Positions 1 through 64,000 of a DNA stretch of 64,000 bases are shown here, in pieces. The notes beneath the pieces were generated by a model. The model worked only from the letters and a program-made list of their open reading frames with translations. It searched no databases and was not told where the DNA came from. Within the stretch, counting starts at the first letter, position 1. Each line of letters begins with the position of its first letter. The stretch is from contig JBCNUU010000006.1 in the NCBI GenBank assembly GCA_039630545.1, positions 1 through 64,000 on the forward strand. Direction: 5' to 3'. This stretch comes from Endomicrobiia bacterium (GTDB lineage: Bacteria; Elusimicrobiota; Endomicrobiia; DTEH01). The position numbers and the translations under genes were made by a program.

Positions 1-36
1 GTCGCAATCCCCTTAGTTTCGGGTCTCTTTTCTCAC
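1..36 (-). CRISPR. First (leader-proximal) CRISPR repeat; the array presumably continues beyond the left window edge
   Basis: On - strand reads GTGAGAAAAGAGACCCGAAACTAAGGGGATTGCGAC (36 nt). It has a short CCC/GGG stem and ends in ATTGCGAC, a known type III crRNA 8-nt 5' handle. It lies downstream of a Csm operon. Only one copy and no spacer are visible. Confidence 0.8.
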
Positions 37-268
37 TGCGTGAAAATTTATAACTGGTTTTTCAAATAAAAAAATTTTAATTTTACTAACCTCAACAACT
101 TTTTACCAAAATTTTTAGTAAGCATATTGTAAAAAACACAAAAATGATTAATTTATCAAATTGTTTCACAATTGGCTAACCTCTAAAATTTTGCGTAGTT
201 TTACTTTTACTAAAAATCTTCTATTTTTTGGCAAAAAGTTGTCAAAGAACATGTTTGTGTTTTGTTTG
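37..268 (-). promoter_or_regulatory. CRISPR leader
   Basis: AT-rich non-coding 232 bp between the effector stop codon and the repeat. TTGACA on - strand at 240-245; direct repeat CTAACCTC at 86-93 and 176-183. Confidence 0.65.
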
Positions 269-1384
269 CTATAGATGATCGTCTATTTTATCAATAACAA
301 TAATATTATTTTCGTAATGACAATATGCTCTGTGTCCTAAGTCTGACCAAATGTAAAACTCGTGTGTTGAAGGTGGAATGGGATTACCCTTAATCCTATG
401 AAAATTTAAAGCATTAGGATTCTCATTAAACTTAATATACCGGTATAAATCGTCAATGCGCTCGTTTACTACTACTTTTCTATCTGGAGATAAATTTCTA
501 ACCTGGTTTCTAAAGTTATCAGAAAATCTTATTTGTCTAATCGGTGGATCATAAAGATCTTCTCTATAAATTTCCTTTTTATGATTATTCCATAAAATCT
601 CACCTGATATTGAAATGGTAGCATTTCCTTGCTGGTCAATTTCAAAAAAACTTTCAGGTAAGTTTTGGATTTCGTTTATATTAACTATTTCCTCTCCTAT
701 TATCATCCGCCTGAAAATATTTATGTTATTTTTTATCACATCTTTGCCACTCAGTGAAACGGGAAGTTTTGGAATTCTAAGTAAATTATTGCTTGTTTCA
801 AAAATATAGACAACCTCATCTGCGTAAAACATACCAAGTGTTTGCATTACTCCCTGAACACTTTTAAATCCACCGGTAAGGTTAAAAACTACTTTGTAAT
901 TGTTTGCTCTATATCCTGCAACGGTTTCTAAACAAAATTTAATTAATTCACTTACGCCTCTACGAAAAGAAGTGATGTCTTGCGTATTTAAAAAAGGTAT
1001 TTTTTGAGTAATAACAGTTTGAAATCCGATTTCTCTTAGTAATTCCTCTACTGTTTCTGCTGCTTTACTGCCAAGGTAGGTGTCAGTGTGAATAATTATA
1101 TTGATATCATTGTTTAAATAATCATCATAAAAGTTTCTGTTGTAATAAGATATGATACCATTTAATTCTGCAGATATTTTACTTATATCGTCATATCTTC
1201 TACTTTGTGCTAGATTTAACACTTGATTTTTTCTTTCTTCCATGTGTCTTTTAATTCTTTCCATATTTTGACTATCTATCTCATTTTCTTGCGCATTAGT
1301 ATAGGTATTTATAAGGTTTCTTATTTCTTGAGATGTGTTGTTTGTAAAAATACTTGTTCCAGAAGTCGAAACTATTAGTTTCAT
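269..1384 (-). CDS. cami1: CARF-domain type III effector with C-terminal RelE-like nuclease (Cami1-like, APE2256-type CARF)
   Basis: N-terminal STSGTS and NLTGGFK CARF motifs. The last ~90 aa (IRFSDNFRNQVRNL...HRAYCHY...DKIDDHL) have a RelE-like pattern with a terminal His. Located between csm5 and the array. Confidence 0.75.
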   Translation of the reverse strand: MKLIVSTSGTSIFTNNTSQEIRNLINTYTNAQENEIDSQNMERIKRHMEERKNQVLNLAQSRRYDDISKISAELNGIISYYNRNFYDDYLNNDINIIIHTDTYLGSKAAETVEELLREIGFQTVITQKIPFLNTQDITSFRRGVSELIKFCLETVAGYRANNYKVVFNLTGGFKSVQGVMQTLGMFYADEVVYIFETSNNLLRIPKLPVSLSGKDVIKNNINIFRRMIIGEEIVNINEIQNLPESFFEIDQQGNATISISGEILWNNHKKEIYREDLYDPPIRQIRFSDNFRNQVRNLSPDRKVVVNERIDDLYRYIKFNENPNALNFHRIKGNPIPPSTHEFYIWSDLGHRAYCHYENNIIVIDKIDDHL

Positions 1385-1400
1385 AAAATTATAAAGTTTT

Positions 1401-2531
1401 TTAGTTATTTAAATCTTTTAATCTACACTCTAACCAACCTAAAACATAGTAATTCTGGTTGTCTACAACTATACTGCGAGAAGTAGCAGTTAGTTTTTTA
1501 CCTTGATTTTTTCTACCAAATTTTTTTATAAATTCTTTATACCTGAAATCTTTGTCTTTTTCTAACAACATCGCTATTGTCTTTTGATAAAACCCCCCAC
1601 CTTGACCTAAAGAAAGAAAAAAACAACTATCATCAAGCTTTTTATTTTTAAGGTGTTCGTAAAATTCTATTATACCTTTTAACTTATCTTTTTCTGGGTG
1701 ATTATTAAAATATTCTAACTCTAAATCAATCAAATCTTTTGAAAATTCTAAACAACATTTAATTACGCCTTCTTTGGATAACAATTGTTTCCAAGAACTA
1801 TCTAATAACTTATCACTAAGTTTATCATTTATCAAAATTTCAGAAGTGATTGTTGTATCCTTTTTTAATGTTTCACAGTAAATTTTAAAACCTAATAAAG
1901 CTGATCTTGATTGTTTTTGAGGTTTACTTGCTAACCTTTGAATAACTTCAATCTTCAAAGAATTTGTACTAAGTAAAGAAGAGTCAGATACTAATAAAAC
2001 TCTTAATTTATCGTTATTTGTGCCAAAATCATTATTTTGAAATATAAGTTTGTCTATTATTGTTCTTGCTTTACTCCACAGTTCTTTTTTCAATGTATTC
2101 ATTAGATTCTGGTTATGTTTTAACAGATAATATGCTATCGCTGTCCTTATTGCTCCTTTTATAGAACTCCCAGGGATGTACGGAGTATTTTTAGTTTTAA
2201 TAAATGGTTTTACTATCAACTGATTGAGTTCATCATTTATTTTTGTAGTGTACAAACTTGCTACATTATTGCTAACATCTACACAATAGTCAAAGCTGTG
2301 TTTGTCGGGATTAAAACTTTCTACTAAAAATTCACGAAGTTGTATAATGTTGTTTTCTACTAGAGATGGAAATTTGTTCTGTTCATTTTGGGAGAGTTGT
2401 TGTAGAAAATTTTCCAATTCTATCTTATAAAACTTACCTTGTTTTATTATGTATTCATATGGGTAAATTTCTGTACCATCACCAATATGAACAGGAGATA
2501 AAATTTTACATTCTAATTTATATGTTTTCAT
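1401..2531 (-). CDS. csm5: Type III-A RAMP Csm5
   Basis: LSPVHIGDG, PYIPGSSIKGAIRTA, C-terminal LGQGGG and LGW motifs; position in operon. Confidence 0.92.
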   Translation of the reverse strand: MKTYKLECKILSPVHIGDGTEIYPYEYIIKQGKFYKIELENFLQQLSQNEQNKFPSLVENNIIQLREFLVESFNPDKHSFDYCVDVSNNVASLYTTKINDELNQLIVKPFIKTKNTPYIPGSSIKGAIRTAIAYYLLKHNQNLMNTLKKELWSKARTIIDKLIFQNNDFGTNNDKLRVLLVSDSSLLSTNSLKIEVIQRLASKPQKQSRSALLGFKIYCETLKKDTTITSEILINDKLSDKLLDSSWKQLLSKEGVIKCCLEFSKDLIDLELEYFNNHPEKDKLKGIIEFYEHLKNKKLDDSCFFLSLGQGGGFYQKTIAMLLEKDKDFRYKEFIKKFGRKNQGKKLTATSRSIVVDNQNYYVLGWLECRLKDLNN

Positions 2532-3477
2532 CTAATTTTACTCCTATTGGGAAAGCATAGGCATAGTGTTTAATGTTACTGTTGTCGCATACTTTTTCAA
2601 CAAGGCCACCATAATATTCTTTTACAGGATTGTCAATGAATACAGAACCAGAAGTGAACATCAAAAGTGGTTTTTTGAACGGATTTCTACTACGAGCATA
2701 ATCACCACCTAATTTGCCATATTTTGTAAAAATCTGATAATAACCTTTTTGTGGATCGGTTTTTTTAGGAATAAAACAAGAAAGTGACATAAAAGCATTA
2801 GGGTTTTTGGATAATGGGAGTTTTGTTTCTTCTATAGATATAAATTCCATAGCACCTTTCCCACTTGAAGCGCTTCTTCCAAAACCGCTAAGACATATAT
2901 ATTCAAAAATTGTTTTTAACTTTTCAGGCCTAAATTCAGTTTTTAAAAATATATTAATGTTAGTCGTATAAAATGTTTCTTCACTCGGATGTAAGCCACC
3001 TTCTAAAAGAACTGTGTTCGTCTTTCTGTTTATGGTATTGCGAAAAACAAGTGTAGAGAAAATTTTTGGTTGGGTTTGTTCTTTGTTAAGCAATAATTTT
3101 AACAAAGTAAATTCAGAAAGATTTTCTTTTAAATTTTCAAAATCTGAAATATGGAGATATTTTATTTTTCTTAACTTTTTTATTTTAAGAATACAATCCA
3201 TAAGGGATTTTCTGCTTTTACCAAATAAATCTTCTGCAAGAATAACCACTTTATCATAAGTAATGGGTTTAAGAATAGGTTTCGAAATAAAACCTTCTGG
3301 ATAGCCATCTGAAAGAATTATAGGAGGTTCTTCTTTGTAGGTTTCAAGAAATTCAACAAGTGATGATTCACCATAGAGATATCTTATCGCCCAACAAATA
3401 CAACCAAAAAATGTATCTGCTTGTAAAGGCGTTATTACTGAAGAGTTTATCTTAAATAAAATTTTATATGTTTTCAT
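2518..3477 (-). CDS. csm4: Type III-A RAMP Csm4
   Basis: ADTFFG, LSDGYP, RNTINR, GFGRSASSGKG and GSVF motifs. Confidence 0.92.
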   Translation of the reverse strand: MKTYKILFKINSSVITPLQADTFFGCICWAIRYLYGESSLVEFLETYKEEPPIILSDGYPEGFISKPILKPITYDKVVILAEDLFGKSRKSLMDCILKIKKLRKIKYLHISDFENLKENLSEFTLLKLLLNKEQTQPKIFSTLVFRNTINRKTNTVLLEGGLHPSEETFYTTNINIFLKTEFRPEKLKTIFEYICLSGFGRSASSGKGAMEFISIEETKLPLSKNPNAFMSLSCFIPKKTDPQKGYYQIFTKYGKLGGDYARSRNPFKKPLLMFTSGSVFIDNPVKEYYGGLVEKVCDNSNIKHYAYAFPIGVKLDENI

Positions 3478-3496
3478 TTTTTCGTTTGTAGTGTTC

Positions 3497-4183
3497 TTAT
3501 TCTAAATTTATATCTTTTATTTCATATTCAATTTTTATCTTTCCATATCCTCTACTCCCAGAACCGCCAAGATAGTCCTGCTGTAGCAGTTCTAAACCTA
3601 ATTTTACATTTTCAAATAGTTCCTCATCCCTTTTACCATTATCGTTATTTTCATCAAATACACGGTAAACCATCTCAAACTCAAACTGAGTTCCTGCAGG
3701 AACTCTTTCCATCTGACGGGGGTTGGCTTCAGCAGTTATTCTATTTATAGTATTTTCATACTTTTCTTCTGCATAGGGAAGACCTTTTTCTTCTTTTAAC
3801 TTTTTTAACATTTCTCTTGAAGCATCAGTAAGTTTTGCATCCCTTACAATTAACCTTGTTGGTCCTGTGTCTGTTTCCTGTCCTGCAGAAGTACCAAAGA
3901 TGCAACATATTGGACAATTTTTATCTTTACATGGATTTTTTCTATTGCTTCCGTGAACTTCACCGTTAGGTTCAACTTTTTCTAACTTCCATTCAAGAAG
4001 TGTTCTCATTTTACCTTTAATTGATGAACCTGGAATATATGGAAAATCATCAACAGGACTTCTAATAATAGGATTGTCAACACCTCCTATTTCTATCTTT
4101 TCGCTTGAACCACCAATATGAAGGCCAGTAAGGCAAGTTATAATTCCTGAAATTTTTTTGTATTTTAATAGTTTCATTTTCAC
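3497..4183 (-). CDS. csm3: Type III-A backbone RNase Csm3
   Basis: TGLHIGG, IGGVDNP (catalytic Asp present), PYIPGSSIKGKMR, YLGGSGSRGYG. Confidence 0.96.
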   Translation of the reverse strand: MKMKLLKYKKISGIITCLTGLHIGGSSEKIEIGGVDNPIIRSPVDDFPYIPGSSIKGKMRTLLEWKLEKVEPNGEVHGSNRKNPCKDKNCPICCIFGTSAGQETDTGPTRLIVRDAKLTDASREMLKKLKEEKGLPYAEEKYENTINRITAEANPRQMERVPAGTQFEFEMVYRVFDENNDNGKRDEELFENVKLGLELLQQDYLGGSGSRGYGKIKIEYEIKDINLE

Positions 4184-4593
4184 TTACCTCCTTCACCATA
4201 AAAATAACCTACAACTGCTTCAAATACTAAACAAAAAGCTATAAAATCTTTCTCTGTTTTTATATTATCAACCATCTCTTCTATGAACTCACGAAATTCA
4301 ATTGGAACTTTACGTTCCCTGCCTTTTGTTGGACAAGCGTATGCTGCCTTTGATTTTAACATTTTAATTAACGGTTTTGCTTGTTCAAAATTGTTTTTTA
4401 CCTTTAGTTCTAATGCTTTAACATCATGGTAAAACCTTCTTAGCTGCGCCGAAGTTAAAGGAGGATTCTTAGGACCTTGTTGTGGCCTTTGTGGACTAAT
4501 AAACTTTTTTGCCCATTCTAATGCTTTTTTTGTTAAAAGGTCTTCTTTAATGATGTTATTTTCAACATTTTCATAAAAATAATTCTCTGTCAT
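4180..4593 (-). CDS. csm2: Type III-A small subunit Csm2
   Basis: TSAQLRRFY and FEAVVGY motifs; 137 aa between cas10 and csm3. Confidence 0.93.
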   Translation of the reverse strand: MTENYFYENVENNIIKEDLLTKKALEWAKKFISPQRPQQGPKNPPLTSAQLRRFYHDVKALELKVKNNFEQAKPLIKMLKSKAAYACPTKGRERKVPIEFREFIEEMVDNIKTEKDFIAFCLVFEAVVGYFYGEGGK

Positions 4594-4606
4594 AACATAA
4601 ACCTCC

Positions 4607-7156
4607 TTATTTTCTTCCTCTGTTCTTATATAGTACCCAAAACAGAGGAATTTTAAGATTTTTCATTAGTATTTCTTCTTGTGGGTCTAAACTTATCTTG
4701 TAAAGTTTTTGAAGCTCATTTATAAGTTCTTCATTTACAATTTTTGTCTGTCCATTTTCTTTTTTTATCTGAATAATATTTCTTTTGACATCGTATGCCA
4801 TTAGAGAGTGGTAAAGAAGATTTCTAATGTCATATTTATCTTTTTTCGTATTGAGATACATATTATGATATTTTAATAATCTGTATAAAAATGCTGAATT
4901 TATTTTTGAACCTTCTCTGTTAAATTCTTTATCTATCTTTTCAGCAAAGCTAAATAATGCGTCTAAATTTATCCATTCAACAGTGGTGTCAAACAAAGTT
5001 ATCCTGTTTCTGCCATTATCCTTAGACATTTTTAGTGATTCTTCAGCTAGATGTATGGCTCTACTAATTGGGAAATTGGGTTTTATTAAAGTAATACCAG
5101 CAGAAAGAGAAATATCTTTGTTTTCACAAGTAAATTTTTTGAAATCAAAATATAGCTTTTTAGAAAATTCTATAATTGTTCTCCAATCACTTATTAGTAA
5201 TAAATCATCACCACCCGAATACACGGTATAGATATTTTGAAATTCGTTATGGCAGAGTTCTTCTACATAGCCGGCAAAGAAAAGATTCAACATTCTGCTT
5301 AAAGTAACATAACGAGATATAGAAATACTTCCACCTAATCCCAAACTAAAAATAAGTCCTAACCTGTCAACATCTGCCTTAAGAATTCCTATCAATTGAG
5401 AGCCAATTTTTTTACTGTCTTTCTGCTCAACGGATTTGGCAGCTATACAATAAAAAGTTTTTACTTTACCTGTCTCTTTGTTTACTTCACAATTTTTTTC
5501 ACTACATAAAGAACAAAGCTTTTCTTCAACATTTTCATCTGTAAAAACTGGAACATAATTTGCTATAAATCTCAACCCATAATTGGATAGCAAAACTTTG
5601 GGATCATATAACTCTTCAATAAGATAAAAATTTCTGTAATTAACTTTATTTTTATCTTCAAAAAAATAAATATAGTGTTTACCATCAAAAAAGGATATTT
5701 TTTCTTCAAAGTCAAGTCTACTGGTAGAATAACATAGAATTTTTTTCTTTATTAACCACTCACCAATTTTTTCTTGTTCATTACATTGACTGCAAATTTT
5801 ATTACCATCATTATTTTCAGCAGGCATTTTACCACAACTTTCACATATTCCTTCTGGATAATTAATATCTTGTACAAACTTTTCTTCACGCCATTCGTTG
5901 TTTTCATAAAGAAATTCAAAAAGTTGTTGTTTTTTCTTTTCTTCAATATTTTCGTTAAGTTTTTCTAAAAAAGAAGAAAATTTTTCTATTTTGAAATCAT
6001 CCCTTGAAAGTTCTAAACTCCAATCCAGATTTAATAGTAATTCTCCTTTAAATGTTTTATAGTACCATTCATTAATTTCACTATATATTTTGTTAAGTCT
6101 TCTCTTTATTTCATCTAAATTTGGCAAAAGTGTAATAAATCTTCCACCTGCATTAATTATATTACAAACTAATGGGAGATCTAATTGGTTAAGAATGAAA
6201 TGACTTGTAATATTAGTTAAAATACTTAAATAGAAAGATCTCGCTCTTAACCTTTTACTAATACCTTTCACACCACTATGTGAAAAATTAAAAATATACC
6301 TTTGAATACCACTTAAATCTCCACCTAACAATATAAACTTCTTATCGTTATTCCTAATACTATCCTCTGTAAGAGAATTCTTATTTTTATGAAACTCATA
6401 TAAACAAACAGCGATTGCAGCTGTTGTTTTTAAGTGGTCAAAAAGAGATATGTCAGGAAAATCAATAGTTGAGCTTGGAATACACCAGGTATATTTTTCT
6501 AAAAGAAATATTAGCGAGTTAAGAAATATATTAAAGTCATCTTTAGGAAGGTTTCGAAATTCACTAATAAAGTTTTGCCATAGTTGATTATATTTATTAA
6601 CTAAACTTTTTCCTTCAGGAGGATCTAATTTGCTTATATCCTGAGGAAATACATTATCTTTAATAGGCAATAACGGTCTTATATCATATCTATAAGCATC
6701 AGCAACAGAACCATTACTTTCTAAATTAATTTTTTCAAAGATAGAATGTAATCTTACTTTTTTGTATCTTTCAGATCCTCTAATTTCATCTATTATGTCA
6801 TTTTCTAATCTATCCATACCAGCAGAAATTTTATCAGCAATTTCTATAATGGTTTTTAGAGGAGTGTCTGGTTTGTGATGATATGATGCTAAATTTGCAC
6901 AATTATCTGTTATAATTGATAAAGAAATATTTTTGGGGAAATAATCTTTATTTTTCTCAAAAAATTCGTTTGTCCATATGACATGATGATGAGAATACCC
7001 ATCTTTGCTGTTTTTGTCAGTTGGACAAATAGAAGTTTTCATTCCTATTGATAAAGAAGAGAGTTCACTTTCATTTTCAAATGCACGTTGATAAAACTTA
7101 CCAATATCGTGTAATAATGCAGCTAAAATTATATTGTCTCGTTCATATGAGTTCAT
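4607..7156 (-). CDS. cas10: Cas10/Csm1 with intact HD nuclease and Palm (GGDD) cyclase motifs
   Basis: LLHDIGK, IADKISAG, SLFDHLKTTAA, GDLSGIQ, LRARS, KADVDRLG, VYSGGDD. Confidence 0.97.
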   Translation of the reverse strand: MNSYERDNIILAALLHDIGKFYQRAFENESELSSLSIGMKTSICPTDKNSKDGYSHHHVIWTNEFFEKNKDYFPKNISLSIITDNCANLASYHHKPDTPLKTIIEIADKISAGMDRLENDIIDEIRGSERYKKVRLHSIFEKINLESNGSVADAYRYDIRPLLPIKDNVFPQDISKLDPPEGKSLVNKYNQLWQNFISEFRNLPKDDFNIFLNSLIFLLEKYTWCIPSSTIDFPDISLFDHLKTTAAIAVCLYEFHKNKNSLTEDSIRNNDKKFILLGGDLSGIQRYIFNFSHSGVKGISKRLRARSFYLSILTNITSHFILNQLDLPLVCNIINAGGRFITLLPNLDEIKRRLNKIYSEINEWYYKTFKGELLLNLDWSLELSRDDFKIEKFSSFLEKLNENIEEKKKQQLFEFLYENNEWREEKFVQDINYPEGICESCGKMPAENNDGNKICSQCNEQEKIGEWLIKKKILCYSTSRLDFEEKISFFDGKHYIYFFEDKNKVNYRNFYLIEELYDPKVLLSNYGLRFIANYVPVFTDENVEEKLCSLCSEKNCEVNKETGKVKTFYCIAAKSVEQKDSKKIGSQLIGILKADVDRLGLIFSLGLGGSISISRYVTLSRMLNLFFAGYVEELCHNEFQNIYTVYSGGDDLLLISDWRTIIEFSKKLYFDFKKFTCENKDISLSAGITLIKPNFPISRAIHLAEESLKMSKDNGRNRITLFDTTVEWINLDALFSFAEKIDKEFNREGSKINSAFLYRLLKYHNMYLNTKKDKYDIRNLLYHSLMAYDVKRNIIQIKKENGQTKIVNEELINELQKLYKISLDPQEEILMKNLKIPLFWVLYKNRGRK

Positions 7157-8112
7157 AACACTATCTCATACCTCCCTAAGCCGAAGGTGCAGTTTTTGCC
7201 TATGTGGGTATACTGACCAAGGATTAAAAATGGTAGAAAATCTTCAAGAGATTCTTCAGTTTGATAGGTTATTTTTCCTATAAAGCCACTTAGTTCCATT
7301 ACTATTTTTCTTCTCTTAGAGTAACGAAACCATTTGCTCCAAGTGAGGTTATTATTTTTTATTTTAACATTTTTTGCTTTTTTTGTCAACATTTTGTAGT
7401 CAAATTTTATTTCTTGATCACAATAAAAATACAGGATCGCTAAAAGTCTGCGATATACTGCGCGAAAAAGTGATATAAACTGTGGTTCTTTTAAAATTAA
7501 ACCTTGTTCTTTAATTCTTGTCGGAGAAAGAAAATTTAGTGTTATTTCGTTTCTGTATGTCTTTGTGTCAAATTTGTCTAAAAGTTGTTTAAGAGTTACG
7601 TGACTGTTTAAGTTTCTTAATATCCGGTCCTGACTATAAACTACTTCGTCAAAAAAGTTTTTGACTTCAGTAAGTTGAAATTTTGTTCTGTTGTTTTTTG
7701 TTCCTATGCCCTTTTTTGAAAGGTTTTCAAAGGTTAAGATAAAGTAGGGTATGTACTGTGTTGCTTTACCAAAAAGTATAAGATTAAATTCAAACTCTTC
7801 CTGTGGTTGATAAAGATTTTTTGTATGGTCTACTTCTAACACAAAAGGTCTTGGAAGGTCTTTTGTTGCTCCAAAGTTCGGAAGAATTTCTTTAGGGTAG
7901 CTCTCAAATAAGTATACATATACACAGTTTGGTTTTACTATGCATTCGTCGCATTCTTTTGTTTTTTTGTTGATGCAGCAGGTTTCTTTTAAAACACTTC
8001 CAATTGCTCCTCGCAAAATGTTGCCAGGGTATGTAAGTAGCTTAAGCTGGTCTTCAAATTTAATGGTAAATCTATATAATGAGAAATAAAAATTTATATC
8101 TTCATTTATCAT
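7153..8112 (-). CDS. cas6: Cas6 pre-crRNA endoribonuclease
   Basis: LRGAIG, Cys-rich insert, PRPFVL, FLSPTRI, C-terminal G-loop HIGKNCTFGLG. Confidence 0.92.
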   Translation of the reverse strand: MINEDINFYFSLYRFTIKFEDQLKLLTYPGNILRGAIGSVLKETCCINKKTKECDECIVKPNCVYVYLFESYPKEILPNFGATKDLPRPFVLEVDHTKNLYQPQEEFEFNLILFGKATQYIPYFILTFENLSKKGIGTKNNRTKFQLTEVKNFFDEVVYSQDRILRNLNSHVTLKQLLDKFDTKTYRNEITLNFLSPTRIKEQGLILKEPQFISLFRAVYRRLLAILYFYCDQEIKFDYKMLTKKAKNVKIKNNNLTWSKWFRYSKRRKIVMELSGFIGKITYQTEESLEDFLPFLILGQYTHIGKNCTFGLGRYEIVL

Positions 8113-8168
8113 ACATATATTTGAAAACTTTAATATAAATTTTTCTTGTTGACAATCAATGTTTGTTG

Positions 8169-9365
8169 TTAAAATTTAAGTTTTTTTATGTTTTCCAAAA
8201 GTAAATCAACTGAGTCGGTCTTTTCCCAGGTGAAGTCTTCATCTGTTCTGCCGAAGTGGCCATATGAGGCTGTCTTTTTATATATTGGTCTTCTTAGTTT
8301 TAGTTTGTCTATTATTTCTTTAACTTTAAAAGAAAATGTGTATTTTATTAGTTTAAGAAGCTTTTCGTCATCTATTATCCCAGTGTTAAATGTATCAACT
8401 GCAATTGATACCGGATCTTCTTTTGCTATACAATAGGCAATCTGTATAAGACATTTTTTTGCAATACCTGCTTTAACTATGTTTTTTGCTACATAACGTG
8501 CCATGTACGCAGCTGAACGGTCTACTTTTGTGGGATCTTTTCCTGAAAATGCTCCTCCTCCATGAGGGACATAACCACCATAGGTGTCCACCATTATTTT
8601 TCTTCCTGTAAGGCCTGTGTCTGCTTGAGGACCTCCTATGGTAAACTTTCCAGAGTTGTTGATGTAAATTTGTGTTTTTGATGTAAAGAAATCTGAGATT
8701 ACAGGTATAACTATTTTTCTTATTATTTCGTCTTTTGCTTCTTCAGACATGGTATCGGTTTTTTTGTCAACTACTTCTTCGGTATGCTGTGCAGCAATAA
8801 TTACAGAGGAAACATAAAGAGGTTTGCCATTTTCATATTTTACTGTAACCTGGGCTTTCCCATCAGGGCCAAGATATGGAAGAATCTTGTTTTTTCTTGC
8901 TTCAGAAAGTGTTTTTGTAAGTTTATGAGCTAAAGTTATTGGCAGAGGCATAAGTTCTTCTGTTTCTGATGTTGCATATCCAAACATTATACCCTGGTCA
9001 CCAGCACCAATTTTGTCTTGTCCAGATACTGCTTTGTTTATCTCTTCGGATTGTCTGTTAAAGAGTGGTATTATTGTTATATCTTTGTAGTCCCAGCTAT
9101 AGAGTTCTTTAGAGGTGTATCCTATTTGTTTTATTACATTTCTTACTGTGTCTTCTATTTCATAAAAATAAATACTAGCTTCTGACAGGATCTCTCCAGC
9201 TAAAATAATTTTGTCTCCTGTTGCTATTGTTTCACAAGCAACATGTGCATGAGGGTCTAGAGTCAAATATCTGTCTAAAATAGCGTCTGAAATTTGGTCA
9301 CAAATTTTGTCGGGGTGTCCTTCAGTAACTGACTCTGCTGTGAATTCTGTAAGTTTTTGGTTCAT
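8169..9365 (-). CDS. metK: S-adenosylmethionine synthetase
   Basis: ESVTEGHPDKICDQISD, GAGDQG, GGGAFSGKDPTKVDRS, YGHFGR. Confidence 0.98.
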   Translation of the reverse strand: MNQKLTEFTAESVTEGHPDKICDQISDAILDRYLTLDPHAHVACETIATGDKIILAGEILSEASIYFYEIEDTVRNVIKQIGYTSKELYSWDYKDITIIPLFNRQSEEINKAVSGQDKIGAGDQGIMFGYATSETEELMPLPITLAHKLTKTLSEARKNKILPYLGPDGKAQVTVKYENGKPLYVSSVIIAAQHTEEVVDKKTDTMSEEAKDEIIRKIVIPVISDFFTSKTQIYINNSGKFTIGGPQADTGLTGRKIMVDTYGGYVPHGGGAFSGKDPTKVDRSAAYMARYVAKNIVKAGIAKKCLIQIAYCIAKEDPVSIAVDTFNTGIIDDEKLLKLIKYTFSFKVKEIIDKLKLRRPIYKKTASYGHFGRTDEDFTWEKTDSVDLLLENIKKLKF

Positions 9366-9384
9366 AAAATTACCTCCTTTTTGT

Positions 9385-10830
9385 TTAAATTTTCGGTAAA
9401 ATATGTACCTTTCTGCAGAACTTTTTTAAATCTGTCAAAGATGCTTCTTTTTTTGTATGTGAAGTTATCACAGCTTCCAAAACTATCTTTTTTTCTTTGA
9501 TTTTAGATATCAACGAATTATCTGGTGTTAAAAATATTCCATCTGTAAAAATTAAGGCTTTTTTGATTTTTTTTGTTTCTAAAATATGTTTTAGCACACA
9601 TTCTATTTCTGTACCAAATGTGCTGTATGATATTCCTTTAAAGAATTCAGAATTCTTGACTTCTTTAACTTTTGTGCTCCATACGTACACTCTAATTAAA
9701 CCTCTACATACAAAAGGTTTAAAAGAAGAATAAAGAACCTCGTAGTAGTCTTCCATACTGCCACTTACATCAACATAGATATTACATATAGCATCTGGTC
9801 GATCAAAAGCAGGTCTATTATAGTGTGTGTCATAAAAAACCACATCTAAATTACTTTCTTGTTTTACTATGTAGTTGGGGATGTTAAGGTCAGGTATTAT
9901 ACTTTTTGTATTTAATTCTGTTTTTTTGAGGGTATAGATTGGCATATAAGTTTTTTCTTCCTGCAGGAGTCTTAATATCAGTTTTCTTGTAAAGTTTACA
10001 ACTTCTGTTTCCGGTGGTTTAAATTTAATTTTGAAAGTATCTAAATTCTCAAAAGCATTTCCACAGCTATCTCCGTGGAACTTTTTTCTTTCAGAGTTTC
10101 CTGAAGAATCCGAAGAAATGTTGTCTAAAAGTTTTTCTAATTTTGAAATTATGTCTTTGTTTGTTGTTGAACCTAAATTTTTATTACTTATGGGATGTGT
10201 TCCAATCAAAGGTAAATCAACAAGCAGGGTTTTATATGAGTCTAACTTAAAAATTTCTTCTATTATTTGTAGTATTTCTCTAAAGGAAACTCCTTCTTTA
10301 GATGCGTATAGTTTTTTAATTAACCATTTATATTTTAAGGGAAAATCTTCTTTTAGTTTTATGTTGTTTTCTTCATATCCTTGAGGGGGTCTGAGTAGAC
10401 TTTCTATTATATTGCTGACGCTATAGAGTCTTTTTAATATTGAGTATTCAGATGGATCCTTAAATTTTTTCACAAGTAGAGAATTAATCAAAGCATCAAA
10501 TGCGATATTCATTGCTTGTTCAAAGTCGTATTCATCTTTTAGTTGTGGTTGTTCTTTTTTTGCTATCTCAAGATGGCCTAAAAATATATGGTAAAGTTCA
10601 TGGTATAAAACAAATTTTAAGTCTTTTTGTGTCTCGCAATATTTTTCTACAAATTCTTTGTTTATAAGCAAATATATTTTTTCATCTTCCAGACTGACAG
10701 ATAATGAATGAATTTCTTGAGTAATTTTTACCTCAACAATTGTTAAAAACTCATCTATTAAGTTGGGATCGTCTGTTATTGAATTAATTATTTGTACTTT
10801 TAGTTTTTCTTTTTCTTCGGGAAGTTTCAT
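9385..10830 (-). CDS. Metallopeptidase-like (HExxH) plus vWA domain protein (DUF2201-like), MoxR partner
   Basis: HELYH followed by NIAFDALIN; Ser-rich linker; C-terminal MIDAS motif DVSGSM...GT...FTDG. Confidence 0.85.
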   Translation of the reverse strand: MKLPEEKEKLKVQIINSITDDPNLIDEFLTIVEVKITQEIHSLSVSLEDEKIYLLINKEFVEKYCETQKDLKFVLYHELYHIFLGHLEIAKKEQPQLKDEYDFEQAMNIAFDALINSLLVKKFKDPSEYSILKRLYSVSNIIESLLRPPQGYEENNIKLKEDFPLKYKWLIKKLYASKEGVSFREILQIIEEIFKLDSYKTLLVDLPLIGTHPISNKNLGSTTNKDIISKLEKLLDNISSDSSGNSERKKFHGDSCGNAFENLDTFKIKFKPPETEVVNFTRKLILRLLQEEKTYMPIYTLKKTELNTKSIIPDLNIPNYIVKQESNLDVVFYDTHYNRPAFDRPDAICNIYVDVSGSMEDYYEVLYSSFKPFVCRGLIRVYVWSTKVKEVKNSEFFKGISYSTFGTEIECVLKHILETKKIKKALIFTDGIFLTPDNSLISKIKEKKIVLEAVITSHTKKEASLTDLKKFCRKVHILPKI

Positions 10831-10867
10831 GTTTATTTCTCCTATTTAGAGAAGTTTATGTTTCTTT

Positions 10868-11371
10868 CTATATAATTGAATCTTCAAAACTATAAAATTC
10901 TCTTCTAATAAGTTCAGGTATAAAGGATATTTCCCTGTGAGGCAAAAATGCATATCTGGTAGATCTTAGTATCACATTAAGAGAAACTAAAATTGGTGCT
11001 TTCAGAATTTGTTTTGATTCAATTTTATTTTTTAAAAACATGGTTAAATCTATAAGTGGAATAATTCTATTGCAGTTTTTGTTAATGTCATCTAATGCCG
11101 GTTTTAATTCTTTTTCTAATATCTCAATGTTTGCTTGGTCGTTTCTGTATAGTTTGATCAGTTCACACCATACTTGTTTTGAAATATTAGTATGCTTTTC
11201 TAAATAATAAATATCGTAAAAATTAAGTTCATCTAAAGAAAATTTTAATATCTTATTTTTGGAAAATTTAGTAAAACTGTTTGCAGTTAGAACTCTTACA
11301 GCTGTGGTATCTAAATTTTTTAGTATTATATTTCCTTTCATTTTAATTCCCCTCCTTGAATATATTTTCAA
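10868..11371 (-). CDS. Hypothetical protein between the AAA+ and vWA genes (start may be the second Met at 11341)
   Basis: 167-aa ORF coupled to the AAA+ stop codon; AGGAGGG SD precedes MKGNII; no recognised motif. Confidence 0.65.
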   Translation of the reverse strand: MKIYSRRGIKMKGNIILKNLDTTAVRVLTANSFTKFSKNKILKFSLDELNFYDIYYLEKHTNISKQVWCELIKLYRNDQANIEILEKELKPALDDINKNCNRIIPLIDLTMFLKNKIESKQILKAPILVSLNVILRSTRYAFLPHREISFIPELIRREFYSFEDSII

Positions 11372-12905
11372 ATCTTTCGTTAAAGTATAAAAATGTTTTA
11401 ATGTATGAATTTATGAATTTTTCAAAATTTATTTGTTCTTTAAGATTGATTTCACAAAAATAATTAAAAATACTACAGTATATTGCATCTGAAATAGATT
11501 TATTTTTAACCTGCATGGTCTTGATTTCTTCATCTATCATTTCAAGTATATCCTGAGTGTAACTGAAACTAAGATTCTCTTCATTTGAAGATAAACTTTT
11601 AAAAGTTGGGATCATTTTATAGAAATAAGTATCTGTATCGTGATTATTTTTTATCCTTAATGTTAAATCAGAGGTATATTTTAAGAATTCATAACATAAA
11701 ATATCTGCCAGTTCTGCACTTAAAGGCATTCTTGATAGGTATCTAAAACCAGTAACTACAAAACAAACTTTTCTATATTCGTTGTTTTTGTTTATCAAAG
11801 AGATTAGTAATTCTTCAAATTTTTCTTTTTCTATATTGTTTTTAAGTAGTAGCTCTATAGCTAAAAAAATTTTCTCATAGGGATCTTTTTCATAATAAAC
11901 TAATATTTTAGGATCGTATTTATCTATACATCTTTTTATTGTGTTTGAAATAATTATGTTTAGTAATGAATCGTCAATTTTTAAGTATGCTCGGTGAGGT
12001 AGAGAACAAATAGTTGCGTTAAATGTTATCCAGTAAAGTTCTATCTCTTTGCCTGTAGCTAAAACTGCTGAAATATACCATAAAATATTGTCTTTTATAA
12101 CTTTTATTCTTCGGGTTGAGAGGTAAATATTTATTTTCTTTAATTCGTCACTCAAAGAAACCAGATACTTGTCAAATCTATAAAAGTATTCTTTTACAAT
12201 ATCGTTAAATAATAATTTAGTTTTATGAATTGTATTTTTTAACCAGTTTGTTAACTTGTTGTCTATTTTGTAAATATTTAGACTACTTATTATCTTATAT
12301 TTTATTTTCTCTTCCATTTCATGAAAGTTTGGAAATTTTAGTATATAGTTAAATCTATCTGCTAAGGCAACATCTAAAGGATAGGTACCCTCGGTAACTA
12401 AAGTTTCAGGTGTCTCATCGTCATATTCAAATTTAGGTGGATTCATTGCTGCCCACCTATAGATAAGTTTGTCTAAGTTTATTCCATATATTCGTTTTTC
12501 ATATATAATTGAAAAAAACTTATTTTGAGTATCTGGTTTGCACCTGGAAATTTCATCAATAAATATCGCTTCTTTATCCCAGCATGAACAAGGTAGTTGC
12601 TGATAACTGATTTTACCATTGGGTAGTTTAACAGGATAGCCAATAAGTTCATCTAAATTTAACATTGAAGCATTGTAATGAGCATAATTTAAAGATAAGG
12701 TTTCAAAAAGTTTAAGTGTTAGTTGCGTTTTTGCAGTTCCTGGAGTACCTATCAGTAACACAGGGCATTCCTGTGCCAGAGATGCTATAATAATGTCATC
12801 AAAGTCCTTAAGTCCATAAAGATTTAATTCTTCCGTGATAGATATGGGATTTTTTTTAATAAAGAAAGTGCTTGAGGAGTTATTTAGAATCTGTTTTTTT
12901 GTCAT
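11343..12905 (-). CDS. MoxR-family AAA+ ATPase with C-terminal helical extension
   Basis: Walker A GTPGTAKT, Walker B IFIDEISR, AAMNP, PLDVALADRF; adjacent vWA gene. Confidence 0.88.
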   Translation of the reverse strand: MTKKQILNNSSSTFFIKKNPISITEELNLYGLKDFDDIIIASLAQECPVLLIGTPGTAKTQLTLKLFETLSLNYAHYNASMLNLDELIGYPVKLPNGKISYQQLPCSCWDKEAIFIDEISRCKPDTQNKFFSIIYEKRIYGINLDKLIYRWAAMNPPKFEYDDETPETLVTEGTYPLDVALADRFNYILKFPNFHEMEEKIKYKIISSLNIYKIDNKLTNWLKNTIHKTKLLFNDIVKEYFYRFDKYLVSLSDELKKINIYLSTRRIKVIKDNILWYISAVLATGKEIELYWITFNATICSLPHRAYLKIDDSLLNIIISNTIKRCIDKYDPKILVYYEKDPYEKIFLAIELLLKNNIEKEKFEELLISLINKNNEYRKVCFVVTGFRYLSRMPLSAELADILCYEFLKYTSDLTLRIKNNHDTDTYFYKMIPTFKSLSSNEENLSFSYTQDILEMIDEEIKTMQVKNKSISDAIYCSIFNYFCEINLKEQINFEKFINSYIKTFLYFNERFENIFKEGN

Positions 12906-13069
12906 AGGTTTATGAATTCTCCTTTCTAACTTAGATGGAGATCGGCAGTACCACCTTACCTACTTTTTATAAGGTAGGCAGGTTGGTAAGGAAGATATGC
13001 GCCTGCCGGTCATCGCGCTGAAGCAACAATTCATGTTGCTTCACATCTTCCTTTTCGGCATAAACCTAC
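12903..13069 (-). ncRNA. Candidate SAM-I-clan riboswitch variant (proximal, translational)
   Basis: P1 UAGGUUUAUG/CAUAAACCUA; branched P2; P3 CCAACCUG..UAAGGUGG; 6-bp pseudoknot CGGCAG/CUGCCG; P4 UCUCC/GGAGA contains the SD; metK in the downstream operon. Confidence 0.65.
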
Positions 13070-13171
13070 TGAGTTTTAAAGATTTTTCAAAGATGTAAAA
13101 TAATTATGAATATAAAGAAAACAATCTAAGAATTTAAGTTTATGTATTTATCAACTTTATTTACAACTTTA

Positions 13172-13356
13172 AAGATACATGGGGTTCCTTTTTGAGGAAC
13201 CGCTTTTCCACCTTATTCTACGAATAAAATTCGTAGAACAGGTTGGCACGGAGTCGGTAGCAGGCTTTTCCTGCCGGGGCTGGTTAACACCCCCTTCCTC
13301 CGACTCTTCATGTATCCTACAATTGGCCTTCTGTGAGTATGGCCAAAAATAGGATA
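13172..13356 (-). ncRNA. Candidate SAM-I-clan riboswitch variant (distal) with a 5' competing hairpin
   Basis: P1 AGGAUACAUG/CAUGUAUCUU followed by AAGAG; P2 GAGUCGG/CCGACUC enclosing two hairpins; P3 CCAACCUG..UAAGGUGG; P4 GGUUCC/GGAACC; no clear pseudoknot. Confidence 0.55.
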
Positions 13357-13369
13357 GTTTATTTTTAAT

Positions 13370-13398
13370 AAAGTATAAAAATTTTTAAAAAAAGTCAA
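13370..13398 (-). promoter_or_regulatory. sigma70-like promoter for the riboswitch/AAA+ operon
   Basis: TTGACT (13393-13398) with TATACT at 15-nt spacing or TACTTT at 17-nt spacing, just upstream of the structured RNA. Confidence 0.5.
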
Positions 13399-13449
13399 TA
13401 GTTTTAAAAAAAAATCAGTTTTTAAAATTATTTGTTTAATAAAAATTTA

Positions 13450-14655
13450 TTATATATGCTTCAATAAGTGACCTAAACGGTACTTTTTAGAAGAAAGATA
13501 CTTTTTCATGTGTTTTGTTTTGGGCGGGATTTCTATTGGTATGCGTTCTATGATTTTTATTCCGTAACCTTCAAGTCCAACTATTTTTTTAGGATTGTTA
13601 GTAAGAAGGCGAATTTTTTTTACACCTAAATCTGCTAAAATCTGAGCACCAATCCCATAGTCTCTAAGATCAGGTTTGAATCCTAGTTTTAGATTAGCTT
13701 CAACTGTGTCCAGGCCTTTGTCCTGAAGCTGGTATGCTTTAAGTTTGTTTATTAAACCAATACCTCTACCTTCTTGGTGTAAGTAAAGTAGAATTCCACC
13801 TTCCTTCGAAATCATCTCTAAGGACTTATCCAACTGAAGTCCACAATCGCATCTTAAAGAATGTAACGCATCTCCTGTAAGGCAAGAAGAATGCACTCTA
13901 ACCAGAATGCCGTCTTCTATTTTTCCTTTTTGCAGAACAATGTGATTTTCTTTAGTCAAAACATCTTGATAAACGAAAAGTTTAAATGTACCATAGTCTG
14001 TTGGTAAAATTGTACTTACAATTTTCTTTATAAATTTCTCTGTAAGTCTTCTGTATTTTATTAGGTCAGCAATTGTTATAATTTTTAGTTTGTGTCTTTT
14101 GGCAAATTTTATTAACTCTGGAAGTCGTGCCATTGTGCCATCTTCGTTCATTATTTCACATATTACTCCGGCTGGGTAAAAACCAGCAAGTTTTGCTAAG
14201 TCAACAGAGGCCTCTGTGTGACCTGCTCTAACTAGTACTCCTCCCTCCTTGTAAACCAAAGGAAAAACATGTCCAGGACGAACAAAATCTTCCGGTTTTG
14301 CAAGAGGGTCTATGAGTTTTTTTATGGTAGTGGCACGATCATATGCAGAAATACCTGTTGTTATTCCTTCTTTGGCATCTACAGATACAGTAAAGGCAGC
14401 TTCATGTGGAATCTCTGGCTGACATACCATCAGTGGAATTTTAAGTTTAGTCAGTCTTTCTTCCGTTAAAGCTACACAAATAAGACCTCTTGCATATTTT
14501 GCCATGAAATTTATCCAGTAAGGAGTTGCTTTTTCTGCTGGTAGTACAATATCGCCTTCGTTTTCTCTTTCAGGGTCATCTACTACTATTACTGGTTTGC
14601 CTTTTTTTAGTTCTTTTATTGCAGCTGGAATTGTAGCAAAAATTTTATTTTTCAT
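13450..14655 (-). CDS. ribBA: Bifunctional DHBP synthase / GTP cyclohydrolase II
   Basis: [27 protein letters not shown]...RCDCG, QEGRGIG. Confidence 0.97.
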
Positions 14656-15273
14656 TCATTTAATAAAACCATGTTCTTTCAAAAAATCCAGTGTGATTTC
14701 TTTTTTTGGTTTTGTTATTTCTTTTATGTATCTTGCTAAAATATCTACTTCTATGTTGAATTTATCTTTTGGTTTTTTGTATTTAAGTGTTGTATTATTT
14801 AGTGTAAACGGTACTATCACTACAGAAAATCTGTCTTTTAATTTTTTTGCAACAGTTAAACTTATACCGTCCAGTGCAACAGAACCTTTTTCTACTATAA
14901 AATCATATAAATTTTTTGGCAACTCAAATATGTATTCTTCGTGCTTGATCTCTAATAGCTCTACTATACCGTCTACATGACCAGTTACAAAGTGGCCAGA
15001 AACTCTACTGCCAACTTTAAGCGAGCGCTCAAGGTTAATTTTATCTTGTGGTTTTAAAAATTTTAAGTTTGTTCGGCTTAGCGTTTCTAAGGATAGTGTT
15101 GTTTTAAAAATTGTTTTGTTATCTGAAGTTTTTAGATCTTCTACTGTTAAGCACACACCATTCACAGAAACACTATCTGCAATCTTTATGTCAGACAACA
15201 CCGTAGAGATAACAAGAGCAGTTGGTGTTTTTTCTTTTAGCTCTGCTATATCTTCTATTATACCCGTAAACAT
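14656..15273 (-). CDS. ribE: Riboflavin synthase (alpha chain)
   Basis: MFTGIIE N-terminus, NGVCLTV, GHFVTGHVD, DGISLTV. Confidence 0.97.
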   Translation of the reverse strand: MFTGIIEDIAELKEKTPTALVISTVLSDIKIADSVSVNGVCLTVEDLKTSDNKTIFKTTLSLETLSRTNLKFLKPQDKINLERSLKVGSRVSGHFVTGHVDGIVELLEIKHEEYIFELPKNLYDFIVEKGSVALDGISLTVAKKLKDRFSVVIVPFTLNNTTLKYKKPKDKFNIEVDILARYIKEITKPKKEITLDFLKEHGFIK

Positions 15274-15290
15274 TTTTTTAAGGTTAAATT

Positions 15291-16394
15291 TTATTTTATA
15301 AATTTTGCTTTTATTACAAAATCTTTAGCTATTTCTTCAATACTTAAAAACTCTACTTTAAACGCTTTTGACGGCAAAACAACTCCTTCACCTTCCACCC
15401 AGGTTTTCGCTGTTCTGCCTCCAAAAATTTTTGGTGCCATAAATATAATAAAATCATCTACTAACTTTTCTTTTAACAGTCTCCAAATCGTCTCACCACC
15501 ACCTTCAACTAACACTGAAGTGATGTTGTGGTTTTTAGCTAAGGTTTTAAGAATTTGTTTAAATGGTATTTTTTTAGTCCGATAAAAATAAAAGATTATA
15601 TTTTCTTTATTATAAAAGTTTTTGATTTTTTTGTTTTCAAAATTAGGAGTAAATATTATGGTTTTAATCTTGTTGTCAAAAATGTGAAATTTTTTGTTTA
15701 AGTTTAATAATTTTGATATGTTTCCTACCACTATTCTTGTTGGATTTTTTCCAAAATTATGAGATGATAATGAAGGGTTGTCTATAAGCACTGTGTTTAT
15801 TCCGACCATTATACCATCATATGTGGCTCTTAGTTTATATACATATTCCCTTGAGTTTTCTGTAGTTATCCATTTTGATTTGTTTGCTACTGTTGCAATT
15901 TTCCCATCAAAGGTAATTGCTGATTTAATTGTTACATACGGTAAAGATTCTGTTATCCATTTTAGATAAAATCTGTTTAGATATTTTGCTTCTTCGTTTA
16001 GTACACCAACTTTACATTCTATTCCTTGTGAAATGAGTTGTTTTATTCCCTTGCCATTAACCTCAGGATTAGGGTCTATTATTGAACAGACTACTTTTTT
16101 TATTTTGTATTTAATTATTTTTTCAGTACATGGTGGGGTCTTCCCCCAATGACAGCAAGGTTCTAAGTTTACATATAAAGTGGATCCAGCTATTAAAGAT
16201 GTATTCCCTTTTTTTATTGCGTCTTCTATAGCTTCTACTTCAGCATGCGGCTTACCATAAGCTTTGTGATAACCCTCTCCTATTATTTTGTTTTTATGTA
16301 CCAAAACAGCACCAACTAAAGGATTAGGAGAAGTCTGTCCTAAAGCTTTTTTTGCAAGTTCAAAACAGTATCTTATATATTTTTCATCATTCAT
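15291..16394 (-). CDS. ribD: Riboflavin biosynthesis deaminase/reductase
   Basis: PNPLVGA, HAE, LEPCCH..KTPPC, VEGGG. Confidence 0.97.
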   Translation of the reverse strand: MNDEKYIRYCFELAKKALGQTSPNPLVGAVLVHKNKIIGEGYHKAYGKPHAEVEAIEDAIKKGNTSLIAGSTLYVNLEPCCHWGKTPPCTEKIIKYKIKKVVCSIIDPNPEVNGKGIKQLISQGIECKVGVLNEEAKYLNRFYLKWITESLPYVTIKSAITFDGKIATVANKSKWITTENSREYVYKLRATYDGIMVGINTVLIDNPSLSSHNFGKNPTRIVVGNISKLLNLNKKFHIFDNKIKTIIFTPNFENKKIKNFYNKENIIFYFYRTKKIPFKQILKTLAKNHNITSVLVEGGGETIWRLLKEKLVDDFIIFMAPKIFGGRTAKTWVEGEGVVLPSKAFKVEFLSIEEIAKDFVIKAKFIK

Positions 16395-16408
16395 GATAAA
16401 TACTACAA

Positions 16409-16594
16409 CTACCTGTCAGAAGCTAACTTGCCACTTTGTGCCCAGTTGTGTTTTGGTATGTCATAGATTATAACTATGACTGCTTCCTCAGGACAGTTAA
16501 GAACTTTTGATGTTGTTTGTGTAAGTTTTTCTACGAGTTCTCTTTTGGTTTCTATGTCTCTTCCTTCCCACATCTCAACCGTGATTACTGGCAT
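16409..16594 (-). CDS. 4-oxalocrotonate tautomerase family protein
   Basis: Pro-1 (MPVITVEMWEGR), 61 aa, NWAQSG; strong SD. Confidence 0.9.
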   Translation of the reverse strand: MPVITVEMWEGRDIETKRELVEKLTQTTSKVLNCPEEAVIVIIYDIPKHNWAQSGKLASDR

Positions 16595-16613
16595 ATGTTA
16601 GTTTTACCTCCTT

Positions 16614-17303
16614 TTACTCTAAAAATTTTATCTTTAAAATAGTTAAAATTCCTATTACAGCATCTTTAAATTTTATTTTTTTGCCCTGTTTAATACTTCT
16701 AGGTGAATAAGAAATTGGCAACTCTAAAATTTTGTAACCTTTTTTTAAAAACTTACATGTTAGTTCTGCTTCTATTTCAAACCTTTTACTTTTAAGCTGA
16801 ATATTTTTTAATACATCTTTATGAAAAATTTTATAACATGTGTAAGAATCAGTAATTTTTTGTCCAAAAAGAAAACTTATAATCCAGCTTATTAATCTAT
16901 TCCCCAAGTAATATGTTTTATATAAAACGGGATTTTTTTCTAAAAATCTTGAACCATAAACTATTAAACTTTTTTTATCTAAAATTGGTTTTATTAAATA
17001 TTTTATCTCTTCTGGATTATACTCTAAATCTGCATCTTGAATTGCAACTATATCACCAGATGAGTTCTTTATTCCACTAATTAAAGCCGCTCCTTTACCC
17101 TGATTTTTTTTATGAAAAATAAACTTTACCTGTTTGTTTTCTTGTTGGAGATTTTTTAGAATTTCTTTAGTTTTATCCACAGATGCATCGTCTACTATTA
17201 TGATTTCTTTTTCTATACCAAAATCAATATTTTTTACTTTACTGAAAGCTTCTAAAATAGTTTTTTCTTCGTTGTAAACCGGGATTATTATAGAAAGTTT
17301 CAT
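16614..17303 (-). CDS. GT2 glycosyltransferase (polyprenol-phosphate mannosyltransferase-like)
   Basis: LSIIIPVYNE, VDDAS, NQGKGAA, QDADLEY, YGSRF. Confidence 0.92.
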   Translation of the reverse strand: MKLSIIIPVYNEEKTILEAFSKVKNIDFGIEKEIIIVDDASVDKTKEILKNLQQENKQVKFIFHKKNQGKGAALISGIKNSSGDIVAIQDADLEYNPEEIKYLIKPILDKKSLIVYGSRFLEKNPVLYKTYYLGNRLISWIISFLFGQKITDSYTCYKIFHKDVLKNIQLKSKRFEIEAELTCKFLKKGYKILELPISYSPRSIKQGKKIKFKDAVIGILTILKIKFLE

Positions 17304-18517
17304 TTTGAAGAAATTTCTTTAAAAACTTTCTCAAACTCTCCTGCTACTTTTTGCCATGTATAGTTTTCTTCTATCAGTTTTCTGCCATTTAGGGAAATTT
17401 TTCTATAAAGTTGTTCGTCTTCAAAAAGAAGTTTAATCTTTGTTGCAAATTCTTGAGGGTTAGATGCTATTAATATATTTTCTTTATCCTTAAGTTCAGG
17501 AATACCTTCTGACGCTATTGGTGTTATTACAGAAGGTGTTCCCATAGCAAGAGCTTCTAAAATTTTATTTTTTATACCTGAACCACTTATCATAGGGCAT
17601 ATATTTATTTTACATTTTACAATATATTCTCTTACATCTTCAACATAGCCAGTTATTATTATGTTTTTATCTTTTTTTGTATATCTTATAAGATTTTTCG
17701 GCGGATTTGGGCCAACTATATAAAATTTAACCTCAGGAATTTCTTTTTTTATTATAGGATATATTTTTTTTAAAAAGTAAATACACGCATCTATATTAGG
17801 TTTAAAGCTCATTATTCCGCGAAAAAGTAAACTATATGGCTGTTCTTCAAATGAAGTGTTAAATTTATAATAAAAGTATTCTATATCAACTCCGTTAGGA
17901 ATAACTTTTATTTTAGTAGGCTCAATTTTTGATTTCTCACAAAGCCAGTTTTTGTCTTTTGAAGATACTACTACAATTTTATCAAATATAAATTGAAGTC
18001 TGTTTTCAAAATTTAGCAGTTTTTTATATTGTTTATACCAGTAATATTTTTTTAAAATATTATTTTCAACAACAAAATTTCTATAAAATAACATACTCAT
18101 TGCATCATAGTAATGCAATAAAATAGGGGTTTTTATGTTTAAGAATGATGCATACTCTGCAACTGTAAAAAAATCAAAAAAAATAACATCTATGTTTTCA
18201 TAAAAATTAATTATTCTTTTTAACTCTTCCAAAAATTTTTCTGAATAAAACTGATAAATGTTAAAGGGTTTTTTCCCAAATAAAGTATAAAAAACTCTTT
18301 TAATAATATCTTTTGAAATGGTATGTTCTACAACAACAACTTCTTTGCATATGCTTTTTATTGTAGAAAGATATTTTTTTTCATCTTTTCTTATAAAACT
18401 TAAAAGTATCACAGAGTGACCATTTTTTGTAAAACTCCTTATGAGGTTGTATACGGGCATCTTTATTCCTTCATGTGGAGGATACGGAAAACTAGAACAG
18501 ACAAGTAGTATATTCAT
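17300..18517 (-). CDS. GT4 glycosyltransferase
   Basis: IPNGVD, GSGIKNKILEALAMG. Confidence 0.9.
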   Translation of the reverse strand: MNILLVCSSFPYPPHEGIKMPVYNLIRSFTKNGHSVILLSFIRKDEKKYLSTIKSICKEVVVVEHTISKDIIKRVFYTLFGKKPFNIYQFYSEKFLEELKRIINFYENIDVIFFDFFTVAEYASFLNIKTPILLHYYDAMSMLFYRNFVVENNILKKYYWYKQYKKLLNFENRLQFIFDKIVVVSSKDKNWLCEKSKIEPTKIKVIPNGVDIEYFYYKFNTSFEEQPYSLLFRGIMSFKPNIDACIYFLKKIYPIIKKEIPEVKFYIVGPNPPKNLIRYTKKDKNIIITGYVEDVREYIVKCKINICPMISGSGIKNKILEALAMGTPSVITPIASEGIPELKDKENILIASNPQEFATKIKLLFEDEQLYRKISLNGRKLIEENYTWQKVAGEFEKVFKEISSK

Positions 18518-18573
18518 TTTAATTTTTTATGAAAATTTTGTATCAAAAAAATTCAAAAGAGGAGTCTGTTTGG

Positions 18574-19611
18574 TTATTTTTTGTTTTTATTCTGTGTTTC
18601 TTGTTGAACTATTTCTTCTTTAGTCTGGAAAAATCTTTTCTTTATTTCAGATTCTATTTCTTCAAAAATTTGCTTGTTGGTTTTTAAATAATTTTTCACC
18701 TGTTCTCTTCCCTGTCCTAATTTTTCATTTTTGTAAGTAAACCAGGAACCCGCTTTTTCTATGATTCCTTCTTCTACTGCTGTGTCTAAAAGACAGCCAA
18801 TTCTATCAATACCTGTGTCAAAATAAAATTCATATGTAGCTTCCTTAAAAGGAGGAGCAACTTTGTTTTTTGCAACTTTTACTTTCACCCAGTAACCAAC
18901 AGTTTCATCTCCAACTCTTATTATATCTGCTTTTCTTACATCAAGCCTAACAGAAGCATAAAACTTCAACGCTAAACCACCTGTTGTCGTTTCTGGTGAA
19001 CCAAACATTACTCCTATTTTCTGTCTTATCTGATTTATGAATATAATGATAGATTTTGACTTACTTACAGCAGCTGTAAGTTTTCTTAAAGCCTGTGACA
19101 TAAGACGAGCCTGAAGCCCAATTTGAGATTCTCCCATCTCTCCTTCTATTTCAGCTTTTGGAACAAGTGCTGCTACAGAGTCTACAATAATAACATCTAC
19201 TGCATTGCTTCGCACAAGTTTTTCTGCAATTTCTAAAGCCTGTTCTCCATAGTCAGGTTGCGAAACATAAAGGTCAGCTACATTTACTCCTAATCTTTTT
19301 GCAAAATCAGGAGTAAAAGCGTGTTCTGCATCTATCATTGCTGCTATACCGCCCATTTTTTGTGCCTCTGCTGCAATAGTTAAAGCAAGTGTTGTCTTAC
19401 CAGAAGCTTCTGGACCAAAAATTTCTATTACTCTCCCTCTTGGAACCCCACCAACACCTAAAGCTAAATCTAAAGACAAAATACCTGTAGGTATCACCTC
19501 AACAGCAAGCGTCTTTTTTTCACCAAGTCTAACAATGGCTTCTTTACCATATTCTTTTTCAATCTGTGAAATTGCAGCGTTTAATGCTTTAAGTTTTTCT
19601 TCTTTTGACAT
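18574..19611 (-). CDS. recA: Recombinase A
   Basis: [35 protein letters not shown]. Confidence 0.99.
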
Positions 19612-19701
19612 AAGAATTTATACCTCCGAAAAATAATTTTTGATAATATTTAAAAAAACTAACACAAAACTTCAACAAGAAAAAAACCATTATTTGGTAG
19701 T

Positions 19702-20994
19702 TTATAAAATTTCATCTTTAATTTGCAACAAAACATCTAAAAAACTTTTAACAGATTTTTCCCAACTGAATTTTTTAACCTGTTCAAATCCTTTCTTTAT
19801 CAACTGCTGCCTTAGATTCTCATCAGTTAAAACTTTTAGTATTCCCTCAGCAATATCTTCTGGATTGTAGGGATTAACATATACTGCTGCATCACCACAT
19901 ATTTCAGGTAAAGAACCTTTATTTGAAACCACAACAGGACATCCACATGCCATAGCTTCAAGTGGTGGTAAACCAAAACCTTCATGTAGCGTGGCAAAAA
20001 GAAAAAGTTTAGCTCCCGTATAGAATGGAGATAATTTTTCATTAGAAACATGTCCAATAAAGTGAACCTTTTTTTTCAAACATAAATGTACTTCTGTATT
20101 TAGTTCCTTAAAAAATTTTTTATCTAATAGACCAACTATTACGAAATCTATATCTAGTTTTTTTTGATTAACTAAAGCTATTGCTTCTATCATACGTTTA
20201 AAGTTTTTTATAGGATGACTGTGAGCTACACAAAGTATATAGTCGTTTTTTAAACCATATTGTATTTTAATATCTTCAACTTTTTTAAAATCAACCGGAT
20301 AGAAGTATTTCTCATTTACCCCCCCATAGATAACCATTCTATTTTTAGTTTTCAAATTAAAAATTTTTATACATTCTTGCATTGTTACTGAGGAAACAGT
20401 AGCTATTCCAAAAACATTCTTAACCACTTTTGGGAATAAACAATAGATATAAAACTTATATTTTGTTTTAAACTGCCTAAACAAAAAAGGAACTGTGTTA
20501 TGAATGAATATTATTTGCTTTTTCAAAAAAATGTTAGCATCATATTCTGTCAAAGAAACTATCAAGTCATATCTTAAAGCATAAACTGGAAAGACTATTT
20601 GTGTCCAGAACATTCTTAAGTAATCAGCTAAAACCATTTTTATGCTACTAAGCAATCCAAAAAATGTGATTTTTTTTAGAAGATTATTTATTTTGCTAAA
20701 GAATCTATTTTTTTCTTTCTTATGTTGTTTTCTAACAACACTCTGTTTTTCAACTTCAAAATGTTTAAATATAAAATTTCGAGTATTGTATTTAAAATTC
20801 AAAATTTGTTTAATATTTTCTTTTCTTACTTCGGTAAAATGGAAAGGAAACAATGTATAAACATCAAATTGAATGTTTATATGTGGATTGCCATATACAT
20901 ATTTTGCAAATTCATTTATAAAGTTTATAATGTAAGTATCAAAACCACTGCCTGCTTTGTTTGAAACACGAATTGCATTAAATGCTATCTTCAT
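19702..20994 (-). CDS. GT4 glycosyltransferase (likely start MKIAFNA)
   Basis: [33 protein letters not shown] overlap with the upstream gene sets the start at 20994. Confidence 0.88.
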
Positions 20995-21851
20995 TTTATT
21001 GATTTCAGTGTACGAATAATTTTTAGCACTGGTTTGGTATAAAAATTTAGTAAAAACCATAAAACTAAATACGAAACCACACCGAAATGTTTTTTATAGT
21101 AATAAAGCATAGAATTATAAAATATTCTTTCTTTTTTTTCCCTTCCATGCTTATTCATCGTAACTTGCCAATAATGAATAATTTTTACCTCTGCAAGATA
21201 ATAGATTTTGTATCCTGCTTCTAATATTCTTTTGCACCAATCAATTTCTTCCCAGTAGATTAAAAATCCTTCATCCAATAAACCTACCTTTTCTGCAACT
21301 TCTCTTCTTATCAACATACAACTACCGCCTACAGAATCAACTTCTCTTGTTGTATTTCTGTCCCAATCCGAATATATGCGATGTAGTTTCACAGGATTAT
21401 TTTTCCATATTGTATTTAACAGTAACACTTCAAATAAACCATACAAAAATGTTGGTAACCTATCTGAACTTCTCTGTAAACTTAAATCGGGATTAAGCAA
21501 TTTTGGTCCACAAGCACCACACTCCGGATGTTCATCCATAAATTTTACCATTTTATCAAATGTCTCATTTAGGATTATAGTGTCTGAATTCAATATCATT
21601 AAATATCTACCTTTTGCGATTTTTAAGGCTTGATTATGAGCTCGAGTAAAAAACAAATTCTCTTTGTTAGCGATTATTTTAACTTCTGGAAACTCACTTT
21701 TTACCATTTCAACGGAACCATCTTTGGAGGCATTATCCACGACTATTATTTCAAACGAAATTTTTTTTGTAGAGCGGTATATTGATTCTAAACACTGCCT
21801 TAATAGATCTTTTGTATTATAATTAACAATAGTAATAGACAAATCAATCAT
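20991..21851 (-). CDS. GT2 glycosyltransferase (WbbL/rhamnosyltransferase-like)
   Basis: IVNYNT, VVDNAS, LNSD, GSCMLIRR, DEGFLIYWEEIDWC. Confidence 0.9.
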   Translation of the reverse strand: MIDLSITIVNYNTKDLLRQCLESIYRSTKKISFEIIVVDNASKDGSVEMVKSEFPEVKIIANKENLFFTRAHNQALKIAKGRYLMILNSDTIILNETFDKMVKFMDEHPECGACGPKLLNPDLSLQRSSDRLPTFLYGLFEVLLLNTIWKNNPVKLHRIYSDWDRNTTREVDSVGGSCMLIRREVAEKVGLLDEGFLIYWEEIDWCKRILEAGYKIYYLAEVKIIHYWQVTMNKHGREKKERIFYNSMLYYYKKHFGVVSYLVLWFLLNFYTKPVLKIIRTLKSIK

Positions 21852-22342
21852 ATTGAATTAAAAAATAATGGATTAAATACAATTTTACTATTTTTACTAT
21901 CAGATTCGATCTCAGTATTATTCTTAAGTACTTTATTCCTAAATATATCATTATAGGTTTTGATTATAATAAAATATCACCCACACCGTTTATTTTGTCA
22001 ATTAAAATTCCATTGAAGATAACCTGGACAACTATATATTGTTTATATTTACTCATATGCAGATAAAACTCAAAATCACTTTTCTTTTTAAATAAAATTG
22101 ACCATTCCTTAAGTGATAAAAAATTCACCTATTGTGACGATTTTTTTATTAATAACCTTAAAACGCTAATCATTTTATATACAAAATTTGCTTTTCCAAT
22201 ATCTACTTTACCAATCACATATATGTTGGTTTTTGTTTTGGTTTTTCATCACGGCAATATTGAACCAACACAATATTTTAACTCTTCCTCAGGCCTCTCA
22301 ACCATCCTATCCAACTGTCTTTATTAATCTTCATCGTAAGAT

Positions 22343-22860
22343 TTAGTTGTGAAATCTTACAAAATCAGTATTTATTGGTCTAAAAATGTCTCTTTTGTCA
22401 GGATGTCTATAAAACGTAAGGATATCTTTCGTTTTCATCAGTATAAAAAACTCATTAAGAGCATTATATTTTGGTTTACTATTTACTGGATTCATTTTAT
22501 CAAGAAAATCAACAATTTTAGCAACTTCGTTAAAATTATGTTGTGGAAATAAAAAAACTTTTTGTGAGTCATTATTCAAAGTAAAGTCAAAATTAGTAAG
22601 TCTATCTCTTCAAAAGTATATAGAAACACATTCAAAACCAGGTATTAAACATTCTTTTTTTGAATTAATTTTCTTGATTTCATTTAAATAGTTATTGATA
22701 TTTGATACATCTATACCCTGCCTTATCACTTCTTCTTTAAGAAATTTTGAAGTAAATTTGAATTTAACAGTCAACATATCAGATAGAAATCCATAATCTA
22801 TCTTTTCTCTTTATAATATACGATGTAAATCTTCAAGCTCAATTGTATCATTTGGAGAAT
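22343..22860 (-). pseudogene. Degraded ORF, possibly a PHP-like metallohydrolase
   Basis: Manual translation gives YSPNDTIELEDLHRIL*REKIDYGFLSD...LIPGFE...F*, continuing into the 78-aa fragment (..YRHP..); several stop codons. Confidence 0.35.
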
Positions 22861-23204
22861 AGTTACTCCTTAGACCCCATTACAACTTTAGTAATTGACA
22901 AATCTCTCAGATAGTTTGAATTTACAGGATACATTCTCTTTACTGGTTGTAAAATATATTCGTTCGAAAGTAAAGAAAATTATAAAATAAAGTAATATAC
23001 ATACAAAAAACTGAATGAAATAAGTCAAACTATCAAAGCATCCCTTGTGGCTAAAAAACAAAATTAAACAGACAAAATAACTATTAAAGGGAATACACTG
23101 ATTAAATTATTTTTCTCAACTTTGAACATATTTATGTCAAATTTCTATATAAATTGTAGTATTAAAACGGTCCACTTTTGCAGATTTTTTATTTAACCTT
23201 AATT

Positions 23205-23900
23205 TTAAAAATAAACTGGAAACCAAACAATGTTGGAAACAAAGAATAAAATTTTTTTTAAGTTCTTCCATCCATTTGGCAATTTCAAAAATAAACTATG
23301 ATGTTTAGGTATACCTTTGTCTTGATCAAATGAAATGTATTCAATCTTATAACCATTGTTAATGAATAATTCTTTTATAGTTTTCAATGTAAAAAATCTA
23401 AGATTGTGTTTCATCCATTATTCCTTTACCATACTCACTATTAAACAATCCTTTTTCATAATCAAAATTGCCAAATAAAAGCTTTAAGTCGTATAGACAA
23501 TGTGCAACATTAGGAATGCCAGCAATTAAACTTCCATTTGACTTTAGAAATTTTTAATATTAAATACACCTTCTGTAGCCATTTAAGGTGTTCTAAAACA
23601 TTTATATGTAATCAAAGTAATCCCTAGCAAGTATACCAAAGTATCTAAAGTGGTTTCGTCTTCAACATAACCTATAATAATTTTCTCATAATAAGGTTTT
23701 GCTAATTCAACAACTTCTTTATCAATTTCTATAGCGTACATTTTACAATTGCGTTTTTCTTTTAAAAACTTCCCAATCTATCTTGTTGCACATCCAATCT
23801 TTAAAATTACACTGTTTGGCTTAATTAGCTGAACTGCTTGATAATCAGCCCATAACGGACATATTTTGTCAATGTCTTAATTTTCTCTATGGAATTTCAT
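23205..23900 (-). pseudogene. Class I SAM-dependent methyltransferase pseudogene (polysaccharide-locus type)
   Basis: VILKIGCATR*IG (decayed motif I, TAG at 23778-23780), MYAIEID, VLEHL, GIPNVAH, NLRFFT; stops and frameshifts. Confidence 0.75.
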
Positions 23901-24072
23901 TTACATTGATTCTTTTTGAATTTTGTCTTTTCTTCGCATTCAATAAAATTTGAGAATTTATTGTATTTGTTTTTTTATCTTTTGTCGGGATCTTATCTTG
24001 GATTTTACACTAAGATTTCATTTTCATTGTTCTATAATTTTCGTGCTTATTTTTGTAACAACAGTAAAAATG

Positions 24073-25503
24073 TTAAATGTTTAATTTTATATCTTTGTTT
24101 ATCAAAAAATTTAAAAACTTCTTTATTTCATCAATTTTTATAAATTTTATTGAAAAACAGAGTGTTAAAAATAAAAACGGAGCAATTTTAATTTTAAACA
24201 GAATTTCTACGACACAACTTATAAAAATGAAGCTTACTAAATACAGAAAATTGTATATTAAGTTTATATTAAATTTTATCAAACATACAAAGCAAATAAT
24301 AAACACAAATACAACAAATGCTGTTAAATAACTTATAATTAAAGCAAAAAATTTAAACCGGTAAATAAAAACAATATTTAAAAAATTATAAAGTAGTATC
24401 ATAACTAACCCATATACACTGATAAATATAAAAGGTTTGTTTTCAGAAACAAAAAAAGGTGAAAACAAAACTACAAATCCAAAAACTGGTAAATATAAAG
24501 AAAAAAATCTAAATGCTTCTACACTTTCTAAATAATTTTTTCCAAAAAGAAAAGGAAGTATATACTCTGCGAAGGAAAAAAATATAAGTCCTACGATACC
24601 AAATATAAAACCTAGAAATTTAGATGAAAATATAAGAATTTTATTTTTCATTGCAAAATTCTGATTGGAAGAAAAATAATAAAAAAAAGGCGCCGGGATC
24701 TGTGAAATTAACATAGTTTCTATAAGCTTTGGAACCCTTGTAGATGCAAAATAAAATCCAACTTGAGCTGGATCTTTTAAAATCCCACGAAGAAGTAAAA
24801 CATCTAAATTGATTGAAAGCATGTATATAAACTGCCCAAATAGAAAAGTCAAACAAAAAATTATAATCTGTTTTTCAAAATTTAAAATTTTGAAGTTAAA
24901 ATTTTTAAATGAAATTGAAAAAAGAATTACTAAAAATATCAATGATACAAAAAAATTACTTTTTAAAATTGTTTTGTATGAAAGAAACCCATATATTATA
25001 AGAATCAAACCCAAAATACTACTTGTGTTGCTTCTTATTCCGTCTATTATTACAAATTCGTTAAATTTTCCTAAACCCCGCCAGAAACCTTCAAAAGCAT
25101 TAAAGAAACTAACTAAAACTACAAAAATAATAAATATATAAAATATATCTTTTATTTCAGCAGGTAAAAAAGCTTGAAAAAATTTTTTTATGAAAATCAT
25201 CGTTAATAAAAATAAACTTCCTGCAAAAAAAATGCTAATTAAACTTTGAGATAAAAGGTTATATTTTTCTTGCAAACTAACTTTCTGTGGAACAAACTTA
25301 GTTAATGTGTTTAACCAACCTAATGAAAGAATAGGTCCTAAAGTAGATATAAGGTTCCAAACTAAGGAGTACTTACCATATTCATATGGACCTAAAAAGC
25401 GTACAAAGAATATATTTATTATACCTGTTACACCCATAAAAAAATTTCGCAAGATTATATACTTAGTGGTGTCCCAAAAAATTTTTCTGTAAATTTTACT
25501 CAT
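24073..25503 (-). CDS. wzx: Wzx-type oligosaccharide flippase
   Basis: RFLGPYEYGKYSL, many TM segments, QVGFY, LFGKNY. Confidence 0.8.
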   Translation of the reverse strand: MSKIYRKIFWDTTKYIILRNFFMGVTGIINIFFVRFLGPYEYGKYSLVWNLISTLGPILSLGWLNTLTKFVPQKVSLQEKYNLLSQSLISIFFAGSLFLLTMIFIKKFFQAFLPAEIKDIFYIFIIFVVLVSFFNAFEGFWRGLGKFNEFVIIDGIRSNTSSILGLILIIYGFLSYKTILKSNFFVSLIFLVILFSISFKNFNFKILNFEKQIIIFCLTFLFGQFIYMLSINLDVLLLRGILKDPAQVGFYFASTRVPKLIETMLISQIPAPFFYYFSSNQNFAMKNKILIFSSKFLGFIFGIVGLIFFSFAEYILPFLFGKNYLESVEAFRFFSLYLPVFGFVVLFSPFFVSENKPFIFISVYGLVMILLYNFLNIVFIYRFKFFALIISYLTAFVVFVFIICFVCLIKFNINLIYNFLYLVSFIFISCVVEILFKIKIAPFLFLTLCFSIKFIKIDEIKKFLNFLINKDIKLNI

Positions 25504-25508
25504 AAATC

Positions 25509-26246
25509 TTATAAAGAAAATATAACAAAATACTCTATATTGCCTTCTTTCCCTTTAACTTCAGATTCCTGCATAAAAATTTTTTTATATCCAAGATTTG
25601 TTTCTGCAAATTTAATAATTTTTTCTACTGCTTCTAACCTATACTTTTTTTCTTTAACTATTCCTTTTTTTACATACTTTGGTTCACATTCAAACTGGGG
25701 TTTTACAAGGGCAATAATCTGGTGAGGATAATTAGCTATTTTTTTTATAACAGGTAAGATTTTTGTAAGAGAGATAAAAGAAACATCAACAGTAAATATA
25801 TCTATGTTTTCTTGTATCTTTTTAGCATATCCTAACTCTACAAAATATCTAAAATTTATTCCTTCTAGAACCACCACTTTAGGATTATTTCTTAACTTTT
25901 CATGTAAAAGGCCTTTGCCTACATCGCAACAGTAAACTTTTCTTGCTCCAAATTTTAAAAGACAATCAGTAAAACCTCCGGTTGAGCTTCCTACATCAAA
26001 ACAAACTCTGTTTTCTACATTAATTATTCCCGTCTTCAACAAACCTTCTAATTTGTACCCTCCAGCTGACACATATTCATATGATTTTATTATTTCAATT
26101 TTAGCATCTTTTTGTACTATTTTTGAAGGATCTTTTATTACTTCGTTGTTAATTTTCACACCACATTCTTTTATTATCTTTTGCGCTTTCTGTCTTGATT
26201 CGAAAAAATTCTTTTCCACAAGAAGCTTATCTAATCTTTCTTTCAT
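25509..26246 (-). CDS. tlyA: TlyA family rRNA 2'-O-methyltransferase
   Basis: S4 domain KERLDKLL, DVGSSTGGFTD, DVSFISL, KPQFE, GNIEY. Confidence 0.95.
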   Translation of the reverse strand: MKERLDKLLVEKNFFESRQKAQKIIKECGVKINNEVIKDPSKIVQKDAKIEIIKSYEYVSAGGYKLEGLLKTGIINVENRVCFDVGSSTGGFTDCLLKFGARKVYCCDVGKGLLHEKLRNNPKVVVLEGINFRYFVELGYAKKIQENIDIFTVDVSFISLTKILPVIKKIANYPHQIIALVKPQFECEPKYVKKGIVKEKKYRLEAVEKIIKFAETNLGYKKIFMQESEVKGKEGNIEYFVIFSL

Positions 26247-26253
26247 TTTATAG

Positions 26254-27030
26254 TTAAGAATTTGACTTTATTGCCTTATAAAGTAATTCAAAAAATAATC
26301 TTCCAGATGGTGAAAGTTTATTGTTTATTTGATTATATAATGGATGTTGAAAAGAAACTACAAACCTCTCTGGATGAGGCATAAGACCTATTATCCTGCC
26401 TGAACTATCAGTTATACCGGCGATATTATACAATGAACCGTTGGGATTTAAAGGATAACCAACATTAGTTTTCCCTTCAGAATCACAATATTGAAATATG
26501 TATAAATTATTTTCTATAATATGCTTCAAAGTATTTTCTTCAGTAAAAAAATTCCCCTCTGCATGAGCTACCGGAAGTTCTATTATATCAGGTAAGCTGC
26601 TTAAAGGAGAAGGATTGTTTTTGTTTGTCTTTAAATAAACCCATCTACATTCAAATCTAGAAGAAATATTATCAGTAAGTGTTGCTTGCTGTTTGAAATT
26701 AGGATAAGGTAAAAGGCCTAGTTTAACTAAAACTTGAAAACCATTACATATACCAACAATAAATTTGTCTTTATTTATAAACTCTTCAAAAGAATCTTTT
26801 AATTTGTAATAAATTTCTATTGCGAAAACTTTTCCTGCTGAGATATAATCTCCAAAGGAAAATCCTCCAGGAATAACCAAAAGTTCAAAATCTAAAATAT
26901 CCACATCTTTTCTTATAACTTCATTTATATGAACCAAATCTGTTTCAAAACCTACTAATCTTAAAGCATTAACAGTCTCTTTATCGCAGTTAGTTCCTGC
27001 TACTCTTAAAACAATAGCTTTTGGTTTCAT
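26254..27030 (-). CDS. purQ: FGAM synthase glutaminase subunit
   Basis: GTNCD, PGGFSFGD, GICNGFQ, MPHPER. Confidence 0.97.
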   Translation of the reverse strand: MKPKAIVLRVAGTNCDKETVNALRLVGFETDLVHINEVIRKDVDILDFELLVIPGGFSFGDYISAGKVFAIEIYYKLKDSFEEFINKDKFIVGICNGFQVLVKLGLLPYPNFKQQATLTDNISSRFECRWVYLKTNKNNPSPLSSLPDIIELPVAHAEGNFFTEENTLKHIIENNLYIFQYCDSEGKTNVGYPLNPNGSLYNIAGITDSSGRIIGLMPHPERFVVSFQHPLYNQINNKLSPSGRLFFELLYKAIKSNS

Positions 27031-29417
27031 AAAAGATTGCTAAGAGTTTTTGACCATATTTCATAAGCTTTTCTAACTGATATTTTCAAAATTGGTTGTC
27101 CTTTTATGTTAAAAATTTCCAAGTAGGGTTCCAAAGTTGTTTCTCCAAGGTATTCATAGTCAACATCTTCTTTCTTTAACAGGTCTTCAAAGAAATCTTT
27201 TGTTTGTGTTTCGACTATTATGCAGGAAGGAGGTTCTGAAAATAGATATGATATATGGTTTTTCGTCGACAATTTTATTTTCGCACCTAACTGTTTTGCA
27301 AAACACATCTCAACCAAACTAACAATAACCCCCCCATCAGATACATCATGGGCCGTCAGTATGTGTTGTGCGTGGTTGTTAATAAATTTATAAACTTTTT
27401 TAGCTCTTTTTATGTCTAAGTGAGCTACTGGTAACTTTTTATTTTCTTTTAATAAACATCTTGAAAAAATTGTACCCCCAAGAGAGTCTTCTATTTTTCC
27501 TATTAAAAAGATATAAGTTTGTGATTTCTTAAAGTAAGAAGTTCTTATTTTGGATAAATCTTCAACTATTCCTAAACCTGATATAAGGAGTGTTGAAGGT
27601 ATAGAAATCTTTTTTTTACCAAGAAGATAATAGTTGTTTAAACTATCTTTGCCAGAGATAAATGGTGTTTTAAACTTTAGAGATACTTCCTTAGCTACTT
27701 CGCAGGCTAAAAATATATCCAAAAGATTTTTTTTATTTAACTCACCCCAACAAAAATTGTCTAACAAAAATATCTTATCTAGTTGGGCTCCTGCACAGAT
27801 TAAGTTTCTTATCGCTTCATCTATTGAATGTTCTACCATTCTTTCTATACTCAACTTACTTAAATGTGGCTTTATTCCACAGCTTATAGCTATGGCTTTT
27901 TTTGTATCTTGTAAACCTTCTACATTAAATGGATATAAAACAGCAGCATCCTGAGGAGAATAAAAATCATTTTCAGATTCTCCACATAGAGGTTTTAGAA
28001 TTGTGTTGCCTTGAACTTCATGGTCATATTGTCTTATTATCCATTCTTTAGATACTACATCTAAATGTGACAAAACTTTGTTGAAGATCTCCTCTAAAGA
28101 ATTTTTAATGCTTATATGAGGTTTTGTTTTAGGTAAAGTGGTTTTATTATATGTGAGTTTATATTTTCTTTTAGGCAGACCGTTATGAAGGAACTCCATA
28201 TCAAGATCACATATTTTAACTGAATTATAATACACTTCTAATTTTTTGTTGTTGGTTACCTCTCCTATCACTGTAGCTTCTACATCCTCTTTGTTGCAAA
28301 TTTCTAAAAACTTTTCTACTTTTTCTTTCTCCACAATTAAAACCATTCTTTCCTGGGATTCTGAAAGCCATATCTCCCATGGCATAATATCTTTGTATTT
28401 AAGAGGAACCCTTTCAAGATATATTCTGCATCCACAATCTTTTGTTAATTCTCCACAGGCAGAAGAAAGTCCACCAGCTCCACAGTCTGTAATAGCTGTA
28501 AATAAACCTAAATCCCGAGCTTTTAAAATCACATCCACAAACATTTTTTGCGTTATTGGATCTCCTATCTGAACAACAGATGTAGGTAAATCTTCATGAA
28601 GAGCATCAGAAGAAAAAGTAGCACCATGAATACCATCTCTTCCAGTTTTACCACCAACAAGAACAATAAGTTGACCTGGTTTTACTGTTTTGTGAATTTT
28701 GTCACATGGAATTATACCTAAACATCCACAGTAAACCAGTGGATTGTAAGTATATCCATCATCAAACAAAACAGCACCATTTACAGTTGGTATACCCATA
28801 CGGTTACCATAGTCTCTTACCCCGCTTACTACACCTTTCATAATTCTTTTTGGATGGAAAACTTTAGATGGAAGTTTACCATTATAATCTATATTGCCAA
28901 AACAAAAAATATCGGTGTTGGCTATTGGTTTGGCTGAAAGTCCACAACCAACTATATCTCTTATTACTCCACCAATACCAGTAGCAGCTCCACCGTAAGG
29001 TTCTAATGCTGAAGGATGATTATGAGTCTCTACCTTAAATGCTATTGCATATCCTTTATCAAAATTCACAACTCCTGCATTATCAACAAATACAGATAAA
29101 CAATCTGGATGATTTATCTTTTTTGTAGCATAAAAAATTGTATCTTTTAAAACATTGTTATATTTTTTGAGCTTGTTTTTTTTACTTATTACTTTGATTT
29201 CTACTGAACTTGTTAATGTTTTATGTTTACAATGCTCTGACCATGTTTGAGCAATTGTTTCTAATTCACAGTCTGTAGGGTTTCTTTTTTCTTTCAAAAA
29301 ATATTTTTTAATAGCCTTCATTTCCTCTAATGATAAAGAAAGCAGCCCCTTTTTGCTTATTTCTAAAAGTTTCTTGTCGCTTGCATCTAAAATATTTACT
29401 ACATCATAAAATTTCAT
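27027..29417 (-). CDS. purL: FGAM synthase subunit PurL
   Basis: WSEHCKH, KVETHNHPS, DCGAGG, SESQER, SGKDS, HDVSDGG. Confidence 0.97.
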   Translation of the reverse strand: MKFYDVVNILDASDKKLLEISKKGLLSLSLEEMKAIKKYFLKEKRNPTDCELETIAQTWSEHCKHKTLTSSVEIKVISKKNKLKKYNNVLKDTIFYATKKINHPDCLSVFVDNAGVVNFDKGYAIAFKVETHNHPSALEPYGGAATGIGGVIRDIVGCGLSAKPIANTDIFCFGNIDYNGKLPSKVFHPKRIMKGVVSGVRDYGNRMGIPTVNGAVLFDDGYTYNPLVYCGCLGIIPCDKIHKTVKPGQLIVLVGGKTGRDGIHGATFSSDALHEDLPTSVVQIGDPITQKMFVDVILKARDLGLFTAITDCGAGGLSSACGELTKDCGCRIYLERVPLKYKDIMPWEIWLSESQERMVLIVEKEKVEKFLEICNKEDVEATVIGEVTNNKKLEVYYNSVKICDLDMEFLHNGLPKRKYKLTYNKTTLPKTKPHISIKNSLEEIFNKVLSHLDVVSKEWIIRQYDHEVQGNTILKPLCGESENDFYSPQDAAVLYPFNVEGLQDTKKAIAISCGIKPHLSKLSIERMVEHSIDEAIRNLICAGAQLDKIFLLDNFCWGELNKKNLLDIFLACEVAKEVSLKFKTPFISGKDSLNNYYLLGKKKISIPSTLLISGLGIVEDLSKIRTSYFKKSQTYIFLIGKIEDSLGGTIFSRCLLKENKKLPVAHLDIKRAKKVYKFINNHAQHILTAHDVSDGGVIVSLVEMCFAKQLGAKIKLSTKNHISYLFSEPPSCIIVETQTKDFFEDLLKKEDVDYEYLGETTLEPYLEIFNIKGQPILKISVRKAYEIWSKTLSNLL

Positions 29418-29853
29418 AGTATTGGATTAAAGGATTTAAAAAAATTTTTTCTAAAATTTCTTTTACATATTTTTCTTTTATTGCTGGTTCTAAAATAAGT
29501 TGGGTTCCAGAATGAACTTCAATTGATTTATTTATACCTAAATATCTTACTGCGTTAGAAATTGTATTCGCCACTACATCCAGTACAGCCGGTTTATACC
29601 ATATATTAATAATTGTTTTGTCGTTATTTTCTTTTTTTTGTTTCTTCTTTTTAACTTTATAATTTTCTAAAAAAGGGTCTACAAGTAAAGTTTCTACAAT
29701 AAAAGTTATTTCTGAATCATTAACTCCTGAAAATGAATAAATCTTATTTATATTCATTCTATGTATTTTTACAGGACTTATTGTGTTTATCTCGTTAATA
29801 AGGTCTTTATAGTCTTTATTTTTAGGGATAATCTCAACTATGTATTTTTCCAT
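29404..29853 (-). CDS. purS: PurS-like protein (apparently two PurS modules)
   Basis: Upstream of and overlapping purL; LLVDPFLE, YKPAVLDVVA and FLNPLIQ resemble PurS motifs. Confidence 0.65.
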   Translation of the reverse strand: MEKYIVEIIPKNKDYKDLINEINTISPVKIHRMNINKIYSFSGVNDSEITFIVETLLVDPFLENYKVKKKKQKKENNDKTIINIWYKPAVLDVVANTISNAVRYLGINKSIEVHSGTQLILEPAIKEKYVKEILEKIFLNPLIQYYEIL

Positions 29854-29862
29854 ATTTTAAAA

Positions 29863-31713
29863 CTACAAGTTACTATAAATAGTTTTTAAAATTTTTTCTT
29901 CTGTTAAACCAACTAAATCATCTAATATGTGTTTATCACCGAAAGTAATAAATTTATCAGGTAATGAAATCGGAATAACTTTTGTCTTGCAATGGTTTTT
30001 AGTTATATATTCACTAACTGCTGAAAATAAACCTCCTATAATAGAGTTTTCTTCTACAGTTACAACTACTACATCTTCTTTACAAACTTTTTCTAATAAT
30101 GCTTCATCAAGAGGTTTAACAAATCTCATGTTTACAACACTACATTCACAATCTAGTTTATCTACAATTTTAATTATTCTGTAAATCAAAGGACCAACAC
30201 AAAGAAATACTATCTTTGAATTGTGTGTGTATTTTTCTATACAAGCTTTGCCTGGGTCTATTTTATGAAAATTTTCAAAATCTACAAAAGTATCTGGGAT
30301 GTAATCTCTTGGATATCTTATCGCAACAGGTCCATTTATGTATTCCACAGCAGTATAAAACATGTCTTTAAGTTCTTCTCCATTCTTTGGAACCATAATG
30401 GTCATATTTGGTATAAATCTCAAATAAGATAAATCAAAACTTCCGTGATGAGTGGGTCCATCTTTGCCAACTAGTCCTGCTCTATCAATCATAAACACAA
30501 CATGTAAATTCTGTAAAGCAACATCATGAATAATTTGATCCAGTGATCTTTGTAGAAAAGTTGAATAAATAGCACATACAGGAATAAAACCACCTCTTGC
30601 AAGTCCACAAGCAAACGAAACAGCATGTTCCTCCGCAATACCTACATCAAAAAATCTATTTCTAAAAACTTCAGAAAACTCTTCAAGTCCACATCCTTCA
30701 GTCATAGCAGCTGTAATACCAACTATTTTTGGATTTCTTTTAGCTAAATTAATGATTGATTTTGAAAATACATCAGTAAATGTTATTTTTTCACTTTTAA
30801 TTTCTTCTCCGGTTTCAATTACAAAAGGGACTACTCCATGATATTTTTCAGGCTTTTTTTCTGCAGGTTTATAACCTTTACCTTTTTTTGTAACAACATG
30901 TACTACAACTGGCCCTTTGAAATTTTTTATATTTTTAAATACTTCGCACAGCTCCTTAATATCATGACCATCTACAGGTCCAACATACGCAAACCCCATT
31001 TCTTCAAATAACATTCCAGGAAATAACAGAAGTTTAAAACGTTTAGCCACTCTAAGTAGTATCTGACCTATATATTTAAGTCGTCTTAAAAATTTATCTA
31101 TTCTGCTTTCAATTTTTTTTACTAAACCTAAAGTAAACAATCTCACTAACATTTTAGCAATAGCACCAACACTTTTGGAAATAAACATAGCGTTATCATT
31201 TAAAACTACTATAAAATCATAACCTAAATGTCCGGCACAGTTAAGCCCTTCATAGGTTAACCCTCCACTTAAAGAACCATCTCCAATAACTGCTATAACT
31301 TTGTAATCTTCCCTGTTTATTTCTCTGGCTGCCACTAGACCTAAAGCGGTAGATATAGCTGTTGAAGCATGTCCAACAGTGAATATATCATACTCTGATT
31401 CATCCTTATTTGTAAATCCACTTATACCTCCGTATTGTCTTAATGTTGGAAATTTATTTTTTCTGCCGGTAAGTATTTTGTGAGTATAGGTTTGATGTCC
31501 AACATCCCACACGATCTTATCATTTGGCATATCAAAAGTGTAATGTAAAGCCACAGTAAGTTCAACAGCTCCTAAATTGGAGGCAAGATGTCCACCCGTT
31601 TTTGAAACAGTTTCAATAATGTATTCTCTTATCTCTTCGGCTAATTTTTTAAGTTCTGAATAATTTAAAGTTTTAATGTCTTTAGGATACTCTACTTTAT
31701 CTAAAATTCTCAT
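29863..31713 (-). CDS. dxs: 1-deoxy-D-xylulose-5-phosphate synthase
   Basis: GGHLASNLG, WDVGHQ, GDGS..LNDN, DVGIAEEHA, DRAGLVGKDGPTHHG. Confidence 0.98.
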   Translation of the reverse strand: MRILDKVEYPKDIKTLNYSELKKLAEEIREYIIETVSKTGGHLASNLGAVELTVALHYTFDMPNDKIVWDVGHQTYTHKILTGRKNKFPTLRQYGGISGFTNKDESEYDIFTVGHASTAISTALGLVAAREINREDYKVIAVIGDGSLSGGLTYEGLNCAGHLGYDFIVVLNDNAMFISKSVGAIAKMLVRLFTLGLVKKIESRIDKFLRRLKYIGQILLRVAKRFKLLLFPGMLFEEMGFAYVGPVDGHDIKELCEVFKNIKNFKGPVVVHVVTKKGKGYKPAEKKPEKYHGVVPFVIETGEEIKSEKITFTDVFSKSIINLAKRNPKIVGITAAMTEGCGLEEFSEVFRNRFFDVGIAEEHAVSFACGLARGGFIPVCAIYSTFLQRSLDQIIHDVALQNLHVVFMIDRAGLVGKDGPTHHGSFDLSYLRFIPNMTIMVPKNGEELKDMFYTAVEYINGPVAIRYPRDYIPDTFVDFENFHKIDPGKACIEKYTHNSKIVFLCVGPLIYRIIKIVDKLDCECSVVNMRFVKPLDEALLEKVCKEDVVVVTVEENSIIGGLFSAVSEYITKNHCKTKVIPISLPDKFITFGDKHILDDLVGLTEEKILKTIYSNL

Positions 31714-32600
31714 ACGGTCCTTGTTGAAATTTTTTCAATTAAGTATTTTAAGTAACCATTATTTTTGCTAAATTCTTTATCAATTTTACAAATTATATCT
31801 TTTTTAAGCTGTTCAATAAAATTTTTTGTTCCATTAATTCCTATTAGTGAAGGATAACACAAACTTTCTTTATCCTGGCCAGAAAGAAAATCAATTAAAT
31901 CGTCAGTTACTTGAAAAAGAAGACCAATTTTTTTTCCTATTTCTTTCAAGATTTTTATCTTTTTATTATCAAGAGAAGCAACAAAAGCAGGAATTGTTAC
32001 CGCAGCTTCTATTAACTTCGCTGTTTTATTTATACTTAAATCTCTTATATATAGAGAAAGGAATTTTTTATTTTTACCTAAAAACTTTTTACTTTCTAAG
32101 TCCATAAGTTGTCCTTTTATAAGTCCATTAAGTCCAGCATAGTTAGACACCAATTTTATAGACTTTATGACAATATCCTGATCTTTTTTCCAATCAGATA
32201 AAATCTCAAAAGATAAAGTTAAAAGCCCATCCCCTGTAAGCACAGCATCTGATTCGGAAAATTTTTTATGAAGAGCAAGTCTACCTCTGCGGTAATCATC
32301 GTTATCCATACAAGGTAGATCATCATGTATAAGTGAGTAGTTATGTATTAACTCTATACAGCAGGCAGGATAAAGAACTTCTGCTTTTTTTATTCCTAAC
32401 ATTTCAGCCGAACTAAACATTAAAGCAGGTCTTATATACTTGCCGGAAGGAAATAAAGGATATAAAACGATTCTTTTATACTTGTACTGAAGACCATCTA
32501 AATATTTTTCTAATATTTTCTTAAAGTTTCTTTCAAACCATATTCTATCTTCTTTGAATTTTTTTTCAAAATGGAAGTTCATCATCGGTGTCTTCTTCAT
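31710..32600 (-). CDS. ispA: Polyprenyl (geranyl/farnesyl) diphosphate synthase; start uncertain
   Basis: SLIHDDLPCMDNDDYRRG, GQLMDL, KTA, FQVTDD. Confidence 0.93.
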   Translation of the reverse strand: MKKTPMMNFHFEKKFKEDRIWFERNFKKILEKYLDGLQYKYKRIVLYPLFPSGKYIRPALMFSSAEMLGIKKAEVLYPACCIELIHNYSLIHDDLPCMDNDDYRRGRLALHKKFSESDAVLTGDGLLTLSFEILSDWKKDQDIVIKSIKLVSNYAGLNGLIKGQLMDLESKKFLGKNKKFLSLYIRDLSINKTAKLIEAAVTIPAFVASLDNKKIKILKEIGKKIGLLFQVTDDLIDFLSGQDKESLCYPSLIGINGTKNFIEQLKKDIICKIDKEFSKNNGYLKYLIEKISTRTV

Positions 32601-32883
32601 CTTCTTTATTTTTAAAGTTAAAATTTTTGTTATTCAGTTCTTCATCTTTTTTATCTAAAAATGGCTTAAGTGTAAAACCTTCTTTTGTTCTTATTACTAT
32701 TTCTACTTTGTGTTTCACCTCTTCTAATTTCTGATTACAAAAATTTACCAATTCCATACCTTCTTGAAAAAGGTTAATAGTCTCTTCAAGTGGAACATCT
32801 GAAGTTTCCAATTTTGTAACTATTTCTTCAAGTCTTTTTAATGCTTCTTCAAAATTATATTTTTCTTTTCTATTTTTTTCCAT
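32566..32883 (-). CDS. xseB: Exonuclease VII small subunit
   Basis: FEEALKRLEEIVTKLE..PLEE...FQEG...C..KL; located before ispA-dxs. Confidence 0.93.
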   Translation of the reverse strand: MEKNRKEKYNFEEALKRLEEIVTKLETSDVPLEETINLFQEGMELVNFCNQKLEEVKHKVEIVIRTKEGFTLKPFLDKKDEELNNKNFNFKNKEDEEDTDDELPF

Positions 32884-32896
32884 AAATTTCTCCTTC

Positions 32897-33316
32897 TTAA
32901 TAACTTTCTTTTATTATTTTTATAAGTTCTTTATCTGATTTATAGGTAAGAATGTCTTCCACATTTTTTATTTCATACCACAATACTTCTTCCACCTCTT
33001 TACTTTTTATTTGTTTAACACTTATTGGTTCCATTAAATACCAGCATACATTTTTATGAATTTTTTTCCCATCTTCTATAAACCAATATTCTACATCTTT
33101 TATTTTCTTTATTATTTTTGCCTCTACACCAGTTTCTTCTTTTACTTCTCTTAAAGCGGCAGCTTCTGGAGTTTCTTCTTTTTCAATATGGCCTTTGGGA
33201 AAAGTGTAGACAGTTTCTCCTTTCAAATTTTTAGTTTTTATCACAAGAACTTTATTTTTATCTATAACTACTCCGCCAGCTGAAAACTCAAAACTTACTT
33301 TTTTTTCCTTATTCAT
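32897..33316 (-). CDS. NUDIX hydrolase (Ap4A hydrolase-like)
   Basis: SAGGVV, PKGHIE..ETPEAAALREVKEETG. Confidence 0.92.
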   Translation of the reverse strand: MNKEKKVSFEFSAGGVVIDKNKVLVIKTKNLKGETVYTFPKGHIEKEETPEAAALREVKEETGVEAKIIKKIKDVEYWFIEDGKKIHKNVCWYLMEPISVKQIKSKEVEEVLWYEIKNVEDILTYKSDKELIKIIKESY

Positions 33317-33812
33317 ATATCTTTATCACATCCTGGAGTGATTTTTTGTTTATTTTCTTCACATTTTCAAGTTCTTTTTCCTCAGGATAACCTAGGGAAA
33401 TCAAACTTACTAATTTATATTTATTGTCTACTTTAAGAAGTTCTTTTATTTTCTCAGCATAAACTTTTTTGTCACCTGCTACCCAGCAACTCCCTATTCC
33501 ATAACACCATGCTGCCAAAAGAATATTTTGTGTAGCTGCACAACCATCTTCTAAATAATACTTTGTATCTTCACAAAATACTACAATGCAACAATAAGCA
33601 TCTTTGATAAACTTTCCATAATCTGTAATTTCAGCTATTTGGTTTTTTATTTCTTTGTTTTTAACAACAACAAATAACCATGGTTGTTTATTATTTGCAG
33701 AAGGTGCTAATCTTGCACAATCTAAGATTTCTTTTATAATATTATCGGGTATAGGTTTGTTAGTGTATCTTCTTATACTTCTTCTTGTTTTTATTACTTC
33801 TAATATGCTCAT
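33309..33812 (-). CDS. Nitroreductase family protein
   Basis: RRSIRRY, APSANNKQPW, GIGSCW, LGYP. Confidence 0.93.
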   Translation of the reverse strand: MSILEVIKTRRSIRRYTNKPIPDNIIKEILDCARLAPSANNKQPWLFVVVKNKEIKNQIAEITDYGKFIKDAYCCIVVFCEDTKYYLEDGCAATQNILLAAWCYGIGSCWVAGDKKVYAEKIKELLKVDNKYKLVSLISLGYPEEKELENVKKINKKSLQDVIKIYE

Positions 33813-33835
33813 ACAATTAAAATTTAAACTTTTAT

Positions 33836-34978
33836 TTAGAGTAAAATTATCATAAGAAACAAAGCAATCAAGCCCGTAAAACTCCCGAACAAAAATGGAG
33901 CACCCACACCAATACTATCCCATAAAAATCCTGCTATTGTGCTTGCAAAAAAAAGCATAAAACCTCCTACAGTTGAATGTGTACCTAAAACTGTAGCTTT
34001 ATATTCCGGAGGTGAAATTTCTGCTAAAAATGCTTTCTCTTGTCCTTCTACAATAGCTATATAAATACCATATACTACAAATAAGATCCAGATAAGGTCA
34101 GGTTTTTTTATAGCAAAAAATCCAAAATATACAAAAGAGTAAATTAAGTAGCCTAATATTATTGTTGTTTTTTTACCAATTTTATCTCCCAGAATACCTG
34201 CTGGGTAAGAAAAAATAGTATAAGATATATTGTATATTAAATAAAGCAAAATTATGTTTAAGTAACTAACACCTAGATGTTTAGCTCTCAAAAGTAAAAA
34301 TTGATTTGAAGAGTTGCCTAAAGAAAAAATAGCAGAAATAAAAATATACTTTTTAGCAACTTCAGGTATGTATCTAAAACTAAAAAGTTTGTGTCCCGCT
34401 CTTTTAGAAGAAAATTCTTTTTTCTTTGGTTCCTTTACAAAAAATAGCACAACTACGGCCAAAAACGCAGGAATTAAAGACAAAAGAAAGACTTTTTTAA
34501 ATGGTACCTCTTCAGGATAAAAATAAAACACAATGTATACCACAATCACTCCTAACATAGCTCCAAAAGTATCCATTGCTCTATGTAAACCAAAAACTTT
34601 TCCTTTTTTAACATCATCTATAGATTCAGAAATTAAAGCATCTCTTGGTGCAGTCCTTACACCTTTACCTAATCTATCAACTACTCTTGCTAGCAATACC
34701 ATAAACCATGTTTTACTTACATATAAAAACATTTTACCAATTGTAGAAAATGAATATCCAAAAATAGCGAAAGGTTTTCTTTTTTTAAATTTATCTGAAA
34801 AACTACCAGAAAAAATTTTAAGAAGATTAGCTACACTTTCTGCTATGCCTTCTATGATTCCTATAATACTAAATGGGGTATTTAAGGAAGCTAAATAAAG
34901 ACCCAACAAAGGATAGATCATTTCAGAAGAAACATCGGTTAACAAACTAGTAATTCCTAAAAGAATTATGTTTTTCAT
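33836..34978 (-). CDS. MFS transporter
   Basis: TDVSSEMIYP, DRLGKGVRTAPRDALI, about 12 TM segments. Confidence 0.92.
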   Translation of the reverse strand: MKNIILLGITSLLTDVSSEMIYPLLGLYLASLNTPFSIIGIIEGIAESVANLLKIFSGSFSDKFKKRKPFAIFGYSFSTIGKMFLYVSKTWFMVLLARVVDRLGKGVRTAPRDALISESIDDVKKGKVFGLHRAMDTFGAMLGVIVVYIVFYFYPEEVPFKKVFLLSLIPAFLAVVVLFFVKEPKKKEFSSKRAGHKLFSFRYIPEVAKKYIFISAIFSLGNSSNQFLLLRAKHLGVSYLNIILLYLIYNISYTIFSYPAGILGDKIGKKTTIILGYLIYSFVYFGFFAIKKPDLIWILFVVYGIYIAIVEGQEKAFLAEISPPEYKATVLGTHSTVGGFMLFFASTIAGFLWDSIGVGAPFLFGSFTGLIALFLMIILL

Positions 34979-35057
34979 AATAAATTTTATTCTATAATAT
35001 TTTTACTTAAAATTAAAGTGTTGAAAAAGCTAAAAGTTTTTGATAGAATTTTCAGAA

Positions 35058-36410
35058 ATGAAAATTATACTAATAAATCCTCCTGTATATGACTTTAGTG
35101 CATATGATGTGTGGATCAAACCGTTAGGAATTCTTTATCTTTCTAACATATTAAAGAAACATAACTTTGAAATTGTACTGTTAGATTGTTTAGACAGAAA
35201 CTTTTTTTTAGATAAGCCAGTAAAGGAAAACGGCACTGGAAAATACCCCTATGAAGTTGTTCAAAAACCTTCTGTTTTAAGCAATATCCCCTTAAGATAC
35301 AAAAGATACGGAGTAAGTAAAAAGATAATTGAAGATTTTCTATTAACACATAAAGACGCCAGGTATGTAATAGTTACTTCCTGCATGAGTTACTGGTATT
35401 TAGGAGTAGAGGAGATAATAGATACTGTAAAGAGACTTCTTCCAGAAAGCAAAATAATTCTCGGAGGAACTTATCCTGTAATCATGCCTGAGCACGCTAA
35501 GAGTTTATTCTCATCTAAAGTAGCTCTAATATCATGCAAGCCAGGCTTTTATGAAGTGCTAGATTATCTTGATATTCCTGAAAAGGAATACTATAATTCT
35601 TTTGAAAACTTTCCTGCCCCAGATTATACATTGTATAAAAGAGTATGGTATGTTGTTTTAAGGTTATCTTATGGATGTGGAAATAGATGCACATATTGTG
35701 CAACAGGAAGTATATTTTCAGATTATCAAGTCAAAGATATAAAAAAAGTAGTAAAGGAAATAATAGAACTTTACAATCTTACAAATTGTCAAAATTTTGT
35801 ATTTTATGATGACTATCTTCCGATTAACAAAAGATATTTTTTAGATTTGTTTAAAGAATTATCTAAATTAAATCTGAAAATTAAATTTTTTACTCCAAAT
35901 GGTATAAATCCTAAATTAATCTCAAAGGAAACAGCAATTCTTCTAAAACAACTTAATTTTATAGATCCCAGACTCAGCTTGGAAACAGTTTCTAATTTAA
36001 CACATAATTTAGTAGACAAAAAAGTTTTTCTTAAAGATTTTGAAGAAGCTCTTAAAAATTTAGTTCTTGCCGGATATAACCCAAATGAAATATCGGTATA
36101 CTTGTTAGCTGGATTACCAGGTGAAACTATAGAAGATGTTTATAACTCAATAAATATTATGTCTGCATATAAAGTAAGAATTAGACTTAGTGAATTATCT
36201 ATTGTGCCTAAAAGCAAGTTGTTTTATGATTTAAATCTTGATGAAACAGTGGATCCACTTCTTTATAACAACACTATATTTTTATTTCATGGAATTCCTG
36301 GTAAAATAAAACCATGGTGCAACTTTGAAGAAATGCAACAGCTTAAAAACCATGTAAAAGAAATAAATTCAAAAATTAATGTTTTGGATTTTAAAGAAAG
36401 TTATGTTTGA
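35058..36410 (+). CDS. B12-binding radical SAM protein
   Basis: LINPPVYDF..PLGILY, ILGG, CGNRCTYC motif, FYDD, TPNG. Confidence 0.88.
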   Translation: MKIILINPPVYDFSAYDVWIKPLGILYLSNILKKHNFEIVLLDCLDRNFFLDKPVKENGTGKYPYEVVQKPSVLSNIPLRYKRYGVSKKIIEDFLLTHKDARYVIVTSCMSYWYLGVEEIIDTVKRLLPESKIILGGTYPVIMPEHAKSLFSSKVALISCKPGFYEVLDYLDIPEKEYYNSFENFPAPDYTLYKRVWYVVLRLSYGCGNRCTYCATGSIFSDYQVKDIKKVVKEIIELYNLTNCQNFVFYDDYLPINKRYFLDLFKELSKLNLKIKFFTPNGINPKLISKETAILLKQLNFIDPRLSLETVSNLTHNLVDKKVFLKDFEEALKNLVLAGYNPNEISVYLLAGLPGETIEDVYNSINIMSAYKVRIRLSELSIVPKSKLFYDLNLDETVDPLLYNNTIFLFHGIPGKIKPWCNFEEMQQLKNHVKEINSKINVLDFKESYV

Positions 36411-37167
36411 TACTCACTCCCATTTATTTGACAAAAAAATTCTTCCACAACTGGATATTATTCTTCAACAAATAAATTCTTTAAATTTCTTAGGTGTAAT
36501 CTGCATCTGTGAAAATGAAAAAGATATAGAATATTTCTTAAAATATTACTTAAAGTATAATTTTCTTTATTGTAGTATTGGCATTCATCCTCATAATGCT
36601 AAAAACTTTAATGAAAAAAACTTTTTATATATGTTTGAAACATTAAAAAAAACTCAAAGGTTAGTTGCCATAGGAGAAACAGGTCTTGATTTTTATTACA
36701 ACTTCTCTGACAAGGAAACACAACTAAGATGCTTTTATTTTCAACTTAAATTTGCTAAGAGCCAAAATTTACCTGTTATAATACATTCAAGAAACAGCAA
36801 ACTTATCACTTATAACATTCTTAAAGAAGAAAATATCACTAAAGGAATTATTCATTGTTTTAGTGAGGATACTGAGTACGCAAAGAAGTTTGTAGAATTA
36901 GGATTTCTTTTAGGAATAACTGGAATTATTACATTTGAAAAGTCAACCAGTTTAAAAGAAACTTTGAAATCTATAAGTATATCTGATATCGTTGTGGAAA
37001 CAGATTCTCCATATTTAACTCCGCATCCTTATAGAGGAAGGCCAAACAATCCATTGTATCTAAAATATATACTTCAAGAAATAGAAAAAATAAAAGGTAG
37101 TTCATTTGATGAGATAGAAAAAATAACTGATAGGAATGCTTTAAGAGTTTTCAATTTAATACAATGA
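36403..37167 (+). CDS. tatD: TatD family hydrolase
   Basis: DTHSH, GIHPH, AIGETGLD, IHSR, IHCF, ETDSPY. Confidence 0.96.
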   Translation: MFDTHSHLFDKKILPQLDIILQQINSLNFLGVICICENEKDIEYFLKYYLKYNFLYCSIGIHPHNAKNFNEKNFLYMFETLKKTQRLVAIGETGLDFYYNFSDKETQLRCFYFQLKFAKSQNLPVIIHSRNSKLITYNILKEENITKGIIHCFSEDTEYAKKFVELGFLLGITGIITFEKSTSLKETLKSISISDIVVETDSPYLTPHPYRGRPNNPLYLKYILQEIEKIKGSSFDEIEKITDRNALRVFNLIQ

Positions 37168-39317
37168 AGAACAAAATCTTTCTATTATTAATTTTTATTC
37201 TGTCTTTGATTTTCTTTTCAGATATAATATTCAAAGATAAAACATTTTTTCAAAGAGATATAATTCTACAATTTAAACCCTGGAAAGTTTATATAAAAAA
37301 CTGCTTGGGTAAAATTGACTCAAAAGACTATCTGGATTTTCTTCCTTTATGGAATCCCTACAACCATTGTGGCACTCCTTTTATAAGCAACATTCAATCT
37401 CAGATCTTTTATCCATTAAGTATTATTTTTTACCTATTCAATAGTTTTGAAGTCGCATTTAAAATTTTTATAATTTTTCATATAATTCTAGCAGGATTTT
37501 TTATGTTTTTGTTTTTAAAAAATAGAAATCTAAACTTCATAAGTTGTATTGCTGGCAGCATCGTATGGTGTTTTAACGGATATATTATATCAAGAATTGA
37601 ATTTTTAAGTGTTTTTAGTTCTATAATATGGCTACCTTTAATTATTTTTTTGATTGATAAATTTCCATATACATTCTCTTTATCTCATGTTATATACTTA
37701 TCTTTCGCAATGGCTTTTAAGTTTTTAGCTGGACACACACAGATATGGTTTTATGCTATGTGCTTTTGTGTGATGTATGTTATTTTTTTAAGTATTATAA
37801 GACAAAACAAAACAATAGTGTTTATGTTTGCGCTAAGTGTTGGCCTTTCTTTGGTTTTTTGTTGTATTCAGTTTTTGCCAACCTTAGAATTTGTTCTCCA
37901 TTCCACAAGAGGAGGATTTGAAATTAAAAAATTTGGAATGGATTTTAAAGAATCTGCAACCTATTCTTTAAAATTCTCTCATCTTATAAATTTTATTTAT
38001 CCTTTTTACTGGCAGGTTAATCCTGAGGTGTTTAATATAAAAAATTCAATTAAAATTTTAAATTTACCTAATTACTGGATATATACCTTTTATGTAGGAG
38101 TAATAACCATTTTTTTGTCTGTATTTTATTTTTTTAGTAGAAGAGATATTAAAGAAAAAATTTTCCTGTTATTCAGTTTTATTTTTTTTATAACTTATGC
38201 ACTTGGAGAAAATTTTTGGCTTTATGGTTTTTTATATGAAATATTTCCAGTTGTAAGAATTTTCCGATATCCTGCTACTGCTAGTTATATTCCGGTTTTT
38301 GTGTTTTGTATTTTGTGTTCTTTTGGTTTAGATATTTTAGTTTCTTTTATTAAAAATGAAAAAATTAAAAAAATTTTATACTTATTGCCTGCTTTAATAT
38401 TTTTAGAGTTAGTATATTATAGCAAAAAAATAACAATTACTTTACCTTCTAAAATCCTTTATGAAAAAGCCTCAACAATAGACTTTTTGTTAAAATTAAA
38501 AGACATAAACCTCTACAGAATAGCTTTAACTCCGAAAACTCAAGTTTTAGCAAGGAGTGTTTCTTCTAAAAATTTATATGAAGCAATAAAAACCTACAGG
38601 GATAATCTATTAGGAAACATAAATCTTGACTACTTTATTTATAATTTTAGAGGTCAGGATATAGAACTTAAAAATTTTTTTGATTTTATCGATCTGGTGT
38701 ATAAAAGAAAATCACTGGATGAAGCTCTTCCATTTTTTTCTATATCCAATGTTAAATATATTCTATCTTCAGAATATCAGAGTACAAAATTTTGTAATTT
38801 AATTTCTAATAGAAGTAACATGAAAATATACGAAAATCCATTTGCTTTAAAAAAAGTATATTTTGTAAACAAGTATATTCTTGAAACTGATTTAGAAAAA
38901 TCTAAAGAAATAATGCAAAATATAGCTAAAAACTTAAATGAAATCGTAATAATTCATACTAAAGAACAATTTAAAATAAATTCTTTAAACAAAAAAGCAA
39001 AATATTATATAAAAAATATAAATTCTGAAAACAACAAAATTTTTATAGAAATAGACAATCCCACAGATGGATTTTTGGTTTTTTCTCAAAATTTTTACCC
39101 TGGATGGAAGTGTTATTTAAATGGCTGCTTAGAGAAGATTTATCAATGTAATATATATATGATGTGTGTATATTTGAAAAAAGGTGTAAATCAAGTTATG
39201 TTTAAATTTGAACCTGTCAGCTTTAAAATAGGAACGGTTGTTTCTTTAGTAAGTTTATTATTTAGTTTTCTATTTTTATTTGAAAAAGGAGGTTTAACAA
39301 AAAATGAAAGAATGTAA
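37164..39317 (+). CDS. YfhO-family membrane protein (GT-C-like)
   Basis: PLWNPY..GTPF, FYPL, AGH.Q, QFLPT, FRYP, C-terminal YPGWK. Confidence 0.8.
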
Positions 39318-39501
39318 TATTACACAAAATTTAAAATACTGCACATGCAGTTATGAACCATGCAGCAGAAAAGGAAGATGTTGTGAGTGTGTTTTATATC
39401 ACAGAAAAAACGGAGAACTTCCTGGTTGTTTTTTTCCAAAAGATAAAGAAAGAACTTACAACAGAAGTATAGAATTTTTTGTTTCTATTTTTAAAAAATA
39501 A
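39304..39501 (+). CDS. Small Cys-rich protein (DUF6485-like)
   Basis: [20 protein letters not shown]...ELPGCFF; strong SD AGGAGG. Confidence 0.75.
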
Positions 39502-39505
39502 ATAG

Positions 39506-40621
39506 TTATATTATAGTTTCTTCGGTCTCTATATCAAAAAGATGAATTTTTTCTGTGTTTACTACTACTTCTATTACCTGATTAGGCTTTGCTGTATTAT
39601 GTGGATCTGCTTTTATTACAAAGCTGTTTTTGCTGCTTTTAAGATGTAAATAAATTTCTGACCCTAATGTTTCAATAAAGTCCACAGTTAAGGTTACTAA
39701 TGTTCCATCTTTTATAGGTCCTGTGTAGAAAAGTTTATCATACATGTGCTCAGGTCTAACACCTAATATCATTTTGTTGCTCTTTTTTGTGGAGAGGTAA
39801 TTTTCTATTTTTTCTTTGAAACTTGCAGGAAGTTTTAACTTAAAACTTCCCTCATCTGCATATATATCGCCGTTTTCTTTTACTATTTCAACCTCCATAA
39901 AATTCATAGGAGGTGAACCTATAAATCCAGCAACAAATTTATTTCTGGGATTATCATACAGTTCAATTGGTTTATCTACTTGCTGAATAACACCGTCTTT
40001 CATTACACAGATCTTATCCCCTAAAGTCATAGCTTCTACTTGATCATGTGTAACATATATTATTGTTGTTTGAAGACGTTCATGTAATTTTTTAAGCTCG
40101 GCACGCATTTGAACTCTTAATTTAGCATCTAAATTTGAAAGTGGCTCATCAAACAAAAATACTTTCGGTTTTCTTACTATTGCTCTACCAACAGCAACAC
40201 GCTGTCTCTGGCCACCTGAAAGTTCTTTAGGATATCTATTAAGTAAATGTGAAATACCTAAAATTTCAGCAGCTTCTTTTACTCTCATATCTATTTCATG
40301 TTTAGAATACCCACGAATTTTTAAACCAAAAGCCATATTGTCATACACTTTCATATGAGGATACAAAGCATAGTTTTGAAAAACCATAGCTATATCCCTG
40401 TCTTTCGGATGAAGGTTGTTTACAACTTTATCGTCAATATAGATTTTTCCTTCTGTAATTTCTTCAAGTCCAGCAATCATTCTTAAAGTTGTTGTTTTTC
40501 CACATCCCGATGGTCCTACAAGCACAGCGAATTCTTTATCTTTTATTTCTAAATTAATTCTTTTTACAACTTCATGATTACCAAACCTCTTTGTAACATT
40601 TTCTAAAACAACTTTTGCCAT
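39506..40621 (-). CDS. Sugar ABC transporter ATPase (MalK/MsmX/UgpC family)
   Basis: GPSGCGKTT, VFQNYALYPHM, LSGGQRQR, DEPLSNLDA, C-terminal TOBE region. Confidence 0.96.
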   Translation of the reverse strand: MAKVVLENVTKRFGNHEVVKRINLEIKDKEFAVLVGPSGCGKTTTLRMIAGLEEITEGKIYIDDKVVNNLHPKDRDIAMVFQNYALYPHMKVYDNMAFGLKIRGYSKHEIDMRVKEAAEILGISHLLNRYPKELSGGQRQRVAVGRAIVRKPKVFLFDEPLSNLDAKLRVQMRAELKKLHERLQTTIIYVTHDQVEAMTLGDKICVMKDGVIQQVDKPIELYDNPRNKFVAGFIGSPPMNFMEVEIVKENGDIYADEGSFKLKLPASFKEKIENYLSTKKSNKMILGVRPEHMYDKLFYTGPIKDGTLVTLTVDFIETLGSEIYLHLKSSKNSFVIKADPHNTAKPNQVIEVVVNTEKIHLFDIETEETII

Positions 40622-40652
40622 ACTTTCTCCTCCGTTGGTTTTAAGACTAAAA

Positions 40653-40728
40653 CGGGCTCGACGGGATTTGAACCCGCGATCTCTGGCTTGACAGGCCAGC
40701 GTGTTGAACCAGGCTACACCACGAGCCC
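40653..40728 (-). tRNA. tRNA-Asp(GTC)
   Basis: Cloverleaf; anticodon arm CTGGC-CTGTCAA-GCCAG; no encoded CCA. Confidence 0.96.
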
Positions 40729-40741
40729 ACCACCCAAAATA

Positions 40742-40813
40742 TGGGCGGTAGAGGATTTGAACCTCTGACCTTCCGGGTGTAAACCGGGCGCTCTCCCGCT
40801 GAGCTAACCGCCC
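40742..40813 (-). tRNA. tRNA-Val(TAC)
   Basis: Cloverleaf; anticodon loop TTTACAC; T-loop TTCAAAT. Confidence 0.94.
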
Positions 40814-40847
40814 TTGTTATTTAATCAATCAAATAAAAACTTTCCTG

Positions 40848-40922
40848 GGTGGTTGACGGGACTTGAACCCGCAACAACCTGGGCCACAGCCAGGTGCTCT
40901 ATCCAGTTGAGCTACAACCACC
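40848..40922 (-). tRNA. tRNA-His(GTG)
   Basis: Anticodon arm CCTGG-CTGTGGC-CCAGG; encoded G-1 opposite C73. Confidence 0.95.
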
Positions 40923-40950
40923 ACAAAACAAACCTTTTTCAAATTCAAAA

Positions 40951-41024
<74 letters not shown>

Positions 41025-41031
41025 ATTAAAA

Positions 41032-41104
41032 TGAGCCCGGAGAGATTCGAACTCTCGACACCCGGCTTAAAAGGCCGGTGCTCTACCGACTGAGCTACGG
41101 GCCC
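41032..41104 (-). tRNA. tRNA-Lys(TTT)
   Basis: Anticodon arm CCGGC-CTTTTAA-GCCGG. Confidence 0.96.
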
Positions 41105-41127
41105 TTTTTTTATCAAAATTTTTACTC

Positions 41128-41199
41128 AGCCGGCGAAGGGATTTGAACCCCCGACCTGACGCTTACAAGGCGCCTGCTCTACCACTGAGCTACGCCGGC
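41128..41199 (-). tRNA. tRNA-Thr(TGT)
   Basis: Anticodon arm GGCGC-CTTGTAA-GCGTC. Confidence 0.96.
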
Positions 41200-41215
41200 A
41201 TTTTTTGAAAAAATA

Positions 41216-41244
41216 AAAATATAAAAATGAATTCTAAAAGTCAA
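41216..41244 (-). promoter_or_regulatory. Putative sigma70 promoter of the tRNA cluster
   Basis: TTGACT-17 nt-TATTTT just upstream of tRNA-Thr. Confidence 0.45.
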
Positions 41245-41247
41245 TAA

Positions 41248-42531
41248 TTATTCTCTAAAATCAAATTCTACATCTGAGATTATAACTTTATCTCCTTCTT
41301 TTATTCCCTTTTCTTTTAGAAATTTTTCTATCTTCAATTTTTTAAATATTTTCTGAAGACGCGCAATACTTTCTTCGGAATTAAAATCTGTCATTTTTAC
41401 CAAATCTTCTAATTTTTTATTCTTAATTATAAATTTGTTACCTGCTTTCTCTATCACAAACTCATCTTCGTATTTATATATTTTCTGCTCCTCTGAAATT
41501 TCTATTTCAACTTCTGTATTTTTTAATTTTTCTAACATATTACAAATCTTTTTTATTAATTCTTTAAGACCTTCTCTTTTTAAAGCAGAAATTGCTAAAA
41601 TTGTATACTCTGACTTTATTTTTTGTTTTAATTTTCTTATCAGCTGATTTTTGACATTCTCAGGGATCATATCAATTTTATTCAAAACTACTATCATTGG
41701 TTTTTTCGCAAGTTTTTCAGAATAATTTTTAAGTTCTTTCATAATTATTTTATAATTTTTATATATCTCATTTTCATCAGCACTACTTACATCAATCAAA
41801 TGAATAAGCATTTTTGTTCTTTCAATATGTCTTAAAAATTCAACTCCCAGTCCTTTACCTTTATGAGCATCTTCTATAATACCAGGAATATCTGCTATTA
41901 CAAACTTTTTGTCAGAATATACCAATGTCCCTAAATTTGGTGACAATGTAGTAAAAGGATAATCTGCAATTTTAGGTTTAGCAGGTGTCAAAACAGCTAA
42001 AAGTGTAGACTTTCCTGCATTAGGAAGTCCAACTATTCCAACATCAGCTATAAGCTTTAGTTCTAAAATTAAAGTAACTTTTTGAGACGGTTGGCCTAAT
42101 TCAGCTATTTTGGGCGCACGATTAGTTGAGGATTTAAAATCAGCATTGCCTCTTCCGCCTCTACCACCTTCTGCAACTAATACTGTATCATATGGTTTTA
42201 CTAAATCTTTAAGAAAAATTTTATTCTGGTTTTCATCTAATTTATATACAACTGTCCCGCAAGGAACATCTATATAAAGATCTTTCCCATCTTTACCATA
42301 CATATTTTTACCCTTACCATGCTGCCCGTCTTCTGCTTTAAAATGGGGTTTTAAAGTAAAGTCATAAAGAGTAGTAATATTGGGGTTAGCTCTTAAGTAA
42401 ACATCTCCACCTTTTCCGCCTCTTCCACCATCAGGTCCACCAAAAGGTACAAACTTTTCTCTTCTAAAACTTACACAACCATTACCTCCTTTTCCTGATT
42501 CTACATATATTTTTACTCTGTCAATAAACAT
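41248..42531 (-). CDS. obgE: GTPase ObgE
   Basis: MFIDRVKI, GGPDGG, GLPNAGKST, YPFTT, DIPG, NKID, C-terminal OCT domain. Confidence 0.98.
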   Translation of the reverse strand: MFIDRVKIYVESGKGGNGCVSFRREKFVPFGGPDGGRGGKGGDVYLRANPNITTLYDFTLKPHFKAEDGQHGKGKNMYGKDGKDLYIDVPCGTVVYKLDENQNKIFLKDLVKPYDTVLVAEGGRGGRGNADFKSSTNRAPKIAELGQPSQKVTLILELKLIADVGIVGLPNAGKSTLLAVLTPAKPKIADYPFTTLSPNLGTLVYSDKKFVIADIPGIIEDAHKGKGLGVEFLRHIERTKMLIHLIDVSSADENEIYKNYKIIMKELKNYSEKLAKKPMIVVLNKIDMIPENVKNQLIRKLKQKIKSEYTILAISALKREGLKELIKKICNMLEKLKNTEVEIEISEEQKIYKYEDEFVIEKAGNKFIIKNKKLEDLVKMTDFNSEESIARLQKIFKKLKIEKFLKEKGIKEGDKVIISDVEFDFRE

Positions 42532-42538
42532 AATTTTA

Positions 42539-42775
42539 CTATAGAGGATAAACCTCTACTATCTTTTTCTGTTTAGTAAGATTTTTAAAAATAACTTTAC
42601 CAGTAATTTTTGAGTGAATAGTAAAATCTTTAGAAAGATAAGTATTTCTGCCAGCTAAAAACTTTGTCCCTCTTTGTTTTAAAATAATTTGTCCCGGTTT
42701 TACTATTTGTCCTTCATAAATTTTTACGCCAAGATATTTTGGATTACTATCTCTTCCATTAACAACATGTGCCAT
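42539..42775 (-). CDS. rpmA: 50S ribosomal protein L27 (short N-terminal tail)
   Basis: MAH..NGRDS..KYLGVK, QRGTKF; upstream of obgE; AAAGGAGG SD. Confidence 0.93.
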   Translation of the reverse strand: MAHVVNGRDSNPKYLGVKIYEGQIVKPGQIILKQRGTKFLAGRNTYLSKDFTIHSKITGKVIFKNLTKQKKIVEVYPL

Positions 42776-42793
42776 TTGGTTGCTTCCTCCTTT

Positions 42794-43927
42794 CTATTCA
42801 ATTATAGTCTTATCATAGTTTAATATCTGAGAACTACCTTCTTCTGAAAACCATAAAAATTTGTTATCTATATAAAAACTTGAAATGTTTTTGTTTGCCA
42901 AAAAACTTAATTTAAAAGAATTTGATATTTCTTTGAGTCCTTTAAGCATATAAAGATTATAATCATTATCTAAAATCCATATTTTGTTTTTATAAGAAGA
43001 CGCATAAATTGTATTTTTTATCAGATAAGAAAATTTTTCTACAATTCTATTTAAATCTTTATCATAAAGTATGACTTCTTTGGCTTTATTATTAAACACT
43101 AAAATATTTCCTCTATAAGCTACAATACATATTGGCTCAATTTGAGATAAATCAAGTACTTTAAGCAAAATATTTTTATTTTTTATTATCGCATATTTGT
43201 AAATTTTTTTATTCCAGCCATCTAAAATATACAAAAAATTAGATATAAAACAAACAGAAGTAGGTACTATATTATCTTTAGCAAATTTAAAAGAAGTTAC
43301 CAATAATAAAAAATCACCTTTCATTTTATAAAATGCTACTTCTTGAGAAGACCAACTGCTTAATACAAGTTTATTATCAATTTTATTTATAGAGGAAATA
43401 GTTTCTAATGTAGTGTCATAGATCTTTGGGATTGGAATTTTTTCTTTTGAAATAAAATTTTTATAAAAAAATAAAACACCCACACTAACAACAAAAATTC
43501 CACCAAAAATAAATAAAAAATTTTTTATTTGAAAATTTAATTTAAAACCTAAAGATTGAAGATGTTGGATTTCTGCTTCATGAGATTTAACAATCTGTAG
43601 ATTATCAACTGGCATTTGAGAAGAGATTGTTTTGTTTTCTTTTGAAAGAATACTTATTTTTGTTAACAGCTCATTTAAATTTTTTTGAGCCTCAAAATAT
43701 CTTGGATTGAGCCTGAGTGCTTTTTCAAATTCCATCCTTGCTTCTTCTAAAAAACCCTTTTTCGCTAGAGCTTTTCCTAAAGAGTTATGAACATCTGCGT
43801 AGTCAGCTCCATATTCTATTGCTTTTTTATATTCCTCTATGGCTATATCTAACTCTCCAGTAGCTTCAAAAACTCTTCCACGATAATAATGCCTCATCGC
43901 ATCAAATGAAACATCATATTTAGACAT
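42794..43927 (-). CDS. TPR-repeat membrane protein with a C-terminal beta-propeller-like region
   Basis: TPR repeats (YADVHNSLG..EA..EFEKALRLNP), one TM, repeated beta-rich segments (LYILD, IWILD, LWFS). Confidence 0.7.
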   Translation of the reverse strand: MSKYDVSFDAMRHYYRGRVFEATGELDIAIEEYKKAIEYGADYADVHNSLGKALAKKGFLEEARMEFEKALRLNPRYFEAQKNLNELLTKISILSKENKTISSQMPVDNLQIVKSHEAEIQHLQSLGFKLNFQIKNFLFIFGGIFVVSVGVLFFYKNFISKEKIPIPKIYDTTLETISSINKIDNKLVLSSWSSQEVAFYKMKGDFLLLVTSFKFAKDNIVPTSVCFISNFLYILDGWNKKIYKYAIIKNKNILLKVLDLSQIEPICIVAYRGNILVFNNKAKEVILYDKDLNRIVEKFSYLIKNTIYASSYKNKIWILDNDYNLYMLKGLKEISNSFKLSFLANKNISSFYIDNKFLWFSEEGSSQILNYDKTIIE

Positions 43928-43939
43928 AAGTTTTTCTCC

Positions 43940-45112
43940 TTAAGCTGGAAATTCTAAAGTTACAACTGTTCCTTTATTAAATACAGAGGTTATATCTATT
44001 TTAGCATCGAATAATTTTAAATACCACTTTGCTTTAAACAATCCTATACCAAAATGTCCCTGTTCAAATTTTGTGGTAAAAAACAATTCAAAAACTTTTG
44101 GCAATAAATGTTCAGGTATTCCACAACCATTATCTTCTATCATTATTCTTTTAGACAACTCAGAGGAATATAACCTGATAGTTATTCTGTTGCCTGTAAG
44201 CTGTAAAAATGCTTCTAATGAATTTTGAATTATCTCAGAAATAATATCTATTAAAATTTGAAAATCTGCTTCTACAATAAACTCTACATCTGGCGACAAA
44301 ATTTCTTGTACAACTTCTACATTTTTAAAAGAAATTTCATTTTGAAATTTATTTAAAACAGAAACTAAAACTGATTTTAAATCTACTTTCTGGATATTTA
44401 TAGCAGTTGGAGGTTTTAAGCGTTCAGATGCAGTACGAATTATATCTCTTATTCTATATATCTCTTTCTGTACTAATGAAATTTTTTTAAAAGAAGGATG
44501 GCCATCTATTTCATCTTTTACTAAATTAAAAGCTTCATCTATGATTCCAATTGGGTTTCTAAAATATCTTAAACATTCATTCATACAAGTAGTCAACAAT
44601 TTCATATGTGACAACACATACTCAATTTTATCCTGTTTTATGACTTCTTTAAGAGATTTTTCTTTTTTAGAAATGCTTTCTATTTCATTTTTTAAATTTT
44701 TATTTTCTGCCTCAAGTTCTGTTATTTTTTTTATAAGTTCTAAAAAAGATTTATCCTGTTGAACAGACAAAGCTGAAACTTTAGCTATCTGTTGTTCTTG
44801 TGTAGATTTAATTTGTTCATATTTTGCAATTATGTCTTCCATTTCTTTTTGTAATTTTTGAATTATTTTCTCTTTTTCTTGTAGAATTGTTTCATAACCT
44901 TTTTTTATTGTTTCAAGTAACATATTTTGAACTTCAGAGAAAAAAGATGGAGATACAACGCCAGATGATATAATCTGTGGTTGAATATTTAAAATTTGTG
45001 TTGAGATGTTATCTTTTTTATTTTGTATTTCTTCAGTAAGTTTTTTTATTCTTTCACGAATTTTTGTTATTTTTTCTTTTTCTTGTTGTGATAGTTTTTC
45101 TAAATCTTTCAT
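43940..45112 (-). CDS. Coiled-coil + HisKA-like + HATPase protein lacking the phosphoacceptor His
   Basis: RNP box reads LRYFRNPI; QNSLEA, EDNGCGI, FFTTK, GIGL, GTVV. Confidence 0.8.
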   Translation of the reverse strand: MKDLEKLSQQEKEKITKIRERIKKLTEEIQNKKDNISTQILNIQPQIISSGVVSPSFFSEVQNMLLETIKKGYETILQEKEKIIQKLQKEMEDIIAKYEQIKSTQEQQIAKVSALSVQQDKSFLELIKKITELEAENKNLKNEIESISKKEKSLKEVIKQDKIEYVLSHMKLLTTCMNECLRYFRNPIGIIDEAFNLVKDEIDGHPSFKKISLVQKEIYRIRDIIRTASERLKPPTAINIQKVDLKSVLVSVLNKFQNEISFKNVEVVQEILSPDVEFIVEADFQILIDIISEIIQNSLEAFLQLTGNRITIRLYSSELSKRIMIEDNGCGIPEHLLPKVFELFFTTKFEQGHFGIGLFKAKWYLKLFDAKIDITSVFNKGTVVTLEFPA

Positions 45113-45117
45113 AGGGT

Positions 45118-46464
45118 TTATGGTATCTCAAGCACACTTCCAGGAACTAATTGCCCCCTTATGATTTTTTCTTTGTTTGCTTCATAAATTTTTCTCCATT
45201 GGGAAGCATCTCCATAGTATTTTTCAGCTAATTTTGGTAAAGTGTCACCCTCAACAACAGTATGATATCTTTTTTTGGGAATCGTAACAGGTTGTGGTTG
45301 TGATGGTTTTGGTTTTTCTTCAATTCTTTTTGTTTCGGCTTCTTTAAGTTTTTTTTCTAATTCTTCTATTTTTTTTAACAACTCCTCTTGAAGAAGTATT
45401 TGCTGAGACTGCAAAATTTGTGGTTGTTCTTTTTTTTCAACTTCTAACTTAGAAGATAACATTTTAAGTTCTTCTTCAAGCTTTTGTTTTTCTAAAAGAA
45501 GTTTTTCATATTCTTTTTTTGAAATCTTTTCTTCTTCAACTTCTACAGGAAAAAATTTATAACTTAAAGAAATACACTGTTGTCCACCTGTGTCAATTTT
45601 ATTTATCAAAGAAAACTTATAACCATAGTTAAATGTTATTCTAGAAGTATATAAACCAAAACCTAAAGAAATACTGTTGTAATCTTTGTTTCCATAACAT
45701 ATACCAAAGGATGGAGTAAATTTTAATTTTTTGTTAAAGAATAACATCTTGTATTCAAACACTAAGGAGACAAAATAATCCGTCAAAGAAGAAAATTCAA
45801 ATTTTATATCAGGTAGTATTTTTATATTTTTATAATTGTATCTATATCCAAAACTCATCCTTAATGGCATTTTCTCTTCAGTATATAAACCTATAGATGG
45901 CTGTAGTATATTGTCTATTGTAAATGCTCCTGTATGAATTTCATTAAACATATATAAACTACCTAATGAAAATGAAAAATAAGATATTTCTTTACTTTTT
46001 AAAAATACAGGATTGTTTTTTATATACTCATCAAGAGTATAGGCTTCTTTGTCATATGTAAGCTTTAATCCAAAAGCTATCTTTGAGTTGATTTCTTTTA
46101 GTTGTCTACCGTAAGACAGCAGGATTTTGTTTTTAATGTACCAATCTGTAATTCCAAATTGATTAAATCCTAAACCTAAACTTCCACCCAGAAATTTCTG
46201 TGTAACTGCTAAACTATTATTAATAAATTTAGTTCCATCTGTCAAGTTAGGATAAATGAGGTTATAAGTAACAACCACTTCAGCTACTTTTATGTTCCAT
46301 AAACCAGAAGGGTTTAAAAACATACATCCTGCTGAACCATCTTCAGCAGCTGGTTCTAACTTTCTTAAGTTCTCAGCAGAAAAATTTTCAGAAGGAGAAT
46401 ATCCACATAAAAAGTTGTAGATAAACAAAAAAACGACTATTATTGTTCTATTTAAATACTTCAT
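45118..46464 (-). CDS. Outer-membrane beta-barrel (PorV/PorP/FadL-like) with coiled coil and C-terminal LysM
   Basis: Signal peptide, D.SA...NPSGL, alternating beta strands ending ISLSYKF, HTVVEGDTL..LAEKYYGD..W..IYEAN. Confidence 0.72.
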   Translation of the reverse strand: MKYLNRTIIVVFLFIYNFLCGYSPSENFSAENLRKLEPAAEDGSAGCMFLNPSGLWNIKVAEVVVTYNLIYPNLTDGTKFINNSLAVTQKFLGGSLGLGFNQFGITDWYIKNKILLSYGRQLKEINSKIAFGLKLTYDKEAYTLDEYIKNNPVFLKSKEISYFSFSLGSLYMFNEIHTGAFTIDNILQPSIGLYTEEKMPLRMSFGYRYNYKNIKILPDIKFEFSSLTDYFVSLVFEYKMLFFNKKLKFTPSFGICYGNKDYNSISLGFGLYTSRITFNYGYKFSLINKIDTGGQQCISLSYKFFPVEVEEEKISKKEYEKLLLEKQKLEEELKMLSSKLEVEKKEQPQILQSQQILLQEELLKKIEELEKKLKEAETKRIEEKPKPSQPQPVTIPKKRYHTVVEGDTLPKLAEKYYGDASQWRKIYEANKEKIIRGQLVPGSVLEIP

Positions 46465-49400
46465 TTTGCTACAATTATTGTCCCAGTAAATGTTTTATTA
46501 CCAACTTTTATTTTATAAATATAAACACCTTTTGGCACAAAGTTTCCGTTGGTATCTTTCCCATCCCAGGTAAGTTCTACACCTTCTAATTTTAACCTGG
46601 CAATATATCTTAAGTTTAAATCATAAACTTCACCTTCAGGTGTAAACAAAGTAGGATTGAAAATCACAAAATGAATTTTGTTGTCTTGTGACGCTGTTGG
46701 TGTAAAGATTTTTTTTGGATAAATATTTGTAATCACAGGTTCTTGAGTTGAAATGACTTTTCTTACTACATATTCTCCTGTAGACCTTAAAGTACATCTC
46801 AAAATACTTTTTTGTTCATCATAAAAACTTGGAACAAGCACATATTCAATATCATTATTAAAAAATACTAAAGGTTTTACTTTAACTAAATTTTTTTCTT
46901 CCACGAAATTATCGGATGAATAATCTTCATTTTCTTTCTGAAGAAAAATTTCTAAGTTTATTGGCTGTTTAAACTTATAGGAGACAGGTTTATTATTTCT
47001 AACAAGTTCTAATTTATATTTCATAAATGTACTGAAATTAATACTTTCATTTTCTTCAACAGGTACTGTTGTAATGTTAAGTTTATAGCCATAAAATGAA
47101 ATTTCTTCTTCTACACCTTTTGGAATAACGATCTTCATTGTATCTAAAAAGGGAATAATTCTACTTCCCGAATTAAAGGAAGAAACTACATCTGACGGTA
47201 AACTTTCTATTCCAGTTTCTGTTACAACCTTTATTAAATAATAATAAGTGTTAAAATAAATATAGTCGGTAAATGTCGTAGCCGGAGTTGAGACAAATTT
47301 ATAAAAAGACGAAGGGTTTAAAACACCTTCATAGTCCTGACTGCGATAAATGTTATAGCCTTTAATGTCGTCAGCTAAAGAACCATCTGTATATGTTTGC
47401 ACTTTTTCCCATGATAAAATAAATCTATAATCAGGATTATCATAATTTATTTTTTCTATTCTTGAAGGAATATTTATTACTCCTATAAAGAAAGTATTTT
47501 TAGTAGGTTCACTAAAAATATCTTCCTCATCTATTGCTATCACTTCATAATAATATGTCATATTCTGTGTTAAGTTTATTTGGGGCTGATATGAATTAGA
47601 TGAAACTTCTACATCAATTACTGGAGAATAAAGATTTTTATTGGAAAAAATTTTGAGTCTATATTTTTTAATGCTAGTGTTGGGTTCCGGGTGTGGTAAA
47701 GGTTCCCATTCAAAAACAGGTCTTCTTAATAAAATTTCTCCTTCGGGATTTAAAATTTTTACACCTTGAGGTCTAAAATATGGCACATAAAAGCTTAAAA
47801 CTGAAGAATCTCTCCACAGGCCTCTTTTATCATAAGCGCGTATTTTCCAATAATAAGTTGAATTCATTAAGAGCTTAAAATTGATTGTGTAGACAGTAAC
47901 TGAAGATGAAACCACAATGGATGTTGTAATGTTTAGCTGAAAATTTTGTTTTGTTGAAAGTTTAATTTCATAATAGTTTATACCATCGTCTTTATCAAAA
48001 CCTATCTCCCATATAAACTGAGGCTTTCTTGTAAAAACTGTACTTGACGGGGAAAATATTCCAAATGGTTCTGGTGGATCGTTTTGGGAGTCAATGAATA
48101 AATAATTAGTTGTAGATATTTTTTGACTAACTTGATTTTTAGCAACTACATACCAGAAATATGTTGTGTTTTCTTTTAAGGTTGAAGTAGAATATGAAAT
48201 AGGTTGTAGTTCTTTGTAGTTTTCATAAGGACCTAAAAAAAATTCTACTTTATTGGGTGGTTTTCCTAGTTCACCTATGTATAACTCATACGTTATCTGT
48301 TTCCACCACTCTGTAATATTTGCGGGTGCCCAAATTAGATTTAAAGGTTGTGTTGCCCGAGTAAAAGTATAGGATGAACCTGGACTAAGTAGATAAATAT
48401 CATCGGGAGGATCATCCTGTAGGTCTACTATAAACATGTAAGATGAAATGCTTTTTGTATAGTTTGATTTTGTATCATAAGCTTCAACCCACCAGTAGTA
48501 GGCTGCATTTTCTTTTAATTTTGATAAATCTATATTATAACTTAAAGTTGTACTTCCTAAAATAACTATATATGTTGAATCACCTACTATATAGCTTTCT
48601 GCTGATGAAATTACTACTTTATATTGTTCTACATAATCCTTTGGATCAGAGTCATAACTTTGTTGCCAGCTTAAATTTATATATCTTTCTTTTATTACTC
48701 CAGAAGTGATATTGAGATAAAAACTTTTTGGATTTTCTTCATAAAAATTTACCCAGAAAGAACCAATAGTAGAACTTGAAATCCCTCCATAGTTATCATA
48801 AGCCACCACCTGCCAGAAATATTGAGTGTTTTCTTTAAAATCAAAAAAGATTTCTGCCTCTATAGTTTCTCCTATTTGTTTTCCTATGTTTGTTCCGGCA
48901 GAAAATTTTTCATAAACAGAAAAATTTTGAAAACTTGAAATATATAAAGTATAGTATAATATATCTCTATCCAAATCTCCATTGTTTTTAAACTTAAATT
49001 TAAAAGAAGATAAAACTATTTCATCATTTAAAGGATATACTAATTCAAAATTGTTTGGATCAAAATTTGTAGTTTGAAAATAAAATGTAGAGTAGGGTGT
49101 CTCAAAATTTCCAAATTTATCATAAGCTTTTACATACCAGTAATAAGTGGTCCTAGGATGCAGATCAAAATTTAAAATAAATTTTGTATCTGAAGAATAA
49201 AAAGTATAATAAGAAGAAAAATTAGCAAAACTGCTTATTATAATTACATAACTTGAAACAAAAGAATCATAGTTGTCTGGATCGTATACTTGTTCCCAGT
49301 AAAATGTTGGTCTAAAAGTTTTAATTCCTGATGCAAAAGGATGACTTATGCTTACTCCAGGAGACAAAAGATTAAACTTTAATGGCCTCTGGTTTGAAAC

Positions 49401-52211
49401 TATAAATCTTCCGGTACTTAAAGCGACACCATATGGTTTTACTAAGTATGGTTGCGATGTAGAAGGATTTAGTGCAAAATCCCATTCATTTTTACTCCAG
49501 CAATGAACCTGCCAGTAGTAAGTTACAGAAGGGCAAAGCTTAGAAAGTGTAAACATAACTGTAGTAGAACTTATATCTGAATTTTCTAAATATACATTTA
49601 TTTTCCAAAAAGGTAAAGTATACCAATGATCGGAATTCTGAATTAAGACCGTAGAAATATTTAAAAAATAATGTTTTACAGAATCAAAAGGATCTGGATC
49701 TTTAGGTTTTGACCATTCAAAATATATTGGCCCTTCCAGAGATGCTGGATTTACTATACCGGTAGGTGTAATTATGGTATAGTTAGAAGGTGGTTCTTTA
49801 ATAAAATCTATACAAAAACTTAAAGGATTTTCATTTAAAGGTGGAGAAAATGTTTCTGTTGAACTCCATATCCAGTATAGATTTTGAGGAGCATCAATTG
49901 CTCTAATCCTGAAAAAATATGTGGTATTTTCTACAAGCTCAAGTACATATCCTTCTTGGGTACCTTCTTCTATGTTTTTTACTATAACTGTGGAAACAAA
50001 AAAATCCCATTTTTTAAACCAGTCATCATATTCAAATGGTGGAGCATTAAATGTCGGATTTGTAACATATCTCCAGGCATTTGGTTCTGTTTTTGGTTCA
50101 CGCCAGCTTGAAATAAAAACTGCATATTCATATACTCCGTCTTCAGGATCAGGATCCCATGTAGGCTGCCAACATAAAACTATAGGAGTTGATTTAGCAA
50201 TAAATATCTTTTTACCATCAACAACTTTTTCCGTTACAGGATAATAGGTTGTATCATCCAGTATTACTTTATAGAAAGTTACATTTTTTATTAAAGAAAT
50301 CATACCAGTAGGGAAAAACACATCAAAACTACAAACAGGTTCATCTATTTGGTTTACCCAAAAACTTGCAACTGGAGTTTGAGTAGAAAGTTGACTAAAT
50401 CCAAAAGGAGCTCCTGAATCATATGCTACAACATACCAGTATATTTTTTGGTTCTCATAAAAAAGCAATTCATTAGAAGAAGGTTGAGTATATGGTGTCA
50501 TCAAAAAATATGAATTAGTAAGTAAACCTTCCTGTGGAATTGTAATGTAGCTTTCAAAATTTTCTGAAGTAGAAAGATAAATTTTATAACCAACAACATA
50601 ATCAAAAGGATCTATCTCATATGCATCTTTAAAATCAAAAATTAAACTACCATCTTTAGTATGCACTACAGTATTTGAAGGTGAAATTAAAGGATTTAAA
50701 GGAAACTTTGGAGCTGTATTTTGAAAGTTTACTGTAAACCTAAAAATAGCAGTGGTTGAAGAAGCATTTTCTGAATCATATACAGAAAGACTCCAGAAGT
50801 ATGTGATATTGTCTTGTAAGTCCTTAACAACTATAGATGTAGCAGAAGTAGACACTTCAACCAAAATCGCTCCTAAAGTGTTACCAATGGTATAGCTTGA
50901 GATTTTTAATGTGTAGGTAGATATATAATCTCCGTAATCAGAATCGTAACTGTTATCACTGAAAGAGAAACCAGCATGCCACACTGCATCAGACCAATCA
51001 AATTTTACTGTTGAGGAAGAAATAATGGTTGAAGTGGTATTTTTTACTGGATCATATACAAAGTGTTTGTGAGGATAAAAACATGAAGGAGAAGAATTAA
51101 AAGCTCTGCAAAAAGGAGATGAAGAAGAAATTAAAGACCAGTTTAATTTTTCATCTGCTATTTTTATAGAAAAATAATAAGGACTACTATTAACTAGATT
51201 ATTTACTACTATATTTGTAGAAATATAAGGAGTAATGTTTACATTAGTTATAAAAAAAACTTCCGTAGCTTGGTTCCATAAAGTTTCATTATATATTTTT
51301 TGGGTGTGATATTTTATCTTATAACTTCCTGTATAGGTAGAAGAATTGTATAAGAAACCATCCTCATATGAGTCTTCATATGGAAAAACCCAACTAAGTT
51401 TTACATGTCTAAATCCAGCTGAAACAAAAATTGATGTAATACTTTTTGGAGGTGAAATATCAGGCTGAGCCCACATTGTTGTTTTGTTAGACATCTCAGA
51501 AAGATTACCTAGTTCATCTTCTGCCCAAATTCTTAAATAATAAGTTATCCCACCAGATAATCCTGTAATCAAATATCCTGCAGACCATATATAAGATGGG
51601 TAAGAAAAAGTAGATATTACAATCTGGGCAGCAGAAGTACTCCAATTGTTAAAATACTCTATATCTGTATACTGAATATAATAATAACCAGAAAGAATAC
51701 CGGTCATCGTATTGTTGATATAATCATCACTTCCTTGAAATTTTAATTCAACTTCTCCCTCATGAACTCCGGGATTTGCTTCTATAATCTCTACATAAGG
51801 CAACCATAGAGTCATCCAGCCGGTTGCAATATTTGATAAGGATAAATCACCCTGAGATCCTGAAGAAATAAATACAACAAAATAAAATGTTGTAAACCTG
51901 CTTAAAGAATTCTCAAGCACAAAATTATCTAACCCTGTAAGCACAAACAATTGTTGTTGAAGAGGATTGACGGGACCCGTGGATACTACTATGGAAGAAG
52001 AAGTTGACCAGTTAACTTCATAAAAACTACTGTATTTTATGTAGTATGCACTTCCTTCAGGTAACACATCCGGACCAGGATAAGTCCATATTAGCTTTAC
52101 ACTGCCTTCTTTTAGTTCATCAATTCCTGAAATCGAAAATAAATCGGAAACAGGATTAGGTTGAGCAAAAACTTTAAAAGTAAATAAACTTAAAAATAAA
52201 ACAATATACAT
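46461..52211 (-). CDS. Giant secreted Fn3-like repeat protein with FlgD-Ig/T9SS-type C-terminal domain
   Basis: Signal peptide; ~100-aa repeats (W...DPD..D.V..Y, L.ENTTY.W.V.AYD); C-terminus FTP...WDGKD.NG..VPKGVYIY..GTIIVAK. Confidence 0.8.
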   Translation of the reverse strand: MYIVLFLSLFTFKVFAQPNPVSDLFSISGIDELKEGSVKLIWTYPGPDVLPEGSAYYIKYSSFYEVNWSTSSSIVVSTGPVNPLQQQLFVLTGLDNFVLENSLSRFTTFYFVVFISSGSQGDLSLSNIATGWMTLWLPYVEIIEANPGVHEGEVELKFQGSDDYINNTMTGILSGYYYIQYTDIEYFNNWSTSAAQIVISTFSYPSYIWSAGYLITGLSGGITYYLRIWAEDELGNLSEMSNKTTMWAQPDISPPKSITSIFVSAGFRHVKLSWVFPYEDSYEDGFLYNSSTYTGSYKIKYHTQKIYNETLWNQATEVFFITNVNITPYISTNIVVNNLVNSSPYYFSIKIADEKLNWSLISSSSPFCRAFNSSPSCFYPHKHFVYDPVKNTTSTIISSSTVKFDWSDAVWHAGFSFSDNSYDSDYGDYISTYTLKISSYTIGNTLGAILVEVSTSATSIVVKDLQDNITYFWSLSVYDSENASSTTAIFRFTVNFQNTAPKFPLNPLISPSNTVVHTKDGSLIFDFKDAYEIDPFDYVVGYKIYLSTSENFESYITIPQEGLLTNSYFLMTPYTQPSSNELLFYENQKIYWYVVAYDSGAPFGFSQLSTQTPVASFWVNQIDEPVCSFDVFFPTGMISLIKNVTFYKVILDDTTYYPVTEKVVDGKKIFIAKSTPIVLCWQPTWDPDPEDGVYEYAVFISSWREPKTEPNAWRYVTNPTFNAPPFEYDDWFKKWDFFVSTVIVKNIEEGTQEGYVLELVENTTYFFRIRAIDAPQNLYWIWSSTETFSPPLNENPLSFCIDFIKEPPSNYTIITPTGIVNPASLEGPIYFEWSKPKDPDPFDSVKHYFLNISTVLIQNSDHWYTLPFWKINVYLENSDISSTTVMFTLSKLCPSVTYYWQVHCWSKNEWDFALNPSTSQPYLVKPYGVALSTGRFIVSNQRPLKFNLLSPGVSISHPFASGIKTFRPTFYWEQVYDPDNYDSFVSSYVIIISSFANFSSYYTFYSSDTKFILNFDLHPRTTYYWYVKAYDKFGNFETPYSTFYFQTTNFDPNNFELVYPLNDEIVLSSFKFKFKNNGDLDRDILYYTLYISSFQNFSVYEKFSAGTNIGKQIGETIEAEIFFDFKENTQYFWQVVAYDNYGGISSSTIGSFWVNFYEENPKSFYLNITSGVIKERYINLSWQQSYDSDPKDYVEQYKVVISSAESYIVGDSTYIVILGSTTLSYNIDLSKLKENAAYYWWVEAYDTKSNYTKSISSYMFIVDLQDDPPDDIYLLSPGSSYTFTRATQPLNLIWAPANITEWWKQITYELYIGELGKPPNKVEFFLGPYENYKELQPISYSTSTLKENTTYFWYVVAKNQVSQKISTTNYLFIDSQNDPPEPFGIFSPSSTVFTRKPQFIWEIGFDKDDGINYYEIKLSTKQNFQLNITTSIVVSSSVTVYTINFKLLMNSTYYWKIRAYDKRGLWRDSSVLSFYVPYFRPQGVKILNPEGEILLRRPVFEWEPLPHPEPNTSIKKYRLKIFSNKNLYSPVIDVEVSSNSYQPQINLTQNMTYYYEVIAIDEEDIFSEPTKNTFFIGVINIPSRIEKINYDNPDYRFILSWEKVQTYTDGSLADDIKGYNIYRSQDYEGVLNPSSFYKFVSTPATTFTDYIYFNTYYYLIKVVTETGIESLPSDVVSSFNSGSRIIPFLDTMKIVIPKGVEEEISFYGYKLNITTVPVEENESINFSTFMKYKLELVRNNKPVSYKFKQPINLEIFLQKENEDYSSDNFVEEKNLVKVKPLVFFNNDIEYVLVPSFYDEQKSILRCTLRSTGEYVVRKVISTQEPVITNIYPKKIFTPTASQDNKIHFVIFNPTLFTPEGEVYDLNLRYIARLKLEGVELTWDGKDTNGNFVPKGVYIYKIKVGNKTFTGTIIVAK

Positions 52212-52242
52212 AAAAATATTTAGCTTCTAAATTTAAATCATC

Positions 52243-52737
52243 TTACTTATTAAAATATACTAATTTTTTAAGGATTATTTCAACACAAATTTTAATTTCT
52301 TCTGCTGTATTAAGATAAATACTTTCCGGCTGACCAATTGGATCAAAAATTTCTGGCTGTGAAAAAAATCCCGCAAATTCTTTTAAGAGATAAACTTTAT
52401 CAAAAAATTTCTTAAAATTCAGATAGATGAAATCCATTTGGCTTTTTTCCATTACAAAAACTATATCGGAAATTTCCAATAAAGGAGAATTTATTTTTGT
52501 AGGTATATGTTTTGAAAGGTCTTTTTCTTTGATATTATAGATTTTAAAAAGTTTATTAATACTTTCTGGAATTTTAAAGTTTTGCTGTGCTATTACTCCG
52601 CAAGAGTAGACTTTAATATTATCTATATTATATTTAGCCAGAAGATGTAAAGTATATCCTTCAGCAAAAACACTTCTAAATACATTTCCATTACACACAT
52701 AAAGTATTGTTTTTATTTCTTTCATAAGTTTATTCAA
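52243..52737 (-). CDS. Low-molecular-weight protein phosphatase family (Wzb/YwlE-like)
   Basis: VCNGNVFRS (CX5R), IFDPIG. Confidence 0.85.
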   Translation of the reverse strand: MNKLMKEIKTILYVCNGNVFRSVFAEGYTLHLLAKYNIDNIKVYSCGVIAQQNFKIPESINKLFKIYNIKEKDLSKHIPTKINSPLLEISDIVFVMEKSQMDFIYLNFKKFFDKVYLLKEFAGFFSQPEIFDPIGQPESIYLNTAEEIKICVEIILKKLVYFNK

Positions 52738-53287
52738 TAAAAATTGGATTTGTGGCTAACATATGCGGAAAATCAAACTCTACCCACAACCTACTTGTAG
52801 TAAGAAGGTTTTTCCGGATTTTTGTATGAAGACGCGATTTTTTTTTAGATGTTGCAGCTTTTTAAACTTAAAAATCAAAAACTTTACCTTCAAATTTATA
52901 TTTTGTCCCCAAAATACCTAATTTTTTAGAAATTTCTATATTCGATATTTCTAATCTTTTTTTATCCCTCCATACATTATAAAAATTTCAGCTTTTTAAA
53001 GAATAAAATAAAGTATATATTTTTTCTTTTTTTATTGCAAAAAGTATATTTTTTCTTTCATAAATAGATGTTACTTCTTTACCAATTCAGCATAACACCA
53101 TACAGGTTTTTCCCTTACAGTATTCAACTAAAATTTTATCCCAGAATCCTTCTATGCTATCAACTTTTTTAACCTTCAGAAATATAACTGTAGCCATCAT
53201 AATTATAACGATTAAACAAAGATGAAAAATATGGTTTATTAAGTTTATTTTTTCTAATTCCTGTCCATCTATAACCACTTTCATAAT

Positions 53288-54412
53288 TTATAAGATATCT
53301 ATAACAACAACTTCAGATGAGGATAAAAACCTCATAGGAGGACCCCAAACCCCTGCACCTGAAGTAACATATAGTGTTGATTTATTTTTTCTAAACAGAC
53401 CATATAGGTATTTATAAAAAATTCGTGTAAAAATATGAAACGGGAAAATCTGTCCATTATGGGTATGACCACTTAACATCATAATATCAAAATTTTTGGA
53501 AAGTTCATCAAAAAATAACGGCTGGTGTGAGACAACAATATTAAGTTTTCCTGTTTTGTAGTTATTATTAATTATACTTACAATTTCTTCTTTGTGTAAG
53601 TTTTCTGTCCTAATGTCACCTAAGCCTATAATGTTAACATTTTCAATCTCAAATGAAGTATTCTGTAACACTATAAAACCAAACTGTTCAAAAATTCTTT
53701 TTGATTTCTCAATCCCAAAATAATAATCATGATTGCCTAATACTGCTATCTTTGTAGAATATATTTTTTTAATTGTTTCTTCTAATTTAACATCATATAC
53801 AAAACCAGGATCAAACATATCACCACCAAAAATAAGTATTTGGGGATCTATATTTTTTATTTTATTAAATAACTCTATTGCTATTTTATTCTTGTATTTG
53901 AAATCAAGATGTAAATCAGAAAGGTAAACAATCCTGAAACTATTATTACCATCTAAATCAACAACAATCTGTTTTATTTTTGACATTTTTATTCCACGAT
54001 AAGTTGCCAGAGTTGAAGATATTAAACTTACCAATAAAACTCCTAAACCAATATATTTATTGCTTCCTTTGAGGAATAAAAAAGAAATAAAATCACCAAT
54101 CACACAATATGAAACAAAAATTATAACAATACCCATCCAATAAAAACCAAAGAAATAAATTGTTTTTAAAACTGCATCTGGTACTACAACAGCTCTCAAA
54201 ATTAAACTTAAAAATGAAACCGAAAACATTAAAACAAATATAAACTTAACTAAATTTTTATAATTGTTTAAAGCTAAATGCCTATTTAAAAAATTAACAA
54301 TGTATAAATGTGACAAAAAATACCCAAAAATAAGCAAAAGAAATCCAACAAGAATAATTACAACTTTTGCCATTATTTTTTTAATTTTTATTGAAATTTT
54401 AGTATATACCAC
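53288..54412 (-). CDS. Membrane-anchored metallophosphoesterase (YkuE-like)
   Basis: N-terminal TMs; SDLH, GGD, GNHD, SHQP, SGHTHNGQ, GPPMR. Confidence 0.92.
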   Translation of the reverse strand: MVYTKISIKIKKIMAKVVIILVGFLLLIFGYFLSHLYIVNFLNRHLALNNYKNLVKFIFVLMFSVSFLSLILRAVVVPDAVLKTIYFFGFYWMGIVIIFVSYCVIGDFISFLFLKGSNKYIGLGVLLVSLISSTLATYRGIKMSKIKQIVVDLDGNNSFRIVYLSDLHLDFKYKNKIAIELFNKIKNIDPQILIFGGDMFDPGFVYDVKLEETIKKIYSTKIAVLGNHDYYFGIEKSKRIFEQFGFIVLQNTSFEIENVNIIGLGDIRTENLHKEEIVSIINNNYKTGKLNIVVSHQPLFFDELSKNFDIMMLSGHTHNGQIFPFHIFTRIFYKYLYGLFRKNKSTLYVTSGAGVWGPPMRFLSSSEVVVIDIL

Positions 54413-54414
54413 TT

Positions 54415-54565
54415 AAGATCTGATTTCAACATCATTCTAACAAGTTCTTCAAATTTTACTTTAGGATACCAACTTAATTTCTTTAGTGCTTTGCTTTAAT
54501 CATCACACAATTCAAAAATTTCAAAAGCATCTGTAATTTTACGCATTACAACATTTAAGAAATTT
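54415..54565 (-). pseudogene. gmd: GDP-mannose 4,6-dehydratase remnant
   Basis: VMRKITDA joined directly to LCDD*SKALKKLSWYPKVKFEELVRMMLKSDL, resembling the Gmd FVTRKIT and C-terminal motifs, with a large internal deletion and a stop. Confidence 0.6.
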
Positions 54566-54729
54566 CTTTTTTAAAACTGACAATAAAGATATTGTACTGT
54601 CTTATTTTAGTATTTACTGCTAAAAACTCATCTTCAAATAAGAATAAATAAACTTAGTACAACAAAAACAAACTCTACTTTGAATAGAGCTAACTGCACT
54701 ATGATTTTATATAGTCCGGCAGAAATCTT

Positions 54730-54900
54730 TAACCAGTTTTAATTTTCTGGCTGTTTTTTCTGCTATGATTGTAGATTTAATAATTTTTACTTCCATGTTT
54801 ATTGCATTAAACATATCCCAAATTAACATTTCTGTTTGTATACCGGTATAATTAACGATGGGTTTATTTTATTACTGTCGTTGCTTGATAAATTGGAATC
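54730..54900 (-). pseudogene. Wzc/Wzz chain-length determinant N-terminal remnant
   Basis: IPIYQATTVIK* then, after a frame change, EVKIIKSTIIAEKTARKLKL. Confidence 0.5.
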
Positions 54901-54931
54901 TATAAATTAGTGTATATTTTCATTATTTTTT

Positions 54932-56008
54932 CTATAAACCAGATTTCTGCAGTAATTTTTTAAGTTCTTCCGGATCAGAAGAAGCACTTATGGCTTCTTC
55001 CAGACTAATTAATCTTCTTTGATACAAATCTGCTAGTGCTTGATTCATTGTTTGCATTCCAAATTTTGCACCAGTTTGAATTAAAGTAAATATTTGTTCT
55101 GGCTTTCCTTCACGAATTAAGTTCCTTACAGCAGGTGTAGCAACTAACACCTCACAAGCTAAAACTCTACCTTTGCCCGAAATATGCAAAAGAAGCTGCT
55201 GTGCCAAAACTGCTTGTAGTACAAAAGAAAGCTGAACTCTTACTTGCTGCTGTTGATGAGGTGGAAAAACATCCACTATTCTGTTGACAGTAGAAACAGC
55301 ATCTGTAGTATGAAGAGTTGCAAAAACCAAATGCCCCGTCTCGGCTATAGTAAGTGCCGCAGAAATTGTTTCTAGATCGCGCATTTCTCCTATCAAAATA
55401 ATATCAGGATCTTCTCTTAACACATACTTTAATGCTGTAGCGAAACTTTCTGTATCTGAACCAACTTCTCTTTGGTTTATTATACAGTTTTTATGATGAA
55501 ACAGATATTCTATAGGATCTTCTATTGTAATAATATGGGCATTTCTATGTTCATTAATAAAATTTATCATAGAAGCTAATGTTGTTGTTTTCCCGGACCC
55601 CGTGGGACCTGTTACCAAAATTAAACCCCTTGGAAGATCTACAAGTTGAGAAACAATTTTTGGAAGTCTTAATTCTTCAAAAGTAGGAGGAGTCGAAGGA
55701 ATAGCTCTCAAAGCTGCAGCAACTGCACCCTTTTGACGAAAAACATTCATTCTTATTCTTCCTATATCTCTTACTCCAAAAGATACATCCAACTCATTAA
55801 GTGTTTCAAACCTTTCTTTCTGTTTATCTGTAAGAACAGAATAAATTAGTTTTTGACACATTTCTGGGGTAAGTTTACCAAAAGAGGTAGGTACTAACTT
55901 ACCATCAACTCTTAACATAGGAGGTAATCCAGCAGTAATATGTAAATCTGAAGCTTTTTGTTCATGCATTAAATACAACAAATTTTCCATACTTAAAGAC
56001 ATCTCCAT
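54932..56008 (-). CDS. pilT: Type IV pilus retraction ATPase
   Basis: ASDLH, GPTGSGKTTT, TIEDPIE, LREDPD, AETGHLV, AVRNLIRE. Confidence 0.96.
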   Translation of the reverse strand: MEMSLSMENLLYLMHEQKASDLHITAGLPPMLRVDGKLVPTSFGKLTPEMCQKLIYSVLTDKQKERFETLNELDVSFGVRDIGRIRMNVFRQKGAVAAALRAIPSTPPTFEELRLPKIVSQLVDLPRGLILVTGPTGSGKTTTLASMINFINEHRNAHIITIEDPIEYLFHHKNCIINQREVGSDTESFATALKYVLREDPDIILIGEMRDLETISAALTIAETGHLVFATLHTTDAVSTVNRIVDVFPPHQQQQVRVQLSFVLQAVLAQQLLLHISGKGRVLACEVLVATPAVRNLIREGKPEQIFTLIQTGAKFGMQTMNQALADLYQRRLISLEEAISASSDPEELKKLLQKSGL

Positions 56009-56034
56009 ATATCAATCCTCCCTTTAAAAATAAT

Positions 56035-57750
56035 TTAAACACCTGTTTCTTCACTAACAGTAACTCTTAAAACTTCCTCTATAGTTGTGATTCCAGCAAG
56101 CATTTTTCTTATTGCAGATTTTCTTAAAGTAGACATTCCATTTCTTATAGCTACTTTCTTTATTTCTATATCTGGTGTGTTTTTCAAAATCATTTCTCTT
56201 ATTTCATCTGTTATCTCCATAATTTCATAAATACCTATCCTTCCTTTATATCCATTATTACATTTTTTACACCCAGCACCTTTATATAGCACTACTTTTT
56301 TTTGTCTTTGAACCATATCATCAGTAACTCCTAAAGGATACAACTTCTCTACAGGAACCTCATATGGCTGTTTACATTCTGAACATATTTTCCTTACTAA
56401 TCTTTGAGCTTCAACTAAAGTAAGTGTGGAAGAAATTAAAAATGGATCTATCCCCATATTTACAAGACGCGTTACAGCAGAAGGTGCATCGTTTGTATGA
56501 AGAGTAGAAAATACTAACTGACCTGTTAAAGCTGCCTGAATTGCTATTCTTGCTGTCTCTGTATCACGAATTTCACCTACTAAAATTATATCAGGTGCTT
56601 GTCTTAAAAAAGCTCTTAAACCAGAAGCAAATGTTAATCCAACTTCAGGATTCACATTTACCTGTGTTATTCCATCTAAAAGATATTCGACAGGATCCTC
56701 TATTGTTAATATATTGACTTCTGGACGATTTAAAGTTGAAAGAGCAGAATATAAAGTAGTTGATTTTCCAGAACCGGTAGGTCCTGTAATCAAAATTAAA
56801 CCAAAAGGCAACCTAATTGTCCTTAAAAAAATCTCTAGCTGTTCTGGTTCAAAACCCAATTTTTCAAGATCCAAACACAAGGCAGAAGAATCGAGGATTC
56901 TTAAAACTGCTTTTTCTCCATATACCACAGGAAGTATTGAAACGCGAAAATCTATCTCTCTTTCATCTATGCGCATTTTTATTCTACCATCTTGAGGTTT
57001 TCTTGTTTCTGTAACATCTAGCTTTGACATAATTTTTATTCTTGCTATCAAGGCATTATAAACATGATGAGGAAAAAATGCTTCCTCTTTTGCTACTCCA
57101 TCAATCCTGTAGCGCAAACGACATTTCTTTTCAAAGGGTTCAAGGTGTATATCAGAAGCTCTTTTGCGAACTGCTGTAATAATAATATTATTTGCAAGCT
57201 TAACTATAGGTTCTTCTTCCGCAAGTTCCCTTACTTCAACTGTTTCTGGTATTGGCTCGACTTCTATTGAAGTTTCTAATTTCTCAAGTTCATTTATTTC
57301 TTTCTCTATGTGTGTTGTTTCTTCTTTTAAAAGATACTTTCTTATATTCTCCTTAATATCTTTGAGAGTGGCAACTACCGGCTTAACATTAAGTCCTGTA
57401 GAAAGTTTAATGTCATCTATTATAAACAAATTATAAGGATCAGGAAGAGCCACCGTTAAAGTATTCGTTTTTTTATCAAAACTTATAGGGAAAACATTAT
57501 GTTTTTCTATAAACGTCCTAGGCAGTAAATTAATTACAGATTCGTCTATTTCAAGTTCTGAAATATAAACAAAATCCAAATTTTGTTGTCTTGCTAAAAA
57601 AGACAAAAGAACATCTTCAGTGATATATCCTAAATTTATCAAAGTCTGCCCTAATTTTTCACCAGTTTGTTTTTGTAAAGTCAAAGCTTCTTCAAGTTGC
57701 TTTTGTGTTATAATATTTGCTGAAATTAAAATTTCACCTAATTTTTGCAT
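56035..57750 (-). CDS. pilB: Type IV pilus assembly ATPase PilB/GspE (copy 2)
   Basis: KLGEIL N-terminal (MshEN-like) region, ASDIHLEP, GPTGSGKSTT, EDPVE, CxxC/CxxC. Confidence 0.93.
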   Translation of the reverse strand: MQKLGEILISANIITQKQLEEALTLQKQTGEKLGQTLINLGYITEDVLLSFLARQQNLDFVYISELEIDESVINLLPRTFIEKHNVFPISFDKKTNTLTVALPDPYNLFIIDDIKLSTGLNVKPVVATLKDIKENIRKYLLKEETTHIEKEINELEKLETSIEVEPIPETVEVRELAEEEPIVKLANNIIITAVRKRASDIHLEPFEKKCRLRYRIDGVAKEEAFFPHHVYNALIARIKIMSKLDVTETRKPQDGRIKMRIDEREIDFRVSILPVVYGEKAVLRILDSSALCLDLEKLGFEPEQLEIFLRTIRLPFGLILITGPTGSGKSTTLYSALSTLNRPEVNILTIEDPVEYLLDGITQVNVNPEVGLTFASGLRAFLRQAPDIILVGEIRDTETARIAIQAALTGQLVFSTLHTNDAPSAVTRLVNMGIDPFLISSTLTLVEAQRLVRKICSECKQPYEVPVEKLYPLGVTDDMVQRQKKVVLYKGAGCKKCNNGYKGRIGIYEIMEITDEIREMILKNTPDIEIKKVAIRNGMSTLRKSAIRKMLAGITTIEEVLRVTVSEETGV

Positions 57751-57767
57751 ATAAGTTTAAATAAAAG

Positions 57768-59498
57768 TTACTCTTCTTCAGCAAATGTATTTTTAATTAC
57801 TTCTTCAACAGTAGTGATACCCGCTAATAATTTTTTTAAAGCCGCCTCTCTTAATGTTATCATTCCGTTTTTTCTTGCTTGTTGTTTTATCTCAAAATGA
57901 GAAGCTTTTTTAAGGATTAAATCCTTTATTGACTCATTGCAATCAATCACTTCAAATATTCCTGTTCTTCCTTTATATCCACCTTGACATTTACTACATC
58001 CTGTTCCTTTGTAAATAACTATTTCCTTCATATTCTTTACCATTTCAGATGTAACACCTAATGGTTGAAGTTGTTGAAGTGAAACCCTATATTGTCTACG
58101 ACACTCTTTACATATTTTTCTTAAAAGCTTTTGAGACATCACAAGTGTTAAAGTTGAAGCTATTAAAAACGGCTCCACACCCATATTTATCAGCCTTGTT
58201 ACTGCAGAAGCAGCATCATTTGTATGTAGAGTAGCAAAAACTAAATGTCCAGTTAAAGCTGCGTTAATACCTATTTCAATTGTTTCTTTATCTCTTATTT
58301 CTCCTATCATTATTACATCTGGATCTTGCCTTAAAAACGCACGCAAAGCAGCAGCAAAAGTAAGTCCAACTTTTTCATTGACATTTACTTGATTTATACC
58401 ATACATAACCGCTTCAACAGGATCTTCAACTGTCATAATGTTTACATCTTCAGTGTTTAAAACATTAAGTGCTGAATATAATGTTGTAGTCTTTCCTGAA
58501 CCAGTAGGACCTGTAACAAGAATCATTCCATAAGGTTGTTTTATAGCTTTTTCAAAAAGCCTAAGTTGTTCTTCCTCAAAACCTAATTCTGTTAAAGGTA
58601 AAGTAAGTGCCTGTGCGTCTATTATTCTTATACAAACTTTTTCTCCATGCGCTGCAGGTATAACTGATAAACGAAGATTTATTGGTTTGCCATTATAAGA
58701 CATCCTGACTCTTCCATCTTGTGGTTTTCTTCTTTCAGTAATGTCCATCTTACCCATTATTTTTATTCTTGCCACTACAGAAGGAAGCAATTTTTTAGGT
58801 AGAGGTTTTTGATCATGAAAAACACCGTCAATTCTGTACCTTATTCTTACTTGTTTTTCCTGGGGTTCAATAAGAATATCAGAAGCATTTAAATTCAATG
58901 CTTGTTCTATTATAAAATTTACAGCTTTTACAACTGGAGCAGCATCTGCTTTAATATCTAATTCAGTGATATCCTGTTCTTCTACTATTTCAGCAGTGCC
59001 TGTTTCTATTTCTGTTTCTGCTTTCTTTTCTATTTCTTCTATAGACTCTTTTTTCTCATAGTATTTGTTTATCGCTTCCAAAATCTCTTTTTTTCTTGCT
59101 ACAACAATTTTTATGTTATAAGGAGTAGCCAACTTAAGACTATCAAGGGCTATTATATCTAAAGGATCTGACATAGCTACAGTGAGAGTTTTTGTATTTT
59201 TGTCAAACTCAACAGGAATAAACTGAAAAGTTTTTACTAATTTTTCTGAAACTAACTTAAGAGTATCGGTAGGTATTTCATCAATTTCTGAAAGTGAAAT
59301 GTAAGGAATATTAAACTGTTTAGCTAAAACAGCAAAAAGGATTTCTTCGTTAACAAGTCCTTCTTCTATTAACAACTCACCAAGTTTTTTGCCTGTTTTT
59401 TTTTGAGTTTCTAACACACTTTGTAGTTGTTCCTGGGTAATTAGTCCTAATGCTACAAGAAGTTCTCCTAGTTTCTTATGAGGAGTTATTATTTCCAT
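57768..59498 (-). CDS. pilB: Type IV pilus assembly ATPase PilB/GspE (copy 1)
   Basis: KLGELL twice, ASDILIEP, GPTGSGKTTT, RQDPD, TGHLV, CxxC/CxxC. Confidence 0.93.
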   Translation of the reverse strand: MEIITPHKKLGELLVALGLITQEQLQSVLETQKKTGKKLGELLIEEGLVNEEILFAVLAKQFNIPYISLSEIDEIPTDTLKLVSEKLVKTFQFIPVEFDKNTKTLTVAMSDPLDIIALDSLKLATPYNIKIVVARKKEILEAINKYYEKKESIEEIEKKAETEIETGTAEIVEEQDITELDIKADAAPVVKAVNFIIEQALNLNASDILIEPQEKQVRIRYRIDGVFHDQKPLPKKLLPSVVARIKIMGKMDITERRKPQDGRVRMSYNGKPINLRLSVIPAAHGEKVCIRIIDAQALTLPLTELGFEEEQLRLFEKAIKQPYGMILVTGPTGSGKTTTLYSALNVLNTEDVNIMTVEDPVEAVMYGINQVNVNEKVGLTFAAALRAFLRQDPDVIMIGEIRDKETIEIGINAALTGHLVFATLHTNDAASAVTRLINMGVEPFLIASTLTLVMSQKLLRKICKECRRQYRVSLQQLQPLGVTSEMVKNMKEIVIYKGTGCSKCQGGYKGRTGIFEVIDCNESIKDLILKKASHFEIKQQARKNGMITLREAALKKLLAGITTVEEVIKNTFAEEE

Positions 59499-59509
59499 AA
59501 TATGTAACT

Positions 59510-59998
59510 TTATCTTGCAAATCTTTTCTCTACAATCGGAATAATATCTTTTGGAACAAAATCTGAAATATCTCCTCCAAAACTTGCTATTTCTTTTATT
59601 AAACTAGAGGATAAATAAATCCATCTTATATCTGGCATAAGATATATAGTCTCCATTTCAGGAAACATCTTGCGATTTGTTAAAATCATCTGAAATTCAT
59701 ATTCAAAATCACTTAGTGCCCTTAATCCCCTTAATACAGTGTTACATTTTTTCTTTCTAAGATAATCTACCAACAACCCATCAAAACTATCAATTTCAAC
59801 TTTTTTATTAAGATTATTTTTTTTAATTATTTTTTTTAGCATTTCTATACGCTCTTCAAGCGAAAAAAAAGGTTTTTTTTGAGGATTGTTAAGGATAGCT
59901 ACTATAATAAAGTCAAAAATTTTACTTGCTCTAAGAATAAGGTCTACATGTCCATTAGTCGGAGGGTCAAAACTTCCTGGATATACTATTTTTTTCAT
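59510..59998 (-). CDS. coaD: Phosphopantetheine adenylyltransferase
   Basis: YPGSFDPPTNGH, RGLRALSDFEYE, SSSLIKE. Confidence 0.98.
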   Translation of the reverse strand: MKKIVYPGSFDPPTNGHVDLILRASKIFDFIIVAILNNPQKKPFFSLEERIEMLKKIIKKNNLNKKVEIDSFDGLLVDYLRKKKCNTVLRGLRALSDFEYEFQMILTNRKMFPEMETIYLMPDIRWIYLSSSLIKEIASFGGDISDFVPKDIIPIVEKRFAR

Positions 59999-60030
59999 TA
60001 AAATGTAATTATTAAAATTTTACACTTTTT

Positions 60031-61536
60031 TCAAGAATTTTTATAATTCTTTAAAAATTTCTGGATCAAAGATATAGCCTGTTTTCTTGTAGAAATCTTA
60101 CCGAGAATTTGTGCTTCTTTTATCAGATTTAATAGTTTTCCTACCAATGGACCTTGAGGAATTTTAAAGATATTCATAATATCATATCCGTTTAATAATT
60201 TTGGTAGTGTTAACTTAGCTTTGTAATCTTTATATATATCTAGTATTTTATTTTCAAAATTTATAAACTCTTTTAAAGACGAAAAATTCTTAAAATATTT
60301 TCTTCTTTCTTTAACAGGAATACTTTCATATGAAATTCTATCTGCAAGAGAAAACACTAATAAAAAATATATATTATCGCCTACATCTTTAAACAATCGA
60401 AGATAAGCCCTTTGTGTTAGGTTGTCTTTATTAACACAGAGATTTCCTATCCTCATATGATGTTTTATTACATTCAAAATAACCGAAATATCATCGTTAC
60501 TTAATTTTAGTTCACGTAAGATCTTTTCTGAAATCTCATATGATTTTATTTCATGATGAAAGAATCTAACTTTTCCTTTTATTTTTTTAGCAACTAATGG
60601 CTTTGCTATATCATGCAACAATGAAATAAACTTTAAAATATATTCTTTCCCTCTTATAGCTGAAAAAATTTCTTTATGATGGCAAGGATAATATTTTTTA
60701 ATATTTAACAAAATTTTTTCTATACTTCTATAAGTAAGTTTTACATGTTGCCATAAACCTTCTGGGTGAAAATAAAATTTTTTAAACTGAGTATTTTTAC
60801 CTTTCTCTTTTATAATTTTTATATCAGGAAAAATTTCTTCTAATATTCCATTTTTGTCCATCCATTCTAATACTTTATAGGATTCATTGTTAAATATTTT
60901 TTTAATTTCCTCTAAAATTCTTTCTTTTGCAACTTGTTTAAGGAAAACTTTGGTTTTTTTTATAAGAAGATTTATTTTTTTGTGTGGTTTGAAACCTAAT
61001 ACATAAAATCTTGCTACTCTGATTATTCTTAAGGGGTCTTTTAAAAAAACATCTTCTTTTACTACTTTTAATACTTTATCTTTTATATCTTTTTTTGCAT
61101 TAAGTGGGTCTTCTAAGTTACTAAACAAAATTTTAGTATTAAAAGAAGATAAAAACCTTATAAAGTGCGATAATTTTAAATATAGGGTATTAATGGTAAA
61201 ATCTCTTCTTTGAATATCTTCTTGTAAATTTTCATAATTAGTAAAGTCTAAGTTTATAAAGAAGTTAGTTTCTTTTATAACGGTTCTAAAAACTAAATTT
61301 TCTTCATCAAGGACAACAAACGGAAGACTGTTTTTAAGTATTATTTCTTTTAGTTTTTCTACTGAAAGATTTTTAACTGCTATATCTATATCAAGCTGGT
61401 TTTTTGTTTTAAACAGATTTTTATAAATAAACAGATCTCGCAAAATACCCCCGACAACAAAACAATCCTTAAAATTTTTATCTATAGTAGATAAAAAATT
61501 CTTTAACTTATATAAACTCGTAGGTTCCATTTTCAT
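60031..61536 (-). CDS. Class II tRNA nucleotidyltransferase with HD domain, probably CC-adding
   Basis: VGGILRD, DID, RRDFTIN, DPLR, ERI..E, LLHDIAKP; flexible loop before RRDF appears deleted. Confidence 0.85.
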   Translation of the reverse strand: MKMEPTSLYKLKNFLSTIDKNFKDCFVVGGILRDLFIYKNLFKTKNQLDIDIAVKNLSVEKLKEIILKNSLPFVVLDEENLVFRTVIKETNFFINLDFTNYENLQEDIQRRDFTINTLYLKLSHFIRFLSSFNTKILFSNLEDPLNAKKDIKDKVLKVVKEDVFLKDPLRIIRVARFYVLGFKPHKKINLLIKKTKVFLKQVAKERILEEIKKIFNNESYKVLEWMDKNGILEEIFPDIKIIKEKGKNTQFKKFYFHPEGLWQHVKLTYRSIEKILLNIKKYYPCHHKEIFSAIRGKEYILKFISLLHDIAKPLVAKKIKGKVRFFHHEIKSYEISEKILRELKLSNDDISVILNVIKHHMRIGNLCVNKDNLTQRAYLRLFKDVGDNIYFLLVFSLADRISYESIPVKERRKYFKNFSSLKEFINFENKILDIYKDYKAKLTLPKLLNGYDIMNIFKIPQGPLVGKLLNLIKEAQILGKISTRKQAISLIQKFLKNYKNS

Positions 61537-62230
61537 GTAATATTAACAAATTATCACAAAAATATTCAGCTAAATTTTTATCATGGGTTATAAAAATATA
61601 CGAAAGCTTTAAATTTTCTTTTATCTCATTTAAAAAATTCAACATCTGAGCCTGAAGTGCAACATCCATAGCTGAAAGGGGCTCATCTAAAATCAACATT
61701 TTTGGATAAAGACATAACACAAGTAAAACAGCAACTCTCTGCCTTTGTCCTCCAGAAAGTTGGTAAGGATACATATTTAAAATTTCAAAAGGTAACTTCG
61801 TAATGGAAAGAAGCTCTTTGGTTTTTAGTTCTATGTCAGAATTTTTAAACTTTAAATTGTTAAGTTTGAAATATTGCTTTATTCTTTCTTTTATTAAATA
61901 GCCAACAGTAAACTTTGGATTTAACATTGAATATGGATTTTGAAACAAAAGCTGCACCTTTAATGCAAATTCCTTAAAAGAATACTCATTTATATTTCTA
62001 CCTTCTATAAAAATCTCTCCCTCATCAGGAGGTTCTATTTTAGAAATTATTTTAACAAGCGTAGTTTTGCCTACACCGGATGGACCAAGTATACCTAAGG
62101 TTTTATTGTATTCTAAATAAAAACTTACATTTGAAAGAATTTTTTTTCTTAAAATTTCTACATGAAGCAATTGAGAATAAACAGGATATGTCTTACTTAA
62201 AGATTTTACTTCTAAAATATTATTTTTCAT
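61508..62230 (-). CDS. oppF: Oligo/dipeptide ABC ATPase OppF/DppF-like (likely start MKNNILEV)
   Basis: GPSGVGKTT, FQNP, YPYQLSGGQRQR, DEPLSAMD, ITHD. Confidence 0.88.
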   Translation of the reverse strand: MKNNILEVKSLSKTYPVYSQLLHVEILRKKILSNVSFYLEYNKTLGILGPSGVGKTTLVKIISKIEPPDEGEIFIEGRNINEYSFKEFALKVQLLFQNPYSMLNPKFTVGYLIKERIKQYFKLNNLKFKNSDIELKTKELLSITKLPFEILNMYPYQLSGGQRQRVAVLLVLCLYPKMLILDEPLSAMDVALQAQMLNFLNEIKENLKLSYIFITHDKNLAEYFCDNLLILHENGTYEFI

Positions 62231-63245
62231 ATAAGAAACATTTAATGAAATGTTTGTCTTCAAATGAGTAAAATTCTGGTTTTGAAAGCTCACATTTTTT
62301 AATTTTTTTATTACATCTATTATAAAAAATACATCTTTTAAAAGTAGCCTCGTCTGTAAGATCAGGTAAATCATACGGAATTGTAGCAAGTTTTTGGCCT
62401 TTTTTTGTTTTATCTACAGTACATTCTAAAAGTAACATAGTATATGGATGCAGCGGCTTTTCAAAAATTTCTTTAGTATAAGAGTATTCAATAATTTCAC
62501 CAGCGTATAGAATAAAAACATAATCCACATAATTTCTAACGAGATTTATATCATGGGTAATAAGAATAAAAGTAGAATTGTTTTCAAATACTAATTCATT
62601 AAGTAAATCCATAATAACTTCTTTTAAAGAAGCGTCAAGGGAAGTGGTAGGTTCATCAGCTATTAAAATTTCTGGTTTGTTAACTACAGCAGCTGCTATA
62701 CAAATTCTTTGAATCTGACCTCCGGATAATTGATGTGGGTATTTATTATAGGTTAACTCAGGCTCAGGAAGTTTTACTTTATGAAATATATCAATGACTT
62801 TATGATAAACTTCACTTTTTGAAAATTCAAAATGGTTTGTAATTACCTCTTCAACCTGTTTACCAACTGGTATTACTGGATTTAAAGCACTAAAGGGATC
62901 CTGAAATATCATAGAAATATGATTACCCCTTAAGTGTAGCATATGATTTTCTGAAAGAAGATTATTTTTGTTTTTACTATTTATTATAAAAATCTCTTTA
63001 CTACAATTACAGGAATCCTTTTGTGGATAAAATTTAATAATACCAGAATAGCTTGTGAATTTTTTGTCGTTTAGTAACATTATGGTGTTAGCAAGGGTAG
63101 TTTTACCTGAACCTGATTCTCCTACTATTGCTATCTTTTGAGATTGAGAAATAGTTAAACTAATATCTCTTAATATAAATAACTTCTTATTGTTTTTAAG
63201 TAAAAAACAAACATTTAAATTTTTTATTTCTAAAACATCTTTCAT
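62220..63245 (-). CDS. oppD: Oligo/dipeptide ABC ATPase OppD/DppD-like
   Basis: GESGSGKTT, MIFQDP, YPHQLSGG, ADEPTT, PLHPYT, C-terminal Cys cluster. Confidence 0.92.
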   Translation of the reverse strand: MKDVLEIKNLNVCFLLKNNKKLFILRDISLTISQSQKIAIVGESGSGKTTLANTIMLLNDKKFTSYSGIIKFYPQKDSCNCSKEIFIINSKNKNNLLSENHMLHLRGNHISMIFQDPFSALNPVIPVGKQVEEVITNHFEFSKSEVYHKVIDIFHKVKLPEPELTYNKYPHQLSGGQIQRICIAAAVVNKPEILIADEPTTSLDASLKEVIMDLLNELVFENNSTFILITHDINLVRNYVDYVFILYAGEIIEYSYTKEIFEKPLHPYTMLLLECTVDKTKKGQKLATIPYDLPDLTDEATFKRCIFYNRCNKKIKKCELSKPEFYSFEDKHFIKCFLYEK

Positions 63246-64000
63246 TTTTCTTTAGGGCTAAACATAATTCTAAAACCTTCAGCTAAAAAGTTAAATCCTA
63301 TAACAGTGAAAAATATTGCAAGTCCTGGAAATAAAGAAAGCCACCACGCTATATGAATATAATCCTTCCCAGATGTAAGAATATTTCCCCATGAAGGCTG
63401 TGGAGGCTGAACTCCTAAACCTAAAAAAGATAAAGCTGACTCTGTCAAAATAGCTGAAGCTATACCTAAACTGAATGTTACAAGAATTGGAGCTAAGACA
63501 TTTGGTAAAATATGAACAAATATTATCTTAAAGGAAGAAAAACCTGCAAGTTTACATGAAAGTATAAATTCCATGTTTTTAATTTTTAAAACTTCTGCTC
63601 TAACATATCTTGTAAGAGAAGGCCATGAGGTAAGACCTATTACTAACATTATGTTATAAACACTTGGTTTGACGAATGCAATTACCAATAAAATAAGAAA
63701 AAAAGTTGGAAAACAAAGCATTATATCGACCAACCTCATTATTGCAGTATCTATCCAGCCACCATAATAACCACTTAAAAGTCCTAAACAACTTCCTATA
63801 ATAGTAGCAACTCCTACTGCTATAAAACCAACACTTAAAGAAATTTTAGTAGCATGAATCATTCTTGAAAATACATCTCTCCCAAGTTCATCTGTCCCAA
63901 AAAAGTGTTTAAAAGATGGTGGTTTTAATCTATTAAGTAAATCTTGCTGATAAGGATCATATGGTGAAAAAAACTTAGCAAAAACTGCTATTACAACAAA
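63242..64000 (-). CDS. oppC: Oligo/dipeptide ABC permease OppC/DppC-like (5' end beyond the window)
   Basis: Frame stays open to the window edge (PPSFKHFFGTDELGRDVFSR); HILPN, ESALSFLGLG, PSWG. Confidence 0.93.
   Translation of the reverse strand, partial: FVVIAVFAKFFSPYDPYQQDLLNRLKPPSFKHFFGTDELGRDVFSRMIHATKISLSVGFIAVGVATIIGSCLGLLSGYYGGWIDTAIMRLVDIMLCFPTFFLILLVIAFVKPSVYNIMLVIGLTSWPSLTRYVRAEVLKIKNMEFILSCKLAGFSSFKIIFVHILPNVLAPILVTFSLGIASAILTESALSFLGLGVQPPQPSWGNILTSGKDYIHIAWWLSLFPGLAIFFTVIGFNFLAEGFRIMFSPKEK

Follow-up and report, generated by a model that had tools for sequence, protein, structure and literature searches.

A candidate SAM-responsive operon of AAA+, HExxH-vWA and metK genes beside a type III-A CRISPR-Cas locus in an Endomicrobiia bacterium

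We analysed a window of 64,000 nucleotides from an Endomicrobiia bacterium (GCA_039630545.1 JBCNUU010000006.1:1-64000). On its minus strand a promoter-like site and two structured leaders precede genes for a MoxR-like AAA+ ATPase, a small protein, an HExxH+vWA(MIDAS) protein and a second SAM synthetase (metK2), followed by a type III-A CRISPR-Cas locus. The explanation that we favour, with moderate confidence, is that 8169-13330 is a four-gene operon (AAA+, small protein, HExxH+vWA, MetK-family enzyme) that would respond to low SAM and is lodged in a defence neighbourhood, beside a type III-A locus with its own promoter-like region. We observed this anatomy together with a second metK in the genome, conserved synteny in relatives and an association of the relatives' operons with riboswitches. 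The features are as follows.

13372..13398, minus strand: candidate promoter-like site TTGACT-15 nt-TATACT, read from the sequence (TTGACT at 13398-13393)
13164..13325, minus strand: leader 1 (distal), SAM-clan-type candidate aptamer with a P1-P4 four-way junction and branched P2
12902..13072, minus strand: leader 2 (proximal), SAM-I-type candidate aptamer (RF00162 match and MFE fold)
11343..12905, minus strand: MoxR-like AAA+ ATPase, 520 aa (Pfam AAA_5, 42 bits; cut-off 22)
10868..11371, minus strand: small ORF, 167 aa from TTG (ORF reading)
9385..10830, minus strand: HExxH (zincin-like) + vWA/MIDAS protein, 481 aa (motifs, model, Foldseek)
8169..9365, minus strand: metK2, second canonical-type S-adenosylmethionine synthetase, 398 aa (TIGR01034, 512.9 bits; equivalog cut-off 309.4 bits)
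8113..8168, minus strand: spacer between metK and cas6; promoter-like hexamers, palindrome TTGATTGTCAA (promoter scan, sequence)
269..8112, minus strand: type III-A CRISPR-Cas operon (family, TIGR and PADLOC matches)
7153-8112, minus strand: cas6 (Cas6 family match)
4607-7156, minus strand: cas10 (HD, Csm1_B, palm2; Cas10/Csm1 TIGR02578, 665 bits)
4180-4593, minus strand: csm2 (Csm2 family match)
3497-4183, minus strand: csm3
2518-3477, minus strand: csm4
1401-2531, minus strand: csm5
269-1384, minus strand: CARF-RelE (PADLOC, 377.5 bits)
1..36, unstranded: first CRISPR repeat, at the contig end (repeated sequence)

Gene order and strand agreed with the co-oriented run, from leaders to cas genes, given in a preliminary description of this DNA, as did its upper limit of 56 bp on gene gaps: in ascending coordinates the intergenic distances are 16, -14, 19, -4, 13, -4, 56, 19, 37 and -29 nt, the largest lying between metK2 and cas6. 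The four genes at 8169-12905 are co-oriented, in fixed order and separated by short gaps or overlaps. The TTGACT/TATACT site, with its 15-nt spacer, was absent from the output of our consensus promoter scan, in which a spacer of 16-18 nt is needed. The scan as a whole returned 21 promoter-like sites against 26.8 expected from shuffles, and we treated such hexamers as weak evidence since the DNA is AT-rich and the count falls below that of the shuffles. We took a 61-aa ORF at 13213-13398, which lies partly across leader 1 and matched no family, to be spurious.

Both leaders form stable predicted structures, with an MFE of -72.2 kcal/mol (z -6.6) for leader 1 and -65.7 kcal/mol (z -7.5) for leader 2; for neither were any of 200 shuffles equally stable. 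The best Rfam match of leader 1 was SAM-I/IV (RF01725; 23.9 bits over 13318-13147, below the gathering score of 41.1 bits), with inserts of 42 nt in P2 and 17 nt in P3. Leader 2 matched RF00162 over its full length (13066-12907; 27.9 bits, E 1.4e-4 in a 196-nt search, below the gathering score of 44.4 bits), with a 53-nt insert in P2 and AAAAG where the consensus reads AAGAG. The covariance-model alignments span the full models, 1-99 for leader 1 and 1-108 for leader 2. Model-free MFE folds gave a common four-way junction in both leaders and in that of the congener G001, which scored 32.9 bits with RF00162 (E 7.7e-6; MFE z -4.5), and on the operon's strand the best Rfam matches of all three were to the SAM clan only. 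Genome-wide scans with RF00162 and RF01725 returned no match in this genome. The tandem SAM-sensing leaders proposed earlier are thus supported as SAM-clan-type aptamers with sub-threshold scores, and we infer SAM binding by both diverged aptamers, with OFF logic.

In leader 2, P4 (UCUCC/GGAGA) pairs the ribosome-binding site of the AAA+ gene and the 3' strand of P1 reaches its AUG; the proximal aptamer looks to be of the translational type, without an intrinsic terminator. Leader 1 showed no recognisable expression platform, and the terminator scan found no minus-strand terminator in it.

The four-gene arrangement recurs in other genomes. Of 64 informative metagenome loci, 49 have a MetK-like gene immediately after the vWA gene, and in every one of the 39 loci with enough upstream DNA the vWA gene has an AAA+ relative (27-38% identical) upstream. 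Among 31 loci scanned, 13 (9/17 + 4/14) carry SAM-I/IV, SAM-I or SAM-II riboswitches at curated thresholds upstream on the operon strand, with two aptamers in L075 and L077, and 18 gave no riboswitch at those thresholds. Since the linkage recurs behind three curated classes, the four genes should be released from repression when SAM falls, and to that extent the de-repression proposed in the preliminary description stands. Judged from these neighbourhoods, the AAA+/small gene/HExxH-vWA/MetK-family set is a conserved unit, widespread in uncultured bacteria. Gene order is kept in the sister species G006 (77-89% identity) and in the congener G001, whose module copy is 34-39% identical, yet whose housekeeping MetK is 82% identical. 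Within the genus, 3 of 8 genomes yielded the module protein, and the DNA following ribBA differs in all four congeners examined; by such comparisons the operon is an accessory block, patchy and xenologous in distribution. We found no published description of a SAM-riboswitch-controlled MoxR/small/HExxH-vWA/MetK operon in the literature; the preliminary description, too, knew of none.

Two metK genes are present in this genome. The metK2 product, in which the S-AdoMet synthetase N, M and C domains are all matched, is 60% identical to that of a housekeeping copy on contig C45, which adjoins ahcY and lysS; whether such a copy existed had been left to be checked, and metK2 is the non-housekeeping one. 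A single canonical metK match was found in 35 of 40 other Endomicrobiia genomes searched, the exceptions being G006 and G019 (two matches each), G001 (a single match besides its divergent module copy) and G021 (no match). In a quick tree, metK2 of the window and of G006 fell in the canonical clade, where the window's copy stood apart from the Endomicrobiia housekeeping clade; the module-type MetK-like proteins of relatives (43 rows) formed one separate long-branched clade (support 100). The metK2 product keeps all 99 columns that do not vary among 21 canonical sequences, its own included. The module-type proteins retain the ATP/triphosphate-site residues GHPDK, D168, K170, D249, K256, K276, D277, K280 and D282, and change E58 to R (42/43), Q105 to G (34/43) and R255 to K (43/43); we take E58 and Q105 to be methionine-contacting positions. 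On this evidence a canonical MetK can substitute for the divergent MetK-like enzyme of relatives, which argues that the operon concerns SAM synthesis itself.

The AAA+ protein carries Walker A and B motifs (GTPGTAKT and IFIDEISR), scored 25.9 bits with Pfam AAA_3, under the cut-off of 27, and had no Pfam bpMoxR match; three relatives exceed the bpMoxR cut-off of 27 (L029, 35.5; L089, 35.2; L076, 30.8 bits). The small ORF more likely starts at an ATG at 11341 after GGAGGGG, giving 157 aa, and its Atlas version begins at residue 11. It had no match in family profile searches or PADLOC, and its homologues among the genomes searched were solely in G006 (82%) and G001 (38%). A gene of 96-260 aa fills the equivalent position in 31 related loci, and hhalign gave a probability of 18.8% between the small ORF and such genes.

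The 481-aa protein, which had no Pfam match of its own, carries HELYH...H and DVSGS, and residues H77 E78 H81 and D354 S356 S358 T407 D430 were invariant across 8, then 32 relatives. In its model (pLDDT 80.6), residues 290-481 adopt a vWA fold, so that fold and MIDAS motif (DxSxS...T...D) are both present. The best Foldseek match was NorD of the NorQD complex (9qhe_G, E 1.5e-5), followed by the Rea1/MDN1 MIDAS, and a VIA comparison to vWA domains gave Z 11.8 over 135 residues (rmsd 3.0). Relatives match VWA_CoxE and Pfam DUF2201_N (PF13203), the latter at 24.9 and 26.0 bits (cut-off 23.2).

Family matches of the cas operon include three RAMPs and Cas_APE2256, and in Cas10 HD occupies residues 16-17 and GGDD lies at 648. 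The window's first 24 nt recur 57 times, mostly ~73 nt apart, with copies on six short contigs (C22, C35, C37, C41, C43 and C47). With Cas10/Csm1, Csm2-5, Cas6 and a repeat array all present, this is an ordinary complete type III-A locus. Its effector, CARF-RelE, belongs to a family that passages of PMC11229360 describe as cA4-activated Cami1, giving no reason to invoke the SAM-AMP signalling raised in the preliminary description.

We propose that bound SAM on the proximal aptamer would block AAA+ translation, since P4 takes in the ribosome-binding site and P1 ends at the start codon, and that the downstream genes, being tightly spaced or overlapping, would follow by coupling or polarity. A drop in SAM would lead to the operon being made, and the canonical-type MetK encoded by its fourth gene would add SAM-synthetase capacity. 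CbbQ-CbbO is a client-specific MoxR AAA+/vWA pair; by analogy with it and with NorQ-NorD, the most likely task of the AAA+/vWA pair is to remodel a single client, which is probably the MetK-family enzyme or something that binds to it.

One SAM-controlled transcript, running from ~13398 through metK into cas6-cas10-csm2-5-CARF-RelE, would let SAM depletion induce CRISPR immunity too, and we consider this improbable. The genes are co-oriented and the 56-nt gap holds no terminator-like site on the minus strand, as had been noted before and our terminator scan confirmed, so read-through into cas6 may occur; the junction is also kept in the sister species, which alone shares it among the genomes compared. 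However, homologues of this window's cas proteins were found at 0 of 80 metagenome loci, and no cas genes lie within the 19 kb examined at the G001 module. The spacer, already suspected of having its own promoter-like hexamers, contains two hexamer pairs in the scan; TTGATT/TTGTCA and TATATT are kept in the sister species, and the 96-nt aligned stretch that holds the spacer is 89% identical there. Conservation of hexamers and palindrome fits a promoter or operator of its own. Moreover, the proximal aptamer, which sequesters SD and AUG and forms no terminator, looks translational and need not control downstream transcription. Of the linkage put forward in the preliminary description, the AAA+/vWA/MetK-family part recurs, and the cas part was shared by the sister species alone among the loci and genomes compared; its suggestion that the cas genes may be under SAM control is not supported, and the adjacency seems to reflect a neighbourhood in a variable or defence region, with no shared SAM regulon.

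A defence setting suggests a further use, counter-counter-defence, which we regard as doubtful: phage SAM lyases or MetK inhibitors would lower SAM, and the riboswitches would induce a spare MetK together with a MoxR/vWA-zincin machine, which would either release or shield MetK or else destroy a phage inhibitor, keeping SAM-dependent immunity working. Passages of a preprint report that T3 SAMase cleaves SAM, inhibits SAM synthesis and defeats BREX (bioRxiv 10.1101/2023.02.27.530186). The patchy, xenologous distribution fits, as do the type III-A locus here and the flanks of related loci: BrxC directly downstream of the MetK-type locus L098 (1426 bits), HEC-05/GmrSD (L080), AbiEii (L074), WYL (L051), IetA-like (L041), a C5 methylase with a type IV restriction enzyme (L029), Hhe with a type IV enzyme (L089), a Mokosh-like helicase (L097) and a type IIG methylase-restriction enzyme (L081). 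However, PADLOC matches numbered 18/100 flank versus 6/63 control proteins at E<=1e-8 (Fisher p 0.10) and 10/100 versus 2/63 at E<=1e-30 (p 0.09), and defence-gene enrichment beside MetK-type loci is not established. Many flanks are ordinary genes, the G001 copy sits among metabolic and cell-wall genes, and PADLOC-DB 2.0 gave no match for the AAA+, small ORF, vWA or MetK2 proteins at E<=0.01. A type III-A system with a cOA effector has no need of SAM. A defence role for the module is suggestive at most, and any role in phage conflict is one that we infer. Equally tentative is the idea that the riboswitches sense infection: a SAM drop caused by phage SAM lyases or MetK inhibitors would open the tandem aptamers, an inhibitor-resistant SAM supply and a MoxR/vWA-zincin machine would be made, the machine would rescue MetK or remove a phage inhibitor, and here read-through would boost cas expression. 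We give little credence to an autonomous abortive-infection or stress system in which a MetK-family effector would consume ATP or make an adenosylated signal, with the MoxR/vWA-zincin pair as its switch, in the manner of MoxR-vWA conflict systems. The single long-branched clade of MetK-like proteins, their retained ATP/triphosphate residues and altered E58, Q105 and R255, and the relatives' AAA+ proteins that pass the bpMoxR threshold would suit it; however, the canonical MetK in this operon's fourth slot argues that the slot needs ordinary SAM synthesis, a canonical metK also adjoins the module in L079 and L089, and genes under riboswitch control usually act in the metabolism of the ligand itself. 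We prefer the low-SAM response operon.

SAM riboswitches are among the best-mapped regulons, and three of their classes govern an operon that opens with an AAA+, a small protein and an HExxH-vWA protein. If a MoxR/vWA pair does act on a SAM synthetase, this class of chaperones would gain a new client, and the pair's attachment to MetK would point to a vulnerability or regulation of that enzyme. With RM, BREX, Abi and CRISPR genes so often nearby, bacterial defence of the SAM pool against phage SAM lyases can be tested directly. Should the riboswitches prove to sense infection, they would constitute a metabolite-depletion-triggered immunity layer across many phyla.

Compared with known systems, the leaders share with SAM-I and SAM-I/IV riboswitches (RF00162, RF01725; clan CL00012) the P1-P4 four-way junction, the conserved AUGAAGAG, GCCAACCUG and UAAGGUGG elements and a place ahead of a metK-containing operon, and the proximal fold encloses the SD as in translational OFF switches. 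Unlike the Rfam families, they score below gathering and have branched P2 inserts of 42-53 nt; two aptamers lie ~90 nt apart with no intervening gene, and the first controlled gene encodes an AAA+ ATPase, no SAM-pathway enzyme. The CRISPR locus has cas6, cas10 (HD + GGDD), csm2-5, CARF-RelE and an array in common with type III-A systems with a Cami1-type effector (Mogila et al. 2023, as cited in passages of PMC11229360), its sole oddity being the candidate SAM-switched operon 56 nt upstream. SAM and type III CRISPR are also linked in SAM-AMP systems, which passages of PMC10600005 and PMC11229360 tie to CorA with NrN or SAM-AMP lyase; here the effector is CARF-RelE. The main texts contain neither 'MetK' nor 'riboswitch' (PMC10600005) and none of 'MetK', 'vWA' and 'MoxR' (PMC11229360).

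As in NorQ-NorD (PDB 9qhe, 9qh8) and CbbQ-CbbO, a MoxR-type AAA+ is encoded beside a MIDAS-bearing vWA protein, and the pair adjoins a single enzyme gene, a possible client. Features that set this operon apart from those systems are a putative zincin-like domain with HExxH in the N-terminal part of the vWA protein, a small third protein that always lies in between, a MetK-family enzyme as putative client, and control by a candidate riboswitch. A further parallel is with MoxR-vWA-centred ternary conflict systems (Pfam bpMoxR, PF20030). These were reportedly described by Kaur, Burroughs, Iyer and Aravind in 2020. Shared with them are MoxR, vWA and a third partner, a patchy distribution, frequent defence-gene neighbours and, in some relatives, an AAA+ that reaches the bpMoxR threshold. 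Unlike them, the operon has no beta-propeller, STAND or other described third component; it is under candidate SAM-riboswitch control and ends in MetK.

The gene order and strand between positions 269 and 13398 match the preliminary description, and we assigned the families with Pfam, NCBIfam and PADLOC:

Ending at 13450: ribD-ribE-ribBA, preceding a 544-nt leader
Between ribBA and the AAA+ gene: the 544-nt leader, with a distal aptamer (leader 1, 13164-13325, minus strand) and a proximal aptamer (leader 2, 12902-13072, minus strand)
11343-12905, minus strand: AAA+ gene, 520 aa (Pfam)
10868-11371, minus strand: small ORF, no family match
9385-10830, minus strand: HExxH-vWA gene, 481 aa (motifs and fold model)
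8169-9365, minus strand: metK, encoding MetK2 (NCBIfam, 512.9 bits)
Ending at 269, minus strand: cas6, cas10, csm2, csm3, csm4, csm5 and a CARF-RelE gene (Pfam, NCBIfam, PADLOC)

Intergenic gaps across 269-12905 are 16, -14, 19, -4, 13, -4, 56, 19, 37 and -29 nt. The likely start codon of the small ORF is an ATG ten codons further in, preceded by GGAGGGG. Four congeners were examined, and each has different, ordinary DNA after ribBA (glycosyltransferase/L21/S1; porin/MoaA; epimerase/RecR/O-antigen ligases; TPR/PorV-like), which makes this a rearrangement point in the genus. No ribH follows ribBA in the window (ribD-ribE-ribBA, 13450-16394).

Folded without an imposed model, both aptamers formed a four-way junction, in which P1 surrounds three further helices: P2, which branches; P3, based on CCAACCUG...UAAGGUGG; and the hairpin P4. 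The free energy was -72.2 kcal/mol for leader 1 (z -6.6) and -65.7 kcal/mol for leader 2 (z -7.5), and 0/200 shuffles were as stable in either case. In short-range searches, the top correct-strand Rfam matches of both were SAM-clan models at full model length: leader 2 (13066-12907) matched SAM-I with 27.9 bits (E 1.4e-4; 53-nt insert in P2), and leader 1 (13318-13147) matched SAM-I/IV with 23.9 bits (inserts of 42 and 17 nt). The tandem SAM riboswitches of the preliminary description were thus upheld in fold type and full-length match, but not in score, since both leaders fall below the curated cut-offs (SAM-I, 44.4 bits; SAM-I/IV, 41.1 bits). At gathering thresholds, Rfam returned six tRNAs only from the whole window, and scans of the whole genome with RF00162 and RF01725 gave no match. 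A six-tRNA cluster lies at 40653-41199 on the minus strand.

In leader 2, UCUCC of P4 is paired with the GGAGA ribosome-binding site, and the 3' strand of P1 (CAUAAACCUA) continues into the AUG of the AAA+ gene; the predicted layout is that of a translational OFF switch. No expression platform could be recognised in leader 1. The one ORF of the leader, at 13213-13398 and coding for 61 aa, overlaps aptamer 1 and matches no family; the inter-aptamer stretch contains none. In the congener G001, the leader is one SAM-I-type aptamer (32.9 bits, E 7.7e-6), whose P4 contains the ribosome-binding site and whose P1 contains the AUG; in a MAFFT alignment with 12 SAM-I/IV matches, the P3 of this leader was misaligned. 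Paired aptamers also occur at L077, separated by 225 nt that contain no convincing ORF, and at L075, where one precedes and one follows a DUF3293 gene (4182-4619). Loss of a DUF3293-like gene could have left the window with its gene-less tandem. At L079, a DUF3293 gene (1013-1582) sits between the riboswitch and the AAA+ gene.

Scanning metagenomes with the vWA alignment, we considered the best 80 of 442 confirmed relatives. The vWA gene is immediately followed by a MetK-like gene (25-33% identity to MetK2) at 49 of the 64 loci with at least 700 nt downstream, and the AAA+ gene is present at all 39 loci with at least 2.2 kb upstream; homologues of the window's cas proteins occur at 0/80. The AAA+/vWA/metK/cas10 synteny proposed as a check in the preliminary description therefore recurs as far as MetK, but not into cas. 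Among the matches listed, the AAA+ and vWA genes are separated by a gene coding for 96-260 aa at 31 loci. SAM riboswitches passed Rfam gathering thresholds ahead of the AAA+ gene, in the operon's orientation, at 13 of the 31 loci scanned among the matches listed: SAM-I/IV at L021, L024, L057, L062, L075 (two), L077 (two), L079, L080, L097 and L098, SAM-II at L036 and L040, and SAM-I at L081. Within that same set, a riboswitch is present at 11/23 MetK-type loci scanned and at 1/5 loci shown without MetK (L081). Because three riboswitch classes precede one operon, this sequence comparison is strong evidence that the operon is part of a SAM regulon.

Closer to the window, the sister species G006 has the same order of AAA+, small ORF, vWA, metK and cas6 genes (protein identity 70-89%). 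G001 has the AAA+, small ORF, vWA and MetK-like genes at only 34-39% identity, neighboured by GH57 glycosidase, ACT protein and PBP genes and no cas genes. Since the housekeeping MetKs of G001 and the window's genome are 82% identical, the G001 module belongs to a different lineage. Its MetK-like gene is split into two ORFs in different frames (11352-11936 and 11981-12394 of the module locus L015), reflecting either a frameshift (decay) or an assembly error, and the tblastn match to its vWA gene spans one TAA. The module is an accessory one: the vWA protein occurs in 3/8 genomes of the genus, and the module was not found elsewhere among 61 relatives.

The genome, an Endomicrobiia MAG of 1.6 Mb (95% complete), has two metK genes. 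The second housekeeping copy that the preliminary description had suggested looking for is present, so MetK2 is not the sole copy. The housekeeping copy is the better-scoring gene (584 bits) and is 60% identical to MetK2; on contig C45 it has a sugar nucleotidyltransferase gene on one side and ahcY plus lysS on the other, which is a housekeeping setting. Across 40 other Endomicrobiia genomes, we found one canonical MetK match in 35, two in G006 and in G019, one plus the divergent module copy in G001, and none in G021. In a quick IQ-TREE maximum-likelihood tree (two G001 MetK fragments and the truncated L020 and L060 left out), MetK2 and its G006 orthologue fell in the canonical clade and not among the 17 Endomicrobiia housekeeping MetKs, which form a clade of their own (support 96). 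We rejected a recent in-genus duplication, given this placement and just 59-61% identity to members of the housekeeping clade. MetK2 keeps all 99 columns invariant across 21 canonical sequences, itself among the 21.

The 43 module-associated MetK-likes form a single clade on a long branch (support 100). They retain GHPDK, E45, D123, Q124, D168, K170, D249, K256, K276, D277, K280 and D282, and carry E58->R in 42/43, Q105->G in 34/43, and R255->K and G122->D in 43/43. Because E58 and Q105 correspond to what we take to be methionine-holding residues of the E. coli enzyme, the module-type enzyme may use an altered substrate. The fourth slot in the window and in G006 holds a canonical MetK, and L079 and L089 also have a canonical metK adjoining the module; this exchangeability argues that the operon is concerned with SAM synthesis.

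The AAA+ protein is MoxR-like (AAA_5, 42 bits; Walker A GTPGTAKT, Walker B IFIDEISR). The 481-aa protein carries HELYHIFLGH and DVSGS and has no Pfam match itself; relatives match DUF2201_N (24.9 and 26.0 bits) and VWA_CoxE. Alignments of 8 and 32 relatives show no variation at H77, E78, H81, D354, S356, S358, T407 and D430. An AlphaFold2 model (pLDDT 80.6) has a vWA domain at the C-terminus, whose best Foldseek match was NorD (9qhe_G, NorQD complex; E 1.5e-5), ahead of MIDAS domains of Rea1/MDN1. VIA-align gave Z 11.8 to vWA domains; both structure searches were filled by matches to this domain rather than to the N-terminal HExxH domain. Searching with a vWA-family profile, we obtained 609 representative clusters at E<=1e-30, and 5336 when the limit was relaxed to E<=1e-3. 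The small ORF had no Pfam, NCBIfam or PADLOC match and no usable Atlas match; against the middle genes of other loci, hhalign gave a probability of 18.8%, and hmmsearch found only G006 (14 bits).

The neighbouring cas operon encodes Cas10/Csm1 (NCBIfam, 665 bits), which retains HD (residues 16-17) and GGDD (residue 648), and CARF-RelE (PADLOC, 377.5 bits). A CRISPR repeat opens the window. The opening 24 nt are found another 57 times, usually at a spacing of ~73 nt, on six short contigs belonging to this assembly, which shows that the type III-A locus is complete and that the assembly broke at the array. As described previously, no terminator separates metK from cas6 (a minus-strand scan of the gap gave no terminator-like site), and the 56-nt gap holds promoter-like hexamers of its own, in two pairs. 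A 96-nt stretch including this spacer is 89% identical between the window's genome and G006, with TTGATTGTCAA and TATATT kept, and this conservation suggests that the cas operon has a promoter or operator of its own. Some read-through from metK into cas6 may occur. A search for sequencing runs gave three DNA runs from one hot-spring study and no RNA run. The palindrome TTGATTGTCAA (8132-8159) overlaps the promoter-like hexamers and is nearly kept in G006 (central G->A); the cas operon may use it as an operator. At L040, an RtcR-like CARF-sigma54 activator gene (7831-9396, 246 bits) lies ~1.5 kb downstream of a SAM-II-controlled module and, window aside, is the only CARF-domain gene seen beside the operon among the matches listed.

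Flanks of the MetK-type module often carry defence genes, and many carry ordinary genes:

Defence-type genes in the flanks of module loci
L098: BrxC (PADLOC)
L080: HEC-05 (PADLOC)
L074: AbiEii (PADLOC)
L029: C5 methylase and type IV enzyme (PADLOC)
L089: Hhe and type IV enzyme (PADLOC)
L097: Mokosh-like helicase
L051: WYL
L041: IetA-like
L065: SbcCD/LmuB-like pair
L081: type IIG enzyme

At L098, where the module is SAM-I/IV-controlled, only ~160 nt separate the MetK-like gene from the start of a full-length BrxC/PglY gene (9160-12843, 1426 bits), placing a SAM-dependent BREX system right behind the operon. We submitted 100 of 114 flank ORFs to PADLOC (the 14 omitted being contig-edge module fragments, the near-duplicate locus L078, canonical metK and an antisense ORF), with 63 ORFs from the window and other loci of the genus as controls. 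Matches at E<=1e-8 numbered 18/100 (14/37 loci) versus 6/63 (Fisher p 0.10), and at E<=1e-30 10/100 versus 2/63 (p 0.09), in an underpowered comparison; defence-gene enrichment around the module is suggestive, not established. Neighbours of triads without MetK are heterogeneous and mostly ordinary. One such paralogous triad lies on contig C3 of the window's own genome (L016, 7569-11960, minus strand; 521-aa MoxR-like AAA+, 384-aa protein and 536-aa HExxH-vWA, 23-36% identical to the window's), directly before an SbcD-like phosphoesterase and an 871-aa AAA_23/SMC-like ATPase. G006 carries the same triad (L018), and a similar nuclease/SMC pair follows the MetK-like gene at L065 and L078. A viral-contig scan gave 19 loci, four with full-length AAA+/vWA pairs and none with a MetK-like gene, and hence no sign across the 19 that the MetK-type module is phage-borne. 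The large viral contigs L116-L118 and L134 (112-333 kb) carry same-family AAA+/HExxH-vWA pairs without a MetK-like gene.

Overall, we give slightly better than an even chance to a low-SAM response operon whose machine acts on a single client, with the cas operon a neighbour under its own promoter. SAM-bound aptamers would cover the SD and AUG of the first gene, and a drop in SAM would lead to production of extra MetK, and with it the MoxR/vWA-zincin machine plus the small protein that partners it. The NorQ-NorD analogy suggests one client for this machine, with the MetK-family enzyme the most plausible candidate.

The preliminary description had instead placed the cas genes in one SAM regulon with the module; metK runs into cas6 with no terminator-like site, but cas homologues are absent from all 80 loci and from the G001 module, making the link lineage-specific, and we consider a single regulon improbable. 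The defence genes in the flanks, BREX at L098 among them, bring to mind a counter-counter-defence device against phage SAM lyases; with many flanks ordinary and the enrichment only suggestive, we regard this as rather unlikely. We give little credence to an abortive-infection system that acts autonomously through the MetK-like enzyme as its effector: the substitutions at E58 and Q105, which may alter the enzyme's substrate, speak for it, and the canonical MetK that can fill the same slot speaks against it. For the favoured low-SAM response operon, the window adds a canonical-MetK variant, a gene-less tandem of two diverged aptamers, and juxtaposition with a type III-A CRISPR-Cas locus.

The preliminary description knew of no account of this architecture, and a full-text literature search likewise gave no paper on the operon. 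'MetK' is absent from the main texts of PMC10600005 and PMC11229360, as are 'riboswitch' from the former and 'vWA' and 'MoxR' from the latter. Whereas SAM-AMP signalling in type III systems, in the account of PMC10600005, goes with CorA, NrN and lyase effectors, the window's system encodes CARF-RelE, an effector type represented in PMC11229360 by the cA4-activated Cami1.

Follow-up and report, generated by a model that had tools for sequence, protein, structure and literature searches.

Results

A leader with two aptamers precedes a four-gene cassette

The DNA analyzed here (the window) comprises positions 1-64,000 (64,000 nt) of contig JBCNUU010000006.1 from assembly GCA_039630545.1, an Endomicrobiia bacterium (Elusimicrobiota; DTEH01) whose habitat is a hot spring. 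Running from ribBA to the start of a MoxR-like ATPase gene, a 544-nt leader holds two complete tandem aptamers of the SAM-I clan on the minus strand, an upstream copy A and a downstream copy B [Table 1]. Their G+C contents (0.487 for copy A and 0.433 for copy B) exceed that of the window (0.292) and that of the A+T-rich spacer lying between them. A weak possible promoter precedes copy A; it escaped a consensus scan, which demands a spacer of 16-18 nt, and the region is occupied by unrelated sequence in a related strain.

Table 1. Features of the leader and of the downstream cassette; positions refer to the window.
Feature	Position or sequence	Strand	Details
Possible promoter	13372..13398: TTGACT 13398-13393, TATACT 13377-13372	-	15-nt spacer; weak
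Copy A, upstream SAM-I-clan aptamer	13171..13320	-	Fold -76.3 kcal/mol, z = -6.83, 0/200 shuffles as good
Copy A P1	AGGAUACAUG/CAUGUAUCUU	-	J1/2 = AAGAG(U)
Copy A P2		-	Two-hairpin branch
Copy A P3	CCAACCUG...UAAGGUGG	-	
Copy A P4	GGUUCCU/AGGAACC	-	
Three-codon stub ORF, AUG UAU CUU UAA	13169..13180	-	AUG in P1 3' strand of copy A; AGGAA ahead, in P4 3' strand
A+T-rich inter-aptamer spacer	13069..13170	-	G+C 0.176
Copy B, SAM-I-clan aptamer	12905..13068	-	SD and first start-codon base lie in the 3' strands of P4 and P1, respectively
Copy B P1	13068-13059 (UAGGUUUAUG) with 12914-12905 (CAUAAACCUA)	-	A12905 = A of the ATG of ORF 11343..12905
Copy B J1/2, CCGAA	13058-13054	-	
Copy B P2	13053-13044 with 12997-12988	-	
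Copy B inner 10-bp hairpin	13043-13034 with 13028-13019	-	
Copy B GCGC hairpin	13018-13015 with 13002-12999	-	
Copy B P3	12986-12951	-	
Copy B P4	UCUCC 12941-12937 with GGAGA (SD) 12922-12918	-	
Copy B candidate L2-J3/4 pseudoknot	12943..13008: CGGCAG 13008-13003 with CUGCCG 12948-12943	-	
MoxR-like AAA+ ATPase, first cassette gene	11343..12905	-	520 aa; Pfam AAA_5 42 bits
Small protein	10868..11371	-	157-167 aa; no known family
HExxH (DUF2201_N-like) and VWA protein	9385..10830	-	481 aa
Second, accessory metK, last cassette gene	8169..9365	-	398 aa; TIGR01034 512.9, cut-off 309.4

The ATPase falls below the respective cut-offs of AAA_3 and bpMoxR and has 1439 relatives at E<=1e-10, called MoxR family by their sources. 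The small protein encoded next matches nothing in Pfam, NCBIfam, PADLOC or the ESM Atlas; an ORF of 141-181 aa, matched by position, occupies the same place in eight other cassette loci (L083, L084 and six metagenome loci), the contigs of L119 and L123 ending before that position. The HExxH-VWA protein shares 35% identity with its counterpart in locus L116 and 25% with that in L120, its orthologues match DUF2201_N, VWA_CoxE and DUF2201, and H77, E78 and H81 together with D354, S356, G357 and S358 (D-x-S-G-S) are invariant in six sequences. In the PDB, neither the ATPase nor the VWA protein has a sequence relative. The last gene encodes an accessory MetK with 60% identity to the product of the housekeeping metK on contig C45, and its presence at the end of the operon explains the otherwise odd association of a SAM-type riboswitch with an ATPase gene. 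An adjacent type III-A CRISPR locus has a CARF protein as its effector; the cassette occurs without this locus in G001, L116 and L120-L122, and the proximity is probably coincidental. The idea of a defence system was likewise abandoned given the absence of PADLOC matches and of relatives in viral contigs.

Structure of copies A and B

A first-pass annotation of this DNA had delineated copy B as a divergent SAM-I-like riboswitch; the coordinates and strand that it gave hold, and every helix that it listed is recovered in the minimum free energy (MFE) fold of this segment (-65.7 kcal/mol, z = -7.49, 0/200 shuffles as good). The 6-bp complementarity that it had pointed out between the loop CGGCAG and CUGCCG in J3/4 is real, and was equalled in 191 of 20,000 shuffles of both segments; both segments are free in the secondary-structure ensemble at 37 °C (probability of being unpaired, 0.82 and 0.93). 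The proposed sequestration of the Shine-Dalgarno sequence (SD) and start codon is borne out in its layout, GGAGA lying in P4 and the A of the AUG in P1, but the spacing is long, GGAGA ending 12 nt ahead of the AUG. With 10 bp, copy B has an unusually long P1. In a nearest-neighbour model without ligand, the unpaired probability of the SD and the P1 3' strand rises from 0.03 at 37 °C to 0.09 at 65 °C and to 0.21 at 75 °C; given that they are thus paired in the model even without ligand, a simple equilibrium ON state is not evident.

All helices of copy A are intact in its fold. Its three-codon stub ORF reproduces the layout of copy B and of the homologue from G001, a genome of the same genus, where the AUG starts the ATPase gene; the placing of an SD in the P4 3' strand and of an AUG in the P1 3' strand is thus common to copy B and G001/L116 and vestigial in copy A. 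No terminator-like site was found for copy A or on the minus strand of the spacer, and copy A has no gene of its own beyond the stub. Its only pseudoknot candidate is a 4-bp AACC/GGUU pairing that overlaps P4. Read by eye, a P2 loop-J3/4 pairing of 4-5 bp, CCGG(C)/(G)CCGG, may form in G001 and one of 5-6 bp in L117.

Copies A and B belong to a divergent branch of the SAM-I clan

The Rfam gathering scan of the window and of the genome listed neither copy, in keeping with the earlier suggestion that standard models miss them. Below the gathering threshold, copy B aligns with RF00162 (SAM-I) from end to end (model positions 1-108; 27.9 bits, E 1.3e-4; gathering score 44.4), as does, at 32.9 bits, the homologue from G001; that from metagenome locus L116 matches the model at 32.6 bits. 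The best Rfam match of copy A is to RF01725 (SAM-I/IV; 23.9 bits, E 0.22; cut-off 41.1), in an alignment that handles P4 as an insertion. These sub-threshold matches support, at the level of sequence and predicted structure, the assignment of both copies to the SAM-I clan, as first proposed.

A covariance model of the RNA had been called for in the first-pass annotation, and the outcome depended on the sequences from which it was built. Model R1, made solely from copy A, retrieved nothing beyond its own source in the window and 61 genomes. Model R2, built from the G001 and L116 copies, retrieved copy B at 49.8 bits (E 1e-12) and copy A at 48.7 bits (E 2e-12), and nothing at E<=1 among 37 control loci; the association with metK that was also to be looked for is met with at the end of the operon itself. 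An R2 match in G017 (21.2 bits) was discarded as it comprises neither P3 nor P4. Other searches were unproductive: a BLASTN search of 61 relatives with the leader as query returned A+T-rich noise only, and the pattern CCAACCY-N(8-38)-WAAGGTGG, sought in 401 Elusimicrobiota genomes, occurred at the level of its reversed control, with no match at the 30 pattern loci retrieved, five of them scanned with Rfam and all 30 with R2. Canonical SAM-I is present in 21 of 151 Elusimicrobiota genomes, and in none of the Endomicrobiia genomes searched.

MAFFT alignments of the copies were too poor for use, and covariation was read from a four-row alignment fitted to the model, with 39 modelled pairs and three independent sequences, L116 being nearly identical to G001. 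In this alignment 98.6% of cells are paired, compared to 34-50% in slid alignment controls, and 19 of the 39 pairs change on both sides (P1 4/7, P2 base 5/7, P3 8/15, P4 2/7); the distal P2 helix of 3 bp is represented in G001/L116 only and is invariant. None of 500 shuffles did as well on four of five measures, and 5/500 matched the count of further pair types. The MFE folds of copy A, copy B and the G001 homologue all show a four-way junction of P1, P2, P3 and P4, with P4 lying after P3 and before the P1 3' strand.

The ligand pocket and the P2 kink-turn

The positions named as SAM-contacting in the first-pass annotation are kept in the Rfam alignments of copy A, copy B and G001; they are the terminal A-U and U-A pairs of P1, the J1/2 G and the asymmetric P3 loop CAACC/GGUG with its bulged A. 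In the crystal structure of SAM-I, carbonyls of the P1-end pairs recognize the sulfonium. J1/2 has the consensus AAGAG in copy A and G001; in copy B (CCGAA) the G and the following A are kept and two aligned positions differ. Two flanking pairs had been described as flipped, AUG/CAU in P1 and CCAACC/GGUGG in P3, and both arrangements are shared by the three Endomicrobiia copies, but the second is the consensus of the SAM-I/IV model and hence no new flip.

The replacement of the P2 kink-turn by a branched P2, also part of the original description, is seen in the folds of copies A and B, where 44-53 nt folding into two hairpins take the place of the kink-turn columns. In G001 the P2 internal loop, UAU/GUUUUG, has no G.A pairs. 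The kink-turn has been described in a review as required for SAM binding, and in the engineered SAM-I riboswitches examined to date a pk-turn can take its place.

Conservation of the leader in a related strain

Contigs of one related strain, from two other studies, were compared with the locus. Copy A is its best-conserved stretch (96.8% identity, 5 of 157 positions differing), followed by copy B at about 92%, so that both aptamers are better kept than the coding DNA (87.5%; 68 differences in 545 nt). The inter-aptamer spacer of 105 nt is exchanged for 81 unalignable letters. This replacement leaves unsupported an anti-P1 segment at 13144-13135, which mimics the P1 3' strand of copy B and could pair with the 5' strand at -7.9 kcal/mol as against -10.6 kcal/mol. 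A complement to the P1 5' strand of copy A, seen upstream in the full-leader fold, falls in a region that is likewise unconserved. Among public sequencing runs, no RNA data set was listed for this organism.

SAM riboswitches of two unrelated classes precede the cassette elsewhere

The gene order ATPase, small protein, HExxH-VWA protein and MetK or MetK-like protein is conserved, with all four genes seen in G006, G001 and four metagenome loci; at the other four loci with a clear ATPase relative, the contig ends before the full cassette. A MetK-like gene is found in all six of the other sufficiently long cassette loci (L083, L084, L116, L117, L120 and L121). The cassette MetK-like proteins keep the catalytic motifs, are shortened in the stretch between them and score below the metK equivalog cut-off.

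Nine metagenome loci with an ATPase relative were surveyed for riboswitches. Three carry SAM-II (RF00521) above the cut-off of 36 (41.7, 41.7 and 39.5 bits) and three more carry SAM-II below it (32.8-33.2 bits); L116 matches SAM-I as noted above and L117 matches SAM-I/IV at 25.5 bits. All eight matches lie directly upstream of the cassette, and the ninth locus, whose ATPase relative has 22% identity, offers only 148 nt upstream. The aptamer is single in both G001 and L116, and in L120 a terminator-like hairpin comes after SAM-II. As a negative control, a cassette that has a paralogue of the ATPase but lacks metK shows no such RNA. The cassette is associated with two unrelated classes of SAM riboswitch, and the finding of SAM-II above the Rfam cut-off ahead of distant cassettes provides independent support for SAM control. 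We found no paper linking the MoxR/VWA/MetK cassette to a SAM riboswitch in the literature searched, nor any description there of a SAM-regulated module of this kind.

Discussion

Copies A and B represent a new, divergent structural variant of SAM-I that lies below the cut-off of the standard database models. We infer that SAM is the ligand and that the tandem aptamers most likely constitute a translational OFF switch for the operon when SAM is sufficient. Each copy combines the SAM-I four-helix junction and pocket nucleotides with a branched P2 in place of the kink-turn, one hairpin loop of this branch in copy B being able to pair with J3/4 in the manner of the SAM-I pseudoknot. Copy B would act without a separate expression platform, the 3' strand of its P4 being the SD and that of its P1 running into the AUG. 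By locking the junction, SAM would block ribosome loading and the four-gene cassette would not be made; upon a drop in SAM, the cassette and with it an extra SAM synthetase would be expressed. Copy A is a putative second, conserved SAM sensor in the same leader. Taken as a whole, this account of two SAM-I-clan aptamers, with copy B switching off translation of the cassette, is one that we consider likely.

Copy A may have a different history. Its terminal AGGAA, AUG and three-codon stub, and the missing terminator, are what one would expect of a remnant of an older riboswitch and start codon, stranded without output when recombination brought in copy B along with a new gene 5' end, leaving a single working aptamer. 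The J1/2 and J3/4 of copy A are nearer to those of the single G001 aptamer than copy B's are, and one aptamer suffices in G001 and L116. Yet copy A changes less in the related strain than any other part of the locus, next to a spacer that was replaced altogether, its helices are all intact, and double SAM-I arrangements are common, 164 examples being given in a 2022 study (PMC9481103); we consider a remnant unlikely.

Less probable still is that a SAM-I-like fold has been retuned, by the changes flanking its pocket, to another ligand such as SAH, decarboxylated SAM, methylthioadenosine, a polyamine or a SAM-nucleotide conjugate. There is a precedent in the spermidine-sensing SAM-I variant of Firmicutes, which (Salvail et al. 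2023, PMC10853860) rejects SAM, differs in J1/2 and the P3 internal loop, terminates transcription and precedes polyamine genes, in one case metK. Like the RNAs described here, it is a rare SAM-I look-alike noticed through an unusual gene association. The departure of copy B from AAGAG and the sub-threshold scores of every copy would fit such a change. In contrast to that variant, the P3 internal loop is unchanged in copy A, copy B and G001, J1/2 is altered in copy B only, and the locus has a MetK cassette and no polyamine gene. Both P1-end pairs, with their sulfonium-reading role, are kept as well, and homologous cassettes carry SAM-II above the Rfam cut-off. A leader that does not switch at all, whether a constitutive damper of translation, a hot-spring thermometer or a protein site resembling SAM-I, would account for the long P1 of copy B and for an SD that in the thermodynamic model stays paired without ligand to 65 °C and opens only near 75 °C. 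The full-length alignment to the SAM-I model with its pocket nucleotides, SAM-II in the same place in distant cassettes and the inclusion of metK in the operon all argue against it, and we deem it highly improbable.

Our preferred reading, SAM-responsive translational control, places these RNAs beside several known systems. The expression platform of SAM-I is usually a terminator. With SAM-I (RF00162), copies A and B and their homologues share the four-helix junction with P4 inside P1, the P1-end pairs, the J1/2 G, the P3 CAACC/GGUG, the candidate loop-to-J3/4 pairing, alignment to the full model and a linked SAM synthetase gene; they differ by scores of 27.9-32.9 bits against 44.4, by a P2 free of the kink-turn's tandem G.A pairs and branched in A and B, by inversion of the P1 closing pair and of the outer P3 pair, and by the building of SD and AUG into P4 and P1. 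SAM-I/IV and SAM-IV are described as lacking an internal P4 and as pairing their P3 loop with a 3' hairpin or tail. They belong to the same clan and have a SAM-I-like core without kink-turn, and SAM-I/IV (RF01725), the Rfam family that copy A and L117 match best, shares the P3 consensus cCAACC...GGUGg; P4 is nevertheless internal to P1 and covarying here, and scores of 23.9-25.5 bits fall short of the 41.1 cut-off. Tandem SAM-I pairs, in which two SAM aptamers likewise occupy one leader, are already well known, and a steeper, 'pseudo-cooperative' response has been proposed for them in the 2022 study (PMC9481103); here, copy B has the integrated SD/AUG as its platform and copy A only the stub, with no recognizable terminator or gene. 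The SAM-II (RF00521) loci, which come from marine metagenomes, place an unrelated pseudoknot fold at the same position ahead of the same ATPase-small protein-VWA-MetK cassette.

Known pairs of a MoxR-type ATPase and a VWA protein mature or remodel one dedicated enzyme. The cassette resembles CbbQ-CbbO, NorQ-NorD and RavA-ViaA in that a MoxR-type AAA+ ATPase gene lies beside a VWA (MIDAS) gene, and differs from these in that the VWA partner has a HExxH domain and the candidate client is a MetK paralogue. Chaperone-like roles of MoxR ATPases for dedicated complexes have been described in an earlier report (PMC3893208). Tentatively, and with more doubt than confidence, we suggest a SAM-regulated module, found both in genomes of Endomicrobiia and in metagenome contigs of marine and other origin, in which the ATPase, the small protein and the HExxH-VWA protein service a dedicated MetK paralogue. 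It could be an activase, an assembly factor or a quality-control protease for SAM synthetase, comparable to CbbQ-CbbO for Rubisco. SAM control would have arisen on two or more occasions, through aptamers of the SAM-I clan and of the unrelated SAM-II, and the Endomicrobiia aptamers would form a SAM-I lineage without kink-turn, in which the kink comes from a branched P2 and the aptamer itself contains the ribosome-binding site and start codon.

For genome annotation, these results mean that real SAM-I-clan switches may lie 12-20 bits under the Rfam cut-off in poorly sampled phyla. For RNA structure, they provide a natural case for testing whether branching of P2 can make up for a missing kink-turn. 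For metabolism, they draw attention to a widespread, uncharacterized MoxR/VWA pair tied to SAM synthesis and, given that the cassette MetK-like proteins keep their motifs while being shortened between them and scoring below equivalog level, make the effect of the ATPase on MetK a directly testable question.

Tandem structured RNAs upstream of the ATPase gene

The 544-nt leader separating ribBA from the ATPase gene on the minus strand carries two structured elements, copy B, which runs into the start codon, and copy A, which lies about 100 nt upstream of it and follows the same plan (Table). The first-pass annotation had described copy B as a divergent SAM-I-like riboswitch, and a reading of the sequence together with its folding confirmed every pairing that it had named. 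The unconstrained minimum-free-energy fold of copy B gives the same architecture (-65.7 kcal/mol; z-score of -7.49, with none of 200 dinucleotide shuffles equally stable), and copy A folds at -76.3 kcal/mol (z = -6.83). The loop and J3/4 segments of copy B, CGGCAG and CUGCCG, are complementary over 6 bp, an extent reached by 191 of 20,000 shuffles of both segments. Copy B forms a G+C island (0.433, where the window has 0.292 and the adjoining spacer 0.176); the G+C content of copy A is 0.487. The tandem layout is not new, since double SAM-I arrangements are described in PMC9481103 as common, with 164 examples. Directly upstream of the leader is a ribD-ribE-ribBA operon; an Rfam scan of the whole window at gathering thresholds gave no FMN riboswitch.

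Table. Positions of the leader elements, cassette genes and neighbouring loci in the window
Feature	Position	Strand	Description
Copy A	13320-13171	minus
Copy A P1		minus	AGGAUACAUG/CAUGUAUCUU
Copy A J1/2		minus	AAGAG
Copy A P2		minus	branched
Copy A P3		minus	CCAACCUG...UAAGGUGG, same as copy B
Copy A P4		minus	3' strand AGGAACC, then AUG and 3-codon stub
Copy B	13068-12905	minus
Copy B P1	13068-13059 with 12914-12905	minus	3' end is the A of ATG
Copy B J1/2		minus	CCGAA
Copy B P2	13053-13044 with 12997-12988	minus	10-bp helix around a perfect 10-bp hairpin and a GCGC hairpin
Copy B P3	12986-12951	minus
Copy B P4		minus	UCUCC/GGAGA
ATPase gene	11343-12905	minus	520-aa ORF; Pfam AAA_5, MoxR-like
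Second gene		minus	167-aa ORF
Third gene		minus	481-aa protein, HExxH motif and VWA MIDAS motif
Fourth gene (metK)	8169-9365	minus	TIGR01034, 512.9 bits (cut-off 309.4)
Type III-A CRISPR-Cas module	269-8112	minus	complete: Cas6, Cas10/Csm1, Csm2-5, CARF-RelE effector
ribBA	13450-14655	minus
ribD-ribE-ribBA operon	13450-16394	minus
tRNA cluster	40653-41199	minus	six genes

The locus is also present in public hot-spring metagenome DNA runs, and related-strain contigs from two other studies were compared with it at 80% likeness. Copy A (13174-13330) is 96.8% identical in the related strain (5 differences in 157 nt) and copy B (12936-13068) about 92% identical, against 87.5% for the ATPase coding DNA (12300-12844; 68 differences in 545 nt); the 105-nt spacer between the copies is replaced by 81 unalignable letters, and the region upstream of 13330 by unrelated sequence. 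These values indicate that constraint is stronger on both aptamers than on the downstream gene and that the spacer is unconstrained.

Relationship to the SAM-I family

At gathering thresholds, the Rfam scan of the window called six tRNAs only and neither aptamer. In an E-value-threshold scan of 701 nt, copy A was the top SAM-clan match, to SAM-I/IV (23.9 bits versus a cut-off of 41.1; E 0.22), and copy B was absent; searched alone, copy B (window 13066-12907) matched the whole SAM-I model, positions 1-108, at 27.9 bits versus 44.4, with an E-value of 1.3e-4. The regions upstream of ATPase relatives yielded a third copy in G001, a genome of the same genus, where it precedes a 42%-identical ATPase (L025 1357-1483); its P2 is unbranched and it matches the full SAM-I model at 32.9 bits. 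A covariance model built from this copy and the near-identical metagenomic copy L116 recovered copies B and A at 49.8 and 48.7 bits (E about 1e-12), and none of 37 control loci matched at E<=1. Across 122 genomes of the class it placed the RNA in the source genome and G001 only; one further match, rejected, lacks P3 and P4. In the four-row alignment, which was itself fitted to the model and contains no more than three independent sequences, 98.6% of cells are paired and 19 of 39 pairs show changes on both sides. None of 500 shuffles matched the observed value on four of five measures (5 of 500 did for further pair types), and pairing fell to 34-50% when partners were slid.

Rfam alignments show that all copies keep the A-U and U-A pairs where P1 meets the junction, the J1/2 G and the P3 internal loop CAACC/GGUG with its bulged A, which we take, from the SAM-I crystal-structure literature, to be the SAM-contacting positions. 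The RNA differs from SAM-I in the closing pair of P1 (G-C instead of C-G), in the outer P3 pair (C-G, the consensus of the Rfam SAM-I/IV model), in the CCGAA J1/2 of copy B and in the absence of the kink-turn, in place of which G001 has a UAU/GUUUUG internal loop in P2 while copies A and B carry 44-53 extra nucleotides folding as two hairpins. It falls outside SAM-I on two tests, the kink-turn and the gathering score. According to the review PMC5061560, the kink-turn bends P2 and thereby allows the P2 loop to dock, and a single point mutation in it abolishes SAM binding; the same review describes a different kink, the pk-turn, that can stand in for it with binding retained, so that the branched P2 could, by analogy, plausibly do the same job. 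With their internal P4 and candidate loop-to-J3/4 pairing, copies A, B and G001 have the architecture of SAM-I and not of SAM-I/IV, and the RNA is most aptly classed as a structurally novel form of SAM-I.

SAM riboswitches at related loci

Nine metagenome loci with an ATPase relative, several of them near-duplicates, represent about five distinct lineages. SAM-II (RF00521) lies upstream at six, above the cut-off of 36 bits at three (41.7, 41.7 and 39.5) and under it at three (32.8-33.2). One locus has SAM-I (32.6 bits), and a G+C-rich one an aptamer resembling SAM-I/IV (25.5 bits, E 0.042), in which AUC/GAU and GCAACC/GGUGC are canonical; the last, whose relative is 22% identical, showed no RNA in an upstream sequence of only 148 nt. 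Because the SAM-II fold is structurally unrelated to SAM-I, different aptamers appear to put the same cassette under SAM control.

Canonical SAM-I exceeds the cut-off in 21 of 151 genomes of the phylum, none of them in class Endomicrobiia. It preceded this cassette at none of 12 fetched loci; at the 10 scanned for downstream ORFs, these were mostly homocysteine-synthesis (3) and PLP-enzyme (3) genes. In a different family of Elusimicrobiota, ORFs that encode a Clp/Cdc48-type ATPase domain (AAA_2) have SAM-I over the cut-off some 190-240 nt ahead of them (L135 in G098, L136 in G111), and in G109 (L141 493-579) no ORF of at least 70 aa occurs in the roughly 700 nt between SAM-I and ychF downstream. 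These neighbourhoods are an unusual SAM-I context.

Putative mechanism and ligand

In copy B and the G001/L116 copies, and vestigially in copy A, the Shine-Dalgarno sequence is the 3' strand of P4 and the start codon lies within that of P1; the aptamer thereby doubles as the expression platform. Folding stabilized by the ligand would block ribosome loading, giving an OFF switch at translation. In a nearest-neighbour model without ligand, the Shine-Dalgarno and P1 3' strands stay paired (unpaired probability of 0.03 at 37 C, 0.09 at 65 C and 0.21 at 75 C), so that a switch would require kinetic control, tertiary packing or high temperature. This pairing, the 12-nt spacing between Shine-Dalgarno and AUG in copy B, and copy A, which has no detected terminator and no gene of its own, weaken the simple OFF-switch picture.

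A ligand other than SAM deserves consideration given that a rare SAM-I variant, as described in PMC10853860, senses spermidine in place of SAM and differs in J1/2 and the P3 loop, one representative standing before metK. We regard such a change as improbable for this RNA: no copy has an altered P3 loop, J1/2 is consensus in copy A and G001, and SAM-II upstream of homologous cassettes points to SAM.

The cassette and its MetK proteins

Three more genes follow that of the ATPase (Table), and the fourth gene of this cassette is a bona fide metK, accessory to a housekeeping copy (G000:C45:121898-123058; 60% identity) that has no SAM-riboswitch-like RNA upstream. The four-gene order recurs in G006, G001 and four metagenome loci; at the remaining four with a clear ATPase relative, the contig ends before the fourth gene. 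The third genes share homology from locus to locus (35% and 25% identity), and their HExxH and DxSGS motifs are invariant. Most cassettes have as their fourth gene a divergent MetK-like one (158-181 bits, under the equivalog cut-off) that keeps the GHPDK, GPDGK and GGGxxSGK motifs and lacks about five residues between motifs. The MetK-like gene of G001 is split into ORFs of 194 and 137 aa (L084 6352-7394), perhaps through a frameshift, a stop or faulty assembly; L116, whose ORFs are arranged alike and whose riboswitch is nearly identical, has a single 347-aa ORF (6638-7681).

The type III-A module follows the accessory metK on the same strand after 56 nt. At the corresponding position G006 has an ORF that reaches at least 302 aa before the contig breaks off, and cassettes of other lineages are without the module. 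A paralogous MoxR-like ATPase of the source genome (39% identity; G000:C3, L128 289-8960) has two proteins without a known family and an SbcD/SbcC-like pair downstream, with neither metK nor the RNA. Distant ATPase relatives in G056 and G010 (L027 and L028; 31-35% identity) have their VWA-type gene, which encodes a DVSGS motif, upstream, not downstream, and a conserved terminator-like hairpin between the two genes, an order unlike that of the MetK cassette.

Our literature search found no paper in which a MoxR/VWA cassette is tied to metK or to a SAM riboswitch, and the association of cassette and riboswitch is the more novel part of these findings. By analogy to other MoxR-VWA pairs, the ATPase and the VWA protein may service the MetK paralogue.
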